Part shown: positions 1 to 36,145 of the stretch, piece by piece
How positions within the stretch are numbered: the stretch's first letter is position 1
How the letters are laid out: every line of letters starts with the position of its first letter
NCBI GenBank assembly: GCA_023251855.1
Contig: JAHEYA010000001.1
Coordinates: 1-36,145, forward strand
Direction of reading: 5' to 3'
Source: Bacteroidota bacterium
GTDB taxonomy: Bacteria > Bacteroidota > Bacteroidia > 2-12-FULL-35-15
Length of the DNA: 36,145 nt
Translations under genes and position numbers: made by a program
The notes under the pieces: generated by a model
Told to the model about the DNA's origin: nothing
Seen by the model: only the letters and a program-made list of their open reading frames with translations
Database searches by the model: none

Positions 1-1144
1 TTTGACCAGCAAAATATAAGTTTTGAACCAATTTTGTTTCTAATGTTAATCCTAACTGCATAGGCGGAAAATAATCATATTCAATTGCATATCCCGGCCT
101 AAACATTTTTACATTTTCAAAGCCCGGAATTTTCTTTAATGCTTTGTATTGAACATCCTCTGGAAGCGAAGTGGAGAAGCCGTTTACATAGATTTCTACT
201 GTATTCCATCCTTCAGGTTCAACAAATATCTGATGACGGTTACGCTCGGCAAAGCGAGTAATTTTATCTTCTATACTGGGGCAATAACGTGGTCCTAAAC
301 CTTGAATACGACCAGAGAACATAGGTGATTTTTCAAAACCGGTTCTTAAAATATCATGCACCTCATCATTGGTATACGTTACGTAGCAAGGTATTTGGCC
401 TTCCGGACCATTTGCAAAAGCATCTTTACGCTCCACTTTAAAAGCAAATTGCTCTGTATTTAGATAGGAAAATTTATTCGGGTTTTCATCTCCATGTTGA
501 ACCTCCATTTTGAAATAATCCAATGAACGCCCATCAATCCGGGGAGGCGTACCTGTTTTCATTCTACCGGTTTCAAAATCTAATTGTACTAATTGTTCTG
601 TTATACCGGTTGATGATTTTTCACCTGCTCGTCCGCCTCCATATTGCTTTTCACCTAAATGAATGATCCCATTTAAAAATGTACCATTGGTAAGAATAAC
701 TGATTTTGCAGGAATCTCAATATCCATAGCTGTTACAACTCCATTCACCTTACCTTCTTTTACAATTAACCCTTTTACGGTATCTTGCCAAAAATCCAGA
801 TTAGGCGTTGCTTCCAGCATTAAACGCCATTCTTCAGCAAATTTCCATCTATCACTTTGTGCTCTAGGACTCCACATTGCCGGACCTTTTGAGCGATTTA
901 ACATTCTGAACTGAACCGCTGTTTTATCAGTTACAATACCTGAATAACCACCTAATGCATCTATTTCACGCACAATTTGTCCTTTTGCAATACCACCCAT
1001 TGCCGGATTACAGCTCATTTGTGCAATGGTTTGCATATTCATGGTGATCAATAATACGCTTGAACCCATGTTTGCAGCTGCGGCAGCGGCTTCACAGCCT
1101 GCATGGCCTGCACCAACAACTATAACATCATATTCTTTGAACAT
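1..1144 (-). CDS. mnmG: tRNA uridine 5-carboxymethylaminomethyl modification enzyme MnmG (GidA). About 381 N-terminal codons are present; the rest of the gene runs off the left edge of the window.
   Basis: Minus-strand translation from the ATG at 1142-1144 reads MFKEYDVIVVGAGHAGCEAAAAAANMGS (FAD GxGxxG fold) ... NPAMGGIAKGQIVREIDALGG ... RIQGLGPRYCPSIEDKI ... LYFAGQ. It stays open to position 1. It is absent from the ORF track only because no stop codon lies inside the window. Confidence 0.95.
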   Translation of the reverse strand, partial: MFKEYDVIVVGAGHAGCEAAAAAANMGSSVLLITMNMQTIAQMSCNPAMGGIAKGQIVREIDALGGYSGIVTDKTAVQFRMLNRSKGPAMWSPRAQSDRWKFAEEWRLMLEATPNLDFWQDTVKGLIVKEGKVNGVVTAMDIEIPAKSVILTNGTFLNGIIHLGEKQYGGGRAGEKSSTGITEQLVQLDFETGRMKTGTPPRIDGRSLDYFKMEVQHGDENPNKFSYLNTEQFAFKVERKDAFANGPEGQIPCYVTYTNDEVHDILRTGFEKSPMFSGRIQGLGPRYCPSIEDKITRFAERNRHQIFVEPEGWNTVEIYVNGFSTSLPEDVQYKALKKIPGFENVKMFRPGYAIEYDYFPPMQLGLTLETKLVQNLYFAGQ

Positions 1145-1174
1145 TTAATTTGTCTAAATAAAAAAATTATCTTG

Positions 1175-1182
1175 CAAAAGTA
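1175..1182 (-). promoter_or_regulatory. Candidate Bacteroidota -7 promoter box (TACTTTTG on the - strand) upstream of mnmG
   Basis: Plus strand reads CAAAAGTA, which is TAnnTTTG on the minus strand, 30 nt upstream of the mnmG ATG. Confidence 0.35.
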
Positions 1183-1284
1183 TTGATTTTTATGGGGTTT
1201 TAAAAGAAGTTAAAAGTTTTAAAGTTAAAAGTCAAAAGAAAACAATCATTTTAGATTCCGATTTACGTATTTTTCTAGATAAAA

Positions 1285-1935
1285 TTAATCTTTTATGCAG
1301 CGTACTGATAAACCATTTTTTTTACTGTTGATATCACGACTGGCATTGCTTTTATTATAACTTTGATCGCGGTACCATGCATTACCTTCATTATCATCCG
1401 AGGAGCTCCACCAATATCCAAAACTACCAGCATACAAGAAAAATCCATTTATATAACGGTATCCACCCGGAAGCCCACTAAAACCGCTCTTATTATTACC
1501 ATTACTAAAATTATTTATATGTGATTTCCAACCGTTCACAGCTTTCATTTTTTGCCCTGCAATATCCTCTCCACCTAAATATTCTGTTAATTTTATCCAT
1601 TCACTATCACTTGGTATATGATAACCTTTTGGTGCTAAACCACGCGGATCATTTACTGCATACCAGTTATATAGTTTTCCGTAAGTTGTTCCGTTTTTTG
1701 TTTTATTCTCGTAATAGCACCAGGCGGGCTTATGTCTGCGTCCTAATCTTTTCCATTTTCTATTTCTTTTAGCTAGTTTTATTTGATCGCCATTACTAAA
1801 TTTACTTACATTCAAGTTTTCAGTTGTCCAGTTTTGATTACCAATTTTAACAACAGGTATTTGCGCAGCTAAACCAAAAAAAACAAAGCTAAGTAGCATT
1901 GCCAGTAAGGCTTTATGTTTCAATTTTTTAGTCAT
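1285..1935 (-). CDS. Secreted FISUMP-domain protein (Fibrobacter succinogenes major paralogous domain, TIGR02145-like)
   Basis: N-terminal signal peptide (KALLAMLLSFVFFGLAAQ). Family hallmarks are present: NWTTENLNV, GKLYNWYAV, APKGYHIPSDSEWIKLTEYLGG, AGQKMKA, NKSGFSGLPGGYRY, GYWWSSS, and C-terminal GLSVRCIKD. Confidence 0.85.
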   Translation of the reverse strand: MTKKLKHKALLAMLLSFVFFGLAAQIPVVKIGNQNWTTENLNVSKFSNGDQIKLAKRNRKWKRLGRRHKPAWCYYENKTKNGTTYGKLYNWYAVNDPRGLAPKGYHIPSDSEWIKLTEYLGGEDIAGQKMKAVNGWKSHINNFSNGNNKSGFSGLPGGYRYINGFFLYAGSFGYWWSSSDDNEGNAWYRDQSYNKSNASRDINSKKNGLSVRCIKD

Positions 1936-1963
1936 TTAAAATAATTTATTTATTTTCAGGCAA

Positions 1964-1971
1964 CAAAGCTA
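1964..1971 (-). promoter_or_regulatory. Candidate -7 box (TAGCTTTG on the - strand) for the FISUMP gene
   Basis: Plus strand reads CAAAGCTA, which is TAnnTTTG on the minus strand, 28 nt upstream of the ATG at 1933-1935. Confidence 0.3.
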
Positions 1972-2572
1972 GTGATAAAACAAAAGAACATTTTTATTTT
2001 TTTATCTGGAAAAATCAGCTTCAATAATATATAATATATCTTTTTATTTAAATTATAAAAAAATTATTGTTGTTATTGGTGTGTTAGTTTAGTTTGAAAA
2101 ATTAAGCTAAAAAGATTGTAATTTTTGAATTCAACAAATTAGGCGAAGTAATAAAGAGGTTATTATTTATTAAAATACTGATAAATAGCATTATCACTAT
2201 TTATTAACACAGTGTTAGTAAACTTTAGAGCTAATAAAAATTTGATAAAAATTTATTTTTTTGTGTTAAAACTGTGTTAATTTCTTTCCTGAAATAATTA
2301 TAAAATTATCTTTGAAAAACTAAAAATTTATATATGCGATACTATAATTTAACAAAGCAAGGAAAATCGCCAACAAATTTTTAATATAAAATGAATTTAT
2401 AAACAATTTTAATGTTGATAACTGACAAGTTGAAAGCCCCAACAATAGAATAGTTTCACATTATTTCATAAACGCATGTTAATAAGCCTAAAAAACTGTT
2501 AATTAGAGTACAGTTAGTGTATAAATACGGTGTATTTTCAACCATCAAGTCGTTTTCTCTCATATATATCAT

Positions 2573-2580
2573 TAAATTTG
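2573..2580 (+). promoter_or_regulatory. Candidate -7 box (TAAATTTG) for rpiB
   Basis: Exact TAnnTTTG match 22 nt upstream of the rpiB ATG at 2603. Confidence 0.35.
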
Positions 2581-2602
2581 CTTTCTCAAAAATAAATTTC
2601 TA

Positions 2603-3025
2603 ATGAAAATAGCAATTGGTTCTGATCATGCAGGCTTTCAATTAAAAGAAAAGCTAAAAAAATATTTAATTGAAAAAGGTTTTGAACTAAAAGATTTCGG
2701 GACCTATTCCGAAGATCGTGCTGATTACCCTGATTTTGCTCACCCTGTTGCCTTAAGTGTTACAAATAAAGAAGTCGATTTTGGTTTATTGATGTGTGGT
2801 ACAGGTAATGGTATTAATATGACCGCTAATAAGCATAAAGGAATTCGTGCTGCACTATGTTGGAATTCAGAAGTAGCCGCATTGGCCCGCAGACATAATG
2901 ATGCCAATATTTTAACACTACCCGCACGTTGTATTAATGAACAAGAAGCAAAAGATTGTGTGGACGCATTCTTTAGTGCTACTTTCGAAGGAGGAAGACA
3001 TATTGAAAGAGTGAATAAAATTTAA
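2603..3025 (+). CDS. rpiB: Ribose-5-phosphate isomerase B (RpiB/LacAB family)
   Basis: 140 aa. MKIAIGSDHAGFQLK N-terminus, catalytic-Cys region LLMCGTGNGINMTANKHKGIRAALCW, and RHNDANILTLPAR. Size and motifs are typical of RpiB. Confidence 0.93.
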   Translation: MKIAIGSDHAGFQLKEKLKKYLIEKGFELKDFGTYSEDRADYPDFAHPVALSVTNKEVDFGLLMCGTGNGINMTANKHKGIRAALCWNSEVAALARRHNDANILTLPARCINEQEAKDCVDAFFSATFEGGRHIERVNKI

Positions 3026-3130
3026 ACAGCCGGGTTTTAATAAGCAAACACACACACTATTAATAAGCAAAATCAACATACCAAATTCGCACAACCTTTT
3101 ATTGCATTAGGTATACTCGCCAGTTTCTTT

Positions 3131-4648
3131 TTGTTTTTCCCCGCATTACTTTTTTCTCAAAAAGATACCATTGCAGAACGATATTCTAAAAATATAACAG
3201 CTTCCGGTATGAGCACCAATCTTCATGTTTTAGCTTCTGACGAATACGAAGGCAGAGAAACAGGTAAAAAGGGACAGAAAATGGCGGCAGACTATATTGC
3301 CAGCCAATTTAAAGCAGCAGGAATACCAGCCTATAAAAATAACAGCTATTACCAGGAATTTTTTTTAAGTGCCATTATACCCAAAAAAGCAGAGGTTTAT
3401 ATTTATAAAAAAAAATATAAAGATGGTAAAGATTATTATACTTATCCTGATCAGAGTGAGCAACGCATAGCTACCGATAGTATTCAGTTTTTGGGTTATG
3501 GCATTCAAGATCCGGAAGTGTACGATGATTATAAAAATGTAAACGTAAAAAACAGGGTGGTGATGATAATGACCGGTGAACCTTATTCAACCGATTCCAT
3601 ATCATTAATTACCGGAACCCGCACAAAATCATTATGGGCAACTTATACGAAACTAAAAATTGAAAAAGCCAGAGAGAGTGGGATTAGAGCATTGTTGATA
3701 GTGGTTGATGATGTTGCAAAGGATATTGCTGACAACAAACACCGTTTAGAATCATCTGCTTTAAAGCTTGAATTAAGCAATGAAGACATGTTTGTTATCT
3801 ACATTTCCAAAGAAATGGCAAATGATGTTTTAAAAAACTCAACATTAAAAGACCTCAAACAAAAAATTTCAAGTACTCAAAAACCGTTTGAAATAAAAGT
3901 AAAAACAAACTTTGTGATCAATGTTAAAAATGGGGTGGAGAAGGTTGGTTCAGAAAACGTTTTGGGGTATATTGAAGGGACTGATCTAAAAGAAGAACTG
4001 ATAGTGGTTACTGCACATTACGATCATTTGGGTAAAGATGGGAATGTAATTTTTAATGGGGCCGATGATGATGGCTCCGGAACAGTTGCTGTTATTGAAT
4101 TAGCAAAAGCCTTTGCTAAAGCAAAAAAAGAAGGCTTAGGTACTCGTAGAAGTTTATTATTTATGACTGTTGCAGGCGAAGAAAAAGGCTTATTAGGCTC
4201 AGCCTATTATGTTAAAAACCCCGTGTATCCTCTTAAAAATACTGTTTGCGATTTGAATATTGATATGATAGGGCGTGTGGATGCCAATCACGAAAACAAC
4301 CCCAATTATATTTATTTGATAGGATCCGATAAGTTAAGCTCTACATTGCATACTATCAACGAAAATGCAAATAAAACATACAGCCATCTGGAGCTGGATT
4401 ACACCTACAATGATGAGAAAGATAAAAACCGTTTTTATTATCGTTCTGATCATTATAATTTTGCAAAAAATGGAATCCCTGTAATATTCTATTTTAATGG
4501 CGTTCATGCGGATTATCATAAAGAAACAGATGAAGTAGAAAAAATAAATTTCGATAAAATGGAAAAAATAACACGACTAATTTTTTTCACCGCCTGGGAA
4601 CTTTCCAATAGAAATGAGCGGATTAAAGTAGACTCCAACAAGAAATAA
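3131..4648 (+). CDS. M28-family aminopeptidase with an inserted PA (protease-associated) domain. The N-terminal boundary is uncertain.
   Basis: Zn-ligand motifs of M28 are present: VTAHYDHLG, GADDDGSGTVAVIELA, AGEEKGLLGSAYY, NIDMIGR, and YYRSDHYNFAKNGIP. The track start is a TTG. The in-frame upstream codons encode the rest of a signal peptide but contain no canonical start codon (see finding). Confidence 0.85.
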   Translation: MFFPALLFSQKDTIAERYSKNITASGMSTNLHVLASDEYEGRETGKKGQKMAADYIASQFKAAGIPAYKNNSYYQEFFLSAIIPKKAEVYIYKKKYKDGKDYYTYPDQSEQRIATDSIQFLGYGIQDPEVYDDYKNVNVKNRVVMIMTGEPYSTDSISLITGTRTKSLWATYTKLKIEKARESGIRALLIVVDDVAKDIADNKHRLESSALKLELSNEDMFVIYISKEMANDVLKNSTLKDLKQKISSTQKPFEIKVKTNFVINVKNGVEKVGSENVLGYIEGTDLKEELIVVTAHYDHLGKDGNVIFNGADDDGSGTVAVIELAKAFAKAKKEGLGTRRSLLFMTVAGEEKGLLGSAYYVKNPVYPLKNTVCDLNIDMIGRVDANHENNPNYIYLIGSDKLSSTLHTINENANKTYSHLELDYTYNDEKDKNRFYYRSDHYNFAKNGIPVIFYFNGVHADYHKETDEVEKINFDKMEKITRLIFFTAWELSNRNERIKVDSNKK

Positions 4649-4757
4649 AAAGCAAACATTCAATTTATGCTTTTAATCAACTGATTTGCGGATTTTTTTT
4701 TGCAAATTTGTTTTGCACAATAAGCTTTTATGGAATCGAAAATAAAATTTTTATTGA

Positions 4758-7700
4758 ATGAAGCAGGCATTTAAAAATACAATTCAGCTCACCAAATACC
4801 TTGCAGGGGTTATAGCAACAAGCATTGTTATATCATCTTGTTCTGATAATAATAAAAAGCAGAAAAACAGTTATTCTGAAAGTGGTATGCAGGTCGCACC
4901 CGCATATACGCTTATTAAAACTCCTATTACCCCTAATCCGGATACATGTCCTCCGCCTTATACAATAGTTATTCCCGCTATTCTACCGAAAAAAATAGTT
5001 GTGGTGCCACCGCCACCACAACCGGAAACACTAACATTCAACAACGGGAAACATTTGAAAATTGTTCCGCCAGAAATCAAAAAAGCAGATTTTTTTGTAT
5101 CAATGAAAAACTATAATACGGAGCAAGGTTTGGCACAAAGTAGTATTCGTTGTGGCTATAAGGATAAAATGGGTAATCTGTGGTTTGGTACCAACGGTGG
5201 TGGAATTAGCAAATATGATGGAAAATCGTTTACAAACTATACCAGCACGCAAGGCTTTCCGGTTAATACCGTTTGGTGTATCACAGAAGACAAAAAAGGA
5301 AATATGTGGTTTGGAACTCTTGGCGCAGGGGCGTCCAAATATGATGGAAAATCTTTTACAACATATACTTCCACGCAAGGCCTTGCTAATAATTATGTTT
5401 TTGGAATCATTGAAGACAAATTGGGAAACATGTGGTTTGCGACAGATGGTGCAGGTGTGTGCAAATATGATGGAAAAAAATTTACAACTTATAATAAAGC
5501 CGATGGGCTTGCAAGCAACAACGTTTGGAGTATTACTCAAGACAAAACAGGAAACATATGGTTTGGCACATTGGGCGATGGTGTTAGCAAATACGATGGC
5601 AAATCATTTACCACTTTTAATAAAAACCAAGGATTGGCAAATAATATAGTGAGAGGAATGATGGAAGACAAAAAAGGAAATCTTTGGTTTGGCACCAATG
5701 GCGGTGGTGTAAGTAAATATGATGGTAAAACATTTACTAACTATACTGTTGATGAGGGTTTGGCAAGCAATTATATTTTTAATATCAAGGAAGATAAAAT
5801 GGGGGCACTTTGGTTTTCAACAGATGGGGGAGGTGTAAGTAAGTATGATGGTAAAACATTTGCAAACTTTACAACCAATCAGGGCTTAATTAGTAATGAT
5901 GCGATAAGCATAACCGAAGACATGGTTGGAAACCTTTGGTTTGGCACGCTTGGCGCAGGTTTAAGTGAATATGATGGAGAATCTTTAATGGCTTTTACCA
6001 CAGATCAGGGGCTTACAAACAATACTGTTTTTAGCATTTTTGAGGACAGATCGGGAAACATGTGGTTTGGAACACAAGGGGGAGGGGTTACAAAATACGA
6101 TGGGAAATCAGCGCCTGACGGGCATTCTAACTTTACAAATTATACGACCGCCCAAGGGCTTGCAAACAATTATGTTACAAGTATTGTCCAGGATAAAACA
6201 GGGAACATTTGGTTTGCAACAGGTGGAGGAGGGGTAAGTGAGTATGACGGAGAAACATTTACAAACCATACTGCCACCCAGGGTTTAGTGAGTAATTATA
6301 TTTCCTATGCTATTCAGGATAAAAAAGGAAATTTTTGGTTTTGTAGTGATGGGGGTGGTGTAAGCAAATACAATGCACAAGCAGAGCATACAGGCAAAGC
6401 CCGTTTTACAAACTTTAAAACTGCACAAGGGTTGGCAAATAATACGGTGCTTACTATCGCAGAAGATAAACAGGGAAACATATGGTTTGGTACTGATGGT
6501 GGCGGCATAAGCAAATATGACGGAAAGTTTTTTACAACTTTTAATAAATCGCAAGGGCTGTCAAACAATCACATTTTGAGTTCTATTGAAGACAGAAAAG
6601 GAAACCTTTGGTTTGGAACCGATGGAGGAGGTGTGTGTAAATATGATGGCAAATCATTTAGAAAATATAACTCCGAACTAGGACTTCCGGATGACGTGGT
6701 TTATGCAATAGCTGAAGATACCATAAATAAAATGCTATGGTTGGGAACCAATATAGGCTTGTCGGGTTTAAAAAGATCTGCATCGAGTAGTTATGGAGAA
6801 GAAGAAAATGAAAACATAAAATTTGAAAATTTTAATTTTAATACCGGCTATTCAATAAAAGATTTAAATACAAATGCATTGTTTGTTGATAGTAAAGGTA
6901 TCGTTTGGGGCGGTACTGGAGACAAGCTTATCCGGTTTGATTATAAAAAAGTAAACAAAAATCTCAACCCGCCAAATGTTTATATTCAAAGCATAAAAAT
7001 CAATAACGAAAAAGTTTGCTGGAATAATTTAATTGAAAATGAAAAAGAGAATCAGCCTAAATTATCGAGATTATTGCAAAATAAAAAGGATTCATCAATT
7101 GCCCCCCAAACAGCTGCTAATAAGGCAGAAGAGACCGAACTTTTCGGTCGCTTGTTAAATGAAGCACAACGGGATGTAATGCGAAAAAAATTCGGGGATA
7201 TAAAATTTTCAGGCATTACCAGCTTTTACTCGCTGCCCGAAAACCTTGTATTGCCTTATGGGCACAACAATATTACATTTGAATTTTTAGCAATTGAAAC
7301 GGCACATCCCAACCTTGTGCTTTACCAACACATGCTTGAGGGATACGACAATGACTGGAGTCCGCTTACAAATAGAACCACTGCCGATTTTGGTAATATA
7401 CATGAGGGCAAATATACGTTCAAATTAAAAGCCAAAAGTCCGGATGGTATTTGGTCCGAACCAATAACGTATACCTTTAAAGTATTACCGCCAACGCATC
7501 GTACCTGGTGGGCCTATGGAATTTACTTAATTGTTTTATCGGGTTTATTATTTATTCTCATCAGCTGGCGTACCACTTCTCTTCAAAAAGATAAAGAAAT
7601 TCTTGAACATACTGTGGTGGAAAGAACAGCAGAAGCGGTTTTACAAAAAGAAGAAGCAGAAAAACAAAAAAGTATTTCAGAACAAAAAAACCTGAAGATC

Positions 7701-8447
7701 ATTGATAGTATTAATTATGCAAAGCATATACAACAGGCGATTTTGCCTTCAGAGGAAGTGATGAATCATTTATTGCCCGACTCATTTATATTTTTTAAAC
7801 CCAAGGATATTGTGAGTGGAGATTTTTATTGGGCACATTTTATTGACGAACATCGTGTACTGATTGCCGTTGTTGATTGTACCGGTCATGGAGTACCCGG
7901 AGCTTTTATGAGCATCATGGGATACAATTTATTGGAACAGGCTGTAAAAACACAACCAACACATCAGCCATCAATGATATTAAATGATCTGAGTTCATCA
8001 GTAATAAAATCATTAAAACAAACCAAAGGGCTTGAGGCCCTTAAGGACGGTATGGATGTAGCATTGTGTAAAATTGACCATCAAAATAATGAGCTTGAAT
8101 TTGCCGGGGCACATAACTCCTTGTATCATATCAGAAATGGGGTGTTGACCGAAACAAAAGCCGACAGAAGTTCAATTGGCATATCGTCCAGCAACGTGTT
8201 ATTTAATAACCATAAAATAAAATTACAAAAAGCCGATTGTATTTACATATTTTCAGATGGTTTTGCAGATCAAAAAGGAGCAGCAACCCAAACAAAGTTT
8301 TTTTATCAGCCATTCAGGGAACTGTTAATACGTATTCACAGGCTGCCCATGAATAAACAAAAGGAAATATTAAACGAAACATTTGAAAGCTGGAAAGGCA
8401 GCCAGGAACAAATTGATGATGTTACGATCATTGGTATTCGTGTGTAG
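4758..8447 (+). CDS. Membrane-spanning sensor phosphatase. Domain order: lipoprotein-type signal, about 14 two-component-regulator propeller (Reg_prop) blades, Y_Y_Y domain, TM helix, coiled coil, SpoIIE/PP2C phosphatase.
   Basis: Lipobox VISSC. Repeated GNxWFGTxGGGVSKYDGKxFTxY..QGL..N.V..I.EDK units. Y_Y_Y signature YQHMLEGYDNDWSPL...GKYTFKLKAK. TM helix WWAYGIYLIVLSGLLFILISW. PP2C motifs DIVSGDFYW, VVDCTGHGVPGAFMS, DGMDVAL, SDGFADQ, and QIDDVTIIG. Confidence 0.88.
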   Translation: MKQAFKNTIQLTKYLAGVIATSIVISSCSDNNKKQKNSYSESGMQVAPAYTLIKTPITPNPDTCPPPYTIVIPAILPKKIVVVPPPPQPETLTFNNGKHLKIVPPEIKKADFFVSMKNYNTEQGLAQSSIRCGYKDKMGNLWFGTNGGGISKYDGKSFTNYTSTQGFPVNTVWCITEDKKGNMWFGTLGAGASKYDGKSFTTYTSTQGLANNYVFGIIEDKLGNMWFATDGAGVCKYDGKKFTTYNKADGLASNNVWSITQDKTGNIWFGTLGDGVSKYDGKSFTTFNKNQGLANNIVRGMMEDKKGNLWFGTNGGGVSKYDGKTFTNYTVDEGLASNYIFNIKEDKMGALWFSTDGGGVSKYDGKTFANFTTNQGLISNDAISITEDMVGNLWFGTLGAGLSEYDGESLMAFTTDQGLTNNTVFSIFEDRSGNMWFGTQGGGVTKYDGKSAPDGHSNFTNYTTAQGLANNYVTSIVQDKTGNIWFATGGGGVSEYDGETFTNHTATQGLVSNYISYAIQDKKGNFWFCSDGGGVSKYNAQAEHTGKARFTNFKTAQGLANNTVLTIAEDKQGNIWFGTDGGGISKYDGKFFTTFNKSQGLSNNHILSSIEDRKGNLWFGTDGGGVCKYDGKSFRKYNSELGLPDDVVYAIAEDTINKMLWLGTNIGLSGLKRSASSSYGEEENENIKFENFNFNTGYSIKDLNTNALFVDSKGIVWGGTGDKLIRFDYKKVNKNLNPPNVYIQSIKINNEKVCWNNLIENEKENQPKLSRLLQNKKDSSIAPQTAANKAEETELFGRLLNEAQRDVMRKKFGDIKFSGITSFYSLPENLVLPYGHNNITFEFLAIETAHPNLVLYQHMLEGYDNDWSPLTNRTTADFGNIHEGKYTFKLKAKSPDGIWSEPITYTFKVLPPTHRTWWAYGIYLIVLSGLLFILISWRTTSLQKDKEILEHTVVERTAEAVLQKEEAEKQKSISEQKNLKIIDSINYAKHIQQAILPSEEVMNHLLPDSFIFFKPKDIVSGDFYWAHFIDEHRVLIAVVDCTGHGVPGAFMSIMGYNLLEQAVKTQPTHQPSMILNDLSSSVIKSLKQTKGLEALKDGMDVALCKIDHQNNELEFAGAHNSLYHIRNGVLTETKADRSSIGISSSNVLFNNHKIKLQKADCIYIFSDGFADQKGAATQTKFFYQPFRELLIRIHRLPMNKQKEILNETFESWKGSQEQIDDVTIIGIRV
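5169..6735 (+). repeat. In-frame coding tandem repeat of about 12 canonical units of roughly 141 bp (beta-propeller blades) inside the 1229-aa sensor gene
   Basis: A periodic GN[LMI]WFGT..G.G.SKYDG peptide recurs about every 47 aa. Two further degenerate blades follow, up to about 6950. Confidence 0.85.
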
Positions 8448-8550
8448 TGAATACAAGAGAGGAAATGTTCATTAGAGGAAGGCAGCTGATATCCGTATGT
8501 TAGGGCTGAAAATAGAACTGGTTTAAAGTTTTTTAACAAAATCATTTCCT

Positions 8551-10947
8551 TTGATGAGGTTTATGGCGACAAGTAAAATAAGATCATTTTTTCTCAGCAT
8601 ATCACGCATTGCCCGCTCAAAAATACTCTGTGTTTTTGCAGCCAATGCCATCTGCACTCCTTTATTCTCTCTTGCTCAAAATCGAGATATTGATTCACTT
8701 CTCACGCTTCTTAAAAATGATAAAGCCGATACCCGTAAAGTAATTCATCTATTAAAGCTCGCAACTATTTATTCATATCAAAATCTGGATTCAGCTATTT
8801 ATTTTGCGGAGCAAGCAAAAACTTGCGCAGAAAAAACAAATGATCACAAACGAATGGCTCAATCCTATAGTGAACTTGGGTGGGATAATTTTATAAAAGG
8901 CAGCAAACGGATAGCTTTAGATTATTATTTTAAGGCATTAAAGATTTATGTAGAACAAAAAAACAAAACGGATGCAGCTATGCAGCTTGGTGGGATAGCA
9001 ATTATTTATGACAGCCAGGGCGATTATTCCACAGCACTAGATTATTATTTCAAGACATTAAAAATTGCAGAAGAAATTAAGAACCAGAAGATAGAAGCAA
9101 ATACACTCGGCAATATTGGAATTGTTTATGATAAGCGAGCTGATTATAACAAAGCGCTTGACTATTACTTCAAAGCATTGAAAATCAAAGAAATTCTTGG
9201 AGACAAAAGCGGAATCGCAAATCAGTTTGGTAGTATTGGAAATATATATGGAAGGCTTGAAAATTTTCCCCAGGCTCTTGAATATTATTTTAAAGCGCTG
9301 AAAATAGAGGAAGAAAAGGTGGGAGATAAGAATATAATTGCCGGTCTGCTTGGAAGCATTGGAATTATTTATATGAAACAAGGTAATTATAATAAAGCGT
9401 TAGATTATAATTTAAAGTCATTGAAAATTGCAGAAGAGCTTGGAGATAAAGAGGGAATTGCAATAACGTTAAGAAGTATTGCGGGTATATATAGAGAGCA
9501 AGCGGATAAAATAGGACCGGACAAAAAAAAACTTCGGGAACAATTATATAAAAAAGCTTTCGATTTTAATATGAAATCCTTGAAAATGATAGAGGAACTT
9601 GGAAACAAAAGAGAGATTGCATTGGGTCTGATAAACATTGGCTCTCTTAATATTACTCTTGGAAAATTTAAAGAAGCCGAAAAACAGCTGCAAAGAGCTG
9701 CCATAATTGGTAATAATATTGGTACGATCGATTATGTGATGCAATCGGAAGAGTTACTCTCCAAACTGTATGATACATTGGGCAGGAGCAAAGAGGCCCT
9801 TGTTCATTATAAAAAGGCAATGGCGCTAAAGGATTCTCTTTCCATTGAGGAAAACAAAAAACAATTAGTGCGCAAAGAAATGAATTACGAGTTTGATAAA
9901 AAAGAAACTGCAACAAAAGCAGAAAATGAAAAACAACAAGCGATAGCGCAGGAAAAAAATCACAAACAAAAAATTATCAGTTGGCTGATCGCTGGTGGTT
10001 TGCTCCTTGCTTTGTTATTTTCCGGTTTTGTTTTTCGCTCACTCCGGACAACCCGCAAGCAAAAAGACATTATTGAATTGCAAAAAAACGAAGCAACACA
10101 ACAAAAACATATTGTTGAAGAAAAACAAAAAGAAATTGTAGATTCAATTACGTATGCAAAACGCATACAAACAGCTCTACTTACAAGTGAAGAATATATC
10201 AATGAACATTTGCCTGCCGAGCATTTTATTTTGTTTAAACCCAAAGACATTGTGAGCGGAGATTTTTATTGGGCGCTAAGCATGAGATTTTTACCCGGAT
10301 GGGATATGGGAACCAACAAGTTAAAAATGCCAATTGATGCCCCACGTAAAAATATATTTTATATGGCTACTGCCGATTGTACCGGCCATGGTGTACCTGG
10401 CGCCTTTATGAGTATGCTAAACATTTCTTATCTGAATGAAAATATAATGGAACGAGGCTTACGTTTGCCAAACGAAATATTAAATTCACAACGCGAAAAA
10501 ATTATTCAGGCCTTAAACCCAAAAGGAAGTATTGAAAAATCAATGGATGGGATGGATTGCATACTTTGTGCATTCGATTTTGATAAAATGCTTTTACATT
10601 TTGCAGCTGCAAATAATCCACTATGGTTAGTGCGTAATGGAGAACTAACCGAATATAAAGCAGATAAAATGCCTGTGGGGAGATATAATGAAAATATGGA
10701 TTCATTTACTTTGCAAACAATACCGATGCAAAAAGGGGATATTATTTATACCTCTACCGATGGTTATGCCGACCAGTTTAACGCCAGAGGAAAAAAATTA
10801 ATGAAGAAAACATTTAAAGAACAATTGCTTAAAATTCACGGCCAATCAATGAGCGAACAAAAAAAATCGTTGAATCAATTTTTCGAAAACTGGAAAGGAA
10901 ATATAGAGCAGGTTGATGATGTGTGTATTATTGGTGTCCGCATTTAG
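8551..10947 (+). CDS. TPR-repeat sensor phosphatase. Domain order: signal/anchor, about 9 TPR units, TM helix, coiled coil, SpoIIE/PP2C domain.
   Basis: Repeated ALDYYFKALKI.EE.GDK.GIA motif. TM helix IISWLIAGGLLLALLFSGFVF. IVDSITYAKRIQTALL linker. PP2C motifs DIVSGDFYW, ADCTGHGVPGAFMS, DGMDCIL, TDGYADQ, and QVDDVCIIG. The track start is TTG 8551; ATG at 8554 or 8563 is more likely. Confidence 0.88.
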   Translation: MMRFMATSKIRSFFLSISRIARSKILCVFAANAICTPLFSLAQNRDIDSLLTLLKNDKADTRKVIHLLKLATIYSYQNLDSAIYFAEQAKTCAEKTNDHKRMAQSYSELGWDNFIKGSKRIALDYYFKALKIYVEQKNKTDAAMQLGGIAIIYDSQGDYSTALDYYFKTLKIAEEIKNQKIEANTLGNIGIVYDKRADYNKALDYYFKALKIKEILGDKSGIANQFGSIGNIYGRLENFPQALEYYFKALKIEEEKVGDKNIIAGLLGSIGIIYMKQGNYNKALDYNLKSLKIAEELGDKEGIAITLRSIAGIYREQADKIGPDKKKLREQLYKKAFDFNMKSLKMIEELGNKREIALGLINIGSLNITLGKFKEAEKQLQRAAIIGNNIGTIDYVMQSEELLSKLYDTLGRSKEALVHYKKAMALKDSLSIEENKKQLVRKEMNYEFDKKETATKAENEKQQAIAQEKNHKQKIISWLIAGGLLLALLFSGFVFRSLRTTRKQKDIIELQKNEATQQKHIVEEKQKEIVDSITYAKRIQTALLTSEEYINEHLPAEHFILFKPKDIVSGDFYWALSMRFLPGWDMGTNKLKMPIDAPRKNIFYMATADCTGHGVPGAFMSMLNISYLNENIMERGLRLPNEILNSQREKIIQALNPKGSIEKSMDGMDCILCAFDFDKMLLHFAAANNPLWLVRNGELTEYKADKMPVGRYNENMDSFTLQTIPMQKGDIIYTSTDGYADQFNARGKKLMKKTFKEQLLKIHGQSMSEQKKSLNQFFENWKGNIEQVDDVCIIGVRI

Positions 10948-11004
10948 CAAATGCCATATAAGTGAATATGGATTTTACAGGGACTTGTAAATTTTAATTT
11001 AAAA

Positions 11005-13209
11005 ATGAAAAGCAATTTTTCAAGTAAAAAAAAATCATATTTTATCATACTTCTCTGTGTAATTTGCGTTCCATTTTCCTTTTCTCAAAATCGAATTACG
11101 GACTCTCTTCTTACACTTCTTAAAAACGATAAAAATGATACCAACAAAATAATCCACCTCAATAGTCTGGGTTGGGATTTTTTGTATGAAAATCCGGATA
11201 CCTCTACTGTTCTCAGCAATCAAGCCCTTGATGTTTTTATACAACTTCCATATTCCATTCGAAACGGAAAAAGAGGAAAGCATTTTCTTGCTCAAACATA
11301 CGGCAATCTTGCAGTTTATCAAACAATACTGGGGAACTATACTGTTGCTCTTGATTTTTATTTAAAAGCACTGAAACTTGATGAGGAGCTTGGAGATAAA
11401 ACCGGTATCGCTAAACGCTACGGAAACATTGGGCTTCTTTATATGGGGCAAGAGGATTACCCCCAAGCGTTGGAGTACTTATTCAAAGCATTAAAAATTT
11501 CAGAAGAATTGCGAAATAAAGATGCAGTTGCAAAACATCTTGGCAATATCGGAAACGCATATCTCGCTAAGGCCGACATATTCAAACAAAGCGGGAACTT
11601 AAATCTGGCAAATCGAAATTATACAAAAGCATTAGGGTTTCATTTCAAAGCGCTAATGATGAAAAAAAACTTAAATAATAAAACGGGAATAGCAATCACT
11701 TTAGGCAACATAGGGGATACTTATTTTGCGCAGGGAGATTATACCCAAGCGCTGGATTATCTTTTTAGATCACTTAAGTTGGATGAAGAGCTTGAAAATA
11801 AAGTAGAAATTGCAACAATGCTTAGCAGCATAGGCCAGATTTATATTTCTTTAAAAAAATATAAAGAAGCGTGTAATTGTTTGCAGCGCTCTGTAGGTGT
11901 TTGTTGTAGCATAGGCGCAATGAATAAGGCAATAGGCGCATATTCCAGCTTAAGCCTGCTTTACGAAAAATCAACAATTTCTTTACCCGACACCACCGGA
12001 GGTAAACTTTTAAATATGGAGCAAATGCGTTTACGCTCGATGTATTATTTTAAACGATCAACCGCAATCAAAGAGATGCTTGCTAGCCTTGAATTAAAAA
12101 AACAGATGGTGCGTAAAGAAATGAATTATCAGTTTAACAAAAAAGAATCTGCCACCAAAGCTGAGCAAGATAAAAAAGATGTTATAACTGCCACAGAAAA
12201 AAACAAACAAAACTTTGTGCTGATTTTAGTGTCCTGTGTATTACTTCTCGTTTTTTTATTTGCAGGGTTTGTTCTTCGCACACTGCGCATTACCAGTAAA
12301 CAAAAAAATATAATTGAATTGCAAAAAAATGAAGTTCACCGCCAAAAAGAAATTGTTGAGAAACAGAATCTCACACTGGAAATGCATCAAAAAGAGATCA
12401 TTGATTCAATAACCTATGCTAAGCACATACAAACAGCTCTACTTACAAGCGATGAGTATATAAAAAATAATTTGCCGGCCGAATATTTTATTTTATTCAA
12501 ACCAAAAGACATTGTGAGTGGTGATTTTTATTGGGCGCTCAGCATGCCCTTTTTACCGGGTTGGGACCTGGGAACTAACAAAGTAAAGTTGCAGACCCAT
12601 GCCGAACGCAAACATATATTTTACATAGCTACAGCGGATTGTACAGGGCATGGTGTACCCGGTGCTTTTATGAGTATGTTAAACATTTCATATCTTAATG
12701 AAAACGTTATAGAACGCGGTATACGTCTCCCGCACGATATATTAAATTCTCAACGCAAAGAAATTATTCAAGCCTTAAACCCGATGGGAAGTACAGAAGA
12801 ATCAAACGATGGTATGGATTGTGCGCTTTGTGTTTTCGATTTCGATAAAATGCTTTTACATTTTGCATTAGCAAACACTCCTTTGTGGTTAATCAGAAGT
12901 GGTGAACTCACAGAATACAAAGCCGACAAAATGCCAGTAGGTAAACATAACGACAAAATAGACCCCTTTACATTGCATACATTGCCTTTGCTTAAAGGGG
13001 ATATTGTTTATACCTCCACAGATGGGTATGCCGATCAGTTTGGGGTCAATGGAAAAAAGCTGCTGAAGAAAATAGTTAAAAAAGAGCTACTTAAAATTCA
13101 CCATTTACCAATGATTGAGCAAAAACAATATTTAGATCAGTATTTTGAAAATTGGAAAGGCGATATAGAGCAGGTGGATGATGTGTGTATAATTGGTATT
13201 CGCATTTAA
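11005..13209 (+). CDS. TPR-repeat sensor phosphatase (SpoIIE/PP2C output), a tandem paralog of 8551..10947
   Basis: Same architecture as its neighbour. It shows near-identical stretches to it, for example ILFKPKDIVSGDFYWALSM, ADCTGHGVPGAFMSMLNISYLNEN, GELTEYKADKMPVG, and FENWKG.IEQVDDVCIIG. Confidence 0.88.
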   Translation: MKSNFSSKKKSYFIILLCVICVPFSFSQNRITDSLLTLLKNDKNDTNKIIHLNSLGWDFLYENPDTSTVLSNQALDVFIQLPYSIRNGKRGKHFLAQTYGNLAVYQTILGNYTVALDFYLKALKLDEELGDKTGIAKRYGNIGLLYMGQEDYPQALEYLFKALKISEELRNKDAVAKHLGNIGNAYLAKADIFKQSGNLNLANRNYTKALGFHFKALMMKKNLNNKTGIAITLGNIGDTYFAQGDYTQALDYLFRSLKLDEELENKVEIATMLSSIGQIYISLKKYKEACNCLQRSVGVCCSIGAMNKAIGAYSSLSLLYEKSTISLPDTTGGKLLNMEQMRLRSMYYFKRSTAIKEMLASLELKKQMVRKEMNYQFNKKESATKAEQDKKDVITATEKNKQNFVLILVSCVLLLVFLFAGFVLRTLRITSKQKNIIELQKNEVHRQKEIVEKQNLTLEMHQKEIIDSITYAKHIQTALLTSDEYIKNNLPAEYFILFKPKDIVSGDFYWALSMPFLPGWDLGTNKVKLQTHAERKHIFYIATADCTGHGVPGAFMSMLNISYLNENVIERGIRLPHDILNSQRKEIIQALNPMGSTEESNDGMDCALCVFDFDKMLLHFALANTPLWLIRSGELTEYKADKMPVGKHNDKIDPFTLHTLPLLKGDIVYTSTDGYADQFGVNGKKLLKKIVKKELLKIHHLPMIEQKQYLDQYFENWKGDIEQVDDVCIIGIRI

Positions 13210-13215
13210 AGCAAT

Positions 13216-16200
13216 TTAAAAATAAGCCCTCACTTGTGCTCCGCCTGTATGAATAGCGGGGTTTCCCTCTGATTGACGCCCGTCATACGTTAAACTTAAT
13301 TGCAAATTGTTCGACAAATTTCTCTGATAAGAAAATCCCCAGGTAATGTTTTTTCCTTTTTGTAATGCATCCATCATTTCAAATGCGAGTGAAGTATTTG
13401 ATGTTCCATTAAATTGTATTTGAATCAAATTGGCTTTTAAATTCAAACTCCCTTTTTGCAATACATTGTATTTTATCTCTATGCCATAATCCTTTATAGA
13501 AGCCCGCTGCGAACCATATTCAGCTGCATTTTTTTTGTCTGAATATTTGAATGAAGCTGTTGCCCGAAAAGCGGTTGTGGGTTGAAAATTAAATTTTGGA
13601 GCAGCCTCAAAATATAAAATGGAAAAGTTGCGAACACTAAAAAATTGTGATGTGTTTATCTTTTTGCCATCTTTATAATTGATCTCCCACCAAAAAAGTT
13701 GCGACATATTCCAACGTAAGCGGACTTCTTTAGATATATTTTGACGGGTATCAAAACCATTTACAAGCAATAGTTTATTGCGCACATCCTGGTAGCTAAG
13801 GTCAATACCCAAAACCGGACTCATTTGATTGATGAATAATGTATTTCTGAAAGAAGAGTTTAGCGTTATCAAATTCGGATTATCCGTTACCGTGATAAAA
13901 GGATCATAAGCTTTTGTCAGGTCTGTTTCCGATGATTTTCTATCTACACGATAAGCCGATTGATTTGCAAAGCGCGAAATAAATTTTCGCGCCCCTGATT
14001 TACTTGCCCACAGGGCAGCAGGTTTCAACATTAATTGTTCGCTGAACTGATTAATATATACTTTAATATAATCAAGAGTGGGCGTATATATTTTTACATA
14101 GGTTGCAGTATTTGGAAAAGTAGCTACTTCAAATTCGTTTAATTCTTTTATGCCGTTTCCATTATAGTCGTTCCATGTGTAAACGCCCAAGCCAGGGGCA
14201 ACTTCAATGTACGAAAATTCTTTTTTTACTTCTAACCCGGAACCGATTTCATAAAACGAATTTGAATACAACAAACCTTTCCAGATTCTGAAATTATATT
14301 CTATCCTCGAAACTAAAGAGTTATCAGGCTTTTGCATAGTAAGTGCCGAATCAATAATTTGTAATCTGCGATAAGCAGCATTTATTTTTAATTGATTATT
14401 GGGATTTTGAAGGAGTTCAAAAAAACCACCAAAACTTTCTGCAAATGCCGATTTGTTAAGCCCTTTTGATGCAATCAAGTTTTTCATAGCATAATCAGTT
14501 CTTTGTTTATAATTCAATCCATACCTGTTTTTTGTAGTATCTGAATTTTGAATATACCCTTGCCATTCCCAGAACTGATAGCTATTTGCAAGCAATGAAT
14601 CTTTTTTACCAAGTGTAAATTTATTTTGTTCCAACTCATCTTTAATGCCAATGGTTACCCATTTCACTTTTTGCGACACTCCGCTTTTGTGCCTGTAAAA
14701 AGCACTGTTGGCTGAGCTTGTGGAGTTAAGCAAACTACTGTTGTAGTTCAGATCAAATCCTTTTTGTTTAAAATTCAAATTAACAAACTGCTTGTTTGCA
14801 TTGTAATTAGAGCCTTCTAAAAATGAATTGAATTTATACCCAATACTTCCCGTTCCCTTTTTAACCAATTGCAAACCCGCACCAACAATATGTTGATCGT
14901 CTATCATTGTAACACTTGTTCTGTTCCAATCGCGTTCAAATTCAATACTCCTGTAACGCTCAACCGGAGAAAAGTATTTTTGAACATACTCATAATTCAC
15001 ATTGGTAAGTAGTTTTACGAAACTGTTAATAGAGGTATCAATTGTTTGTTGTTGTTCTGTTCCCAATGATTTTATATTGTCGAAATTCATTTTTAAACCA
15101 ACACCCACATCATTTTTTTTATCAGCTGTTGAAAAAGTGTTGATATCATTTTTGCTCAAAGCTCCTTCAACACTGAGTTTGGAATTCTCTGAAAAAACAT
15201 AATCTGCACCCGTTGTCATCATTTGTTTTTGATGAGGTGTTATCAGTTGTATCACCGGCTCAAAATTTCCTTGTTTCACTCCGGCAACTGGCGCAATCCA
15301 TTGAAATACTTTGCCATTTGCGCTGGAAGCAATTTGTTTGTAATTCCCTTTTCCTAGCCCTACATTGCTGAATGCCACTCTAAAATGCGCACTATCACTA
15401 TTGATGCTATAAATAAAAATGGAGTAAGACTGTGTTCCTATCAGGGTGTCCCTTTTTTTGTATAACACTTCATTGTTCGAAAACGCAACACTATCGGAGC
15501 TTGGAGCAACTGCAAGCGAAAGAGAATCGCCAATTTGACTTAACAATACTTTTTGTTGTGGTGTTAAATTTTGCTGCAAAGGTTGGTTTTTACTATCCTG
15601 TTCAGAGTATATATTCAGGTATAACCTGAGTTTGTCTTTTTCAAAATCATTACCAAAGTGTACAAGTGAGCGCGCATAATTTTTATCGGAGTATTGAAAT
15701 TCAACAACAATCCGTTTGTCTTTTGTAATAAGTTGTTTAGCGGTAAATGTAATTTCGGATGTATTATAGTTGATGACATAATCATTCTCTTGTCCTCTAT
15801 CCATAAGTCTTCCATCAATATATACTTTTTCTGTTCCGGATAACACAATAATAAAGGGCTCGTTTTCGGCACCTCGTAAACGATACGGCCCTTGATTGCT
15901 TTCAATTCCCTGTAATTGATTACGGGCAAACTTCCCTCGTGAAACAGCAGCATTTACGGATGTTGTATAAAGTCCTTGTTCCTTTATGTTTTTATTTTCT
16001 TTGCCCGTTTTTAGTGCTGTAGAAAAACTAAGCCCTTGCGCTTTTTTATAAAAATTCATAAAATAACTTTTTGGACGGGTGAGCTGAAAATCTCCTGCAA
16101 TTAGCTTTGTATTCGCATTTGAAAGCTGAATAAATACTTTATCAAACTCCTGTAATTGTTGGGTGTTTCCTTCCGGCTGAATAGGGATATTATTATCTGT

Positions 16201-16803
16201 TGCAGCTAATAAAATATCCACATTATTATTCAAATGTCCTGATAGTTGTAAGTTTAAATTCGAATTAACTACTACATCTTGATTGTTACCAAATGAGAGT
16301 CCTCTTGAAATACTACCTGTTTTATTTAAGCCCTCCATTTTAAAAATGTCTTCATTTTTTGATTCTGCCGAATAACTAAAAGGGTTGTTATTACCAAATA
16401 GATCGGGCTTAATAAGGCTGTAGTCTTTGTGTTTTATTTCAGAAGAAAATAAATATGGAAATGTTTTATAAGAGACTTTTAAGCTGTCAACAACAAAAGG
16501 ATCGCCTTCTTCACGTTTTAGAAATGGCAGTAGGAGAGAGGAGTCAATTTTTTTTCGATCAAGTATTACCTGTGCGGTGGCATAATTTAAAGTGTAGAGT
16601 GTACTGTCCAACTTTGTTCCGTTAACAAGAGTAATTGTTACAGAGCCAGGAACAAGGCTAAGTGTATCAAGTTGAAGTGTGTCACTTTCAACTTTGTAGC
16701 GATTATATTTTTTCCCTTCCGGATAGCGAACCCTTCTGTTTTGGGCATATCCCATTGCTGAGAAAAAAAGCAACAACAAAAAAAATATTATTTTTCGAAC
16801 CAT
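13216..16803 (-). CDS. Large (1195 aa) predicted outer-membrane beta-barrel protein. I do not recognise the family.
   Basis: Signal peptide MVRKIIFFLLLLFFSAMGYAQ. There are long stretches of alternating-hydrophobic beta-strand-like sequence rich in N/S/Y/G (e.g. ITWGFSYQRNL, LQLSLTYDGRQ). The C-terminus is aromatic (GGAQVRAYF), which is typical of OMP barrels. Confidence 0.6.
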   Translation of the reverse strand: MVRKIIFFLLLLFFSAMGYAQNRRVRYPEGKKYNRYKVESDTLQLDTLSLVPGSVTITLVNGTKLDSTLYTLNYATAQVILDRKKIDSSLLLPFLKREEGDPFVVDSLKVSYKTFPYLFSSEIKHKDYSLIKPDLFGNNNPFSYSAESKNEDIFKMEGLNKTGSISRGLSFGNNQDVVVNSNLNLQLSGHLNNNVDILLAATDNNIPIQPEGNTQQLQEFDKVFIQLSNANTKLIAGDFQLTRPKSYFMNFYKKAQGLSFSTALKTGKENKNIKEQGLYTTSVNAAVSRGKFARNQLQGIESNQGPYRLRGAENEPFIIVLSGTEKVYIDGRLMDRGQENDYVINYNTSEITFTAKQLITKDKRIVVEFQYSDKNYARSLVHFGNDFEKDKLRLYLNIYSEQDSKNQPLQQNLTPQQKVLLSQIGDSLSLAVAPSSDSVAFSNNEVLYKKRDTLIGTQSYSIFIYSINSDSAHFRVAFSNVGLGKGNYKQIASSANGKVFQWIAPVAGVKQGNFEPVIQLITPHQKQMMTTGADYVFSENSKLSVEGALSKNDINTFSTADKKNDVGVGLKMNFDNIKSLGTEQQQTIDTSINSFVKLLTNVNYEYVQKYFSPVERYRSIEFERDWNRTSVTMIDDQHIVGAGLQLVKKGTGSIGYKFNSFLEGSNYNANKQFVNLNFKQKGFDLNYNSSLLNSTSSANSAFYRHKSGVSQKVKWVTIGIKDELEQNKFTLGKKDSLLANSYQFWEWQGYIQNSDTTKNRYGLNYKQRTDYAMKNLIASKGLNKSAFAESFGGFFELLQNPNNQLKINAAYRRLQIIDSALTMQKPDNSLVSRIEYNFRIWKGLLYSNSFYEIGSGLEVKKEFSYIEVAPGLGVYTWNDYNGNGIKELNEFEVATFPNTATYVKIYTPTLDYIKVYINQFSEQLMLKPAALWASKSGARKFISRFANQSAYRVDRKSSETDLTKAYDPFITVTDNPNLITLNSSFRNTLFINQMSPVLGIDLSYQDVRNKLLLVNGFDTRQNISKEVRLRWNMSQLFWWEINYKDGKKINTSQFFSVRNFSILYFEAAPKFNFQPTTAFRATASFKYSDKKNAAEYGSQRASIKDYGIEIKYNVLQKGSLNLKANLIQIQFNGTSNTSLAFEMMDALQKGKNITWGFSYQRNLSNNLQLSLTYDGRQSEGNPAIHTGGAQVRAYF

Positions 16804-17052
16804 TATAAAGCTAAAGTAGTATTTATTGTTTCAGTTCGTTTTTAAAACTGTCTGGCTTTGGCGGGAAGACTTTCGGTTTCTAAAAATTTTATTATGTCGT
16901 TCCTCGCAATGGCGGATTTTAGTGTGATTTTTAGAAAGAATTTTTTCTTTCTTTTCCCCACAACGCACCCACTTTTAGTGCATAGTGGTTTATTTTATCT
17001 GTGTTCTTTGTGGTAAAATATTCTAATCACAAAGTTCGCAAAGATTATTTTA

Positions 17053-17060
17053 TATTTTTG
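17053..17060 (+). promoter_or_regulatory. Candidate -7 box (TATTTTTG) for xth
   Basis: TAnnTTTG match 25 nt upstream of the ATG at 17086. Confidence 0.35.
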
Positions 17061-17085
17061 TTCACCCAATCTAATACGTAAAATC

Positions 17086-17853
17086 ATGACAAAAATTATA
17101 AGTTACAATCTAAACGGAATACGTTCAGCCATAAGCAAAGGTCTTATTGATTGGTTAAAAGCGGCCAATCCGGATATTTTATGTGTTCAGGAATTAAAAG
17201 CAGAACCTGCACAGCTTGATATCAGCGTGTTTGAAGAGGAGGGATATCACCACTATTGGTATCCCGCACAAAAGAAAGGCTATAGCGGAGTTGCTATTTT
17301 TACAAAACGCAAACCCAACCATGTTGAATATGGATGCGGTATTCCCGAGTATGATTTTGAAGGGCGTGTTATTCGTGCCGATTATGGCGATGTTTCTGTT
17401 TTAAATGTGTATCATCCCAGTGGCAGCAGTGGTGAAGAACGGCAGTCATTTAAAATGAAATGGTTATCCGACTTTCAAAAATATATTGACCAATTAAAAA
17501 AAGAGCGCCCAAAGCTTATCATTTGCGGAGATTATAACATTTGTCATCAGCCAATTGATATTCACAACCCTAAAAGTAATGCAAACAGTAGCGGCTTTTT
17601 ACCTGAAGAGCGCGAGTGGATTGATGCATTTATGAAATCAGGTTTTGTAGACAGTTTCAGGCATTTTAACAAAGAGCCTCACAACTATAGCTGGTGGAGC
17701 TTCAGAGCCAATTCCCGTGCAAAAAATTTAGGTTGGCGTATCGACTATAATCTGGTAAGTGCCAATATACAACAGCAAATGAAAAGAGCAGCTATTTTGC
17801 CGGAAGCCAAACATTCCGACCATTGCCCTGTTATGCTTGAAATAGATTTTTAA
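17086..17853 (+). CDS. xth: Exodeoxyribonuclease III (AP endonuclease, ExoIII/EEP family)
   Basis: 255 aa. Motifs ISYNLNGIRSA, ILCVQELK, GYSGVAIF, GDYNICH, YSWWSFR, WRIDY, and C-terminal SDHCPV. Confidence 0.95.
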   Translation: MTKIISYNLNGIRSAISKGLIDWLKAANPDILCVQELKAEPAQLDISVFEEEGYHHYWYPAQKKGYSGVAIFTKRKPNHVEYGCGIPEYDFEGRVIRADYGDVSVLNVYHPSGSSGEERQSFKMKWLSDFQKYIDQLKKERPKLIICGDYNICHQPIDIHNPKSNANSSGFLPEEREWIDAFMKSGFVDSFRHFNKEPHNYSWWSFRANSRAKNLGWRIDYNLVSANIQQQMKRAAILPEAKHSDHCPVMLEIDF

Positions 17854-17880
17854 TTCGTAGGAGTTTTTCATATAATCTGA

Positions 17881-17888
17881 TATATTTG
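17881..17888 (+). promoter_or_regulatory. Candidate -7 box (TATATTTG) for the solute-binding protein gene
   Basis: TAnnTTTG match 35 nt upstream of the ATG at 17924. Confidence 0.3.
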
Positions 17889-17923
17889 CATGCTGAAATT
17901 TAAAAATGAGGTAGAAATTTAAC

Positions 17924-19678
17924 ATGAAAAACGCGTTTTATTTATTTTTTGTTACAGTGCTTTTGGCATCATGTGGAGGAATGAACAATTCTACAGGAGG
18001 TTCTAGAAAAGCGAATGGTGGCGTTTATTACGGAGGTGTTTTCAGAATGAACGAGGTAGAGGATTTTCGTAATTTATACCCCTTAAATGTTACCGAAATT
18101 ACATCACAACATATAGCAAGTCAGGTTTACGAAGGCTTGGTAAAACTTTCACAATCAGATTTAAGTATTCTGCCATCATTAGCCGAAAAATGGGAAAAAA
18201 ATAGTGATGCTTCACAATGGACATTTCACCTTCACAAAGGAGTTAAATTCCATGACGACCTTTGCTTTTCTGGCGGAAACGGAAAAGGGCGTGAAGTAAC
18301 AGCAAAAGATTTTGCGTATTGTTTCGAAAAATTATGCACTGCCGGTCCCGAAAACCAGCAATTTGCAGCTACTTTTAAAGACAAGGTTGTTGGTGCAAAC
18401 GAGTTTTTTCAGTCAACAGAAGTTAATCAACCTTTAAAAGAGGGCGTTTCGGGAGTAAAAGTAATTGATGACTATACACTACAAATTAATCTGCTTTATC
18501 CCTTAGCCGGCTTCCTGAATATTTTGAGTACCCCCGGCTGTTGGGTATACCCAAAAGAAGCATTGGAAAAATATGGTGTGGAAATGCGTGCTAAATGTGT
18601 TGGAACAGGCCCGTTTCAGGTAAAAAGCATAAAAGAGGGTGAAGTGGTTATTTTAGAACGCAACCCCAATTACTGGGATGTAGATGAGTTTGGCAATAAC
18701 TTACCTTACATGGATGCATTGAAAATAACTTTTATCAAAGAAAAAAAATCAGAACTGCTTGAATTTAAAAGAGGAAACCTGGATATGGTTTTTAAAATTC
18801 CTGTTGAAATGATCTCTGATATTTTAGGAAAATTGGAGCATGCTCATGAAGCCAATGCCCCATTTGATTTACAGGTAAACCCAGCAATGAGTATTTTCTT
18901 TTATGGTTTTCAGATCCAGAGCGATATTTTTGATAAAAAAGAAGTGCGGTTAGCATTTAACCATGCTATTGACCGCGAAAAAATTGTTACCTATACCCTG
19001 CAAGGAGAAGGCGTTCCGGGTATATACGGAATTGTGCCCCCTTCATTTAAGGAGTACGATGTAAAAAAGTTGAAAGGATATACTTTTGATATTGATAAAG
19101 CACGCAAGTATCTTGCTGCCGGTGGATATCCAAATGGAAAAGGTTTTCCAAAGCTAACGCTACAAATTAACAGTGGCGGGGCCGAGCGGAATATTCAAAC
19201 AGCTGAAGTGATTCAAAAAATGTTAAAAGAAAATTTAAATATTGATATTGAATTGAATGTTCTTCCTTTTGCAGAACATTTGGAACGTTTAGAAACCGGT
19301 AAAACATTATTTTGGAAAACCGGTTGGAGTGCCGATTATCCGGATCCTGAAACATTTTTAACTTTGTTATATGGTAAAAATATTCCTAAAAAAGCATCCG
19401 ACAAATCGTACTTGAATGTAAGTAGGTATAAAAGTGCTAAATTCGATTCATTGTTTTCAAAAGGGATGCAGGAAGTTGACCCTAAAAAGCGTATGGATCT
19501 TTACCTCCAAGCCGACCAGGTGGCAATTGATGATGGTGCCATCATGCCAATTTTTTATGAAGAGAACTATCGTTTGGTTCAGATCAATGTTAAAAATTTT
19601 GACGCAAACGCAATGGAGTATCGAGATATGACCCGCGTTTATTTTGTTCCACAATCCCAAATACAAAAACTTAATTAG
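17924..19678 (+). CDS. ABC-transporter family-5 solute-binding lipoprotein (peptide/nickel, OppA/DppA-like)
   Basis: Lipobox VLLASCGG. 584 aa. Family-5 features are present: LVKL...PSLAEKWE, GVKFHDD, GTGPFQVKS, NPNYWD, and GWSADYPDPETFL. Confidence 0.85.
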   Translation: MKNAFYLFFVTVLLASCGGMNNSTGGSRKANGGVYYGGVFRMNEVEDFRNLYPLNVTEITSQHIASQVYEGLVKLSQSDLSILPSLAEKWEKNSDASQWTFHLHKGVKFHDDLCFSGGNGKGREVTAKDFAYCFEKLCTAGPENQQFAATFKDKVVGANEFFQSTEVNQPLKEGVSGVKVIDDYTLQINLLYPLAGFLNILSTPGCWVYPKEALEKYGVEMRAKCVGTGPFQVKSIKEGEVVILERNPNYWDVDEFGNNLPYMDALKITFIKEKKSELLEFKRGNLDMVFKIPVEMISDILGKLEHAHEANAPFDLQVNPAMSIFFYGFQIQSDIFDKKEVRLAFNHAIDREKIVTYTLQGEGVPGIYGIVPPSFKEYDVKKLKGYTFDIDKARKYLAAGGYPNGKGFPKLTLQINSGGAERNIQTAEVIQKMLKENLNIDIELNVLPFAEHLERLETGKTLFWKTGWSADYPDPETFLTLLYGKNIPKKASDKSYLNVSRYKSAKFDSLFSKGMQEVDPKKRMDLYLQADQVAIDDGAIMPIFYEENYRLVQINVKNFDANAMEYRDMTRVYFVPQSQIQKLN

Positions 19679-19699
19679 GTTTTATTCAACCCTCTTTTT

Positions 19700-19780
19700 G
19701 CCTCATCCCCAACCCTTCTCCAAAGGAGAAGGGTGCTGTGGCATTTAAGTCCTCTCCTTTGGAGAGGATTTAGGTGAGGC
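19700..19780. repeat. 81-nt nested palindromic element (an outer stem enclosing two perfect hairpins) just after the solute-binding gene. It is REP/MITE-like, or a structured terminator.
   Basis: Outer stem GCCTCA (19700-19705) pairs with TGAGGC (19775-19780). Hairpin 1 is ACCCTTCTCC-AAA-GGAGAAGGGT (19712-19734). Hairpin 2 is TCCTCTCC-TTT-GGAGAGGA (19750-19768), extendable with A-T and G-T pairs. Confidence 0.6.
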
Positions 19781-19916
19781 TCTTGTAACTTTTTATTAAC
19801 ACACCCCCTGTATTCAGCGTAATTCAATTGTGCATAACGTTTGCAACAACACTCCACAAACTGCGCTGTTTATTAATAATATTGTATTCTCGAAAATCAT
19901 TTAAATTTATTTTCAA

Positions 19917-20924
19917 ATGAAAAACAGTATCAAATATATTACAGTGCTACTAATTATGAGCACATTCTATTCCTGTGTACCACAACGTAAATTGGAAGAG
20001 GAACAAGCAAAACGCAAAAGTTGCGAACAGGAACTTACCGACCTGAAAATGTTAAATCAAAAAAATGAGACAAAATTAAATGAGCTTATAAAAAGTTTAG
20101 GAGATAATAAAAAACGAATTGCCGAACTTCTTTCTGATACAAGCACATTAGGAACAAACTATCGAACCTTTGCAGCTAAATACGAAAAACTAAACCAGAT
20201 CAATGAACAACTGTTGGATAAGTACAATCGTTTATTGTCGGGCAATATAGCCGACACAAAAAAACTTTCCTGTGAATTACAAACTACACAAGAAAAATTG
20301 TTGAAACACCAGGATGAATTAAAAATGCTGGAAGACCAGCTTTCAAGCCAAAAGAAAAATCTGGATGGACTTACTGCCGAACTAAAAAAGCGCGAAGCCC
20401 GTGTTGCTGAATTAGAAGGAATTCTGAAAAGTAAAGATGATGCTGTAAACGAATTAAAGAAAAAATTAACCGATGCTTTGTTTGGCTTTGAAGGCAAGGG
20501 GTTGACGATTACTCAAAAAAACGGAAAGGTATATGTATCGATGGAAGAAAATTTGTTGTTCGCATCCGGCAGTACAACTGTGGAAGCCAAAGGAGTTGAA
20601 GCATTAAAAAAAGTTGCAAAGGTGTTGGAACAAAGTTCCGATATAAATATTTTAATTGAAGGCCATACGGATGATGTGCCAATGGCGGGCAAAGGAGAGA
20701 TCAAGGATAATTGGGATCTGAGTGTAATGCGTGCAACATCCATTGTAAAAATAATTACAAAAAACAGTTCGGTAAACCCGAAACGCTTAACTGCAGCAGG
20801 GCGTGGAGAGTATTTCCCAATTGATCCTGAAAAAACAGTGGATGCCCACAAAAAAAATCGTAGAACAGAAATTATCCTAACACCTAAGCTGGATGAGCTG
20901 TTTAAGGTTTTGGAGACAAATTAA
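19917..20924 (+). CDS. OmpA/MotB-family peptidoglycan-binding protein with a long N-terminal coiled coil; probable lipoprotein
   Basis: N-terminus VLLIMSTFYSC. About 170 aa of heptad-like K/E/L-rich sequence follow. The C-terminal OmpA-like domain shows LLFASGSTTV, ILIEGHTDDVP, NWDLSVMRATSIV, LTAAGRGEY, and NRRTEIIL. Confidence 0.88.
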   Translation: MKNSIKYITVLLIMSTFYSCVPQRKLEEEQAKRKSCEQELTDLKMLNQKNETKLNELIKSLGDNKKRIAELLSDTSTLGTNYRTFAAKYEKLNQINEQLLDKYNRLLSGNIADTKKLSCELQTTQEKLLKHQDELKMLEDQLSSQKKNLDGLTAELKKREARVAELEGILKSKDDAVNELKKKLTDALFGFEGKGLTITQKNGKVYVSMEENLLFASGSTTVEAKGVEALKKVAKVLEQSSDINILIEGHTDDVPMAGKGEIKDNWDLSVMRATSIVKIITKNSSVNPKRLTAAGRGEYFPIDPEKTVDAHKKNRRTEIILTPKLDELFKVLETN

Positions 20925-20997
20925 ACAACAGACCTAGAAGGTTTCAAAATCTGTCAGGTTGATTGTTCCTCCAATTCACTACAAATAATATTTCCTG

Positions 20998-21005
20998 TAT
21001 CTTTG
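20998..21005 (+). promoter_or_regulatory. Candidate -7 box (TATCTTTG) for the radical SAM gene
   Basis: Exact TAnnTTTG match 15 nt upstream of the ATG at 21021. Confidence 0.35.
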
Positions 21006-21020
21006 TAAAAAGAGATTAAA

Positions 21021-22145
21021 ATGAATATCCAACACTTATTACAACGGGCTTTAAATTTCGAATTTTTATCAATCGAAGAAGGTGTTTTTTTATTCAAAAG
21101 CGCTCCAACAGCTGATTTGATGTTTGTTGCCAATGAGCTCCGTAAAATTCAAAAACCGGATGGAAAAGTTACTTGGCAGATTGATCGAAATGTAAATACA
21201 ACCAATGTATGTATCGCAAATTGTAAGTTTTGCAATTTTTATCGCATTCCAGGACATAAAGATGCTTACATAACAGATATTGCCACCTACAAGAAAAAAA
21301 TTGACGAGACGTTTCAATTAGGGGGTGATCAGCTTTTATTACAAGGTGGTCATCATCCCGGTTTAGGTTTAAAGTTTTATGTTGACCTTTTCAAAGAATT
21401 AAAAAGTTTATACCCGCATTTAAAACTTCATACACTCGGGCCACCGGAAGTAGCACACATTACCAAACTCGAAAAATCAACTCATGCTGAGGTTTTGAAA
21501 GCGCTGAAAGATGCAGGAATGGACAGCATGCCCGGTGCCGGTGCTGAAATATTGAATGACAGAGTACGTAGATTAATTTCAAAAGGAAAATGTACCGGTC
21601 GCGAATGGTTGGATGTAATGCGGGCTGCACACCAATTAAACATTACTACTTCAGCCACCATGATGTTTGGCCATATTGAAACTATTGAAGAACGTTTCGA
21701 ACATTTGGTACTGATACGTCAGGTGCAAAGCGAAAAACCGAAAGATGCAAAAGGGTTTTTGGCCTTTATTCCATGGACCTTTCAGGATGATGGAACTTTG
21801 TTAAGGCGCCATAAAGGAATTAAAAACAGTACTACTGGCGATGAATATATTCGTATGATAGCAATGAGTCGCATTATGCTACCCAATGTAATTAACATAC
21901 AAGCCAGTTGGCTTACTGTTGGTAAAGATGTCGCCAAACTTTGTTTGCATTCGGGTGCAAATGATTTTGGAAGTATTATGATAGAAGAAAACGTAGTATC
22001 GGCAGCAGGTGCTCCGCATCGCTTTACTGCCAAAGGAATTCAAGAGGCTATTCAGGAAGCTGGTTTTGAACCACAACTGCGAACTCAGCAATATGATTTC
22101 CGCGAATTACCTGCTGATATGGTGGAGCAGGTGATCAATTATTAA
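21021..22145 (+). CDS. Radical SAM enzyme of the MqnC/MqnE (CofH-like) family, i.e. futalosine-route menaquinone biosynthesis. I cannot discriminate MqnC from MqnE by eye.
   Basis: CxxxCxxC cluster motif CIANCKFCNFYR, preceded by QIDRNVNTTNV. 374 aa. GGDQLLLQGGHHP and FGHIETIEERFEHL are typical of this family. Confidence 0.7.
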   Translation: MNIQHLLQRALNFEFLSIEEGVFLFKSAPTADLMFVANELRKIQKPDGKVTWQIDRNVNTTNVCIANCKFCNFYRIPGHKDAYITDIATYKKKIDETFQLGGDQLLLQGGHHPGLGLKFYVDLFKELKSLYPHLKLHTLGPPEVAHITKLEKSTHAEVLKALKDAGMDSMPGAGAEILNDRVRRLISKGKCTGREWLDVMRAAHQLNITTSATMMFGHIETIEERFEHLVLIRQVQSEKPKDAKGFLAFIPWTFQDDGTLLRRHKGIKNSTTGDEYIRMIAMSRIMLPNVINIQASWLTVGKDVAKLCLHSGANDFGSIMIEENVVSAAGAPHRFTAKGIQEAIQEAGFEPQLRTQQYDFRELPADMVEQVINY

Positions 22146-22150
22146 GAACG

Positions 22151-22262
22151 TGAGTTTCGTTTAAGGTTTGGACTTTAGCCACGACCTTTAGGTCGTGGTA
22201 AGAAAACAGCTACCAATATAGGGCTTTAGCCCAATAAATTTAACTGGCTTGAGCGAAACTCA
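22151..22262. repeat. 112-nt nested inverted-repeat element between convergent genes. It is a likely bidirectional terminator or a REP/MITE-like element.
   Basis: Outer inverted repeat TGAGTTTCG (22151-22159) / CGAAACTCA (22254-22262), extendable inward with wobble pairs. Inner perfect hairpin CCACGACC-TTTA-GGTCGTGG (22179-22198). Small hairpin GGGC-TTTA-GCCC (22221-22232). A third TTTA unit is GGACTTTAGCC. Confidence 0.55.
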
Positions 22263-22295
22263 GGTTAATAAGCTACTAACTGGAGAGGAATCTTT

Positions 22296-22784
22296 TTAGG
22301 CTTGTAATAACTTTTCAATATCGAATTTTTTCATTTTAAGAAACGCATTCATCACCTTTCCTGCTTTTGTTGGGTCGCTCATTAATTTAGGTAATACACT
22401 CGGAATGATCTGCCAGGAGAGGCCGTATTTGTCCTTTAACCAACCACACTGACCGGGTTGCCCACCATCACATAATTTAGTCCAGTAATGATCTATTTCT
22501 TCTTGCGTTTCACAAAACACCTGAAACGAAACAGCTTCGTTAAATTTAAAAATCGGACCGCCATTTAGCGCAGTAAAAGACTGTCCATTGATTGTAAAAG
22601 CAACTGTTAGTGCTGTTCCTTCTTTCTGTCGGTGAAATTCAAAACCTTCTTTTCCATACCGACTGATGCTATCAATTTTAGAATTCTTAAAAATCGAAGT
22701 ATAGAAAAGATCGGCTTCTTCAGCTTGGTTGTCGAACCACAAACAAGGTGTGATGGGCTTTGCAGTCATTTTTTTAATAGACAA
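22296..22784 (-). CDS. VOC/glyoxalase-superfamily protein of the PhnB / '3-demethylubiquinone-9 3-methyltransferase domain' (PF06983-like) family
   Basis: 162 aa. Motifs ITPCLWFDNQAEEA..FYTSIF, ALTVAFTINGQSFTALNGGP, FNEAVSFQVFCETQEEIDHYW, and CGWLKDKYGLSWQIIP. Confidence 0.8.
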   Translation of the reverse strand: MSIKKMTAKPITPCLWFDNQAEEADLFYTSIFKNSKIDSISRYGKEGFEFHRQKEGTALTVAFTINGQSFTALNGGPIFKFNEAVSFQVFCETQEEIDHYWTKLCDGGQPGQCGWLKDKYGLSWQIIPSVLPKLMSDPTKAGKVMNAFLKMKKFDIEKLLQA

Positions 22785-22795
22785 CTAATTCGATT

Positions 22796-24397
22796 TTAGT
22801 GACTGAAATTAGACGCAGCAACCGTTAAACCACCGGTAGACGCATTATTAGTTAACTGCCATGCAGTATTGTTTGCATAATCAATTGTAATGGATGATTG
22901 ATAAAAAAGGGGAAAAGTATTAGCCCCTCGCCAAAAAGTATTTCCTTTTATCGCAATATTCGCAAAGGTGGCTCCATTAGTGCTTGATGTTATTTTTATA
23001 CAATAGGCATCACTGGTTTGCATTCCAAAAAGATTATCAGCAATACTGTATATTTTAAAACCGGAAGTTGTAGGGTCGATATTAATAGGTGGCGTACTTG
23101 TATTTATACCGCTTCTGAATTGATTATTTGATATGGTTGCTTGATTGCAAACCTGAGTAGCATTGTTGATGAAAATGCTGCTGCTACTGCAACGGTTGCC
23201 GGCAAACACAAAATCGCTCTGGAGCGCATAGATTGAACTTGTACCAATATAACAACCTGAAATGTTTGAAATGGCACACTGGTTTACTGCTTCACTACCA
23301 ATGGTAGTGCCTGTTATGGAGGAACCCACAAACTCATTACATCTCGGAAGTGTACAGTTTGAAACAGAGGAGTGAACAACAGAACCTAACAAATAGGTGA
23401 ATCCGGTGGTAACTCCTGAAAACTGACAATTATCAAATTTGCTGTCGTATCCTAATCGTGGGCAATTGCCTGTGAACGTGCAATTAATGAATTCTCCCCA
23501 TTGACAATCCACATCAACAGCATTAAAAGTAACGCCATTAAAAACACAGCTATTCCCAACAGAAAGAATGTAAGTGCCATTTCCTGTGATAGTGCCACCG
23601 CTTACTACAAGGTGGTTTGCATTCAGTCCGGTGTAGTTTGCCCCAAGAGTTATCGTTCCCTGAACAAGTGCATAATTATCTGATGGAACAGTTATAGAAG
23701 TATAATTGGACAAGGTTAAAATATAGATGCCAGCGCCTGTAGCACCTGTTGCGCCCGTCATTCCACCACCCGGTCCTGTAGCACCAACAAAACCAGTTGT
23801 ACCGGTACCACCTGTACTTCCCGCACCGGGCCCTGTTGGTCCTGTTATGCCGGGAGATCCTGTTCCTGTAGCACCTGTACTTCCTGCACCTGTAGCACCA
23901 ACAGAACCTGTACCACCCATAGCACCTGTTGCGCCAGTGTTTCCTTTAATACCAGTTGCGCCAATAGCCCCTGCCGCTCCTGTAGCACCAGCAACACCAC
24001 CGTTTGAAGCAAATAAAGCATAAGGAACACTAAGTAATTGTTTGTTTCCGGTAATGCTGTAGGTTGTGCCACCTGTTGGGTCAGTTTCTGTTTTAATAAA
24101 AAATATTCCTGATGCCCAGTTGATCGCAGAAAAAACACCTGTAACAACTGTTCCAGTACCTATTTCAATTGTTGCAAGCCCATTGATATTTGTAGTTGTT
24201 GTTTGTGTTTCAACATAAACTGCTGTACCGGTTGAGCTACCTTGTAAAATACTTACCTTCATTCCAACACTTGTGCTTGCAACAAGAACATTGTTAGCAT
24301 TGCGTATAACAGCCTGGTAGCTCATTTTTTGCGGTGCCTGAGCAAAAGTGGACGTGATAATAAGCAGATTTGTTAATGTAACGATTAGGTTTTTCAT
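22796..24397 (-). CDS. Secreted collagen-like (Gly-X-Thr) repeat protein with a conserved N-terminal domain and a Cys-rich C-terminal region that looks like a parallel beta-helix
   Basis: Signal peptide ending TFAQ/AP. N-terminal domain [14 protein letters not shown]...SVPYALFA. About 90 aa of GXY triplets ([28 protein letters not shown]...). Repetitive NC.F / GN..S.SS.I turns follow ([37 protein letters not shown]). No T9SS tail is recognisable. Confidence 0.75.
23729..24001 (-). repeat. Collagen-like GXY triplet repeat (coding); a local GC-rich island
   Basis: aa 133-223 of the 533-aa protein. 13 uninterrupted GXY triplets are followed by interrupted runs. The opposite strand gives the artefactual PAPVAPV ORF. 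Confidence 0.85.
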
Positions 24398-24402
24398 TGT
24401 AT

Positions 24403-24915
24403 TTAATTTTTAATTATTTTGAATGTTTTAACTTCGTTGTTATTCCTGAATACGTTAATAAAATAAATACCGGAGGCCAATTTGTCCATAGAAACAGGAG
24501 TTTCATCGGTTTCGATTTTTTTATTTAAAAGCAGTTTGCCTTGAATATCGAAAAGAGAAAAAGTGAAAATTTCAGATTTACTGTTTACTATTTTCAATAA
24601 AATAAAATCAGTTGCAGGGTTTGGATAAACAGAAGCGGTGAGTTCAATACCAATATCATCAATACCTGTTATATTAAAAATTTCGTAAGGTTGTTGTATC
24701 CCTTGTGTGATAACCCCTCCGGAGCCGGTTGCTGTAATATAATCTGTTTGCCCTATGGTATAACTTGCAGCCCCGCCTATTCCTGAAGCATCACCACCTG
24801 TAGCTTCAGTACCTTGTTGTCCAAAGAGGTTGGTGATTCGGAATGATAGTATTAAAAAAGCAAATAAAATTGTTTTTGTTGTACTCATATTCTTTTGGTT
24901 TCGAATAGCTAACAA
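24403..24915 (-). CDS. Small secreted protein with a T9SS C-terminal sorting domain (Por_Secre_tail type)
   Basis: The C-terminal ~80 aa (nt 24406-24645) read [14 protein letters not shown]...[11 protein letters not shown]...[10 protein letters not shown]...KTFKIIKN. The N-terminal part has a [17 protein letters not shown]...GIQQPYEI motif. The true start is probably the ATG at 24886-24888 ([16 protein letters not shown]). Confidence 0.85.
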
Positions 24916-24932
24916 ATGTATAAAATTATCTG

Positions 24933-25268
24933 TTAATCCACTTTTTCAACAACCACACCTGTGCCATAAGCAAGCACTTCGGTAAGGCCACTCATTACTT
25001 CATTTGCATCATATCGCATATTTATAATTGCGTTGGCTCCAAGTTCTTTACCATTTTTGATCATTAGCTGTAAAGCCTCTTCTCTGGCGTTTTCACACAG
25101 GTTGGTATAGATAGTGCTTTTACCGCCAAATAGGGTCATAAAACCACCTGCTATATTACCAATTACACTGCGTGAACGAACCGTAATGCCACGCACTAAA
25201 CCTAATTGTTTTTTGATACGGTAACCTTCAAGCGAAGTGCTTGTGGTTATTAATGTTGAATTGTCCAT
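24933..25268 (-). CDS. YbjQ/UPF0145-family protein (putative heavy-metal-binding domain)
   Basis: 111 aa. Motifs GYRI...LGLVRGITVRSRSV, G..GG....Y..L...AREEAL..M...A.ELGANAII.MRYD, and AYGTGVVV. Confidence 0.88.
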   Translation of the reverse strand: MDNSTLITTSTSLEGYRIKKQLGLVRGITVRSRSVIGNIAGGFMTLFGGKSTIYTNLCENAREEALQLMIKNGKELGANAIINMRYDANEVMSGLTEVLAYGTGVVVEKVD

Positions 25269-25291
25269 TTTTTAGTTTTTTTTAGTGACGT

Positions 25292-25687
25292 TTATTTCTT
25301 CTTAATAATTTTTGAGGCAATAAAAGCAAACAATCCTAAAACAAGCCCAGAAATCAATCCAACGACTGGTCCCGTCATTAAAATCATCAACCGTGGTGCA
25401 TCAGGCATTGGCATTCTAGTCATCATTGTAGCTTCTTCCGCATGGTTAGCAATGTAGGAATCAAATAAAATAATGTGAGCAGCAGTGATCCAAACAGCAT
25501 TTACTAAACTCACAAAGAGGCCATGTAAAAAATATTTTCCGGTGCATTGCTTTGCTATGATGTAGGCACAAACAATAAAAATAACCAACCAGAACAATGG
25601 TTCGATATTGGAAGGAATAAAATAAACGGTTGCAATTGCCATTGCTAAACCGAAAAGCGAAAGTTGGAAGATTAATTTTTTGTTCAT
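25292..25687 (-). CDS. Hypothetical small integral membrane protein (about 4 TM helices)
   Basis: 131 aa with four hydrophobic segments and a C-terminal KIIKKK. I recognise no family. Confidence 0.55.
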   Translation of the reverse strand: MNKKLIFQLSLFGLAMAIATVYFIPSNIEPLFWLVIFIVCAYIIAKQCTGKYFLHGLFVSLVNAVWITAAHIILFDSYIANHAEEATMMTRMPMPDAPRLMILMTGPVVGLISGLVLGLFAFIASKIIKKK

Positions 25688-25737
25688 TTTTTAATTATTG
25701 TTTATTCTAAATGGTTTTCAATGTACCGTTTTTATTT

Positions 25738-25745
25738 CAAAAGTA
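25738..25745 (-). promoter_or_regulatory. Candidate -7 box (TACTTTTG on the - strand) for the 4-TM protein / ybjQ / T9SS / collagen-like gene string
   Basis: Plus strand reads CAAAAGTA, 50 nt upstream of the ATG at 25685-25687. It sits in the 173-bp gap after the Ehr-like operon. Confidence 0.3.
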
Positions 25746-25860
25746 TAATGTTTTTATTCAAGTTTTAGGTTCGCGATGTGGACAGAGTATTGCCCGCTAA
25801 CCTTTCTGGCTTGTTAAAGTTGCGGATTAAAACACATATCACTGTCCAATAGCACAAGGC

Positions 25861-26613
25861 TCACTTGCGCTTTTTTATCAACTCTAAAATTCCATTGATA
25901 AATGTAAGAGGATGAATAGGGTTTCCCGGAACATATAAATCAATTTTGTATTTACTTAAAAAACGTCTGTTCAGTGCAGGACTTCCTTCAAATATTCCCC
26001 CGCTGATGGCATCTATGCCGGCGAGAATAATAATTTTTGGTTCAGGAGTTGCGTCATAACAGATTTGTAGCGGCTCTGCCATATTTTCTGAAACAGAACC
26101 TGTGATTACAATTCCATCTGCATGGCGGGGCGAAGCAACAAATTCAATTCCGAAACGACCCATATCAAAGTTCACATTGCCGCAAGCGTTCAGTTCCAAC
26201 TCACAACTGTTATCGCCTCCTGCTGATACTTGTCTTAACTTTAAAGAGCCACTGAAATATTCAAAAGTTTCTTTTCGAATCAAATCAGGATTTAATTCAA
26301 TCGGCTTATCCTCTCCTTCTCTAATAATGAGTCGTTCTCTTTCGTTAGAGGAAATTTTATAATCGGTTGTAAATTTTATTTTGTTAGGAAAAGCAAAAGC
26401 ACATTCGCCACAAAATGTGCATTTACCCAAATCAATTTTAACAGGACTTGTGTTGATTGCTCCTGTGGGACATAAATCTACAAGTTCCTGCTCATTCACT
26501 TTTTCAGAACTTATTATAGGTCTGCCCCGAAAAATTCCAGGCACCTCTGCTTTCGTTATATCGGGGATATATTGTTTTCCCTGATGAAAAAGTATTTTAA
26601 TATTTTTAATCAT
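25861..26613 (-). CDS. Fusion of a single-cluster ferredoxin remnant (HycF/NuoI-like) to a HycG/NuoB-like small subunit that lacks the canonical proximal [4Fe-4S] ligands
   Basis: The N-terminus has LCPTGAI ... CTFCGECAFAFP. The C-terminal part aligns to HycG: RFGIEFVASPRHADGIVITG and PEPKIIILAG. Three cluster motifs are altered: VDCGGCNGCE has become VSAGGDNSCE, GACGNSGG has become GIDAISGG, and PGCPP has become PGNPI. Confidence 0.82.
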   Translation of the reverse strand: MIKNIKILFHQGKQYIPDITKAEVPGIFRGRPIISSEKVNEQELVDLCPTGAINTSPVKIDLGKCTFCGECAFAFPNKIKFTTDYKISSNERERLIIREGEDKPIELNPDLIRKETFEYFSGSLKLRQVSAGGDNSCELELNACGNVNFDMGRFGIEFVASPRHADGIVITGSVSENMAEPLQICYDATPEPKIIILAGIDAISGGIFEGSPALNRRFLSKYKIDLYVPGNPIHPLTFINGILELIKKRK

Positions 26614-26624
26614 TTTTTTACTTT

Positions 26625-28121
26625 TTACAAATCATGTCCGCAATAAGATAAATCAAAACTTTTGTTGCAAATTGGAAAATCAGAAATTTCATTGTTGCGA
26701 ACAGCCAAAGCCAAAGCCAGCCAGTTGTGCATGGATGGATCTTTCACTTTGTAGTGTACCAGTTCGCCTTTTTCATCCGTGATAGCACAATGACAAATTT
26801 CTCCCCGCCATCCTTCCACCAATGAAATGACAAATGAATCAGATGAAGGAGGAGATAAAATAGTTCGATTCTTATTTTCTGAAGGAATATTCTCTGATAA
26901 TTTTCTGATGTATCCTATGGATTGTTTTATTTCTTCTTTTCGTATTTGCGCTCTTGAATAAACATCTCCGTGATTTTTAATAATCGGCTGATGATTTAAT
27001 GAAGAATAAAAATTGTGGGGATGTGATGAGCGAATATCCCGATTAATGCCACTCATTCTTGCCGACATTCCCACTGTACCGATGGATGACGCCTGTTCGG
27101 TTGTTACAATTCCTGTTTTTTCAAATCGCGCAAGCACAGTAGGCAAAGTAAATGTTTCTTTGCACATCTCATCAAAGTCGGGCTCATAATCGTCAAAAAG
27201 TTTATGAAGTGTATCACATAATGTTTTATGAAGAGGAAAATGATTTTTTCCTGCACGGATCAACCCTTTTGCAAGGCGGTTTCCGCACCATATTTGAAAA
27301 TAATTTATAACAGGTGTGCGTAACCTTCCGAAAACAGAACTTCCGAGTTGGTATGCAACATCCGTACACATAGCGCTCAAATCGCCTGTGTGAATAGCTA
27401 TGCGTTCTAACTCCAACGCAACTGTTCTTGCGTATTGCAACTCTTCATCTGCTTTGTAATTACATAAACTTTCCCAGAGATTAACGAAACAGGTGGTGTG
27501 TCCGGAAACTGCGTCACCTGAAATGTTTTCGGCAAGTGTGATGCGTTGCAATAATTTTTTCTTTTCAAGAAATAAGTTTTCAATTCCCCGATGCTGAAAT
27601 CCTAATTGAATTTCCAAATGAAGAATCTGTTCTCCGTTGCAGATGAAGCGGAAATGACCAGGTTCAATTACTCCTGCATGAATGGGACCTACCCCTACTT
27701 CGTGCAGCTCTTCGCTTTCAATTTTGTAAAATGGATAATTAGCAACTGTGGAATTTTTATCTGCTCTGTTGAATGAAAAACGTGTAGGTTTAAGCCAGGT
27801 GTGATCGGTGTAATTAATACCAAAATTTTCGTGAATCTCTCTTTCAAAAATGTGAAAAGCAAGGTGATGGTGTGTGAACGAAGAAAGTGTTTGATGTTGT
27901 TCAACTATAGAAGATGAAATATAAATAGTTCCTTCTTTATCATTTGCTATGCAGCAAATAAGTTTAATTTTTCCTTGAAAACGAAATCCATAATAGTTTA
28001 CGCAATGATAATGCGATTCCTTGAGCAGAGAAGTATTATGTTCCAGAAACTGCTCGTATCCTAACACAGGAATAGAGAGTACAGGAATACATTGATTATT
28101 TTTTACTTCGAGGTGATTCAT
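26625..28121 (-). CDS. HycE/HyfG/NuoCD-like 'large subunit' (fused NuoC-like and NuoD-like domains) lacking all four [NiFe] cysteine ligands
   Basis: NuoC-like segment FEREIHENFGINYTDH. Large-subunit core VGVGPIHAGVIEPGHFRF...LHLEIQLGFQHRGIE. The L1 motif position reads LAENISGDAVSGH (HycE: LAERVCGICGFAH). The C-terminal L2 position reads SFDLSYCGHDL (HycE: SLDPCYSCTDR). Confidence 0.85.
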   Translation of the reverse strand: MNHLEVKNNQCIPVLSIPVLGYEQFLEHNTSLLKESHYHCVNYYGFRFQGKIKLICCIANDKEGTIYISSSIVEQHQTLSSFTHHHLAFHIFEREIHENFGINYTDHTWLKPTRFSFNRADKNSTVANYPFYKIESEELHEVGVGPIHAGVIEPGHFRFICNGEQILHLEIQLGFQHRGIENLFLEKKKLLQRITLAENISGDAVSGHTTCFVNLWESLCNYKADEELQYARTVALELERIAIHTGDLSAMCTDVAYQLGSSVFGRLRTPVINYFQIWCGNRLAKGLIRAGKNHFPLHKTLCDTLHKLFDDYEPDFDEMCKETFTLPTVLARFEKTGIVTTEQASSIGTVGMSARMSGINRDIRSSHPHNFYSSLNHQPIIKNHGDVYSRAQIRKEEIKQSIGYIRKLSENIPSENKNRTILSPPSSDSFVISLVEGWRGEICHCAITDEKGELVHYKVKDPSMHNWLALALAVRNNEISDFPICNKSFDLSYCGHDL

Positions 28122-28122
28122 A

Positions 28123-29553
28123 TTAGTGCGGTAAATTTTTTATTGCATCGTTAATTAAATCGATAAATTCGGCCGGAGGATTAAAACCGAGATAAATAAC
28201 TAATCCAAGCAGGACAAACTGAGAAATGGATTCGTACCATTTTATTTTTTCTACCTCTTCATCATTAAATTCAACAGCAGGTGTGAACAAAAGTTTGAAA
28301 ATATTTTTCCCGAAGGCCCATATAATGATAGTGAGCAAAATCAAAAGAACAATCAGAACAAAAAGATAATGAGCTTCAAACAGCGATCTGAAAATCATAA
28401 ACTCGCTGATAAAAAGCCCCGATGGCGGCATAGCGGCACTACAAAAAAAGGCAAGCAATAATACCATTGCACCTGCGAGATTATATTTAAAATAATTTCC
28501 AACATCGTAAATGCTTTTGCTTTTATAGATGCGATAAACTTGTCCCATCTGAAAAAACATACTTGATTTCGCAAAAGCGTGCAAGATAATATGAAGAATA
28601 GCGGCATAATAACCAATTCCGCCTGCAACTAAACCAAGCATAACGATCCCTGCGTGTTCAATACTGGAATATGCCAGCATCCGTTTAATATTTTTTACTT
28701 TGAGCATATACACTGCTGAGACAAAAACAGAGAGCAAAGCCGCAATCATTATAATATGATTCGCCCACAAATGGAGTGAGGTGTGTGCAATTATTTCATA
28801 GAAGCGGAATATTCCTATGAATCCTACATTCATCAACACACTTCCCAAAAGCGCACCAGCAGGTGATGGGGCTTTATCTTTTGCGTCAATGCCCGCTGTA
28901 TACATTGGTACGAGACCAAGTTTTGCGGTATATCCTGTAAAAATGAAAATGAAAGCCAAACGAAGCCAAAAGATATTCAGACCACTCGCATTATTCAATA
29001 AATCAGGGAATGAAAGATCGGTGTGACCCGCCTGCTGTAAAGCGATACTGAGAAATAATATGCCTATAAAAACAAAAGTGATACTGATGGAACAAACAAA
29101 AATATATTTCCAGGTACCTTCTAGTGTACGGCTATTTCTTCGGTGGTAAATTAATGCAGAAGCGGAAAGTGTTGTCAGCTCGACAAAAATCCAAGTTACT
29201 GCTACGTGATTGGAAAGATATGCTGCGCTGATTGCAGCGATCAGCATGGTCATTGCAGAAAAATAAATTCCACGTTGTTGAGGGATGTCTTTGTGTTTAA
29301 GAAAATAAACATAACTGTGGTAATATGCAGGAATTGAAATAATGCTGAGCGTAATCAGCAGTAGAATTGACAATGCATCGGGTTTGAAGAAGCCGAAGAA
29401 CTCATCAACGTTGCGGTGATTGTATTCATAGGCTGTGAAAGCACATTGTCCGGTTATAAAAATTGCAACAAGCATATAATTCAGCAAACGGTTCCTGTTT
29501 AAAAACAACAGTGCGCTGATAATGATTGCTCCTGTTAAATATTCTGCTATCAT
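28123..29553 (-). CDS. Antiporter-like membrane subunit (HyfF/HyfD / NuoN/NuoM / MrpD family)
   Basis: 476 aa and polytopic. Motifs WIFVELTTLSASALI (TM5 Glu), GYTAKLGLVPMY (TM7 Lys), and LHAFAKSSMFF (TM8 Lys). Confidence 0.85.
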   Translation of the reverse strand: MIAEYLTGAIIISALLFLNRNRLLNYMLVAIFITGQCAFTAYEYNHRNVDEFFGFFKPDALSILLLITLSIISIPAYYHSYVYFLKHKDIPQQRGIYFSAMTMLIAAISAAYLSNHVAVTWIFVELTTLSASALIYHRRNSRTLEGTWKYIFVCSISITFVFIGILFLSIALQQAGHTDLSFPDLLNNASGLNIFWLRLAFIFIFTGYTAKLGLVPMYTAGIDAKDKAPSPAGALLGSVLMNVGFIGIFRFYEIIAHTSLHLWANHIIMIAALLSVFVSAVYMLKVKNIKRMLAYSSIEHAGIVMLGLVAGGIGYYAAILHIILHAFAKSSMFFQMGQVYRIYKSKSIYDVGNYFKYNLAGAMVLLLAFFCSAAMPPSGLFISEFMIFRSLFEAHYLFVLIVLLILLTIIIWAFGKNIFKLLFTPAVEFNDEEVEKIKWYESISQFVLLGLVIYLGFNPPAEFIDLINDAIKNLPH

Positions 29554-29561
29554 ATTATTTT

Positions 29562-30191
29562 TTAATCTTTCAGATTTTGTAATTGTTCCACATCCACATC
29601 TTTCAGCACATCTCCTATTTTGTTTACAAAAATTCCAAGAACAAGAACGCTTACAAAAAGGTCGAGCAGTATCCCGGTGTTCACCAACATAGGCATTTCA
29701 TTTCCTACGGCAAGCGACAAAATAAAAACGCCATTTTCGATGACCAGGAATCCCATCACATGTGTGATAATTTTTTTTCTAGTGATGATGATGTACAACC
29801 CAGTGAATAATGAGGAAAATGCTACCACAAAATAAATTTTATTTAAGTGTGGGTCCTCAATTATATTAGAAAGCAGGAAGGTAACAATGATGATGAACGT
29901 TACAATGATCAGGGATATAAAATTGGGCAGAAAAGGTTCTACTTCGCGGGTAATTCTGTTTCGCCTTATGATATAATTCAGTAAAAGGGGAACTGCAATG
30001 GTTTTAAAAACAATGGTTTCAAATAAAATAAAAATAAGGTTCAGGATGTTTATTTCTTTCAATTCGATAAAACTCACTCCGAATAAAAGAAGTCCCTGAA
30101 AGACAAGTATCTTAATGTAACTGCCCATACGATTGGCAATGCTGAGATAAATCAGCGTCATTGCAAAAGTGATTAGTAAAACATTGATCAT
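29562..30191 (-). CDS. HyfE-like small membrane subunit (hydrogenase-4 component E / NuoK-related)
   Basis: 209 aa. RKKIITHVMGFLVIENGVFILSLAV compares with E. coli HyfE RNILRQIFGYCLMENGSHLVLALL. The C-terminal VDVEQLQNLKD compares with LDVNNLTALKG. Confidence 0.8.
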   Translation of the reverse strand: MINVLLITFAMTLIYLSIANRMGSYIKILVFQGLLLFGVSFIELKEINILNLIFILFETIVFKTIAVPLLLNYIIRRNRITREVEPFLPNFISLIIVTFIIIVTFLLSNIIEDPHLNKIYFVVAFSSLFTGLYIIITRKKIITHVMGFLVIENGVFILSLAVGNEMPMLVNTGILLDLFVSVLVLGIFVNKIGDVLKDVDVEQLQNLKD

Positions 30192-30198
30192 AGTTTTT

Positions 30199-31104
30199 TT
30201 AAATAAATTTCCCTATTACCATCAAAACTCCAAAAAATATCATCAGGGCAACAGAAGTTAGTGTGAAAATAAATTGTGCATTATGATTCATTCGGAATCG
30301 TGCCGAGAAGGATTCAAGGATACCTACAATCACAGCAAAGATTATCTGGACCGCAAAGAATATAGGTATTGTCAAGTACATTTGAAAATTGGCAATAAAA
30401 AAATTTGCAATGAGCGCACCGTACATGGCAAATTTCAGGTTGGTAGCGAACAGAATTAACCCCAAATCAAAACCGCTATTGTCAAGAATCATCACTTCGT
30501 GAATCATCGTTAATTCAAGATGTGTTTTCGGGTCGTCAATAGGCATACGGCTGTTTTCAATCATCGCAATCATTATCAAAATGAATGTTGCCAGAACTCC
30601 AAGCGCATACGAGATGTATGAGCCAAAGTGCAATGAAATAAAAATGTCATGGAAGGAAGTGTGTCCGGTGAATAAAGCAAACGAACCCATCAAAATAAAA
30701 AATGCAGGCTCAGCCAACATAGAATACAATGCTTCGCGACTTGCTCCTATTCCTTCAAAACTGCTTCCTGTATCCATTGCCGAAATGATAGAGAAAAATT
30801 TACCAAGTGCAAGAACATATGCGAAAAAAACAAAATCACCTTCAAAAGAAATAATTCCTTTGTATTGCCCGAAGGGAATTACCAGGATCGCCATCAGCAC
30901 GGAAGCGAAATAAATGCTGGGGGCGATCTGAAAAACAAAACTGGTTGTTTTACTGTACACCGCATCTTTTTTCCACAAGCGTATAACGTCCTTCATGGGC
31001 TGAAATATCCCCGGACCCTTTCTCCCTGAAGCAATGCTTTTTGTCCGGATAATAATACCCATGAAAAATAAACTTGTAATAATTATCAAAGCAAAACTTA
31101 TCAT
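30199..31104 (-). CDS. NuoH/HyfC/HycD-like membrane subunit
   Basis: 301 aa with about 8 TM helices. The N-terminal signature is RTKSIASGRKGPGIFQPMKDVIRLWKK (NuoH-type R.GP...QP..D..KL..K). Confidence 0.85.
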   Translation of the reverse strand: MISFALIIITSLFFMGIIIRTKSIASGRKGPGIFQPMKDVIRLWKKDAVYSKTTSFVFQIAPSIYFASVLMAILVIPFGQYKGIISFEGDFVFFAYVLALGKFFSIISAMDTGSSFEGIGASREALYSMLAEPAFFILMGSFALFTGHTSFHDIFISLHFGSYISYALGVLATFILIMIAMIENSRMPIDDPKTHLELTMIHEVMILDNSGFDLGLILFATNLKFAMYGALIANFFIANFQMYLTIPIFFAVQIIFAVIVGILESFSARFRMNHNAQFIFTLTSVALMIFFGVLMVIGKFI

Positions 31105-31105
31105 A

Positions 31106-33139
31106 TTACAATTGATTTAAAAATTTCATTAATGATATTATTGCTCCATACAAAAATGGTAGTCCTATGACTAATGTAATAAAAATAAAGCCATACAGTA
31201 TGTAGAATTGCGGGTTGCCATTTTGCAGAAAACGAAATTTCCCAAAAAAATATTTCATCTGCTTAATCGGAATATCAATTAATAATTCTTCCATTTTATC
31301 CTGAGGGTGGGTTTCGTAGGAACTTTTTTCAGGGAAAATACTTTTTATCAACACCTCCTTTTTATGAATAGATAAAAACGGTTTGGCAAGTTTGCGGTAA
31401 GTACGAATAAAAGAATTTGCAGTGTACTGCATTTTCGCTGTATTGCCAACATACCCACATCCCCAAGTGGTTGCAAACGATTCCGGCTTTTGCTTTGTAA
31501 TTTGTTTACGGGTAAAAAAGATAATTCCCGCCAGCGAAATAAATCCCATAGCGCACCATCCGATGTATTGCATCGTGTACGCTATATCAGAAACGGGCGG
31601 CATCGTTTCTGTTGCAACAGATAATTTATCCTTAAATAATTTCAGCGGTTCAGATAACCAGTGAAGAAAAAAAATCGGGAATAAACCGATAGCAACAATT
31701 AACCCCATTACCAGATACATCGGAATAAGTTTTGCAGTATTTGCTTCGGATGGCTGATGAGAAAAACTGTGTTGTGGGCTGCCGAGAAATACCACACCGA
31801 ATGCCTTGGTAAAGCATAAGAGCGCAAGTCCGCCAATAAGTACCAATCCAAAAACAGAGGACAAAAGCGACAATGTTGAAAACAGATTTCCATGATTCAT
31901 TCCCTTGAACAAACCAAAATAAATCAAAAACTCAGAGGCAAATCCGTTAAATGGAGGGAGCCCGCATATAGCAAGTGCTGCAACCAGAAATAAAACAGAG
32001 GTGTGAGGCATTCGTTTCGCTAATCCGCCTAAGTGTTCAATATTCATCGTATGAGTAGACTGGTAAACATTGCCGGATCCATAAAACAAAAGTGATTTAA
32101 ACAGTGAGTGATTTAATACATGAAGCATAGCTCCGGCAAACCCGAGAGTTGTAAGAAGAAAATTATTTGTTCCAATCCCTATTGTTCCTAATCCTATTCC
32201 AATTCCAATGATTCCGATGTTCTCAATGCTGTGGTAGGCAAGAAGTTTTTTCAGATTATGTTGAACGATTGCGAGCATCACTCCGTAAATTCCTGAAACA
32301 ACAGAAATAAAAAGGATAATAAAACCTAATAAAACATAATCCGTTTTGATCAATAGAATCATTCGAAGGATTCCGTAAATGCCAATTTTGATAATCACTC
32401 CGGACATAATCCCTGAAACATGCGAAGGTGCAGCAGGATGTGCATAAGGAAGCCAGGTATGAAACGGAACAAATCCCGCCTTGATTGCAAATGCAGTGAA
32501 GAAGCAAAGAAACAAAGCCAAACTTGTGAGCGGAGGAAAAGAAGTTGAGAATTCGGTGATCGCTCTGAAGTCATAGGAATTCATCCGTGTTCCTACCCAT
32601 ATAAAACCAAGATAAAGAAACACCATGCTTACATGCGCCTGAATTAAATAATTGACCCCTGCTTTTATACAATCTTGTTTATAATGTTCAAAAATTATCA
32701 AAAAGAAGGACGACAATGCCATAATTTCCCATGCGAATAGAAATACAATTGCATTTTGCACAACACAGATTATTGTCAGCGCAGATTGAATTCCGAGATA
32801 TGCAATGCAATGGAGAGTAATATTTGAAGATTGTTCCCTGTAGGATCTCATATATTGCAAACCGTACAATGCACCTGTGATCATTGTGAAATTAATGAGC
32901 AATATAAACCATCCTGAAAGCCCATCAATCCGAATTGGAATTTCGCCTGTTACAAAAGTCCCCTTTAAAATAAACTCTATCTTATCACCAAGTAATGCTT
33001 TCACTGAAATAATACCCCCGATGACTGCAATCAGGATTACTGTCAAAAGAGTTACTATTCCCTTCCATTTTACGTTGAGAAAAGGAATCAGCAGAATGCT
33101 TATTGCAACAATCAACAGAGATATCGCAATCATTACCAT
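31106..33139 (-). CDS. Antiporter-like membrane subunit, HyfB/HycC/NuoL/MrpA family (copy 2)
   Basis: 677 aa. Motifs AWEIMALSSFFLI, FAIKAGFVPFHTWLPYAHPAAPSHVSG, LNHSLFKSLLFYGSG, and TWGCGY in the C-terminal extension. Its start codon overlaps the upstream stop (ATGA at 33137-33141). Confidence 0.88.
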   Translation of the reverse strand: MVMIAISLLIVAISILLIPFLNVKWKGIVTLLTVILIAVIGGIISVKALLGDKIEFILKGTFVTGEIPIRIDGLSGWFILLINFTMITGALYGLQYMRSYREQSSNITLHCIAYLGIQSALTIICVVQNAIVFLFAWEIMALSSFFLIIFEHYKQDCIKAGVNYLIQAHVSMVFLYLGFIWVGTRMNSYDFRAITEFSTSFPPLTSLALFLCFFTAFAIKAGFVPFHTWLPYAHPAAPSHVSGIMSGVIIKIGIYGILRMILLIKTDYVLLGFIILFISVVSGIYGVMLAIVQHNLKKLLAYHSIENIGIIGIGIGLGTIGIGTNNFLLTTLGFAGAMLHVLNHSLFKSLLFYGSGNVYQSTHTMNIEHLGGLAKRMPHTSVLFLVAALAICGLPPFNGFASEFLIYFGLFKGMNHGNLFSTLSLLSSVFGLVLIGGLALLCFTKAFGVVFLGSPQHSFSHQPSEANTAKLIPMYLVMGLIVAIGLFPIFFLHWLSEPLKLFKDKLSVATETMPPVSDIAYTMQYIGWCAMGFISLAGIIFFTRKQITKQKPESFATTWGCGYVGNTAKMQYTANSFIRTYRKLAKPFLSIHKKEVLIKSIFPEKSSYETHPQDKMEELLIDIPIKQMKYFFGKFRFLQNGNPQFYILYGFIFITLVIGLPFLYGAIISLMKFLNQL

Positions 33140-35148
33140 CAGACGAAATTAAATAACGTTCCTAAAAATACCAAGATAAAAAAAAACACTCCATACAATA
33201 CATACATCTGTATTTTACCATTCTGAATGAATTGAAAATAGTTCAGACTAAACAACAAACGGTTTGTGAAACGATAAATAATATTGTTTTCAAAAAAATC
33301 AATATAATGAGATGTATGACTTCTTGTTTGCGGAAAGATTTCATGAGGTGCAAGTTCGGTATATTTTTTCTTCTCCGTTACAATAAACCACAGTAATTTG
33401 CCCAGTGTTTTTGAAAAAGATTTACCCGTGAACTGCATCTTGCTGTAAGGCGCAACATAACCGCAGCCCCAGGTAGTATTTAGCTGAGCAACGCGATTTC
33501 GGGTAAATAAGTTCCGAATAAGAAAAACTAATATCAGCAGAATTAAAAACATCAAAGAATATTTTCCGACCTCGGCAATTAATGATATTGTTGGTACCAT
33601 TGATTGAAAGATGGAAACATCGGATCGTTGTATGGATGGAACAACCGAATTAATGATACAGAGCAGAACAGAAAAATAAAACTGCGGGAACAAACCTATG
33701 GAAAGCATAATCAGGATGATTAAAAATTGCGGTATGCGCATTATCAAAGAAACTTCGGTAGGTGTGTGATGAAATTCTTCGCGCAGGTTTCCCAAAAATA
33801 GGATTCCAAAACTTTTTGTAAATGTAAGCAACGATAACCCGCCAATGATAGCCAATCCCGACAGAGAAAGAATCATCAATACAGAATGAAACAATCCCAT
33901 TGTTTTTATTCCATTCAAGAATCCCATATAGATTAAAAATTCAGAAACAAACCCATTGAAAGGCGGCAGACCGCCAATAGCAAGCGCGCCTATAAGAAAC
34001 AACACAGCGGTTTGTGGCATCTTATGAACTAAACCGCCAAGTTTTTCCATATCGCGGGTGTGTGTTTGCTGATAAACAGAACCTGCAGAAAAAAACAAAA
34101 GCGATTTGAAAAGCGAATGATTCAGAGTATGTAACAAAGCACCGCTTAACCCGATAACGAGTAGTAAAGGATTATTCAGTCCCATCCCGATTAATGCAAG
34201 GCCAATTCCTGCTCCGATGATTCCAATATTTTCAATCGTGCAATACGCCAGCATTTTTTTTAAATCCCGGTGAACGGCAGCATTCAGGATTCCGTAAACC
34301 CCAGTTATTATCGAAAGAATCAAAAGCGATTCGCCAATCAACATCAAATCATTTTTCAGCATCAATGCTACACGGATAATTCCATAAATGCCAAGTTTGA
34401 CAATTACTCCCGACATCACTCCTGAAATATGTGAAGGAGCAGCAGGATGAGCGTGAGGAAGCCATGAGTGCAGAGGAATAAATCCCGCTTTGATTCCAAA
34501 GCCGATAAAAAATAAAAGAAACAACCAGAAGTTTGAATTGGCATTGAAAAAAATTCCAATTGAATAAAAATCACATGAACCTTCGGAGAAATACACCCAA
34601 AGAAATGCGATTGTTAAAAACACAACTCCGATGTGCATTTGCACTAAATAATTCATTCCCGCCCTGAGTGTTTGTTTGTTACTATGTTCAAATATTACAA
34701 GTAAAAAAGAGGAGAGCGACATCAGTTCCCAAGCAATGAGAAACGCCAAACTATGCTGGAGCATACAAACCCATAACATTGATGATTGAAAAATCAAAAA
34801 TAAAATCCAGTGCAGTGAAAGATTTGCTTTTTGTTCACTATAGGATTTCATATAACCAATACCGTATAGCGCACCATTAATGCAAGTCAGGTTTATTATC
34901 AGCATAAACCACGCTGATAACGCGTCTATCCGTAATGGAACATTTCCGAAAAAAGGAGGGCCTGCAATAATCATTTCAAACGGATTTCCAATGAGAACAT
35001 TTACAGCAAGAATGGAAGTAACAGAAGCAATAAACAAAACAAAAATGAAATTAATAACTGCTTTTATTTTGGAAGGGAATAGTGGAATTAAAACAATGCC
35101 CACGCTTGTTAAAATTAAAGATGAAACCACCAACTGAACACTTCCCAT
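33139..35148 (-). CDS. Antiporter-like membrane subunit, HyfB/HycC/NuoL/MrpA family (copy 1)
   Basis: 669 aa. Motifs AWELMSLSSFLLV, GFGIKAGFIPLHSWLPHAHPAAPSHISG, LNHSLFKSLLFFSAG, and TWGCGY. It is a paralog of the following gene. Confidence 0.88.
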   Translation of the reverse strand: MGSVQLVVSSLILTSVGIVLIPLFPSKIKAVINFIFVLFIASVTSILAVNVLIGNPFEMIIAGPPFFGNVPLRIDALSAWFMLIINLTCINGALYGIGYMKSYSEQKANLSLHWILFLIFQSSMLWVCMLQHSLAFLIAWELMSLSSFLLVIFEHSNKQTLRAGMNYLVQMHIGVVFLTIAFLWVYFSEGSCDFYSIGIFFNANSNFWLFLLFFIGFGIKAGFIPLHSWLPHAHPAAPSHISGVMSGVIVKLGIYGIIRVALMLKNDLMLIGESLLILSIITGVYGILNAAVHRDLKKMLAYCTIENIGIIGAGIGLALIGMGLNNPLLLVIGLSGALLHTLNHSLFKSLLFFSAGSVYQQTHTRDMEKLGGLVHKMPQTAVLFLIGALAIGGLPPFNGFVSEFLIYMGFLNGIKTMGLFHSVLMILSLSGLAIIGGLSLLTFTKSFGILFLGNLREEFHHTPTEVSLIMRIPQFLIILIMLSIGLFPQFYFSVLLCIINSVVPSIQRSDVSIFQSMVPTISLIAEVGKYSLMFLILLILVFLIRNLFTRNRVAQLNTTWGCGYVAPYSKMQFTGKSFSKTLGKLLWFIVTEKKKYTELAPHEIFPQTRSHTSHYIDFFENNIIYRFTNRLLFSLNYFQFIQNGKIQMYVLYGVFFFILVFLGTLFNFV

Positions 35149-35171
35149 AACTTTTTTATTCCCGTTATAAA

Positions 35172-35252
35172 TTATTTATTGAATTTACTTTCGGCAAAAA
35201 TAATTTCTTTCATAATTCTTTCTTTGATTTTTGACCATTGGTTTTCGGTCAT
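35172..35252 (-). CDS. Possible 26-aa small ORF (MTENQWSKIKERIMKEIIFAESKFNK) 23 nt upstream of the first antiporter-like gene
   Basis: ATG at 35250-35252 and TAA at 35172-35174. It is below the ORF-track size cutoff. There is no homology support, and a candidate -7 box (35195-35202) lies inside it. Confidence 0.12.
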   Translation of the reverse strand: MTENQWSKIKERIMKEIIFAESKFNK

Positions 35253-35262
35253 AAATTGGATG

Positions 35263-35463
35263 CTAAAATACTGTTTTATTCTTGTTTTTGTTTTCTTGTA
35301 TGTAGGATGATTTGGCTCTTTTGATTTTACCCCCTGAGGTTAGTTTTGTGGTTGGTTGGGCAAAGGCAAATGTGTCAAATGCACGACTGTTAAAGAAGTT
35401 TTCAAAAATGTGAAGTGAGTTTTTTTGTTTTTGTCTTTTGCTGGGGTTTGCGAAGTGGCGCAT
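35263..35463 (-). CDS. Possible 66-aa basic, low-complexity small protein, or else a non-coding leader of the Ehr-like operon
   Basis: The ORF begins about 10-15 nt downstream of a TATCTTTG -7 box (35481-35488). The sequence is K/N/Q-rich and I recognise no family. Confidence 0.2.
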   Translation of the reverse strand: MRHFANPSKRQKQKNSLHIFENFFNSRAFDTFAFAQPTTKLTSGGKIKRAKSSYIQENKNKNKTVF

Positions 35464-35480
35464 TAAACTGTCTCACCGCA

Positions 35481-35488
35481 CAAAGATA
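35481..35488 (-). promoter_or_regulatory. Candidate -7 box (TATCTTTG on the - strand) that could drive the Ehr-like operon through a leader of about 320 nt
   Basis: Plus strand reads CAAAGATA. The octamer is identical to the box in front of the radical SAM gene at 20998-21005. Confidence 0.3.
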
Positions 35489-35685
35489 ATTAATTGAAAC
35501 GAACTTTGATTTTATAAGGAAATCCGCATTGTACACATAAACTGTCTATGCCGGTGGTGTGTCTTGTCTTATGAAACGATTGTCGAGGTCGGTAATCATT
35601 TTAAAATGACGATCAATAACTCTGCCGATCCAATATAATTAAGCCCGCTTTAATAATATGTTAAACATCAAAAAACACAAAAAAT

Positions 35686-36090
35686 TTACTTAATATCCTT
35701 CATCCGATGTGCGAGCAAATTAAAAAAATTGCCAAGAGGCTTGACTACCATCATTTTCAACATGGGGTTTAAATCCGATTCAAAAACAATTTGCCCGGTA
35801 CAATTGTTTGCATCTTTTGTAGTGATATAAATAAACAGATGAAATTCAAATGGAACCTTGCCATTGGAGTTAATTGTGATTTTTGAAGAAGGTGTTTTTT
35901 CAATTATTTTCATTCCAATAGTTGCCATGCCATTGAGTGTAAATGAACACTCTTCGGATGTGGAGGTCCAGTTTGTAACCTGCGAAGGCATTAACTTTTC
36001 GAAGTTTTTAAAATCACTTAAATAGTTGAAAATGTTTTCTGCGGAATTGTTGATCTCAACTATTTCGCTATCAATTTTTGTTAACGACAT
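35686..36090 (-). CDS. SRPBCC-superfamily (START/polyketide-cyclase-like) ligand-binding protein
   Basis: 134 aa. The N-terminal pattern EINNSAENIFNYLSDFKNFEKLMPSQV is typical of SRPBCC proteins. Beta-rich core and C-terminal helix are inferred from the sequence pattern only. Confidence 0.55.
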   Translation of the reverse strand: MSLTKIDSEIVEINNSAENIFNYLSDFKNFEKLMPSQVTNWTSTSEECSFTLNGMATIGMKIIEKTPSSKITINSNGKVPFEFHLFIYITTKDANNCTGQIVFESDLNPMLKMMVVKPLGNFFNLLAHRMKDIK

Positions 36091-36145
36091 GTTTGTTATG
36101 AATTACTAATTTATACTAATTAAATACGCATCTATTGTTATGTTA

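Follow-up and report, generated by a model that had tools for sequence, protein, structure and literature searches.

Three consecutive genes of a Bacteroidota bacterium encode sensor phosphatases whose PP2C domains, judging from their sequences and from a structural model, belong to the SiaA subfamily. Together with many other sensors, the three proteins probably feed into SiaB/SiaC partner switches whose genes lie in other parts of the genome, and not into a STAS/anti-sigma pathway. The genes lie in the 36,145-nucleotide stretch of DNA that we analysed (hereafter the window), on contig C477 of a metagenome-assembled genome that is 76% complete and spread over 520 contigs. The initial annotation had viewed them as RsbU/SpoIIE-type enzymes, which would need a STAS protein, an RsbW-type kinase and a sigma factor, a frame that proves to be the wrong one. 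To our knowledge, studies of the SiaABC partner switch are confined to Pseudomonas aeruginosa, in which a diguanylate cyclase is governed by a single phosphatase, a single kinase and a single switch protein.

The open reading frames of P0001 (positions 4758 to 8447, 1229 aa), P0002 (8551 to 10947, 798 aa) and P0003 (11005 to 13209, 734 aa) are all present on the plus strand, as initially described, and both Pfam domains and hydrophobic segments bear out the topology then proposed, with an N-terminal signal or anchor, an extracytoplasmic sensor, a single transmembrane (TM) helix and a PP2C domain. The N terminus of P0001 resembles a lipobox-like signal or anchor, and those of P0002 and P0003 resemble signal peptides; P0002 starts with a TTG codon at 8551, with an ATG one codon downstream at 8554. 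The sensor of P0001 consists of a Reg_prop β-propeller (eight stretches, 227 bits) followed by a Y_Y_Y domain (PF07495, 45.9 bits; aa 851-909, positions 7308 to 7484), and the sensors of P0002 and P0003 are periplasmic TPR arrays (TPR_12/TPR_1), spanning aa ~30-322 in P0003. In each protein, a single strongly hydrophobic segment separates sensor and PP2C domain, at aa 917-937 in P0001 (7506 to 7568), 475-495 in P0002 (9973 to 10035) and 404-424 in P0003 (12214 to 12276). Since each of these TM helices is followed by sequence rich in arginine and lysine, the C terminus is predicted to be on the cytoplasmic side. There, a helical linker leads to a SpoIIE domain (PF07228) occupying aa 1030-1229 (7845 to 8444), 605-797 (10363 to 10944) and 540-733 (12622 to 13206), respectively; its scores (77.4, 62.3 and 53.6 bits) exceed the gathering threshold of 25.

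The metal-binding Asp motifs are intact in all three proteins, as previously noted. SGDFYW, DCTGHGVPGA, DGMD, (S/T)DG(F/Y)ADQ and (I/V)DDV can be matched to the stretch of SiaA-PP2C that contains the metal site. In an alignment with relatives, GDFY, DCTGHG, DGMD, DG(F/Y)xDQ and DD are invariant, and they also align to the SiaA structure 6K4E, with no loss of catalytic residues. P0002 and P0003 share an insertion of ~20 aa after GDFYWA, visible as an alignment gap. An SI.YAK.IQ.A.L motif had been assigned to a coiled coil; it is real, in the form DSI(N/T)YAK(H/R)IQ, but lies where the PPM domain begins and also occurs in SiaA, rather than being specific to a coiled coil.

The catalytic portion of these proteins most resembles SiaA of the P. 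aeruginosa SiaABCD system (PA0172). When the linker and PP2C domain of P0001 were used as a phmmer query, the best PDB sequence match was SiaA-PP2C (6K4E, E = 1.8e-39), the next being RssB (9e-5), and a manual count gave about 40% identity to 6K4E over roughly 280 aligned residues. The best NCBIfam match of all three proteins is likewise SiaA (NF038263), with 210, 143 and 139 bits, scores that lie far under the 700-bit equivalog cut-off, and thus fall short of full-length equivalence, because the N-terminal two-thirds of the proteins are unrelated to SiaA. Only positions ~380-657 of the profile, its C-terminal half, are matched, and it is to this portion that the linker and PP2C domain of P0001 align. 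When P0003 was modelled with AlphaFold2 (mean pLDDT 81), the structure showed a TPR solenoid, a long helix running through the TM segment, a linker that is helical and a domain with the PP2C fold, and its top Foldseek match is again 6K4E (TM 0.87), ahead of RssB, MtX and SpoIIE. The trio is therefore similar to SiaA in the sequence and fold of linker and PP2C domain, in its intact metal motifs and in being composed of membrane-anchored sensor phosphatases. However, SiaA has an N-terminal sensor region of its own, to which the periplasmic propeller and TPR modules of the trio are unrelated in sequence.

As the initial annotation had stated, there is no partner-switch gene in the window, where none of the open reading frames scanned encodes a STAS, HATPase_c_2, SiaB, SiaC or sigma-factor domain, and whole-genome family searches placed no SiaB/SiaC, STAS or HATPase_c_2 gene anywhere on contig C477. 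Outside this contig, at four or more loci, the genome contains five SiaB domains (NF038262/DUF6272, 124-168 bits) and six SiaC genes (PF09345, DUF1987; 96-153 bits). All five complete SiaC genes adjoin a SiaB gene, the sixth being cut by a contig end. These homologues match the solved SiaB/SiaC complex 6KKO, and the phospho-acceptor motif of SiaC is conserved (YFNTSS or YFNSTS), so that, as for SiaA, genes for a SiaB-like kinase and for a SiaC-like phosphoprotein with its phospho-Thr/Ser motif are found in the same genome. In contrast to SiaA, which is present once per genome, the trio belongs to a set of at least 34 (about 35) SiaA-like phosphatase genes, at least one of which appears frameshifted (contig C512, 1623-3476 / 3451-3849).

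That the three proteins are instead classical RsbU/SpoIIE-type phosphatases, dephosphorylating a STAS anti-anti-sigma factor and so releasing a sigma factor bound by an RsbW-type kinase whose gene lies elsewhere, is in our judgment very improbable. The Pfam SpoIIE domain of all three would fit, and so would the one STAS gene (contig C387) returned when the partners envisaged in the initial annotation were sought throughout the genome. However, this single gene, which shares its locus with fur, purA and relA-like genes, stands against at least 34 phosphatases, the same search gave no HATPase_c_2 match above the cut-off, and the PP2C domains of the trio are much closer to SiaA than to RssB, SpoIIE or MtX. 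Moreover, a distinct SpoIIE phosphatase on contig C139 (407 aa, single-copy in congeners), which scores 125 bits to Pfam and just 28 bits to the trio profile, is a better STAS partner. Neither a GGDEF nor a Pkinase match was found, and these absences, like that of an RsbW-type kinase, are provisional given the 76% completeness of this 520-contig assembly. For now they led us to reject a cyclic-di-GMP output, which in SiaABCD is provided by the diguanylate cyclase SiaD (also without a match here), as well as Hanks-type kinases as suppliers of substrates.

Phylogenetic co-occurrence, which the initial annotation had recommended examining, links SiaA-like PP2C domains to SiaB and SiaC. In a draw of 120 genomes across the phylum, all three families are present in the same eight genomes, and none of the three in the other 112. 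Among 31 relatives, SiaA-like PP2C and SiaB are both present in 25 and both missing from six. SiaA-like PP2C thus never occurs without SiaB in the 151 genomes (SiaC having been counted in the 120-genome draw), although these counts include related genomes and are not statistically independent. Physical linkage points the same way. In the genome under study, two PP2C genes converge on siaC and a double siaB on contig C425, and contig C209 carries a PP2C-siaB-siaC cluster. In relatives, we found a Y_Y_Y-PP2C-siaB-siaC operon (G027) and a PP2C-siaB-siaC arrangement (G030). In L100, one PP2C gene of the TPR type and two of the Y_Y_Y type stand directly beside siaC, siaC and a double siaB, and in L035 and L037 a tandem row of five TPR-PP2C genes borders on siaC and a double siaB. 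The PP2C domain of P0001 groups with the C425 phosphatase adjoining a SiaC module (support 100/99). Unlike these paralogues, and unlike SiaA, the trio does not share an operon with the two partner genes, and no specific SiaC can be assigned to it because none of its genes adjoins siaB or siaC. Even so, the substrates, which the initial annotation had regarded as unknown, can be inferred as a class from the SiaA-type PP2C domains, the SiaB and SiaC inventory and this co-occurrence.

The numbers of phosphatases and switches are far apart, with about 35 phosphatases in this genome and 44-47 in near-complete congeners against 2-9 SiaB/SiaC pairs, and among 80 SiaA-like loci that we sampled, ~94% are more than 6 kb away from any siaB or siaC gene. 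Both observations would suit active sensor phosphatases that act not on SiaC but on other Ser/Thr-phosphoproteins (transporters, enzymes or SiaB itself), many paralogues then meaning many targets. We regard this as unlikely for the trio, since SiaB is the sole Ser/Thr-type protein kinase family found in the genome and there is no Hanks-type kinase match to account for other phospho-substrates, since every surveyed genome with SiaA-like PP2C also has SiaB, and since arrays of the same architecture directly abut siaC and siaB in relatives. Nevertheless, with about 45 phosphatases for 2-9 switches, some paralogues may act on other substrates.

Nor does the trio stand out as an array. It is three of ~35 paralogues, and within the SiaA-like family tandem arrays and "orphan" positions away from SiaB and SiaC are the norm. 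Scanning the contigs of close relatives with P0003 as query gave no match, and the phosphatases of relatives were therefore found using a profile of PP2C domains. The neighbouring gene P0004 is conserved as a single copy, with 76% identity in G002. Between the homologues of the M28 peptidase and P0004, G002 has no phosphatase, nor is there one beside P0004 in G018, G015 and G003, apart from one unrelated partial match, which indicates that the array is not a conserved operon. Scans for sigma-70 promoters and terminators, and for the Bacteroidetes -7 motif TAnnTTTG, yielded nothing above chance and no site in the three intergenic gaps. P0002 and P0003 are paralogues, a lineage-specific tandem duplicate in which the sensors (44% identity) have diverged far more than the catalytic halves (74% from the TM helix to the end). 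This is a pattern of maintained function, which speaks against the three genes being decaying duplicates, non-functional or unexpressed remnants of gene-family expansion. Such decay could be imagined from the lack of synteny even in the closest sampled species and from the apparent frameshift in at least one other paralogue, but the three frames are full length without internal stops and every catalytic motif, TM helix and signal peptide is intact, making it the least probable explanation of all.

We therefore favor the Sia-type partner switch as the destination of these three inputs and propose the following mechanism. A periplasmic ligand-binding module, either a propeller like those of hybrid two-component systems (HTCS) in P0001 or a TPR solenoid in P0002 and P0003, would sense an envelope or extracellular cue. 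The signal would cross the inner membrane along the single TM helix, pass through the helical linker and make a dimeric, Mn/Mg-dependent PP2C domain more or less active, as suggested by studies of PPM phosphatases including RsbU (PMC12143880) and of the SiaA dimer (PMC7647112). When active, the PP2C domain would strip the phosphate placed by a SiaB-family kinase on the conserved Thr/Ser of a SiaC-family (DUF1987, STAS-like) protein, and unphosphorylated SiaC would then bind and regulate an output protein. A candidate output is a TerB-fused ABC exporter, which is encoded next to some siaC genes. A shared output beside the switches was rejected in one case, the 282-aa protein next to siaC on contig C493 and the 278-aa protein next to siaB in G018 being unrelated. 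The trio would thus be three of roughly 35 inputs converging on a handful of switches.

This predicted pathway has the same logic as the RsbU/RsbP/SpoIIE-RsbV-RsbW systems of Firmicutes, in which phosphatase and kinase likewise act against each other on a small switch protein of the STAS fold and the PPM/SpoIIE domain is also joined to a sensor module through a helical linker. The components differ, however, since the Firmicutes substrate is RsbV (PF01740, STAS), the kinase is RsbW (HATPase_c_2) and the target is a sigma factor, whereas here the predicted substrate is SiaC/DUF1987, the predicted kinase is SiaB/DUF6272 and no sigma factor is implicated. The sensors have other counterparts. P0001 shares its periplasmic Reg_prop and Y_Y_Y domains, followed by one TM helix, with Bacteroides HTCS, but has a PP2C domain and none of the HisKA-HATPase-REC-AraC domains of their output, and there are no PUL (SusC/SusD) genes near it. 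P0002 and P0003 resemble TPR-sensor histidine kinases such as Porphyromonas FimS (NF053520; 114 and 74 bits, both partial) in having a periplasmic TPR array and then a TM helix, but their cytoplasmic output is a PP2C domain instead of a histidine kinase. In Bacteroidota, periplasmic sensor modules of this kind are normally attached to histidine kinases.

For the locus itself the result is modest, the trio being a lineage-specific tandem array of a kind typical of the SiaA-like family. The wider picture is of a Sia catalytic core that has been kept while its wiring has changed, being joined to periplasmic sensors, multiplied to dozens of copies per genome and uncoupled from cyclic-di-GMP. In the literature that we searched, no publication dealt with Sia-type switches, or with an expansion of SpoIIE proteins, among Bacteroidota, and none described a many-to-few PP2C funnel. 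Tentatively, and with the odds slightly against so broad a statement, we suggest that the lineage might signal mostly through such a funnel, with ~45 sensor PP2Cs (at least as numerous as its histidine kinases) feeding 2-9 SiaB/SiaC switches that lack a cyclic-di-GMP enzyme and act on another effector, e.g., the TerB-fused ABC exporter, the trio supplying three of the inputs. If true, this would be a convergent, integrator-type signalling design, and it would provide a likely substrate class for very many Bacteroidota proteins annotated as "SpoIIE family phosphatase."

Three co-directional phosphatase genes follow one another on the forward strand, and both the positions and the lengths proposed in the initial annotation proved correct. 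P0001 (4758-8447, 1229 aa) contains eight Reg_prop stretches and a Y_Y_Y domain, P0002 (8551-10947, 798 aa) and P0003 (11005-13209, 734 aa) each contain a TPR array, and all three end in a SpoIIE domain according to Pfam. The ORFs are separated by spacers of 103 and 57 bp, and P0002 starts with a TTG codon, with an ATG one codon downstream. Pfam and hydrophobicity analysis also bear out the shared topology that had been suggested. The three N-termini are signal-peptide-like or lipobox-like, and each protein has one strongly hydrophobic helix at the junction between sensor and PP2C, followed by an Arg/Lys-rich stretch, which would therefore place the sensor outside the cytoplasm and the PP2C domain inside. 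AlphaFold2 models P0003 (pLDDT 81) as a TPR solenoid and a PP2C sandwich, together with one long helix that spans the membrane segment and a second helix in the linker. The PPM metal-site motifs GDFY, DCTGHG, DGMD, DG(F/Y)ADQ and DD, which include the metal-binding Asp residues, are intact in all three proteins when aligned; we looked for loss of catalytic residues and saw none.

Several lines of evidence place these PP2C domains close to that of SiaA, the biofilm phosphatase of the Pseudomonas aeruginosa SiaABCD switch. SiaA is the top NCBIfam match of all three proteins, with scores far under the equivalog cut-off and a match covering only profile positions ~380-657; linker and PP2C domain are thus alike, whereas the sensor regions lie outside the match. 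When the linker and PP2C domain of P0001 were compared with all solved structures, SiaA-PP2C (6K4E) ranked first with an E value of 1.8e-39, and RssB second with 9e-5. Likewise, the nearest fold to the P0003 model is 6K4E (TM 0.87, 30% identity), ahead of MtX, RssB, tPphA and SpoIIE. The conserved SI.YAK.IQ.A.L motif is present as first reported, but its assignment to a coiled coil does not hold: in its longer form, DSI.YAK.IQ.A.L, it aligns with SiaA DSLDYASLIQRAILP and, judging from this alignment, forms the helix at the start of the PPM domain.

In a tree of PP2C domains, P0002 and P0003 group with the phosphatase C470_2509 (support 100/99), and P0001 falls in a separate clade together with a phosphatase that adjoins a SiaC module on contig C425 of the source genome. 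The placement of P0001 hints that it may pair with the C425-type module. Since sensor type does not track PP2C phylogeny, the tree indicates domain shuffling. From the TM helix to the C-terminus P0002 and P0003 share 74% of their residues, against only 44% in the sensor. They also share an insertion after the GDFYWA strand (LSM.FLPGWD.GTNK...), missing from P0001 and SiaA, which was reported within the PP2C domains at approximately 10069-10146 in P0002 and 12319-12396 in P0003. This insertion, which corresponds to an alignment gap of ~20 residues and is modeled with low confidence, may alter contacts with substrates or regulators.

As the initial annotation had noted, no partner-switching genes lie nearby: domain scans of the window ORFs and whole-genome family searches found no STAS, RsbW-like, SiaB, SiaC or sigma domains on this contig. 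It is the longest of the source genome, G000, a MAG of 520 contigs totalling 2.96 Mb (76% completeness, 4.9% contamination), in which the absence of a family is provisional because the genome is incomplete. The genome-wide search for classical partners gave a single STAS gene and no RsbW-type HATPase_c_2 match over cut-off; Pkinase was not found either. The STAS gene, on contig C387, sits between purA and a gene of the Fur family, with a RelA/SpoT-like fragment further out. Its partner could possibly be a SpoIIE phosphatase of another subfamily (C139, 4023-5246, forward strand, 407 aa), which scores 125 bits against Pfam and just 28 against a profile built from the three PP2C domains of the window. 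The gene for this phosphatase lies downstream of an lpxD-like gene, and each congener examined has one such high-scoring copy.

By contrast with this single STAS gene, the whole-genome search identified five domains of the SiaB kinase family (DUF6272) and six genes for the phosphoprotein SiaC (DUF1987). Each complete siaC adjoins a siaB (contigs C35, C182, C209 and C425), and the sixth is truncated by the end of C493. Both SiaB and SiaC have counterparts in 6KKO, the solved structure of a SiaB-SiaC complex, and SiaC retains the phospho-acceptor motif as YFNTSS or YFNSTS, much like the LLYLNTSS that contains the acceptor T68 in P. aeruginosa (PMC7647112). On C425, two TPR-PP2C genes converge on a fused double siaB (404 aa, two DUF6272 domains) and the siaC that follows it, the pair lying at 3481-5078 on the reverse strand; this double SiaB is seen again in G002, a near-complete congener, and at loci L035, L037 and L100. 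On C209, siaB-siaC lies immediately downstream of a gene for a 1632-aa protein with TPR, four GAF, PAS and PP2C domains (1759-6657, forward strand), whose PP2C may be degenerate or interrupted because only positions 2-140 of the 192 in the SpoIIE profile are matched. The missing partners of the three phosphatases are, on this inventory, most likely SiaB and SiaC encoded elsewhere in the genome.

Phylogenetic profiles were compared, with SiaB and SiaC as partner families, in 31 relatives (those with names being uncultured Bacteroidia/Bacteroidota) and in 120 high-quality genomes drawn evenly across Bacteroidota; per-genome match counts in these larger searches are among the best 27 candidates for one search of the relatives and the best 9 for one of the phylum draw. 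SiaA-like PP2C and SiaB are both present in the same 25 relatives and both missing in the same six; SiaC is present in these 25 and in one further, incomplete genome. In the phylum draw, all three families occur together in the same eight genomes, spanning at least five families, and none in the other 112, with zero discordant cases. This co-occurrence is strong but carries no formal statistic, because the sampled genomes are related. Mixed arrays resembling that of the window are, moreover, physically linked to SiaB/SiaC elsewhere. At L100, a tandem row of three phosphatases (one TPR-type, two Y_Y_Y-type) abuts siaC, siaC and a double siaB, and at both L035 and L037 five tandem TPR-PP2C genes abut siaC and a double siaB. 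A Reg_prop/Y_Y_Y-PP2C gene, siaB and siaC are consecutive in G027, and the sole system of G030 comprises HAMP-GAF-PAS-PP2C, siaB and siaC, followed by a TerB-fused ABC exporter.

Dephosphorylation of SiaC~P is the most likely activity of the three phosphatases, given their homology, the genome inventory, the co-occurrence pattern and the operon contexts. The propeller/Y_Y_Y or TPR module would sense a periplasmic ligand or the state of the envelope, and the TM helix and linker would alter packing of the PP2C dimer, by analogy with RsbU and SiaA. A coiled-coil linker mechanism has been shown for RsbU and proposed to be general for PPM phosphatases (PMC12143880), and SiaA-PP2C crystallized as a dimer (PMC7647112). 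The phosphatase would then remove the phosphate placed on SiaC by SiaB, and free SiaC would bind an effector. In P. aeruginosa the output is via the diguanylate cyclase SiaD, whereas the whole-genome search of G000 (76% complete) detected no GGDEF domain, which argues against SiaD as the effector here. A candidate non-cyclase output is a TerB-ABC exporter (~1030 aa, TerB + ABC_tran + ABC2_membrane), which siaC adjoins in G000 (C493, 223-4548, reverse strand, with a 282-aa gene in between) and in G030 (9008-13113).

The phosphatase family is expanded in this lineage. G000 has 34 SpoIIE matches, and about 35-38 ORFs, many truncated at contig ends, match the profile of the three PP2C domains; the paralogues carry ~5 Reg_prop/Y_Y_Y sensors, ~16 TPR sensors and a few multi-TM or other types. 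Near-complete congeners have 44-47 SpoIIE domains and only 2-9 SiaB and 2-9 SiaC, alongside 30-41 HisKA. SpoIIE domains equal or exceed HisKA domains in all four genomes compared (34 vs 8 in G000, 44 vs 30 in G002, 46 vs 41 in G014 and 47 vs 39 in G018). Tandem arrays are common in G000 (e.g., C425, C470, C458, C512 and C30), and arrays of three and four genes recur in the near-complete congeners. Within a three-gene array on C512, a TPR-PP2C gene appears to be split over two overlapping frames (1623-3476 and 3451-3849, forward strand), which may reflect a frameshift, a pseudogene or an assembly error. Among 80 SiaA-like loci sampled across Bacteroidota, tandem phosphatases occur in 11, and siaB or siaC lies within 6 kb in only 4-5, so the absence of nearby partner genes is the normal state of the family. 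Carriers of the family include a cultivable one, a Labilibacter strain of the Marinilabiliales. Downstream, P0004 (13216-16803, reverse strand, 1195 aa), whose stop codon is 6 bp from that of P0003, carries a signal peptide, ends in ...RAYF and was assigned no Pfam or NCBIfam family; it probably forms a large outer-membrane barrel. The gene occurs in one copy and is conserved throughout the class (30-50% identity in other families). In the closest sampled species, despite a P0004 that is 76% identical, there is no phosphatase between the genes flanking the array and no synteny. Judged from these comparisons, the array is a lineage-specific expansion.

In the literature searched, we found no paper on Sia-type switches in Bacteroidota, nor any that deals with sensor phosphatases of the Y_Y_Y/TPR-PP2C kind or with how that group expanded. 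SiaABCD itself is well described in P. aeruginosa, and DUF1987 has been called widespread (PMC7647112, PMC8457831). The three phosphatases are best regarded as belonging to a variant of this known system in Bacteroidota.

Follow-up and report, generated by a model that had tools for sequence, protein, structure and literature searches.

A seven-gene operon of a Bacteroidota bacterium very probably encodes a complete Ehr membrane complex that goes back to a minimal [NiFe] hydrogenase of the Hyf type, with six subunits and with the small subunit fused to the ferredoxin-like one, and that belongs to a derived, Bacteroidota-centred subtype. Judging from the aligned ligand positions, this subtype appears to have lost the NiFe site, the proximal [4Fe-4S] cluster and one of the two ferredoxin-domain clusters, with one predicted cluster site remaining, and the operon is under strong purifying selection and not a relic. 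The Ehr class itself is already known and the one-cluster form is a variant of it; the locus represents a common Bacteroidota form with the electron wire apparently removed and the rest of the machine under purifying selection. That the proximal-cluster loss is specific to this subtype had been missed in a sequence-only reading of the window, the whole 36,145-nt stretch of DNA analysed here.

Operon layout and membership in the Ehr class

As first read, the operon consists of seven packed, co-directional ORFs on the minus strand (25861-35148, coordinates checked) with inter-gene gaps of -1, 1, 7, 8, 1 and 11 nt, summing to 3,080 residues in the transcription order ehrA1-ehrA2-ehrB-ehrC-ehrD-ehrL-ehrS. 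The gene identities were derived from Pfam and NCBIfam, with every score under the NCBIfam equivalog cut-off, and agree with the subunit types initially proposed (two HyfB-like, one each NuoH/HyfC-, HyfE-, HyfF- and HycE-like, and a ferredoxin::NuoB-like fusion).

35149-35685, minus strand: upstream intergenic region of 537 nt, presumed promoter and leader
33139-35148, minus strand: ehrA-1, HyfB/NuoL-like antiporter subunit, 669 aa (PF00361, E=3.7e-55; NF005086 HyfB, 500 bits against a cut-off of 667)
31106-33139, minus strand: ehrA-2, second HyfB-like antiporter subunit, 677 aa (Proton_antipo_M, best match HyfB; 46% identity with ehrA-1)
30199-31104, minus strand: ehrB, HyfC/HycD/NuoH-like subunit, 301 aa (PF00146, NADHdh, E=3.6e-31)
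29562-30191, minus strand: ehrC, HyfE-like subunit whose C-terminal half resembles NuoK, 209 aa (NF008556 HyfE, E=2.3e-16; PF00420, E=2.5e-05)
28123-29553, minus strand: ehrD, HyfF/NuoN-like antiporter subunit, 476 aa (PF00361, E=9.8e-41; HyfF models up to 216 bits)
26625-28121, minus strand: ehrL, large subunit, HycE-like (NuoC-NuoD fusion) and lacking NiFe ligands, 498 aa (Complex1_30kDa and Complex1_49kDa)
25861-26613, minus strand: ehrS, small subunit (NuoB/HycG-like) with a fused ferredoxin-like domain, 250 aa (PF01058, Oxidored_q6, E=4.1e-19; PF00037, Fer4, E=6.7e-05)

The 537-nt upstream region matched no Rfam family, showed no conservation in related loci, and contained promoter-like matches at a frequency not above that of shuffled sequence.

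The class was reportedly named by Coppi in 2005 and by Marreiros et al. in 2013. Ehr refers to relatives of group 4 hydrogenases without NiFe ligands (PMC6349859, PMC10284858), encoded in the subunit order ehrABCDLS (PMC6688271). The Ehr of G. sulfurreducens (GSU0739-45), with subunits including EhrA-1, EhrC, EhrL and EhrS (PMC7894505) and an ehrA-2 named in a second Geobacter paper (PMC13194489), is described as having the same subunit set and order as the window, duplicated A included, and a large subunit that is likewise a group 4 relative without NiFe cysteines. The co-directional order ehrA(A)BCDLS, a membership feature of Ehr, is found here and in 51 complete related loci, and the large subunit, whose best solved matches are HycE and MbhL, carries S201, A204, S492 and G495 at the four Cys positions; both features sustain the Ehr assignment made in the sequence-only reading. 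Membership was judged by the published definition and by motifs common with Ehr-like operons of six other phyla. An intact proximal [4Fe-4S] cluster, which each of the five Ehr small subunits examined from outside Bacteroidota has, is missing here; it stands outside the published definition of Ehr as cited, and its absence marks the Bacteroidota-centred subtype. The duplication of the first subunit, previously taken as a trait of this locus, is real and not peculiar to it, as it also occurs in Geobacter and in 31/51 complete related loci, and the first A subunit is often duplicated or triplicated.

The large subunit without NiFe ligands

27645-27695, minus strand: EhrL loop GVGPIHAGVIEPGHFRF with the hydrogenase-type Glu E153, without variation in relatives and common to true hydrogenases
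27498-27527, minus strand: former L1 NiFe motif, now NISGDAVSGH (alignment to HycE; Cys1 replaced by S201, Cys2 by A204, D203 gained)
26628-26660, minus strand: former L2 NiFe motif, now SFDLSYCGHDL (alignment to HycE; Cys3 replaced by S492, Cys4 by G495)

The AlphaFold2 model of EhrL (pLDDT 81) has its best PDB match in HycE (7z0s_E, TM 0.77). In the alignment to solved structures, CGIC of HycE aligns with SGDA and DPCYSC with DLSYCG, leaving 0/4 NiFe cysteines in register, which substantiates the ligand loss first noticed in the sequence-only reading. Among 114 aligned large subunits (the window and 113 representatives), both motifs (L1 RxCGxCxxxH, L2 DPCxxC) are found in only 4 sequences. 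The gained D203 occurs in 94% of 110 Ehr representatives and in none of the 4 true hydrogenases of the set. A functional group 4 [NiFe] hydrogenase was rejected, as the L1 and L2 cysteine motifs are missing.

The nearest true hydrogenase (P0251 in locus L091 of an uncultured spore-former) shares the A-B-C-D-L-S order, the fused small subunit and the EhrB loop motif described below, but, as a minimal group 4 enzyme of six subunits, has every ligand present (CxxC...CxxC NiFe) and three clusters, in contrast to the window with 0/4 NiFe ligands and one cluster.

Stepwise loss of clusters in the small subunit

26386-26472, minus strand: sole kept four-Cys site of EhrS, C48-P ... C65-x2-C68-x2-C71, in 78/78 relatives; F75 stands where the second motif would have its fourth Cys
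25912-26214, minus strand: former proximal (N2-type) cluster site, D134, C137, D201 and N231 with H234 nearby (alignment to HycG/MbhJ)

EhrS has MbhJ and HycG as its best solved relatives, MbhJ first. At the proximal site 1/4 ligands is kept (C137), the other cysteines being replaced by D134, D201 and N231, in line with the claim that most proximal-cluster ligands had gone. The sole kept ligand C137 is not conserved (57/78), next to D134 (75/78), D201 (71/78) and N231 (67/78), and exactly two Asp/Glu occupy the four former ligand positions in 72/72 cluster-less sequences. The structure model of EhrS reached a pLDDT of only 39, and the ligand positions given here come from the sequence alignments.

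The [4Fe-4S]-type site of C48, C65, C68 and C71 is present in 78/78 sequences, and no zero-cluster lineage was seen among the relatives. Applied to this operon, the term "stripped redox module" goes too far: it is right for the NiFe site, for the proximal cluster and for one cluster of the ferredoxin domain, but the four-Cys site is invariant. By the same alignments, wiring of the remaining cluster to the former active site seems to be no longer possible.

The Ehr small subunits of Campylobacterota, Nitrospirota, Acidobacteriota, Binatia and Actinobacteriota keep all proximal ligands, whereas the proximal and one ferredoxin-domain cluster are gone only in the subtype of the window. Outside the subtype, relatives have two complete ferredoxin-domain motifs; the three fused small subunits of those phyla carry two each, one short by a single Cys. 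Related operons form a loss series from NiFe plus three clusters to three, two and finally one cluster as in the window; the three- and two-cluster intermediates occur within Bacteroidota, and the EhrL pocket and the EhrB loop are unchanged along the series.

The membrane arm

30469-30558, minus strand: EhrB TM5-TM6 loop, ENSRMPIDDPKTHLELTMIHEVMILDNSGF, with the motif D-[DN]-P-x-THLELTM[IV]HE

EhrA-1, with HycC (7z0s_C) as its best solved relative, has E141, K220, K251, H344, K348 and E403 invariant or nearly so in 39 relatives; the equivalent residues of EhrA-2 (E138, K220, K251, H344, K348, E403) show no variation in 54 relatives, and EhrD conserves E125, K211, H325, K329 and E384. The TM5 Glu, TM7 Lys, TM11 His/Lys and TM12 Glu thus do not vary among the relatives of all three antiporter-like subunits, indicating that the ion path is preserved. 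The sequence motifs quoted earlier are present and the TM5 Glu and TM7 Lys occur in all three subunits as claimed, but the TM8 Lys is restricted to the two HyfB-like subunits, the HyfF-like EhrD having Asn242 at this position (N in 61/70 relatives). EhrC has conserved E58, E152 and D177.

Of the seven subunits EhrB varies least; it has HycD (7z0s_D) as its best solved relative. Its TM5-TM6 loop motif is identical in the Ehr loci of Campylobacterota, Nitrospirota, Acidobacteriota, Binatia and Actinobacteriota and also occurs in the nearest true hydrogenase, whereas HycD and MbhM differ in sequence and lack three residues of the loop.

Comparison with known complexes

E. coli Hyf (hydrogenase 4) and Hyc/FHL (PDB 7Z0S) possess NiFe ligands and three clusters, make H2, and carry HyfA/HycB and formate dehydrogenase partners that are not in the window operon; HycE, HycG, HycC and HycD rank first or second among the solved matches to L, S, A and B, respectively. 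MBS keeps three [4Fe-4S] clusters, the proximal of which reduces sulfane sulfur, and comprises 13 subunits including a full Mrp-type module. This MBS / Mbx complex of Pyrococcus furiosus (PDB 6U8Y) is a hydrogenase-derived respiratory complex whose large subunit is likewise without NiFe, and it is a detectable but much weaker match (E=2.3e-11 for L, 1.3e-09 for S).

The MrpA/MrpD-type subunits of Mrp Na+/H+ antiporters have the same charged-residue axis as EhrA and EhrD (TM5 Glu, TM7 Lys, TM8 Lys, TM12 Lys/Glu), with the exception of the TM8 Asn of EhrD. The window complex, however, has a NuoH-like subunit and a strongly conserved NuoB/NuoCD-like head, neither of which is found in Mrp, and no Pfam family of MrpB, MrpE, MrpF or MrpG was detected in the seven genes or their neighbours, so that a plain Mrp antiporter was rejected.

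Homologues of NuoH, NuoK, NuoL/M/N, NuoB and NuoCD are shared with complex I (Nuo) and cyanobacterial NDH-1, and a modular L-shape may be inferred from them. In contrast to complex I, NuoA, NuoJ, a separate NuoI, NuoEFG and the N2 cluster are all missing here; complex I has another loop at the position of the E153 loop, its loop His being replaced in EhrL by the hydrogenase-type Glu, and its quinone Tyr (DY motif) aligns with G202. Respiratory complex I was rejected for the lost N2 ligands, the missing quinone Tyr/His, and the absence of NuoA/J/I and NuoEFG from operon and window.

Proposed ion translocation without electron transfer

The loss of the NiFe site and of all but one Fe-S cluster makes it probable that ion movement is not electron-driven. 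Ehr identity combined with redox-independent translocation is the best explanation as a whole and is put forward tentatively; the more specific claim, that the complex translocates protons or cations as a secondary transporter independent of redox chemistry, its conserved head gating or loading the ions, is possible and, taken by itself, rather doubtful. Such a complex would operate in the style of Mrp antiporters or of the Na+/H+ exchange of deactive complex I. Its three antiporter-like subunits would conduct protons along the conserved Glu/Lys/His axis, and the EhrB/EhrC/EhrL/EhrS junction would serve as a cytoplasmic ion-loading or gating site, with carboxylates gained at old cofactor positions (D203 of EhrL, two Asp/Glu of EhrS) and the EhrB loop kept; the lone cluster might be structural or a redox sensor. 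Gene content, ligand loss, conservation of the cluster site, purifying selection and the lack of a conserved partner gene are observed; the transported ions, the transport direction and the role of the head are what we infer.

Against a redox-free reading, the last four-Cys site in 78/78 sequences suggests that some redox, sensing or structural role is still selected. Mrp antiporters need MrpE/F/G-type subunits, and their absence here counts against an Mrp-like mode; the head subunits are moreover conserved beyond the needs of a simple plug. Redox-free ion exchange has a precedent in deactive complex I, which carries out Na+/H+ antiport (PMC3464577) and, like Mrp, shows the mode proposed for the window complex. 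Subunits of G. sulfurreducens Ehr are more abundant on formate (PMC7894505), which may reflect a connection with redox metabolism, at least in those Ehr types that keep three clusters.

From the stepwise cluster series with its unchanged EhrL pocket and EhrB loop, the Bacteroidota Ehr subtype can be read, plausibly and with due reserve, as a natural hydrogenase/complex-I-type machine without electron transfer to the coupling site, in which the old H2 head has become a strongly selected ion-loading/gating or non-redox catalytic module. If so, the conformational coupling engine of the complex-I superfamily could be driven, or used, by non-redox means, and Ehr complexes generally might not need an Fe-S wire for their core function. 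Ehr has been without an assigned substrate since its naming about twenty years ago, and the cited Ehr papers call its function unknown, in line with the sequence-only reading. Loss of the wire sharpens the question of whether something other than redox chemistry drives, or is served by, the coupling machinery, or whether electrons arrive by a novel route. It is testable in the cultured carriers Niastella vici and Flavihumibacter profundi, with natural three-, two- and one-cluster versions for comparison.

Electron supply and neighbouring genes

An unlikely yet serious alternative to redox-independent translocation is a redox-driven pump, in which an unlinked soluble partner or small-molecule donor would feed the remaining cluster or the former NiFe/N2 cavity, and reduction of an unknown acceptor (e.g. 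menaquinone or a small inorganic oxidant) would drive ion export. It draws on the invariant four-Cys site, the full three-cluster wire kept in Ehr relatives of other phyla, the proton-gate Glu E153 and EhrB loop held in common with the nearest true hydrogenase, and the formate response of G. sulfurreducens (PMC7894505). The window also encodes an MqnC-type menaquinone biosynthesis enzyme, which would fit the same pump. With the proximal and one ferredoxin-domain cluster gone, however, electrons can no longer be passed to the EhrL pocket along the path of the ancestor, C137 is not conserved, and the complex-I quinone ligands are missing. Clusters in complex I and Mbh/FHL are spaced ~10-14 Å apart.

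The neighbourhood offers no electron-input partner either. The rest of the 36-kb window (on a 38-kb contig) contains no hyp, fdh, nuoEFG or other redox-input genes, as the sequence-only reading had stated, and no redox gene recurs beside the operon in ~90 contexts (80 loci and 9 further contexts). Among the neighbours, an anion transporter alone recurs in different families. It is a SulP+STAS protein (726-750 aa) whose gene follows the operon on the same strand after 36-74 nt in L056, L077 and L079 and sits close by in L023 and L080; in a Rikenellaceae locus, two ChrA-family genes lie 7 nt downstream.

These neighbours, together with the carboxylates and His that line the former cofactor sites and suit proton or ion chemistry, are consistent with a head that performs gradient-coupled chemistry of a non-redox kind or handles anions. 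Vectorial hydration of CO2, or the handling of bicarbonate or sulfate, would be examples, as in cyanobacterial NDH-1 Cup, DabAB and MpsAB, but the reading is improbable on the whole. The SulP/ChrA-type adjacency is limited to ~6 of ~90 loci and absent in the window, and sequence does not define the substrates of SulP and ChrA. Cup and Dab modules attach at the distal antiporter-like subunit, not at a NuoB/D-type head. The operon, the window and the recurrent neighbours showed no domain of carbonic-anhydrase-like, DabA (PF10070) or Cup type, and a DabAB / Cup / MpsAB inorganic-carbon pump was rejected for want of this partner domain.

More improbable still is a regulated proton/cation leak or sensor, in which an O2- or redox-labile lone cluster would switch conductance or signal energisation without net energy conversion. 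One surface-type cluster conserved without a wire would suit it, as would carriers that range from aerobes (Niastella vici, Flavihumibacter profundi) to genera known as anaerobes, such as Paludibacter and members of Rikenellaceae; 3,080 residues with three antiporter-like subunits, the first often multiplied, would be a costly device for this purpose, and no conserved signalling domain or regulator is encoded nearby.

Selection and distribution

A functionless, decaying remnant of a hydrogenase operon, suggested by the loss of the catalytic metal site and two clusters and by one paper that assumed the Geobacter Ehr to be non-functional (PMC13194489), is extremely improbable given seven intact ORFs, a dN/dS of 0.03-0.09 in each of the seven genes, EhrS 80-88% identical across more than 120 database clusters, a gene order kept in 51 complete loci of several orders, and Geobacter Ehr subunits that were all detected as proteins (PMC7894505). 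Across 31 seven-gene loci, the junction subunits EhrB and EhrS are the most conserved (75% and 74% mean identity to the window), compared with 55-56% for the two EhrA copies. Relatives of the large subunit occur in at least 240 species genomes, and the same seven-gene operon is carried by both cultured species named above.

Identity of the operon

An ORF check of the window, which comes from a metagenomic contig of 38 kb, found all seven minus-strand genes at the positions that the sequence-only reading had assigned to them, with intergenic gaps of -1, 1, 7, 8, 1 and 11 nt and 3,080 encoded residues. The assignments from Pfam and NCBIfam are as follows.

Genes of the operon at 25861-35148 (minus strand), in transcription order
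ehrA-1 and ehrA-2: HyfB-like antiporter subunits of 669 and 677 aa, sharing 46% identity
ehrB: NuoH/HyfC-like subunit, 301 aa
ehrC: HyfE-like subunit, 209 aa
ehrD: HyfF-like antiporter subunit, 476 aa
ehrL: NuoC-NuoD/HycE-like large subunit, 498 aa
ehrS: ferredoxin-like domain fused to a NuoB/HycG-like small subunit, 250 aa

The NCBIfam scores of all seven subunits fell below the curated equivalog cut-offs, indicating that none of them counts as a conventional Hyf, Hyc or Nuo subunit. Close homologues were all from Bacteroidota, the phylum of the organism itself, and a T9SS sorting-domain protein encoded beside the operon agrees with this placement. The operon very probably encodes an energy-converting-hydrogenase-related (Ehr) complex, the Ehr of Geobacter sulfurreducens having been compared through its published description only. 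The Ehr interpretation of the sequence-only reading is retained, with corrections concerning the A-subunit duplication, a surviving cluster and TM8 of EhrD. The duplication is indeed present here, but Geobacter and the majority of complete related loci have it too, and it is no peculiarity of this operon.

For G. sulfurreducens GSU0739-45, EhrA-1, EhrC, EhrL and EhrS are listed, with higher levels of every subunit on formate (PMC7894505), while ehrA-2 and ehrB are listed for strain KN400 in a study that simply assumed the Geobacter Ehr to be non-functional (PMC13194489). The order ehrABCDLS is also cited for Methylacidiphilum, where a part in pH homeostasis has been suggested (PMC6688271). A literature search yielded neither a structure nor a biochemical study of Ehr. 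The class is already named; to our knowledge neither the Bacteroidota-centred subtype lacking the proximal and one ferredoxin-domain cluster nor the stepwise series behind it has been described, though Coppi 2005 or Marreiros et al. 2013 may note a cluster loss in Bacteroidetes.

Metal-ligand loss in the large and small subunits

The best solved relatives were HycE, HycG, HycC and HycD of E. coli formate hydrogenlyase (FHL) and the Mbh of P. furiosus. Alignment to these structures placed the L1 motif CGIC...H of HycE on S201-G-D203-A204...H208 of EhrL and the L2 motif DPCYSC on D-L-S492-Y-C494-G495, leaving no cysteine in register with any of the four NiFe ligands and bearing out the ligand loss read from the sequence. 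The loss of most proximal-cluster ligands was likewise upheld, as the four cysteines of HycG/MbhJ correspond to D134, C137, D201 and N231 of EhrS. The AlphaFold2 model of EhrL (pLDDT 81, pTM 0.85) had HycE as its top match (TM 0.77) and is good overall but of low confidence precisely in the loops of the pocket (residues 130-177 and 477-498); that of EhrS (pLDDT 38.9) was unusable and yields no distance from the surviving cluster to the old proximal site.

When a diverse set of 110 Ehr-type large subunits, with identities as low as 31%, was compared with the four representatives that are true hydrogenases, the only conserved positions specific to the Ehr type were D203, D461, S492 and G495, and the hydrogenase-type loop GVGPIHAGxIEPGHFRF, including its Glu, was common to both.

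In 78 EhrS sequences, comprising that of the window and 77 from related genome loci, C48, C65, C68 and C71 were invariant. They represent the Cys-Pro of the first ferredoxin motif and the CxxCxxC of the second, which together match the ligands of a single cubane in a two-cluster ferredoxin fold, and their invariance indicates that one predicted [4Fe-4S]-type site is under strict selection. This ligand set presumably corresponds to the distal cluster, of the N6a type in T. thermophilus Nqo9. The description of the redox module as stripped therefore holds for the NiFe ligands and most proximal ligands but not for this four-Cys site. C137, the sole proximal ligand still present in the window, was kept in 57 of the 78 sequences, and the replacements at the other positions were themselves conserved (D134 in 75, D201 in 71 and N231 in 67 of 78), with exactly two carboxylates among the four former proximal-ligand positions in all 72 cluster-less EhrS sequences.

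Stepwise loss of clusters

Cluster sites, counted from Cys ligand sets, decreased from the nearest true [NiFe] hydrogenase, which shares the six-gene layout and the fused small subunit with Ehr, to the operon studied here.

Cluster sites in the small subunit and NiFe ligands in the large subunit
True hydrogenase (P0251 / L091, spore-former contig): NiFe ligands present; three sites (two ferredoxin-domain and the proximal)
Ehr of other phyla (Sulfurospirillum, Magnetoovum, Acidobacteriota) and of three Bacteroidota loci (L064, L071, L073): NiFe ligands lost; three sites, with one ferredoxin-motif Cys missing in Sulfurospirillum
Ehr of four Bacteroidota loci (L056, L061, L062, L070): NiFe ligands lost; two sites (proximal lost)
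Ehr of the window and 70 other loci: NiFe ligands lost; one site

The EhrB loop and the large-subunit pocket motifs were the same at every stage. In Rikenellaceae EhrS the proximal cluster was lost with another residue set, D/V/E/A, and the difference between the Chitinophagales-, Cytophagaceae- and Rikenellaceae-type sets suggests that cluster loss occurred more than once.

A different Ehr-like order, S-A-B-C-D-L, was present in a Binatia (L083 4288-11584) and an Acidimicrobiales locus (L084 4405-11509), whose small subunits of 162-171 aa have no ferredoxin domain and keep all proximal ligands. This layout is presumably that of M. tuberculosis Rv0082-87.

The ion-translocating arm

In the three antiporter-like subunits, the TM5 Glu, TM7 Lys, TM11 His and Lys and TM12 Glu were invariant among 39-70 relatives, and the membrane carboxylates of EhrC were retained. 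The TM7/TM8 Lys signatures previously ascribed to all three subunits are complete in both A subunits, but TM8 of EhrD carries Asn, as in 61 of 70 relatives. The EhrB loop D-[DN]-P-x-THLELTM[IV]HE was unchanged across Bacteroidota, Campylobacterota, Nitrospirota, Acidobacteriota, Binatia and Actinobacteriota, and HycD and MbhM have a different sequence at this position. THLELTMIHE was ruled out as an Ehr-specific signature; since the nearest true hydrogenase carries the same loop, it marks the whole clade.

Proposed mechanism and alternatives

Electrons in the ancestral complex passed from the distal through the medial to the proximal cluster and on to the active site, a path that is interrupted here with two relay stations missing, whichever ferredoxin-domain position survives. 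Clusters in complex I, Mbh and FHL are spaced 10-14 Å apart, and with two relays gone at such spacings the remaining cluster should be unable to feed the EhrL pocket. With the path cut but pocket, EhrB loop and proton axis all conserved, and with carboxylates gained at the former cofactor sites, a redox-independent proton or cation translocator is tentatively favoured, in which the head would act as a cytoplasmic ion-loading or gating module and the lone cluster would be structural or a sensor. Experimental precedent for such a mode is provided by deactive complex I, in which uncoupling of the ion-transfer domain from the redox domain allows Na+ to be swapped for H+ (PMC3464577).

A redox route of another kind is judged only a little less likely; the strictly selected cluster site might then carry electrons, and the interrupted path stands against it. 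When the 890 ORFs flanking the operon in 80 loci were clustered, no conserved electron-input partner emerged, only lineage-local synteny, and nine further genomic contexts likewise gave none.

Gradient-coupled non-redox chemistry or anion handling is unlikely. The only neighbour recurring across families was an anion transporter gene of the SulP family (PF00916 plus STAS), found in Cytophagaceae, Flavobacteriales and Cyclobacteriaceae; in three loci the product is 726-750 aa long and the gene lies on the same strand as ehrS, 36-74 nt 3' of it, and in two more it is nearby. The C-terminal ~200 residues of these proteins had no Pfam match even at E=1.

SulP plus STAS genes beside related operons
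L056 12374-14626: directly downstream
L077 12306-14486: directly downstream
L079 8555-10759: directly downstream
L023 12877-14466: nearby
L080 530-2749: nearby

A Rikenellaceae locus (L090 11327-12405) has a pair of ChrA-family (chromate transporter) genes on the ehrS strand, starting 7 nt past ehrS, a second instance in which an anion transporter adjoins the operon.

A role as regulated leak or sensor is quite improbable. A relic is hardly credible, as the dN/dS of 0.03-0.09 in all seven genes (dS near saturation in some pairs) and the strong conservation of the junction subunits EhrB and EhrS, the highest of the seven, show that the operon is functional.

Relatives and operon layouts

Relatives of the large subunit occurred in at least 240 species-level genomes, the best 80 of which were nearly all Bacteroidota of several orders, with a few Leptospirales/Spirochaetia bins. 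The A1-A2-B-C-D-L-S layout was seen in 31 loci, and A-B-C-D-L-S in 20 whose upstream sequence was long enough to rule out a further A copy. Flavihumibacter profundi and Niastella vici are cultured bacteria with this seven-gene operon. A Paludibacter locus (L037 729-12296) has eight genes with three tandem A subunits, and in L066 (4891-12271) A-B-C-D lie on the opposite strand, divergent from L-S. In L076 and L078 (1-4900), a second, distant Ehr-like operon (...C-D-L-S) immediately precedes the main one. This second operon encodes a large subunit devoid of NiFe Cys and a short small subunit that lacks the ferredoxin domain and retains all four proximal-cluster Cys, so two Ehr types occur in tandem in one organism.

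Three candidate extra subunits, namely a YbjQ-like gene, the upstream SRPBCC gene and the following membrane protein, were rejected as absent beside related operons.

25292-25687, minus strand: 131-aa predicted membrane protein, 173 nt downstream of ehrS, no family match

In Niastella vici (L087 10750-11313) a 187-aa ORF, unrelated to this protein, overlaps the ehrS stop.

Upstream region and remainder of the window

Rfam had no match in the whole window, including the 537-nt leader upstream of the operon; no conservation of the leader or its 26-codon upstream ORF was found in relatives, and promoter and terminator scan matches were no commoner than in shuffled sequence. Other features of the window are the following.

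4758-13209, plus strand: three consecutive large sensor proteins, each ending in a SpoIIE/PP2C phosphatase domain, one with Reg_prop/Y_Y_Y repeats and two with TPR repeats
13216-16803, minus strand: 1,195-aa ORF, no Pfam match
21021-22145, plus strand: radical-SAM protein with a CofH/MqnC C-terminal region
22796-24397, minus strand: 533-aa ORF, no Pfam match, adjoining the next protein
24403-24915: small protein with a T9SS C-terminal sorting domain

The CofH/MqnC-type protein points to a probable futalosine route to menaquinone in this organism, relevant here only as a possible quinone pool.

Follow-up and report, generated by a model that had tools for sequence, protein, structure and literature searches.

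What can a relative of membrane-bound hydrogenases and complex I still do when the small subunit that should wire it for electrons keeps the ligands of a single iron-sulfur cluster? The question is raised by an operon in the window, by which we mean the whole 36,145-nucleotide stretch of contig JAHEYA010000001.1 from a Bacteroidota bacterium that was analysed. The last gene of this operon encodes the small subunit, of the EhrS type and fused from NuoI- and NuoB-like parts, of a six-to-seven-subunit energy-converting hydrogenase-related (Ehr) complex (Table 1).

Table 1. Genes of the Ehr operon and domains and ligand codons of its small subunit (positions in the window).
Feature	Position	Strand	Basis or remark
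EhrS-like small subunit, 250 aa	25861..26613	-	NuoI/HycF-like ferredoxin remnant and NuoB/HycG-like domain
Ferredoxin-like domain (NuoI/MbhN/HycF-derived), about aa 24-98, with PxxFRG motif	26320..26544	-	alignments
Four Cys, single predicted [4Fe-4S]	26401..26472	-	alignment and conservation
C48	26470-26472	-
C65	26419-26421	-
C68	26410-26412	-
C71	26401-26403	-
F75	26389-26391	-	stands in place of the second CP cysteine
NuoB/HycG/MbhJ-like domain, aa 123-248	25870..26247	-	phmmer and Foldseek
Former proximal (N2-equivalent) cluster site	25921..26214	-	alignment to MbhJ/HycG/NDUFS7 Cys ligands
D134	26212-26214	-
C137	26203-26205	-
D201	26011-26013	-
N231	25921-25923	-
EhrL-like large subunit, 498 aa, NuoC-NuoD/HycE-like fusion without NiFe cysteines	26625..28121	-	PF00329 and PF00346
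HyfF/NuoM-N-like antiporter-like subunit, 476 aa	28123..29553	-	PF00361; hydrogenase-4 subunit F models
HyfE-like membrane subunit, 209 aa	29562..30191	-	PRK11492 (NCBIfam) E 2e-16, below cut-off; weak PF00420
HyfC/HycD/NuoH-like subunit, 301 aa	30199..31104	-	PF00146
HyfB/NuoL-like antiporter-like subunit, copy 2, 677 aa	31106..33139	-	PF00361; hydrogenase 4 subunit B E 1e-147
HyfB/NuoL-like antiporter-like subunit, copy 1, 669 aa	33139..35148	-	hydrogenase 4 subunit B E 1e-149

The reading frame of the small subunit is intact, from an ATG start to a stop codon at 25861-25863. Pfam places the protein in the NuoB/20 kDa family (PF01058, aa 136-245, E 4e-19; 69 bits against a cut-off of 27) and recognises a Fer4 domain (PF00037, aa 58-73). 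Every NCBIfam match to NuoB, NuoI or HycF falls under the family cut-off: NuoB models reach 85 bits at most, where the cut-off is 116, so that the protein does not count as a NuoB equivalog, and the NuoI and HycF models, the latter (PRK12387) matching aa 23-98, score far under theirs. With phmmer, the best match of the NuoB part is MbhJ (E 5e-22), alongside HycG (E 7e-18) and NDUFS7/Nqo6. An AF2 model (pLDDT 91.5, pTM 0.89) shows both domains packed; its top Foldseek matches are HycG (7z0s_G) and MbhJ (6cfw_J), the latter with a TM score of 0.83 and an rmsd of 1.9 Å, and NDUFS7/Nqo6 chains reach TM scores of 0.7-0.8.

In the ferredoxin part, homology extends beyond the cysteines to the PxxFRG motif, the spacing and the segment after motif 2. 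Residues 21-104 of MbhN (6cfw_N) align with residues 14-91 of the small subunit, a stretch of 78 residues that includes the FRG motif, and motif 2 and the next helix of NdhI/NuoI align with residues 59-102. Where a 2x[4Fe-4S] ferredoxin has eight Cys in two CxxCxxCxxxCP motifs, only four are left here. In motif 1, 'CvgCrmCvtvCP' of MbhN pairs with '-vnEqeLvdlCP', and the CxxCxxC is gone while the CP cysteine is retained within LCPTGAI (aa 47-53). In motif 2, 'CvmCkqCvdvCP' pairs with 'CtfCgeCafaFP', and the CxxCxxC is retained within CTFCGECAFAFP (aa 65-76) while the CP cysteine has become F75. Residues 1-136 hold no Cys beyond C48, C65, C68 and C71. The alignment thus bears out the first-pass annotation, which had read the motifs as one full four-Cys site with the other removed: the small subunit offers ligands for one predicted [4Fe-4S] cluster only (C48 with C65/C68/C71), and no ligands remain for the distal ferredoxin cluster. 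By homology to Nqo9/NdhI, the retained cluster would be the medial, N6b-equivalent one, a label for which we take as given the Nqo9 ligand assignment reportedly made by Sazanov and Hinchliffe in 2006.

The NuoB part has kept one of the four Cys that ligate a proximal [4Fe-4S] cluster (N2 in complex I). In the residue alignment against MbhJ (6cfw_J), HycG (7z0s_G) and NDUFS7, ligand 1 (the first Cys of CxxC) corresponds to D134, ligand 2 is still a Cys (C137), ligand 3 (GxC) has become D201 and ligand 4 (PGCP) has become N231. The changed motifs VSAGGDNSCE (aa 129-138), GIDAISGG (aa 199-206) and PGNPI (aa 229-233) had all been picked out before, with nucleotide ranges correct within 3-6 nt, and the earlier count of at least two and probably three lost ligands comes out at its upper end, exactly three of four. 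In place of the proximal site stands the conserved polar set D134/C137/D201/N231, and the small subunit lacks the ligand set of the proximal cluster. A new compensating cluster using C144 and C185 of the NuoB part was ruled out; position 144 varies between A, C, S and T, and position 185 is not invariant in Bacteroidota and non-Cys in MbhJ and HycG.

The remaining genes of the operon encode a large subunit and a membrane arm, arranged in an order, (B1)-B2-C-E-F-L-S, that is kept in the 80 best loci. The first gene, HyfB-like copy 1, overlaps copy 2 by 1 nt and is present in most related loci but absent from some. The membrane subunits score best against the B, F and E models of hydrogenase-4, PRK11492 being the model of the hydrogenase 4 membrane subunit. 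In the large subunit, aligned to HycE, RVCGICGFAH reads NISGDAVSGH and DPCYSC reads DLSYCG. The cysteines of L1 (RxCGxCxxxH) and L2 (DPCxxCxxH/R), the four NiFe ligands of a group 4 [NiFe]-hydrogenase, are missing from this subunit and from all 72 of its relatives, nearly all of which carry AE[NS]I[AST]GD..GH and F[ND]LSY[CSA]GHDL. The HyfF-like subunit keeps the equivalents of NuoM E144, K234, H322, H348 and E407, with Asn for K265 (E. coli NuoM numbering), and it has the TM5 Glu, TM7 Lys and TM12 Lys/Glu of Mrp-type subunits. The NuoH-like subunit, whose best PDB matches are HycD (7z0s_D) and MbhM, conserves the DTGS.F..IGASREA stretch and the E..R.P.D....EL loop. Pfam recognised no DabA, Cup or MrpE/F/G genes in the operon, and neither Pfam nor NCBIfam matched any operon protein to a Mrp small-subunit family.

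Because the large subunit lacks all NiFe cysteines, the complex is an Ehr, a relative of Hyf, MBH and complex I that is found across Bacteroidota. It has the other marks of the class: the NuoC-NuoD and NuoI-NuoB fusions and antiporter-like, NuoH-like, HyfE-like, small and large subunits in one operon. The earlier description of a NuoI/HycF remnant fused to a NuoB/HycG-like domain was sound, but the Ehr identity had been missed. The class has been described before (PMC6349859, PMC12342949, PMC10284858, PMC7894505), including both fusions (PMC6349859 Supplementary Note 4). Its examples include Geobacter sulfurreducens GSU0739-0745 (EhrA-1 ... EhrL, EhrS) and Mycobacterium tuberculosis Rv0081-Rv0087, its further carriers are Nitrospira and Margulisbacteria/Saganbacteria, and the accessible literature on it mentions missing NiFe ligands only (PMC7894505, PMC6349859, PMC12342949, PMC6728331). 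The published systems share with this operon a group-4-like Cys-less large subunit, both fusions, and HyfB/HyfF, NuoH-like and HyfE-like subunits in one operon, a likeness that for Geobacter and Mycobacterium rests on published descriptions. For the FDH-Ehr of Margulisbacteria, a formate dehydrogenase or NuoEF-like partner has been proposed, whereas no such partner was found adjoining this operon. An Ehr small subunit cut down to one cluster, or with Asp for the proximal Cys, is undescribed in the accessible literature, and the reduction of the three-cluster wire to one cluster in an Ehr is apparently a new observation, as are the return of the Asp replacement in a second clade and the lack of a conserved electron-input partner close to the operon.

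How far the wire has been dismantled becomes clear from the solved relatives. The closest to both halves are E. coli HycF and HycG (7Z0S) and HyfH and HyfI, although the match to HycF is weak; HycF and HycG are separate proteins that jointly hold three [4Fe-4S] clusters and feed a NiFe site, whereas the small subunit described here is fused, has the ligands of one cluster and comes without NiFe site, HyfA or FdhF. The MBH of Pyrococcus furiosus (MbhN and MbhJ, 6CFW) and MBS (6U8Y) keep distal, medial and proximal clusters, where only medial-equivalent ligands are found here. Complex I and photosynthetic NDH-1 have homologous folds and the same order of modules at the NuoD/NuoH junction, but their NuoI/NdhI carries N6a and N6b and their NuoB/NdhK carries N2, and the small subunit lacks the N6a- and N2-equivalent ligands. 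In NDH-1, electrons pass along Fd-N6a-N6b-N2-quinone (PMC7021789). Non-redox precedents exist in Mrp (6Z16) and in DAB (DabAB) and NDH-1MS-CupA, which use antiporter-like subunits of the same superfamily and no Fe-S wire. Mrp and DAB are without NuoB-, NuoD- or NuoI-like peripheral subunits, whereas this operon has NuoB-, NuoI-, NuoC- and NuoD-like parts.

Could the missing ligands simply reflect a frameshift, an assembly error or a hydrogenase operon that is decaying into a pseudogene and shedding Cys at random? We consider this negligible, as nothing speaks in its favour and it is refuted by recurrence, intact operons and the rate of substitution. Homologues of the same 250-aa fusion length number in the thousands and come from independent assemblies; relatives are encoded in at least 534 candidate stretches of a species-representative genome set, the best 80 loci, all Bacteroidota-type, having intact seven-gene operons; and the structure is predicted with confidence. 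Among 120 close clusters, C48, C65, C68, C71, D134 and N231 never vary, D201 is kept in 119 and C137 in 118. Across the 80 Bacteroidota-type genomes, D134, D201 and N231 are invariant and C137 nearly so (Ala in 2), the four ferredoxin Cys are invariant in all 86 proteins of this set, and in an alignment of 29 divergent sequences C48, C68 and C71 remain invariant and C65 almost so. At all eight ligand-site codons both synonymous codons occur, and dN/dS is about 0.08 with synonymous sites saturated (dS >1.7). These figures support strong purifying selection on the Cys/Asp pattern as read from the sequences, unlike random decay. They uphold the first-pass annotation in its view of the loss as selected, and answer two of the points on which that view hung: fusion and ligand pattern are conserved among orthologs in the 80 Bacteroidota genomes, and the fusion is no sequencing error. 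The small and NuoH-like subunits are the best conserved of the operon, a ranking skewed by the choice of loci, which were picked for small-subunit similarity.

The relatives also suggest an order of events. In those from Cloacimonadota and Wallbacteria, the same kind of one-cluster ferredoxin part accompanies an intact four-Cys (CCCC) NuoB site; the distal ferredoxin cluster disappeared earlier, and from a wider range of relatives, than the NuoB cluster. The large subunit of these CCCC relatives is likewise Cys-less, which places the loss of the proximal cluster after that of the NiFe site. Outside the ligand positions there is essentially no consistent difference from the CCCC relatives, and no other positions were found to change together with cluster loss. 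A separate clade from Actinobacteriota and Chloroflexota has D-E-D-S at the ligand positions in about 90 of 120 clusters and is joined with the Bacteroidota clade (D-C-D-N) in 0 of 200 bootstraps of a crude NJ phylogeny. Both clades have Asp at positions 1 and 3, a replacement that probably arose convergently. Across clades, position 2 is C, T, N, I, V, D or E and position 4 is N, H, D or S. It is very unlikely that a cubane is still held by D/C/D/N, with one Cys in the Bacteroidota site and none in the D-E-D-S clade. One small-subunit paralogue adjoins SulP and DabA/DabB genes, and in degenerate stand-alone paralogues beside SulP transporters the four Cys are still the most conserved feature. 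In loci L002 and L089/L090, Usp genes follow the Actinobacteriota-type operon.

If electrons do enter this complex, where would they come from? The flanks of the operon hold no conserved electron-input gene in either Bacteroidota or Actinobacteriota-type operons. Clustering of 560 flanking ORFs yielded no conserved partner gene, any one family reaching at most 7 of about 80 loci; the commonest is a divergent Crp/Fnr-type regulator upstream (about 6-7 of 80). No riboswitch or known RNA was found upstream of the operon, a region that is unconserved in related loci. In the window itself, the neighbours are unrelated: a YbjQ-like protein, a T9SS-sorted protein, an MqnC-like radical SAM protein and an OmpA-like protein.

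The complex cannot act as a conventional hydrogenase or complex I, because the ligands of one cluster are left and Asp stands at the cluster that should feed the active site. The statement in the first-pass annotation that there is no wire to a catalytic site holds for the canonical wire, since the NuoB ligands are lost and no NiFe cysteine is left in the large subunit either. The reading that we favour, with middling confidence given that it is drawn from sequence, is a machine that translocates ions but whose peripheral arm has ceased to conduct electrons. MBH, FHL and NDH-1 use a three-cluster wire to bring electrons from ferredoxin to their active-site pocket; here this wire would be gone, and ion translocation would therefore not be coupled to through-electron transfer. 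Since the residues needed for coupling are still present in the NuoH-like and antiporter-like subunits, ions would most likely still be moved. Where the small, large and NuoH-like subunits meet, a carboxylate site has probably taken the place of the Fe-S cluster. The surviving cluster would serve to hold together the NuoI-derived domain, and next to the acidic site it may also be a one-electron switch.

How might such a junction be driven? In a more elaborate reading, doubtful when all its parts are taken together, the proximal-cluster pocket would have been rebuilt, probably at least twice independently (D-C-D-N in Bacteroidota, D-E-D-S in Actinobacteriota/Chloroflexota), as a carboxylate-lined cation, metal or proton-loading site. 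The complexes would then form a distinct complex-I-like class of ion translocators, driven or controlled by junction chemistry other than electron transfer, with the lone [4Fe-4S] as a redox switch. Candidates for this chemistry are cation binding and, more tentatively, CO2/HCO3- interconversion, an option hinted at by the SulP-DabAB-linked paralogue.

Two further functions have to be weighed against the loss of electron throughput. Rather unlikely, in our estimate, is the proposal of the first-pass annotation that the complex is a redox sensor or gate. In such a gate, the redox state of the [4Fe-4S] cluster, or its damage by O2 or NO, would switch the membrane arm on or off, and a soluble partner would act on the cluster with no net electron throughput. 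The cluster is the sole redox centre left and lies beside the conserved acidic site, and the persistence of its four Cys even in the SulP-adjoining degenerate paralogues makes a regulatory partner role plausible there; the upstream Crp/Fnr-type regulators and the Usp genes after the Actinobacteriota-type operon point the same way. However, a purely structural cluster would equally give invariant Cys, no sensor output or partner was identified, and the family is found in strict aerobes and in anaerobes alike, with no clear signal.

Quite unlikely is a shortened but still working redox enzyme, with a mononuclear metal (Fe, Mn, Zn or other) bound in the carboxylate/Cys/Asn pocket. This metal would either pass cluster electrons on to the large-subunit/NuoH cavity or form a new catalytic site of its own that drives ion translocation. 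The conserved D/C/D/N or D/E/D/S set could bind such a metal, relaying electrons or catalysing a reaction: the replacing residues are conserved and chemically coherent, their replacement is probably convergent, and the NuoH-like coupling loop is conserved. That the small subunit and the motifs lining the large-subunit cavity (VGP.HAG.IEPG.FRF, AE.I.GD....H, EGWRGEICH) are so highly conserved speaks for a junction with a continuing catalytic or mechanistic role, and a verdict of no redox chemistry may be wrong. On the other hand, ligand positions 2 and 4 vary between clades, no nearby genes encode a module that would donate or accept electrons, and the two Asp may do no more than occupy the pocket or reproduce the charge that was lost with the cluster. 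We know of no precedent for a metal relay of this kind in the superfamily.

Finally, we would like to place the proposed ion-translocating machine without electron throughput in the context of the Ehr family. Ehr complexes are widespread and often annotated as 'hydrogenase' or 'NADH dehydrogenase', and in metagenomic surveys their genes should not be taken to indicate H2 metabolism or NADH oxidation. The branch without the canonical three-cluster electron route is very large and strongly conserved, spanning most Bacteroidota orders as well as an Actinobacteriota/Chloroflexota branch. It has no electron-input partner beside the operon, its residues for ion translocation are retained, and its junction is highly conserved. 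Handles for experiment are offered by four Cys and two Asp, together with natural two-cluster relatives for comparison, and cultured carriers are available in Chryseolinea serpens, Arcticibacter, Niastella vici and Flavihumibacter profundi. The question thereby moves from which substrate Ehr reduces to what could power a machine of the complex I type through which no electrons flow.

The final gene of the operon is an unbroken reading frame whose 250-aa product very probably carries a single Fe-S cluster, lacks the proximal (N2-equivalent) one and belongs to an energy-converting hydrogenase-related (Ehr) complex. Pfam recognizes its ferredoxin and NuoB parts (see table), and the NCBIfam NuoB, NuoI and HycF models all match it at scores far under their curated cut-offs. 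Ligands were assigned by residue-level alignment to solved structures (MbhJ, HycG and NDUFS7 for the NuoB part, MbhN for the ferredoxin part). GGDNSCELE ... GIDAISGG ... PGNPI aligns to SGSCNGCDIE ... GACPTGG ... PGCPP of MbhJ, CGGCNGCEIE ... GACGNSGG ... PGCPP of HycG and CCAVE ... of NDUFS7, with D134, C137, D201 and N231 at proximal-cluster positions 1 to 4. The first-pass annotation, whose quoted motifs lie essentially where it placed them, had counted at least two and probably three of these ligands as lost; the alignment settles on three, with C137 retained. In the ferredoxin part, motif 1 reads -vnEqeLvdlCP opposite CvgCrmCvtvCP of MbhN, and motif 2 CtfCgeCafaFP opposite CvmCkqCvdvCP. 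Each cluster of a 2x[4Fe-4S] ferredoxin fold is bound by three cysteines from one motif (its CxxCxxC) and by a fourth, the CP cysteine, from the other; thus C48, C65, C68 and C71, the only cysteines within residues 1-136, form one full site and leave the second ligand-free, bearing out the complementary loss that had been proposed. The AlphaFold2 model is a confident, single body (pLDDT 91.5, pTM 0.89), whose C-terminal domain superposes on MbhJ (TM 0.83, rmsd 1.9 Å) and also on HycG.

The pattern is strongly conserved. A word-indexed protein search gave thousands of matches, and the best 120 clusters, from Chitinophagaceae, Sphingobacteriales and other Bacteroidota, show 80-88% identity and are nearly all exactly 250 aa long; in them C48, C65, C68, C71, D134 and N231 never vary, D201 is kept in 119 and C137 in 118. 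Scanning one genome per species uncovered at least 534 stretches encoding a relative. The best 80 loci (68-85% identity) come from aerobic and anaerobic Bacteroidota of many orders, including Chitinophagales, Saprospirales, Flavobacteriales, Cytophagales, Sphingobacteriales and Bacteroidales, plus one Melioribacteraceae. When these were aligned with the window and five earlier loci (86 proteins), the four ferredoxin cysteines were fully conserved in the best 80 loci, and the proximal site read D-C-D-N in almost all of them, with Ala at 137 in two. Cys occurs at position 75 (F75 in the window, 26389-26391; the CP cysteine of motif 2) in nine of the 86 proteins, and all nine lack the motif-1 CxxCxxC needed for a second full site. 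All eight ligand-position codons occur in both synonymous variants across genomes, and pairwise dS is saturated (above 1.7) with dN/dS of about 0.08. The ligand pattern and the fusion are thus shared by orthologues and, as had been suspected, selected rather than random. A frameshift or sequencing error behind the fusion, or a decaying gene, is refuted by the recurrent 250-aa length, the invariant residues, the low dN/dS and the confident model.

Features of the window discussed in the text
Feature	Position	Strand	Basis
HyfB/NuoL-like, copy 1	33139-35148	(-)	
HyfB/NuoL-like, copy 2	31106-33139	(-)	
HycD/NuoH-like	30199-31104	(-)	
HyfE-like	29562-30191	(-)	
HyfF/NuoM-N-like	28123-29553	(-)	
NuoC-NuoD/HycE-like large subunit	26625-28121	(-)	
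Ferredoxin/NuoB-like small subunit	25861-26613	(-)	
4Fe-4S ferredoxin motif PF00037	aa 58-73 of small subunit, N-terminal to PF01058		Pfam
NuoB/20-kDa domain PF01058	aa 136-245 of small subunit		Pfam, E 4e-19
Intergenic region before first operon gene	35149-35685		
T9SS C-terminal sorting domain protein	24403-24915	(-)	
533-aa repeat protein	22796-24397	(-)	
PF06983 gene	22296-22784	(-)	
MqnC/CofH-type radical-SAM gene	21021-22145	(+)	

The seven operon genes are co-directional and tightly spaced, and the order (B1)-B2-C-E-F-L-S (HyfB-like copies 1 and 2, NuoH-like, HyfE-like, HyfF-like, large and small subunit) is retained in every related locus of sufficient length, with the small subunit always final. 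The large subunit has lost every NiFe ligand: RVCGICGFAH of HycE has become NISGDAVSGH and DPCYSC has become DLSYCG, and in nearly all of 72 large-subunit relatives AE[NS]I[AST]GD..GH and F[ND]LSY[CSA]GHDL replace the NiFe motifs. The membrane arm looks functional from its residues: the HyfF-like subunit retains equivalents of E144, K234, H322, H348 and E407 in E. coli NuoM numbering, and two features common to HycD and ND1, the DTGS.F..IGASREA stretch and the E..R.P.D....EL loop, are preserved in the NuoH-like subunit. Median identity is highest for the small and NuoH-like subunits (71-74%, against 55-64% for the others), a ranking biased by the selection of loci on the small subunit. The tandem HyfB/NuoL-like genes (669 and 677 aa, one-base overlap at 33139) both occur in many related loci, and some have a single copy (e.g. 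L020, L023, L037, L067). In a Draconibacterium MAG (L028:10833-15836), the small-subunit gene is immediately followed by a second, partial B2-C-E-F-like set, a sign that the operon may have been duplicated in tandem.

No electron-donating or -accepting flanking gene is conserved in the Bacteroidota loci. The MqnC/CofH-type gene (futalosine route to menaquinone) and the PF06983 gene (3-demethylubiquinone-9 3-methyltransferase family), about 4 kb from the operon, are not conserved beside it in other genomes. Also nearby, a small T9SS-sorted protein adjoins one that has no Pfam match and contains a long region of collagen-like Gly-X-Y repeats (GATGATG...). The 537-nt intergenic region matches nothing in Rfam, and its sequence is not conserved in related loci. 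About 6 of the 80 loci (e.g. L077:5079-5801 (-)) have a divergent Crp/Fnr-family regulator gene some 150 bp upstream of the operon; the window has none.

Searched exhaustively with a profile, the 50%-identity representatives gave 4003 matches, and the 91 full-length representatives that were aligned show the fusion in graded forms: with eight ferredoxin and four NuoB cysteines (class i, three predicted clusters; P0127, P0134, P0136), with four and four (class ii, two clusters; Cloacimonadota P0128, Wallbacteria P0126), with four ferredoxin cysteines and the NuoB cysteines replaced (class iii, one cluster; the window's family), and with four ferredoxin cysteines and a strongly degenerate NuoB part (class iv, one cluster; stand-alone paralogues, e.g. 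P0143). Since the large subunit of the class ii Cloacimonadota locus is already Cys-less, as in the window, the NiFe site was likely lost before the proximal cluster, and the likely order of loss is NiFe site, distal cluster, proximal cluster. A second clade without a proximal cluster, from Actinobacteriota and Chloroflexota, comprises sequences named Acidimicrobiales, Gaiellaceae and Chloroflexi (P0166, P0271-P0389; loci L002, L087-L090); about 90 of its 120 clusters have D-E-D-S at the four positions, always with the four-Cys ferredoxin part. Its operons, ordered C-E-F-L-S-B, likewise have no conserved electron-donating or -accepting neighbour; a Usp gene follows in L002 and L089/L090, and L089/L090 encode the NuoH-like and HyfE-like subunits as one fused 542-aa product. 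In neighbour-joining trees built without the ligand columns, the two clades never joined (0 of 200 bootstraps) and each stood beside CCCC-bearing relatives. No positions other than those of the ligands consistently tell the cluster-less sequences apart from the CCCC ones; both clades carry Asp at 134 and 201. The Cys-to-Asp replacement is thus probably convergent, tentatively so because the tree method is crude.

The class iv paralogues lie outside Hyf-like operons and have the NuoB cluster loop deleted. In all four contexts of sufficient length (L004:3913-12395, on a JGI 3300081835 contig, and those of P0151, P0193 and P0246 (L086:3023-5503)), the ferredoxin/NuoB-like gene comes after one encoding a protein of about 115 aa and before one encoding a SulP-family transporter of about 740 aa. 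On L004 the next genes encode a porin-like protein, DabA (PF10070, E 2e-218) and a DabB-like NuoL homologue, and the locus is, judged by sequence, an inorganic-carbon uptake cluster. This SulP/DabAB linkage is the single functional hint; through guilt by association, and for the paralogue, it may connect proteins of this type with roles of complex-I-type modules outside redox chemistry.

Which cluster survives? By analogy with Nqo9, where the motif-2 CxxCxxC and the first CP cysteine bind N6b, it would be the medial one, beside the former N2 pocket. Without N2, it presumably lies more than 20 Å from any substrate cavity, too far for through-transfer; in NDH-1, MBH and FHL, electrons pass from the distal (N6a) through the medial (N6b) and proximal (N2) clusters to the active site (PMC7021789). 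The one-cluster ligand set, the missing NiFe ligands, the lack of a flanking electron partner and the retained membrane arm lead us to favour, at slightly under even chances, a complex that would still translocate ions, with no coupling to electrons passing along the peripheral arm. The subunit junction would be rebuilt around carboxylates, which could either bind a cation or proton or mimic the -2 charge of an [Fe4S4(Cys)4] centre; the lone cluster would remain because it forms the structural core of the NuoI-derived domain, perhaps exploited as a redox switch as well. The redox sensor or gate proposed in the first-pass annotation is compatible with these data and is slightly strengthened by the stand-alone paralogues, in which the four cysteines persist as the rest decays. 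Alternatively, the D/C/D/N or D/E/D/S pocket might hold a mononuclear metal that passes electrons on or catalyses a new reaction. Pocket and large-subunit cavity motifs are strongly conserved, which favours this reading; against it, positions 2 and 4 vary between the clades, and no donor or acceptor module was found.

With a large subunit devoid of NiFe ligands, Mrp-like subunits and NuoC-NuoD and NuoI-NuoB fusions, the seven-gene complex is, on sequence grounds, an Ehr complex by definition. Published Ehr complexes lack the NiFe cysteines, have Mrp-like subunits and are of unknown function (PMC6349859, PMC12342949, PMC10284858); they include M. tuberculosis Rv0081-87 (PMC6728331), and the Geobacter ehr cluster has seven genes (PMC7894505). 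Both fusions have been reported in Ehr (PMC6349859, Supplementary Note 4), so neither they nor the class are new. The Ehr literature accessible to us, which excludes Coppi 2005 and Marreiros 2013, treats NiFe ligands only and is silent on the Fe-S clusters of the small subunit. The one-cluster state and the recurrent Cys-to-Asp replacement appear to be an undescribed, very widespread variant of this known, enigmatic class.

Follow-up and report, generated by a model that had tools for sequence, protein, structure and literature searches.

The window analysed here, a stretch of 36,145 nucleotides from a Bacteroidota contig (JAHEYA010000001.1), contains a seven-gene operon of the Hyf type on the minus strand (35148-25861), whose adjacent genes are separated, where checked, by anything from a 1-nt overlap to an 11-nt gap. 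The operon encodes, in order, two HyfB-like subunits, then HycD-like, HyfE-like and HyfF-like subunits, a large subunit and a small subunit (Table 1). About 80 genomes, from Bacteroidota, Spirochaetota, Melainabacteria, Desulfobacterota, Planctomycetota, Verrucomicrobiota and other groups, carry these genes in the same order. The large and small subunits resemble EhrL and EhrS of the Ehr complexes, which are defined by a large subunit without CxxC motifs and whose function is unknown in the literature (PMC10284858; PMC4378227; PMC6349859).

Table 1. Genes of the operon and residues of interest within them (positions counted from the first nucleotide of the window)
Feature	Position	Strand	Length	Basis or remark
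HyfB-like antiporter-like subunit, copy 1	33139-35148	minus	669 aa	Pfam Proton_antipo_M 3.7e-55
HyfB-like antiporter-like subunit, copy 2	31106-33139	minus	677 aa	Pfam Proton_antipo_M 2e-56
HycD/NuoH-like membrane anchor	30199-31104	minus	301 aa	Pfam NADHdh 3.6e-31
HyfE-like small membrane subunit	29562-30191	minus	209 aa	NCBIfam hydrogenase 4 membrane subunit 2.3e-16, Pfam Oxidored_q2 2.5e-05 (both below cut-offs)
HyfF-like antiporter-like subunit	28123-29553	minus	476 aa	Pfam Proton_antipo_M 9.8e-41
EhrL-like large subunit, fused NuoC-like and NuoD/HycE-like, without [NiFe] ligands	26625-28121	minus	498 aa	
Beta1-beta2 loop GPIHAGVIEPGHFRF, with E153 as equivalent of HycE E193	27645-27689	minus		Invariant in 77 sequences
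N-terminal ligand motif remnant, S201-G202-D203-A204 replacing C-G-I-C	27510-27521	minus		Translation and alignment
C-terminal ligand motif remnant and C-terminus, SFDLSYCGHDL-stop (TAA)	26628-26660	minus		Translation and alignment
EhrS-like small subunit, HycF/NuoI-like ferredoxin remnant fused to HycG/NuoB-like domain	25861-26613	minus	250 aa	
Sole complete four-Cys set, C48(P)...C65xxC68xxC71	26401-26472	minus		Enough for one [4Fe-4S]
D134-N-S-C137 at the C-x-x-C of the proximal [4Fe-4S] site	26203-26214	minus		Alignment to MbhJ/HycG
D201 at the third proximal-cluster Cys	26011-26013	minus		100% Asp in the Bacteroidota clade, Cys in 38/38 CCCC-type relatives
N231 at the fourth proximal-cluster Cys (PGCP to PGNP)	25921-25923	minus		Alignment

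Of the two HyfB-like proteins, which are 46% identical, the first (NCBIfam hydrogenase 4 subunit B, 9.8e-150, below the cut-off) carries the Glu of TM5, the Lys of TM7 and TM8, and the Glu of TM12; the second has its key Glu and Lys residues and is the conserved copy, present in nearly all related loci. The HyfF-like subunit (NCBIfam hydrogenase 4 subunit F, 7e-64, likewise below the cut-off) has the TM5 Glu, TM7 Lys and TM12 Glu, with Asn in TM8, as in E. coli HyfF, and the HyfE-like subunit resembles NuoK (Oxidored_q2). In the HycD-like anchor, E124, E132 and E183 are conserved and correspond to E130, E138 and E189 of HycD; the loop between TM5 and TM6 is remodelled, contains D191, H195 and H202, and is near-invariant in Ehr. 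No riboswitch or leader RNA reached the Rfam gathering threshold anywhere in the window (the sole Rfam match, at 35100-35720, is a chance snoRNA with E=0.42), and scans for promoters and terminators gave counts that did not differ from those of shuffled sequence.

The 498-residue large-subunit ORF matches Pfam Complex1_49kDa (2e-32) and, weakly, Complex1_30kDa. Its nearest solved relatives, by sequence and by fold, are HycE, MbhL and NuoCD: HMMER aligned residues 128-494 with HycE from the FHL structure 7z0s_E (E=1e-31), MbhL (6cfw_L) matched at 1e-28, and a Foldseek search with the predicted structure returned 7z0s_E as its top match (TM 0.71). That structure was predicted with AlphaFold2 from 18 sequences (mean pLDDT 63.8); the segments forming the pocket (110-205 and 462-498) have pLDDT below 50, and the model serves the fold match, not pocket geometry. 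The top NCBIfam matches are NuoD models (1.8e-43, far below their cut-offs), and public annotations of the family include 'Ni,Fe-hydrogenase III large subunit', NADH-quinone oxidoreductase subunit C and NADH dehydrogenase subunit.

Metal ligands and pocket residues

An earlier note on this DNA had claimed that none of the four [NiFe] cysteines is left. A MAFFT comparison with HycE, HyfG and NuoCD of E. coli bears this out: HycE residues C241, C244, C531 and C534 correspond to S201, A204, S492 and G495 of the large subunit. The proposed change of CGIC to SGDA agrees with the HMMER alignment, which places 'laenisgdavsgh' under 'lsdrvCGICgfaH' of 7z0s_E; the E. coli motif itself had been misspelled (as LAERV...) and reads LSDRVCGICGFAH. 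The equivalent stretch here, LAENISGDAVSGH, departs from RxCGxCxxxH, with the final His as its sole remainder. At the C-terminus, SLDPCYSCTDR has become SFDLSYCGHDL, with Ser and Gly for the two cysteines, as had been read by eye; HMMER aligns 'sfdlsyc' with 'sldpCys', and DLSYCGHDL stands in place of DPCxxCxx(H/R).

Conservation was counted over 77 full-length orthologues from many phyla. The N-terminal ligand positions themselves vary across the family (A/C/S/T and T/S/A); because G202-D203, S492 and G495 are each present in 77 of 77, the substitutions are not due to chance. The lone cysteine one position out of register is Cys494, which MAFFT aligns with HycE Ser533; it is kept in 65 of 80 family members and is Ser or Ala in about one fifth. 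The last residue, L498, aligns with HycE R537, which we take to be the cleavage site of the maturation protease, and HycE and HyfG run on beyond it. The protein therefore has no C-terminal extension for a HycI-type endopeptidase, as the earlier note had also concluded.

The small subunit (Pfam Oxidored_q6, 4e-19, plus Fer4) matches MbhJ (6cfw_J, 5e-22) and HycG (7e-18), and its N-terminus aligns with HycF, HyfH and NuoI. In this ferredoxin remnant the fourth Cys of motif 2 is replaced by Phe and the first three of motif 1 are absent. The four-Cys site that remains is kept in 28 of 28 members of the Bacteroidota clade and in 66-67 of 68 overall; going by the ligand assignments in Nqo9, it is probably the equivalent of N6b, which adjoins N2.

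At the proximal [4Fe-4S] site, 28 Bacteroidota loci have D-C-D-N where 38 others have CCCC, and the D-C-D-N loci form one clade in a neighbour-joining tree. Within it D134 is 93% conserved, and C137 is found in only 20 of 28 members (Y/T/A/D/H in the rest). Aspartate ligates Fe-S clusters in a few proteins, so we infer only from sequence that the clade's small subunit has lost the proximal cluster. The cluster-less state is not unique to Bacteroidota: about 35 of the 150 nearest 50%-identity representatives have non-Cys residues at these positions, among them the very divergent L087 lineage (large subunit 24% identical). Lineages outside Bacteroidota with Asp, Asp and one of Asn, Ser or Asp at the site are known from this comparison. 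The replacement of three proximal-cluster cysteines goes beyond what the earlier note had found. In the literature other than Marreiros et al. (2013) and Coppi (2005) we found no previous description of a cluster-less Ehr small subunit, a null result that does not prove absence.

Several elements of the HycE pocket are kept in the large subunit, as judged by alignment: the beta1-beta2 loop Glu, the canopy Arg and the His-Arg-Glu proton path. HycE E193 is the proton donor, and the roles of the other coupling residues likewise follow the published account (PMC9474812). The canopy Asp is Asp in the window protein and Asn in most Ehr. The fold-signature strings quoted in the earlier note are real, and the loop sequence is essentially invariant across the family. 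At or near the old ligand positions lies a set of invariant residues specific to the family (D203, S492, G495, W438, N486, K487 and D461), a pattern consistent with a repurposed pocket.

The NuoD quinone-site residues, proposed in the earlier note as a possible substitute for the ligands, are not there: the columns of NuoCD H224 and Y273 hold Ile152 and Gly202, each in 77 of 77 orthologues. That the protein reduces quinone as the NuoD-like subunit of some alternative complex I, as the top NCBIfam models (well below cut-off) and the NADH dehydrogenase annotations might suggest, is thus most improbable. HycE and MbhL are closer relatives, the tandem cysteines of an N2-type cluster are missing and with them N2, and NuoA, NuoJ and NuoEFG genes are absent; the loss of both the His/Tyr pair and the N2 site largely refutes this assignment.

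Selection, gene neighbourhood and candidate functions

The large subunit has over 120 related protein clusters at 70-80% identity, and 99 columns are at least 95% conserved over the 77 orthologues, which reach down to 38% identity. Against L085, the closest orthologue with DNA (80% identity), dS is saturated (1.3-4.7) and dN/dS values of 0.03-0.11 are rough; closer pairs among the related loci were therefore used. In the unsaturated pair L010/L020 the large subunit has a dN/dS of 0.052, and the other operon subunits range from 0.008 to 0.06. Strong purifying selection acts on the entire operon. The earlier note had preferred, over a decaying pseudogene, a protein that is maintained and whose pocket has been put to a new use; maintenance is upheld by the conservation and dN/dS data, and repurposing is consistent with the family-specific residues of the pocket and with the remodelled, near-invariant HycD loop.

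The gene neighbourhood was compared with that of 83 related loci, taken with up to 10 kb on either side of the large- or small-subunit gene. HycI, HycH, HypA, HypB and NuoE/F/G had no match in the window or in these loci, HycB/HyfA models matched only the ferredoxin domain of the small subunits themselves in both sets, and the remainder of the window holds no maturation or electron-input genes. A partnership of formate dehydrogenase with Ehr was considered and rejected, as neither formate dehydrogenase nor NuoEF genes lie within 10 kb at the 83 loci. Also in the window, 3.7 kb away, is the menaquinone biosynthesis gene MqnC.

No conserved neighbours were found in the Bacteroidota clade; orf131 (25292-25687) and a YbjQ gene (24933-25268), downstream of the window operon, are absent from 80 related loci. 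The neighbours that do recur in relatives (HTH plus PTS-EIIA, SulP/STAS, and a PF02641 (DUF190) gene in L087/L088) have roles in regulation or transport and are not redox partners. SulP/STAS transporter genes adjoin the operon on the same strand in L019, L028, L062, L063 and L071, with a tight SulP-EIIA-Ehr array in L062 and L071; the association is limited to about 6 of 80 loci, and the window is not one of them. The PF02641 gene, presumably of the PII-like family, opens the operon in the divergent cluster-less lineage L087/L088, where a second copy and an MFS transporter gene lie downstream. In L085 a gene for an FNR-type NAD(P)H:ferredoxin reductase begins 35 nt after the small subunit; its product could serve as an electron donor, and is most simply PaaE of the adjoining paaABCD cluster.

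Homology to HycE and its fold are present, yet the ligands, the C-terminal extension and the proximal cluster are missing, which places the protein outside the group 4 [NiFe]-hydrogenases; very probably it is no hydrogenase but a maintained subunit of the Ehr type. The best explanation, in which taken as a whole we have moderate confidence, is that it is the EhrL-type subunit of an Ehr complex, one of the membrane complexes that resemble complex I and formate hydrogenlyase without being hydrogenases, and that this complex would translocate ions. The coupling elements are all kept (the beta1-beta2 loop Glu, canopy Arg, proton path, HycD glutamates and antiporter Lys/Glu), and we count the HycD TM5-6 loop among them, though it is remodelled. 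Without a proximal cluster there would be no electron wire to the former active site, which makes it unlikely that redox chemistry drives a pump here as it does in MBH, FHL or complex I. The complex would most likely still move protons or cations, in a redox-independent (Mrp-like, gradient-driven) or a ligand-gated mode; a redox-independent mechanism is put forward only tentatively. The polar, remodelled pocket (D203, S492, K487 and D461, with D191, H195 and H202 of the HycD-like anchor) may be an ion- or proton-binding or regulatory site, and the lone [4Fe-4S] may be structural or a sensor.

On a more speculative and rather doubtful extension, the cluster-less Ehr might be a complete complex-I-type coupling machine that runs without redox chemistry at the pocket. 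Its peripheral arm, three-loop interface and E-channel would be kept along with its three antiporter-like pumps, and it could act as a gradient-driven or ligand-gated translocator or, with SulP, PII-like or EIIA partners, as an energy-coupled transporter or regulator.

Ehr is usually assumed to be a redox-driven ion pump, and that the window complex still works in this way is unlikely, if the most serious of the alternatives. A donor (ferredoxin, an FNR-like reductase or formate dehydrogenase) would reduce the remaining [4Fe-4S], and electrons would pass on to menaquinone, a sulfur compound or another acceptor at or near the remodelled pocket; D134/C137/D201/N231 might form a non-cysteinyl metal site on their route. 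The four-Cys ferredoxin site, conserved throughout the clade, argues that some redox or sensing chemistry persists, most relatives outside Bacteroidota retain the proximal cluster (giving a chain of two or three clusters), and the FNR-type gene, which includes a Fer2 domain, lies directly downstream of the L085 operon; these observations count against a redox-free complex. The proximity of MqnC in the window, the oxidoreductase partners hypothesised for Ehr in the literature, and the greater abundance on formate of the Geobacter Ehr subunits, which have been detected as proteins, would also fit a redox pump. Against it, three of four proximal ligands are Asp, Asp and Asn and the fourth is variable, the NuoD quinone-site pair is absent, no donor module recurs beside the operon in 80 loci, and PaaE is the simplest identity of the L085 reductase. 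An energy-coupled anion or inorganic-carbon device, coupled to bicarbonate or sulfate transport of the SulP type or carrying out vectorial hydration in the pocket in loose analogy to DAB or NDH-1MS, is improbable. The same-strand SulP/STAS genes, the SulP-EIIA-Ehr arrays, the PF02641 and MFS genes of L087/L088 and the invariant Asp, His and Lys gained in the pocket and HycD loop would suit such a device, but the SulP link is confined to those few loci, no carbonic-anhydrase-like domain was found with Pfam or NCBIfam, and the case is wholly circumstantial.

Two further readings have next to no credibility. A cryptic [NiFe]-hydrogenase with non-canonical ligands (for example Cys494, Asp203 and His208) could draw on the off-register cysteine and on the retained canopy Arg, loop Glu and proton path; however, about one orthologue in five has Ser or Ala in place of that cysteine, four thiolates are not available at any position, and the protease-cleaved extension, nearby hyp or hycI genes and an electron-delivering proximal cluster are all missing. 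The loss of every catalytic cysteine might mark a decaying pseudogene or relic of formate hydrogenlyase, and the operon ORFs are fragmented in 3 of 80 related loci. Here, though, the large-subunit ORF is intact and closely packed with its neighbours, its dN/dS is about 0.05, the substituted positions are among the 99 near-invariant columns shared across phyla, and Geobacter homologues are seen as proteins; the selection analysis rules decay out. In the fragmented loci several genes are frameshifted, across the operon in L017 and L049 and, for L008, in the HyfB/HycD genes upstream. At least two of the three are apparently from long-read assemblies; the fragmentation may reflect either assembly error or real decay.

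The missing [NiFe] cysteines are a known defining feature of Ehr, and taken alone extend a known family by one uncharacterised member from Bacteroidota. Ehr complexes occur widely, are expressed and are strongly selected, and it is their function that could matter. In the Bacteroidota clade the [NiFe] site and, by our reading, the proximal cluster are gone while the ion-coupling elements are kept, which raises the questions, open to experiment, of whether a machine of the complex I type can run when it has no terminal redox chemistry and of what would drive it. If the redox-free reading is true, these operons would offer a natural 'redox-free complex I' in which conformational coupling could be studied in isolation. 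Annotation pipelines mislabel members of the family, which should not be counted as hydrogenases or complex I in metabolic reconstructions of Bacteroidota MAGs.

Comparison with known complexes

The closest counterpart is Ehr, exemplified by EhrA-EhrL-EhrS of Geobacter sulfurreducens (GSU0739-45) and known also from Melainabacteria, Margulisbacteria, Nitrospira, Sulfobacillus and CPR bacteria. The window operon shares with it a group-4-hydrogenase-like large subunit missing both the N- and C-terminal CxxC, and a gene cluster with NuoB-, NuoH- and NuoL/M/N-like members. Loci from Geobacter, Melainabacteria, Spirochaetota and Lentisphaerota share E-x-[IV]-[AC]-G-D-[ST] and a C-terminal NLSYCGxDL-stop; at 40% identity, the Geobacter sp. 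MAG locus (L055, which is not GSU0739-45 itself) has these signature motifs and the operon as well. The Bacteroidota clade differs in having no proximal [4Fe-4S] ligand set, whereas other phyla in the compared locus set keep all four, and the window operon differs in its duplicated HyfB.

E. coli Hyf/Hyc, comprising hydrogenase 4 (FHL-2, HyfA-J) and hydrogenase 3 (FHL-1, HycB-G) of group 4a, has the same subunit set and order, HyfB-C-(D)-E-F-G-(H)-I, and a large subunit that is a NuoC-NuoD-like fusion, HycE being the closest by sequence and fold; the loop Glu, canopy Arg and His/Arg/Glu proton path are also common to both. In contrast to Hyf/Hyc, the window operon has no Ni/Fe ligands, C-terminal extension, HyfA/HycB or HycH/HycI, all that is left of HycF is a one-cluster remnant joined to the small subunit, and the proximal site is lost. 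The membrane-bound sulfane sulfur reductase of Pyrococcus furiosus (MBS, with MbsL/MbsJ) is likewise a hydrogenase-derived relative of complex I that has lost its [NiFe] site, and it functions as an ion-translocating enzyme; two of the four cysteines are retained in MbsL, and catalysis takes place at a three-Cys proximal [4Fe-4S] (PMC7684303). Here, unlike MBS, none of the four large-subunit cysteines is left and the proximal site has one, variable, Cys.

Complex I (NuoCD/NuoB, or Nqo4/Nqo6) and NDH-1 share the fold, the position of the pocket, the absence of [NiFe] ligands and the His/Arg/Glu path, but have the quinone-site His/Tyr, N2 cluster, NuoA/J and N-module that the window complex does not. 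Mrp (Mnh/Pha) antiporters, which work without redox chemistry as is proposed for the window complex, are built of subunits like NuoL/M/N and NuoK that share its Lys/Glu residues. Mrp antiporters need subunits of the MrpE/F/G type, families that no operon protein matched in Pfam or NCBIfam, so 'Mrp-like' is used here only as an analogy; Mrp has MrpE/F/G and neither a NuoH-like anchor nor a peripheral arm, whereas the window operon encodes the anchor and the arm.

Large subunit, operon, and surrounding genes

The best match of the large subunit among all PDB chains (HMMER) is HycE of E. coli formate hydrogenlyase (FHL) (7z0s_E, E=1e-31, query 128-494), followed by P. furiosus MbhL (1e-28) and then by fused NuoCD and Nqo4. 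HMMER pairs 'laenisgdavsgh' with 'lsdrvCGICgfaH' and 'sfdlsyc' with 'sldpCys' of HycE; when MAFFT is used to align the protein with E. coli HycE, HyfG, and NuoCD, S201, A204, S492, and G495 fall opposite HycE C241, C244, C531, and C534. The earlier note had read CGIC as replaced by SGDA and the C-terminal motif as SFDLSYCGHDL, with both ligands substituted; the DNA at the positions that it gave translates accordingly, and the alignments confirm the reading. The single cysteine that it placed one position out of register is Cys494 (aligned with HycE S533), and the protein does end at the motif without an extension, its last residue, L498, aligning with HycE R537, which we take to be the protease cleavage site. 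The only slip in that description was the start of the E. coli motif, which is LSDRV rather than LAERV. At the level of sequence, the alignments show that the thiolate set for Ni-Fe is absent.

The operon of this energy-converting hydrogenase-related (Ehr) complex is closely spaced: at the boundaries checked, neighbouring genes overlap by 1 nt at one extreme and lie 11 nt apart at the other. Relatives carry either one or two HyfB-like genes. No hyp, hycI, hycH, hycB/hyfA, fdhF, or nuoEFG genes were found in the rest of the window; maturation or electron-input genes are not co-located with the operon. GC content is flat (~0.36), so the operon was not imported recently. T9SS sorting domains occur among the window's proteins and, together with the public names of near-identical proteins, assign it to Bacteroidota.

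Features of the window and of related Ehr loci from other genomes (L numbers)
Sequence	Feature	Positions	Strand	Remarks
Window	Ehr operon, seven genes, Hyf-type	35148 to 25861	-	
Window	Two HyfB-like antiporter-like subunits	31106-35148	-	Tandem duplication, 46% identical, 1-nt overlap
Window	HycD/NuoH-like anchor	within operon	-	
Window	HyfE-like subunit	within operon	-	
Window	HyfF-like subunit	within operon	-	
Window	Large subunit, fused NuoC/NuoD-like	26625-28121	-	498-aa ORF
Window	Small subunit	25861-26613	-	250 aa; ferredoxin remnant, then NuoB/HycG-like domain
Window	Three consecutive large sensor proteins	4758-13209	+	Terminal SpoIIE/PP2C phosphatase domain in each; one with Reg_prop + Y_Y_Y, two with TPR repeats
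Window	1195-aa ORF	13216-16803	-	No Pfam family
Window	MqnC/CofH-type radical SAM gene	21021-22145	+	Opposite strand, 3.7 kb from operon; futalosine route to menaquinone
Window	533-aa ORF	22796-24397	-	No Pfam family; weak NCBIfam match to adhesive fibre N-domain; adjoins T9SS-tail protein
L010	SulP/STAS transporter	138-1781		
L019	SulP/STAS transporter	17974-20289		
L028	SulP/STAS transporter	12417-14090		
L062	SulP/STAS transporter	2330-4237		
L063	SulP/STAS transporter			
L071	SulP/STAS transporter	2573-4372		
L085	paaABCD	2169-4819		Opposite strand to Ehr operon
L085	PaaE-like FNR+Fer2 reductase	12297-13361		Same strand as Ehr operon
L087	PF02641 (DUF190) gene	4958-5419		
L087	Cluster-less Ehr-like operon	5416-12720		HyfB last
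L087	Second PF02641 copy	13529-13906		

Conservation and the former active site

The family is large, old, and strongly conserved. More than 120 clusters in the protein database are 70-80% identical to the large subunit, the named ones all from Bacteroidota, and a scan in which each species was represented by a single genome recovered this operon from at least 80 of them (at least 599 confirmed matches, down to 38% identity); phyla among the matches listed are Bacteroidota, Spirochaetota, Melainabacteria, Desulfobacterota (including Geobacter), Planctomycetota, Verrucomicrobiota, Myxococcota, Omnitrophota, and others. The earlier note had proposed checking the ligand cysteines by alignment and purifying selection by dN/dS. 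Among the aligned large subunits that span both motifs, none possesses the cysteine ligand set, and all share the signature E-x-[IV]-[AC]-G-D-[ST]-x-x-[GA]-H and the C-terminal end KSFNLSYCGxDL-stop; the first ligand position is still Cys in nine aligned large subunits. All seven operon genes are under strong selection. For loci L010 and L020, a pair with unsaturated dS (0.5-0.9), the large subunit has a dN/dS of 0.052 and the other subunits have values of 0.008-0.06, and other locus pairs give 0.02-0.07; between the window and its 80%-identical orthologue L085 dS is saturated, with dN/dS consistent with the unsaturated pairs. This low dN/dS, the wide conservation, and 99 columns at least 95% conserved among 77 large subunits exclude a pseudogene, as the earlier note had argued. 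Fragmented ORFs occur in three of 80 loci, in several operon genes each: L017 and L049 have frameshifts throughout the operon, L008 in its upstream genes. Similarity there is still 40-73%, and fragmentation is not clearly higher in the flanking regions. These splits reflect either long-read assembly error or recent operon loss in a few genomes.

Residue roles from the FHL structure (PMC9474812) were mapped onto the family alignment (77 sequences). The proton donor of the beta1-beta2 loop (E193, here E153) and the canopy Arg (R478, here R439) are kept in 77/77, as is the proton path (H284, here H244, 75/77; R395, here R355, 73/77; E437, here E397, 77/77). D192 and I243 have become Ile152 and Asp203 (both 77/77), the Pro of PRG is Trp438, and canopy Asp529, described as strictly conserved (PMC9474812), is Asn in 65/77 and Asp490 in the window. 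Family-specific invariant residues are N486, K487, D461, S463, D247, D254, N273, E170, H107, H140, and C161. The HycD-like subunit keeps its membrane glutamates (E124, E132, and E183), and its TM5-6 loop is near-invariant in Ehr and differs from that of HycD (D191/H195/H202 for L197/E201/Q205); TM5 Glu, TM7 Lys, TM8 Lys, and TM12 Glu are kept in all three antiporter-like subunits, TM8 of HyfF being Asn, as in E. coli. The predicted ion-pathway residues are intact. Because loop Glu, canopy Arg, proton path, and the HycD-like and antiporter residues are retained, the coupling machinery looks intact and the pocket appears remodelled rather than abandoned; together with the new invariant residues around the old site, this favors the repurposed pocket proposed earlier. 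The His/Tyr pair of a NuoD quinone site, suggested as a check, is absent: the positions of E. coli NuoCD H224 and Y273 are Ile152 and Gly202, both invariant, so the pocket is not a quinone site of the NuoD type.

The small subunit and its cluster sites

Alignment to MbhJ and HycG places D134, C137, D201, and N231 at the proximal [4Fe-4S] ligand positions of the window's small subunit. Four cysteines (CCCC) occupy these positions in 38 of 67 small subunits, comprising all non-Bacteroidota phyla and two Bacteroidota loci; the cluster-less form, D/(C)/D/N, is found in 28 of 67, all Bacteroidota (within L001-L031 and L060), and its lone Cys is replaced by Y, T, A, D, or H in eight of them. In a rough neighbour-joining tree the cluster-less loci fall into one clade, interrupted by one CCCC locus, L022. 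This Bacteroidota MAG is nested within the clade in the large-subunit tree yet has CCCC and two full ferredoxin motifs, which may stem from an exchange of subunits or be an artefact of the tree.

Over its first 100 residues the small subunit can be aligned with HycF, HyfH, and NuoI. All that it retains there of the two ferredoxin motifs is the fourth Cys of the first and Cys 1-3 of the second, a set that suffices for one cluster and is conserved in 28/28 of the cluster-less clade and in 66-67 of 68 overall. No second set of four conserved cysteines was found in the large or small subunit. The alignments show one predicted four-Cys ferredoxin site left and none for the proximal cluster. Going by the Nqo9 ligand assignments, the remaining cluster is presumably the N6b equivalent, adjoining N2.

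In a search of 1.84 billion representatives, ~35 of the nearest 150 inspected have Asp/Glu/Ser/Asn at the proximal positions, often D-x-D-(N/S/D), and divergent cluster-less Ehr-like lineages were identified (database representatives within P0123-P0256; loci L087 and L088). The L087 large subunit, only 24% identical to the window's, is likewise cysteine-less, and its C-terminus (...SVASHDR) coincides with the cleavage-site position; its operon differs in gene order. The Bacteroidota clade is not alone in having cluster-less small subunits, and their presence in such divergent lineages indicates that the loss is recurrent or ancient. Proximal-cluster loss is a real clade-wide feature in Bacteroidota and occurs in other Ehr lineages. 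To our knowledge the cluster is present in every structurally characterised relative; our literature search, whose reach did not extend to the founding Ehr papers (Coppi 2005; Marreiros et al. 2013), found no earlier description of its loss.

Possible function and relation to known complexes

Cluster spacings in complex I are roughly 10 Å and 12 Å. Given such spacings and the lost proximal cluster, electron transfer to the pocket is implausible: the remaining cluster would be too distant for a physiological rate, so the cluster-less version is probably not a redox-driven pump. The reading that we tentatively favor is redox-independent translocation: the complex would move protons or cations, either by drawing on a gradient already present or under ligand gating. 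The polar pocket, in its remodelled form, and the Asp/Asp/Asn site would then bind ions, support the structure, or take part in regulation. The main rival, in which electrons from a donor still enter the remaining cluster and reduce an acceptor by way of a non-cysteinyl site, seems unlikely; it accords with the conserved ferredoxin cysteines and with the FNR-type reductase gene that begins 35 nt past the small subunit in L085 (the closest orthologue with DNA, with one HyfB only), but the Ehr operon there lies between paaABCD and this gene, which is most simply the PaaE of that cluster.

Redox-independent translocation draws circumstantial support from neighbours in other phyla, where the genes that recur serve regulation or transport and are not redox partners. 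An HTH_17 + PTS_EIIA_2 gene (~230 aa product) lies directly upstream of HyfB on the same strand in 11 loci, all CCCC type (L035, L037, L044, L045, L061, L062, L070, L071, and L076-L078), an arrangement suggestive of regulation of the EIIA(Ntr) kind. In six loci the operon has a SulP/STAS anion transporter next to it, in L062 and L071 as part of a tight SulP-EIIA-Ehr array. A gene of PF02641, presumably a PII-like family, opens the divergent operons of L087 and L088; in L087 a second copy just downstream precedes an MFS transporter, and a Usp gene also follows the operon. Proximal-cluster loss sharpens the question of Ehr function without answering it.

Ehr complexes are described as having group-4-like large subunits without the RxCGxCxxxH and DPCxxCxxH/R cysteines, NuoH/L- and HyfB/E-like neighbours, and unknown function, in Nitrospira (PMC10284858), Sulfobacillus (PMC4378227), CPR bacteria (PMC7304191), Melainabacteria, Margulisbacteria, Spirochaetes, and Lentisphaerae (PMC6349859), and also in Elusimicrobia; GSU0739-45 of Geobacter sulfurreducens (EhrA, EhrC, EhrL, EhrS) is in the proteome and more abundant on formate (PMC7894505). 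Since the missing ligands are a known property of this class, the core finding is of low novelty and the window complex is an uncharacterised member; Ehr loci of Geobacter, Melainabacteria, Spirochaetota, and Lentisphaerota carry its large-subunit motifs. In MBS the proximal cluster is the catalyst (PMC7684303), whereas the window's small subunit lacks three of its four Cys; in FHL, oxygen sensitivity resides in the proximal cluster and the [NiFe] site (PMC9474812).
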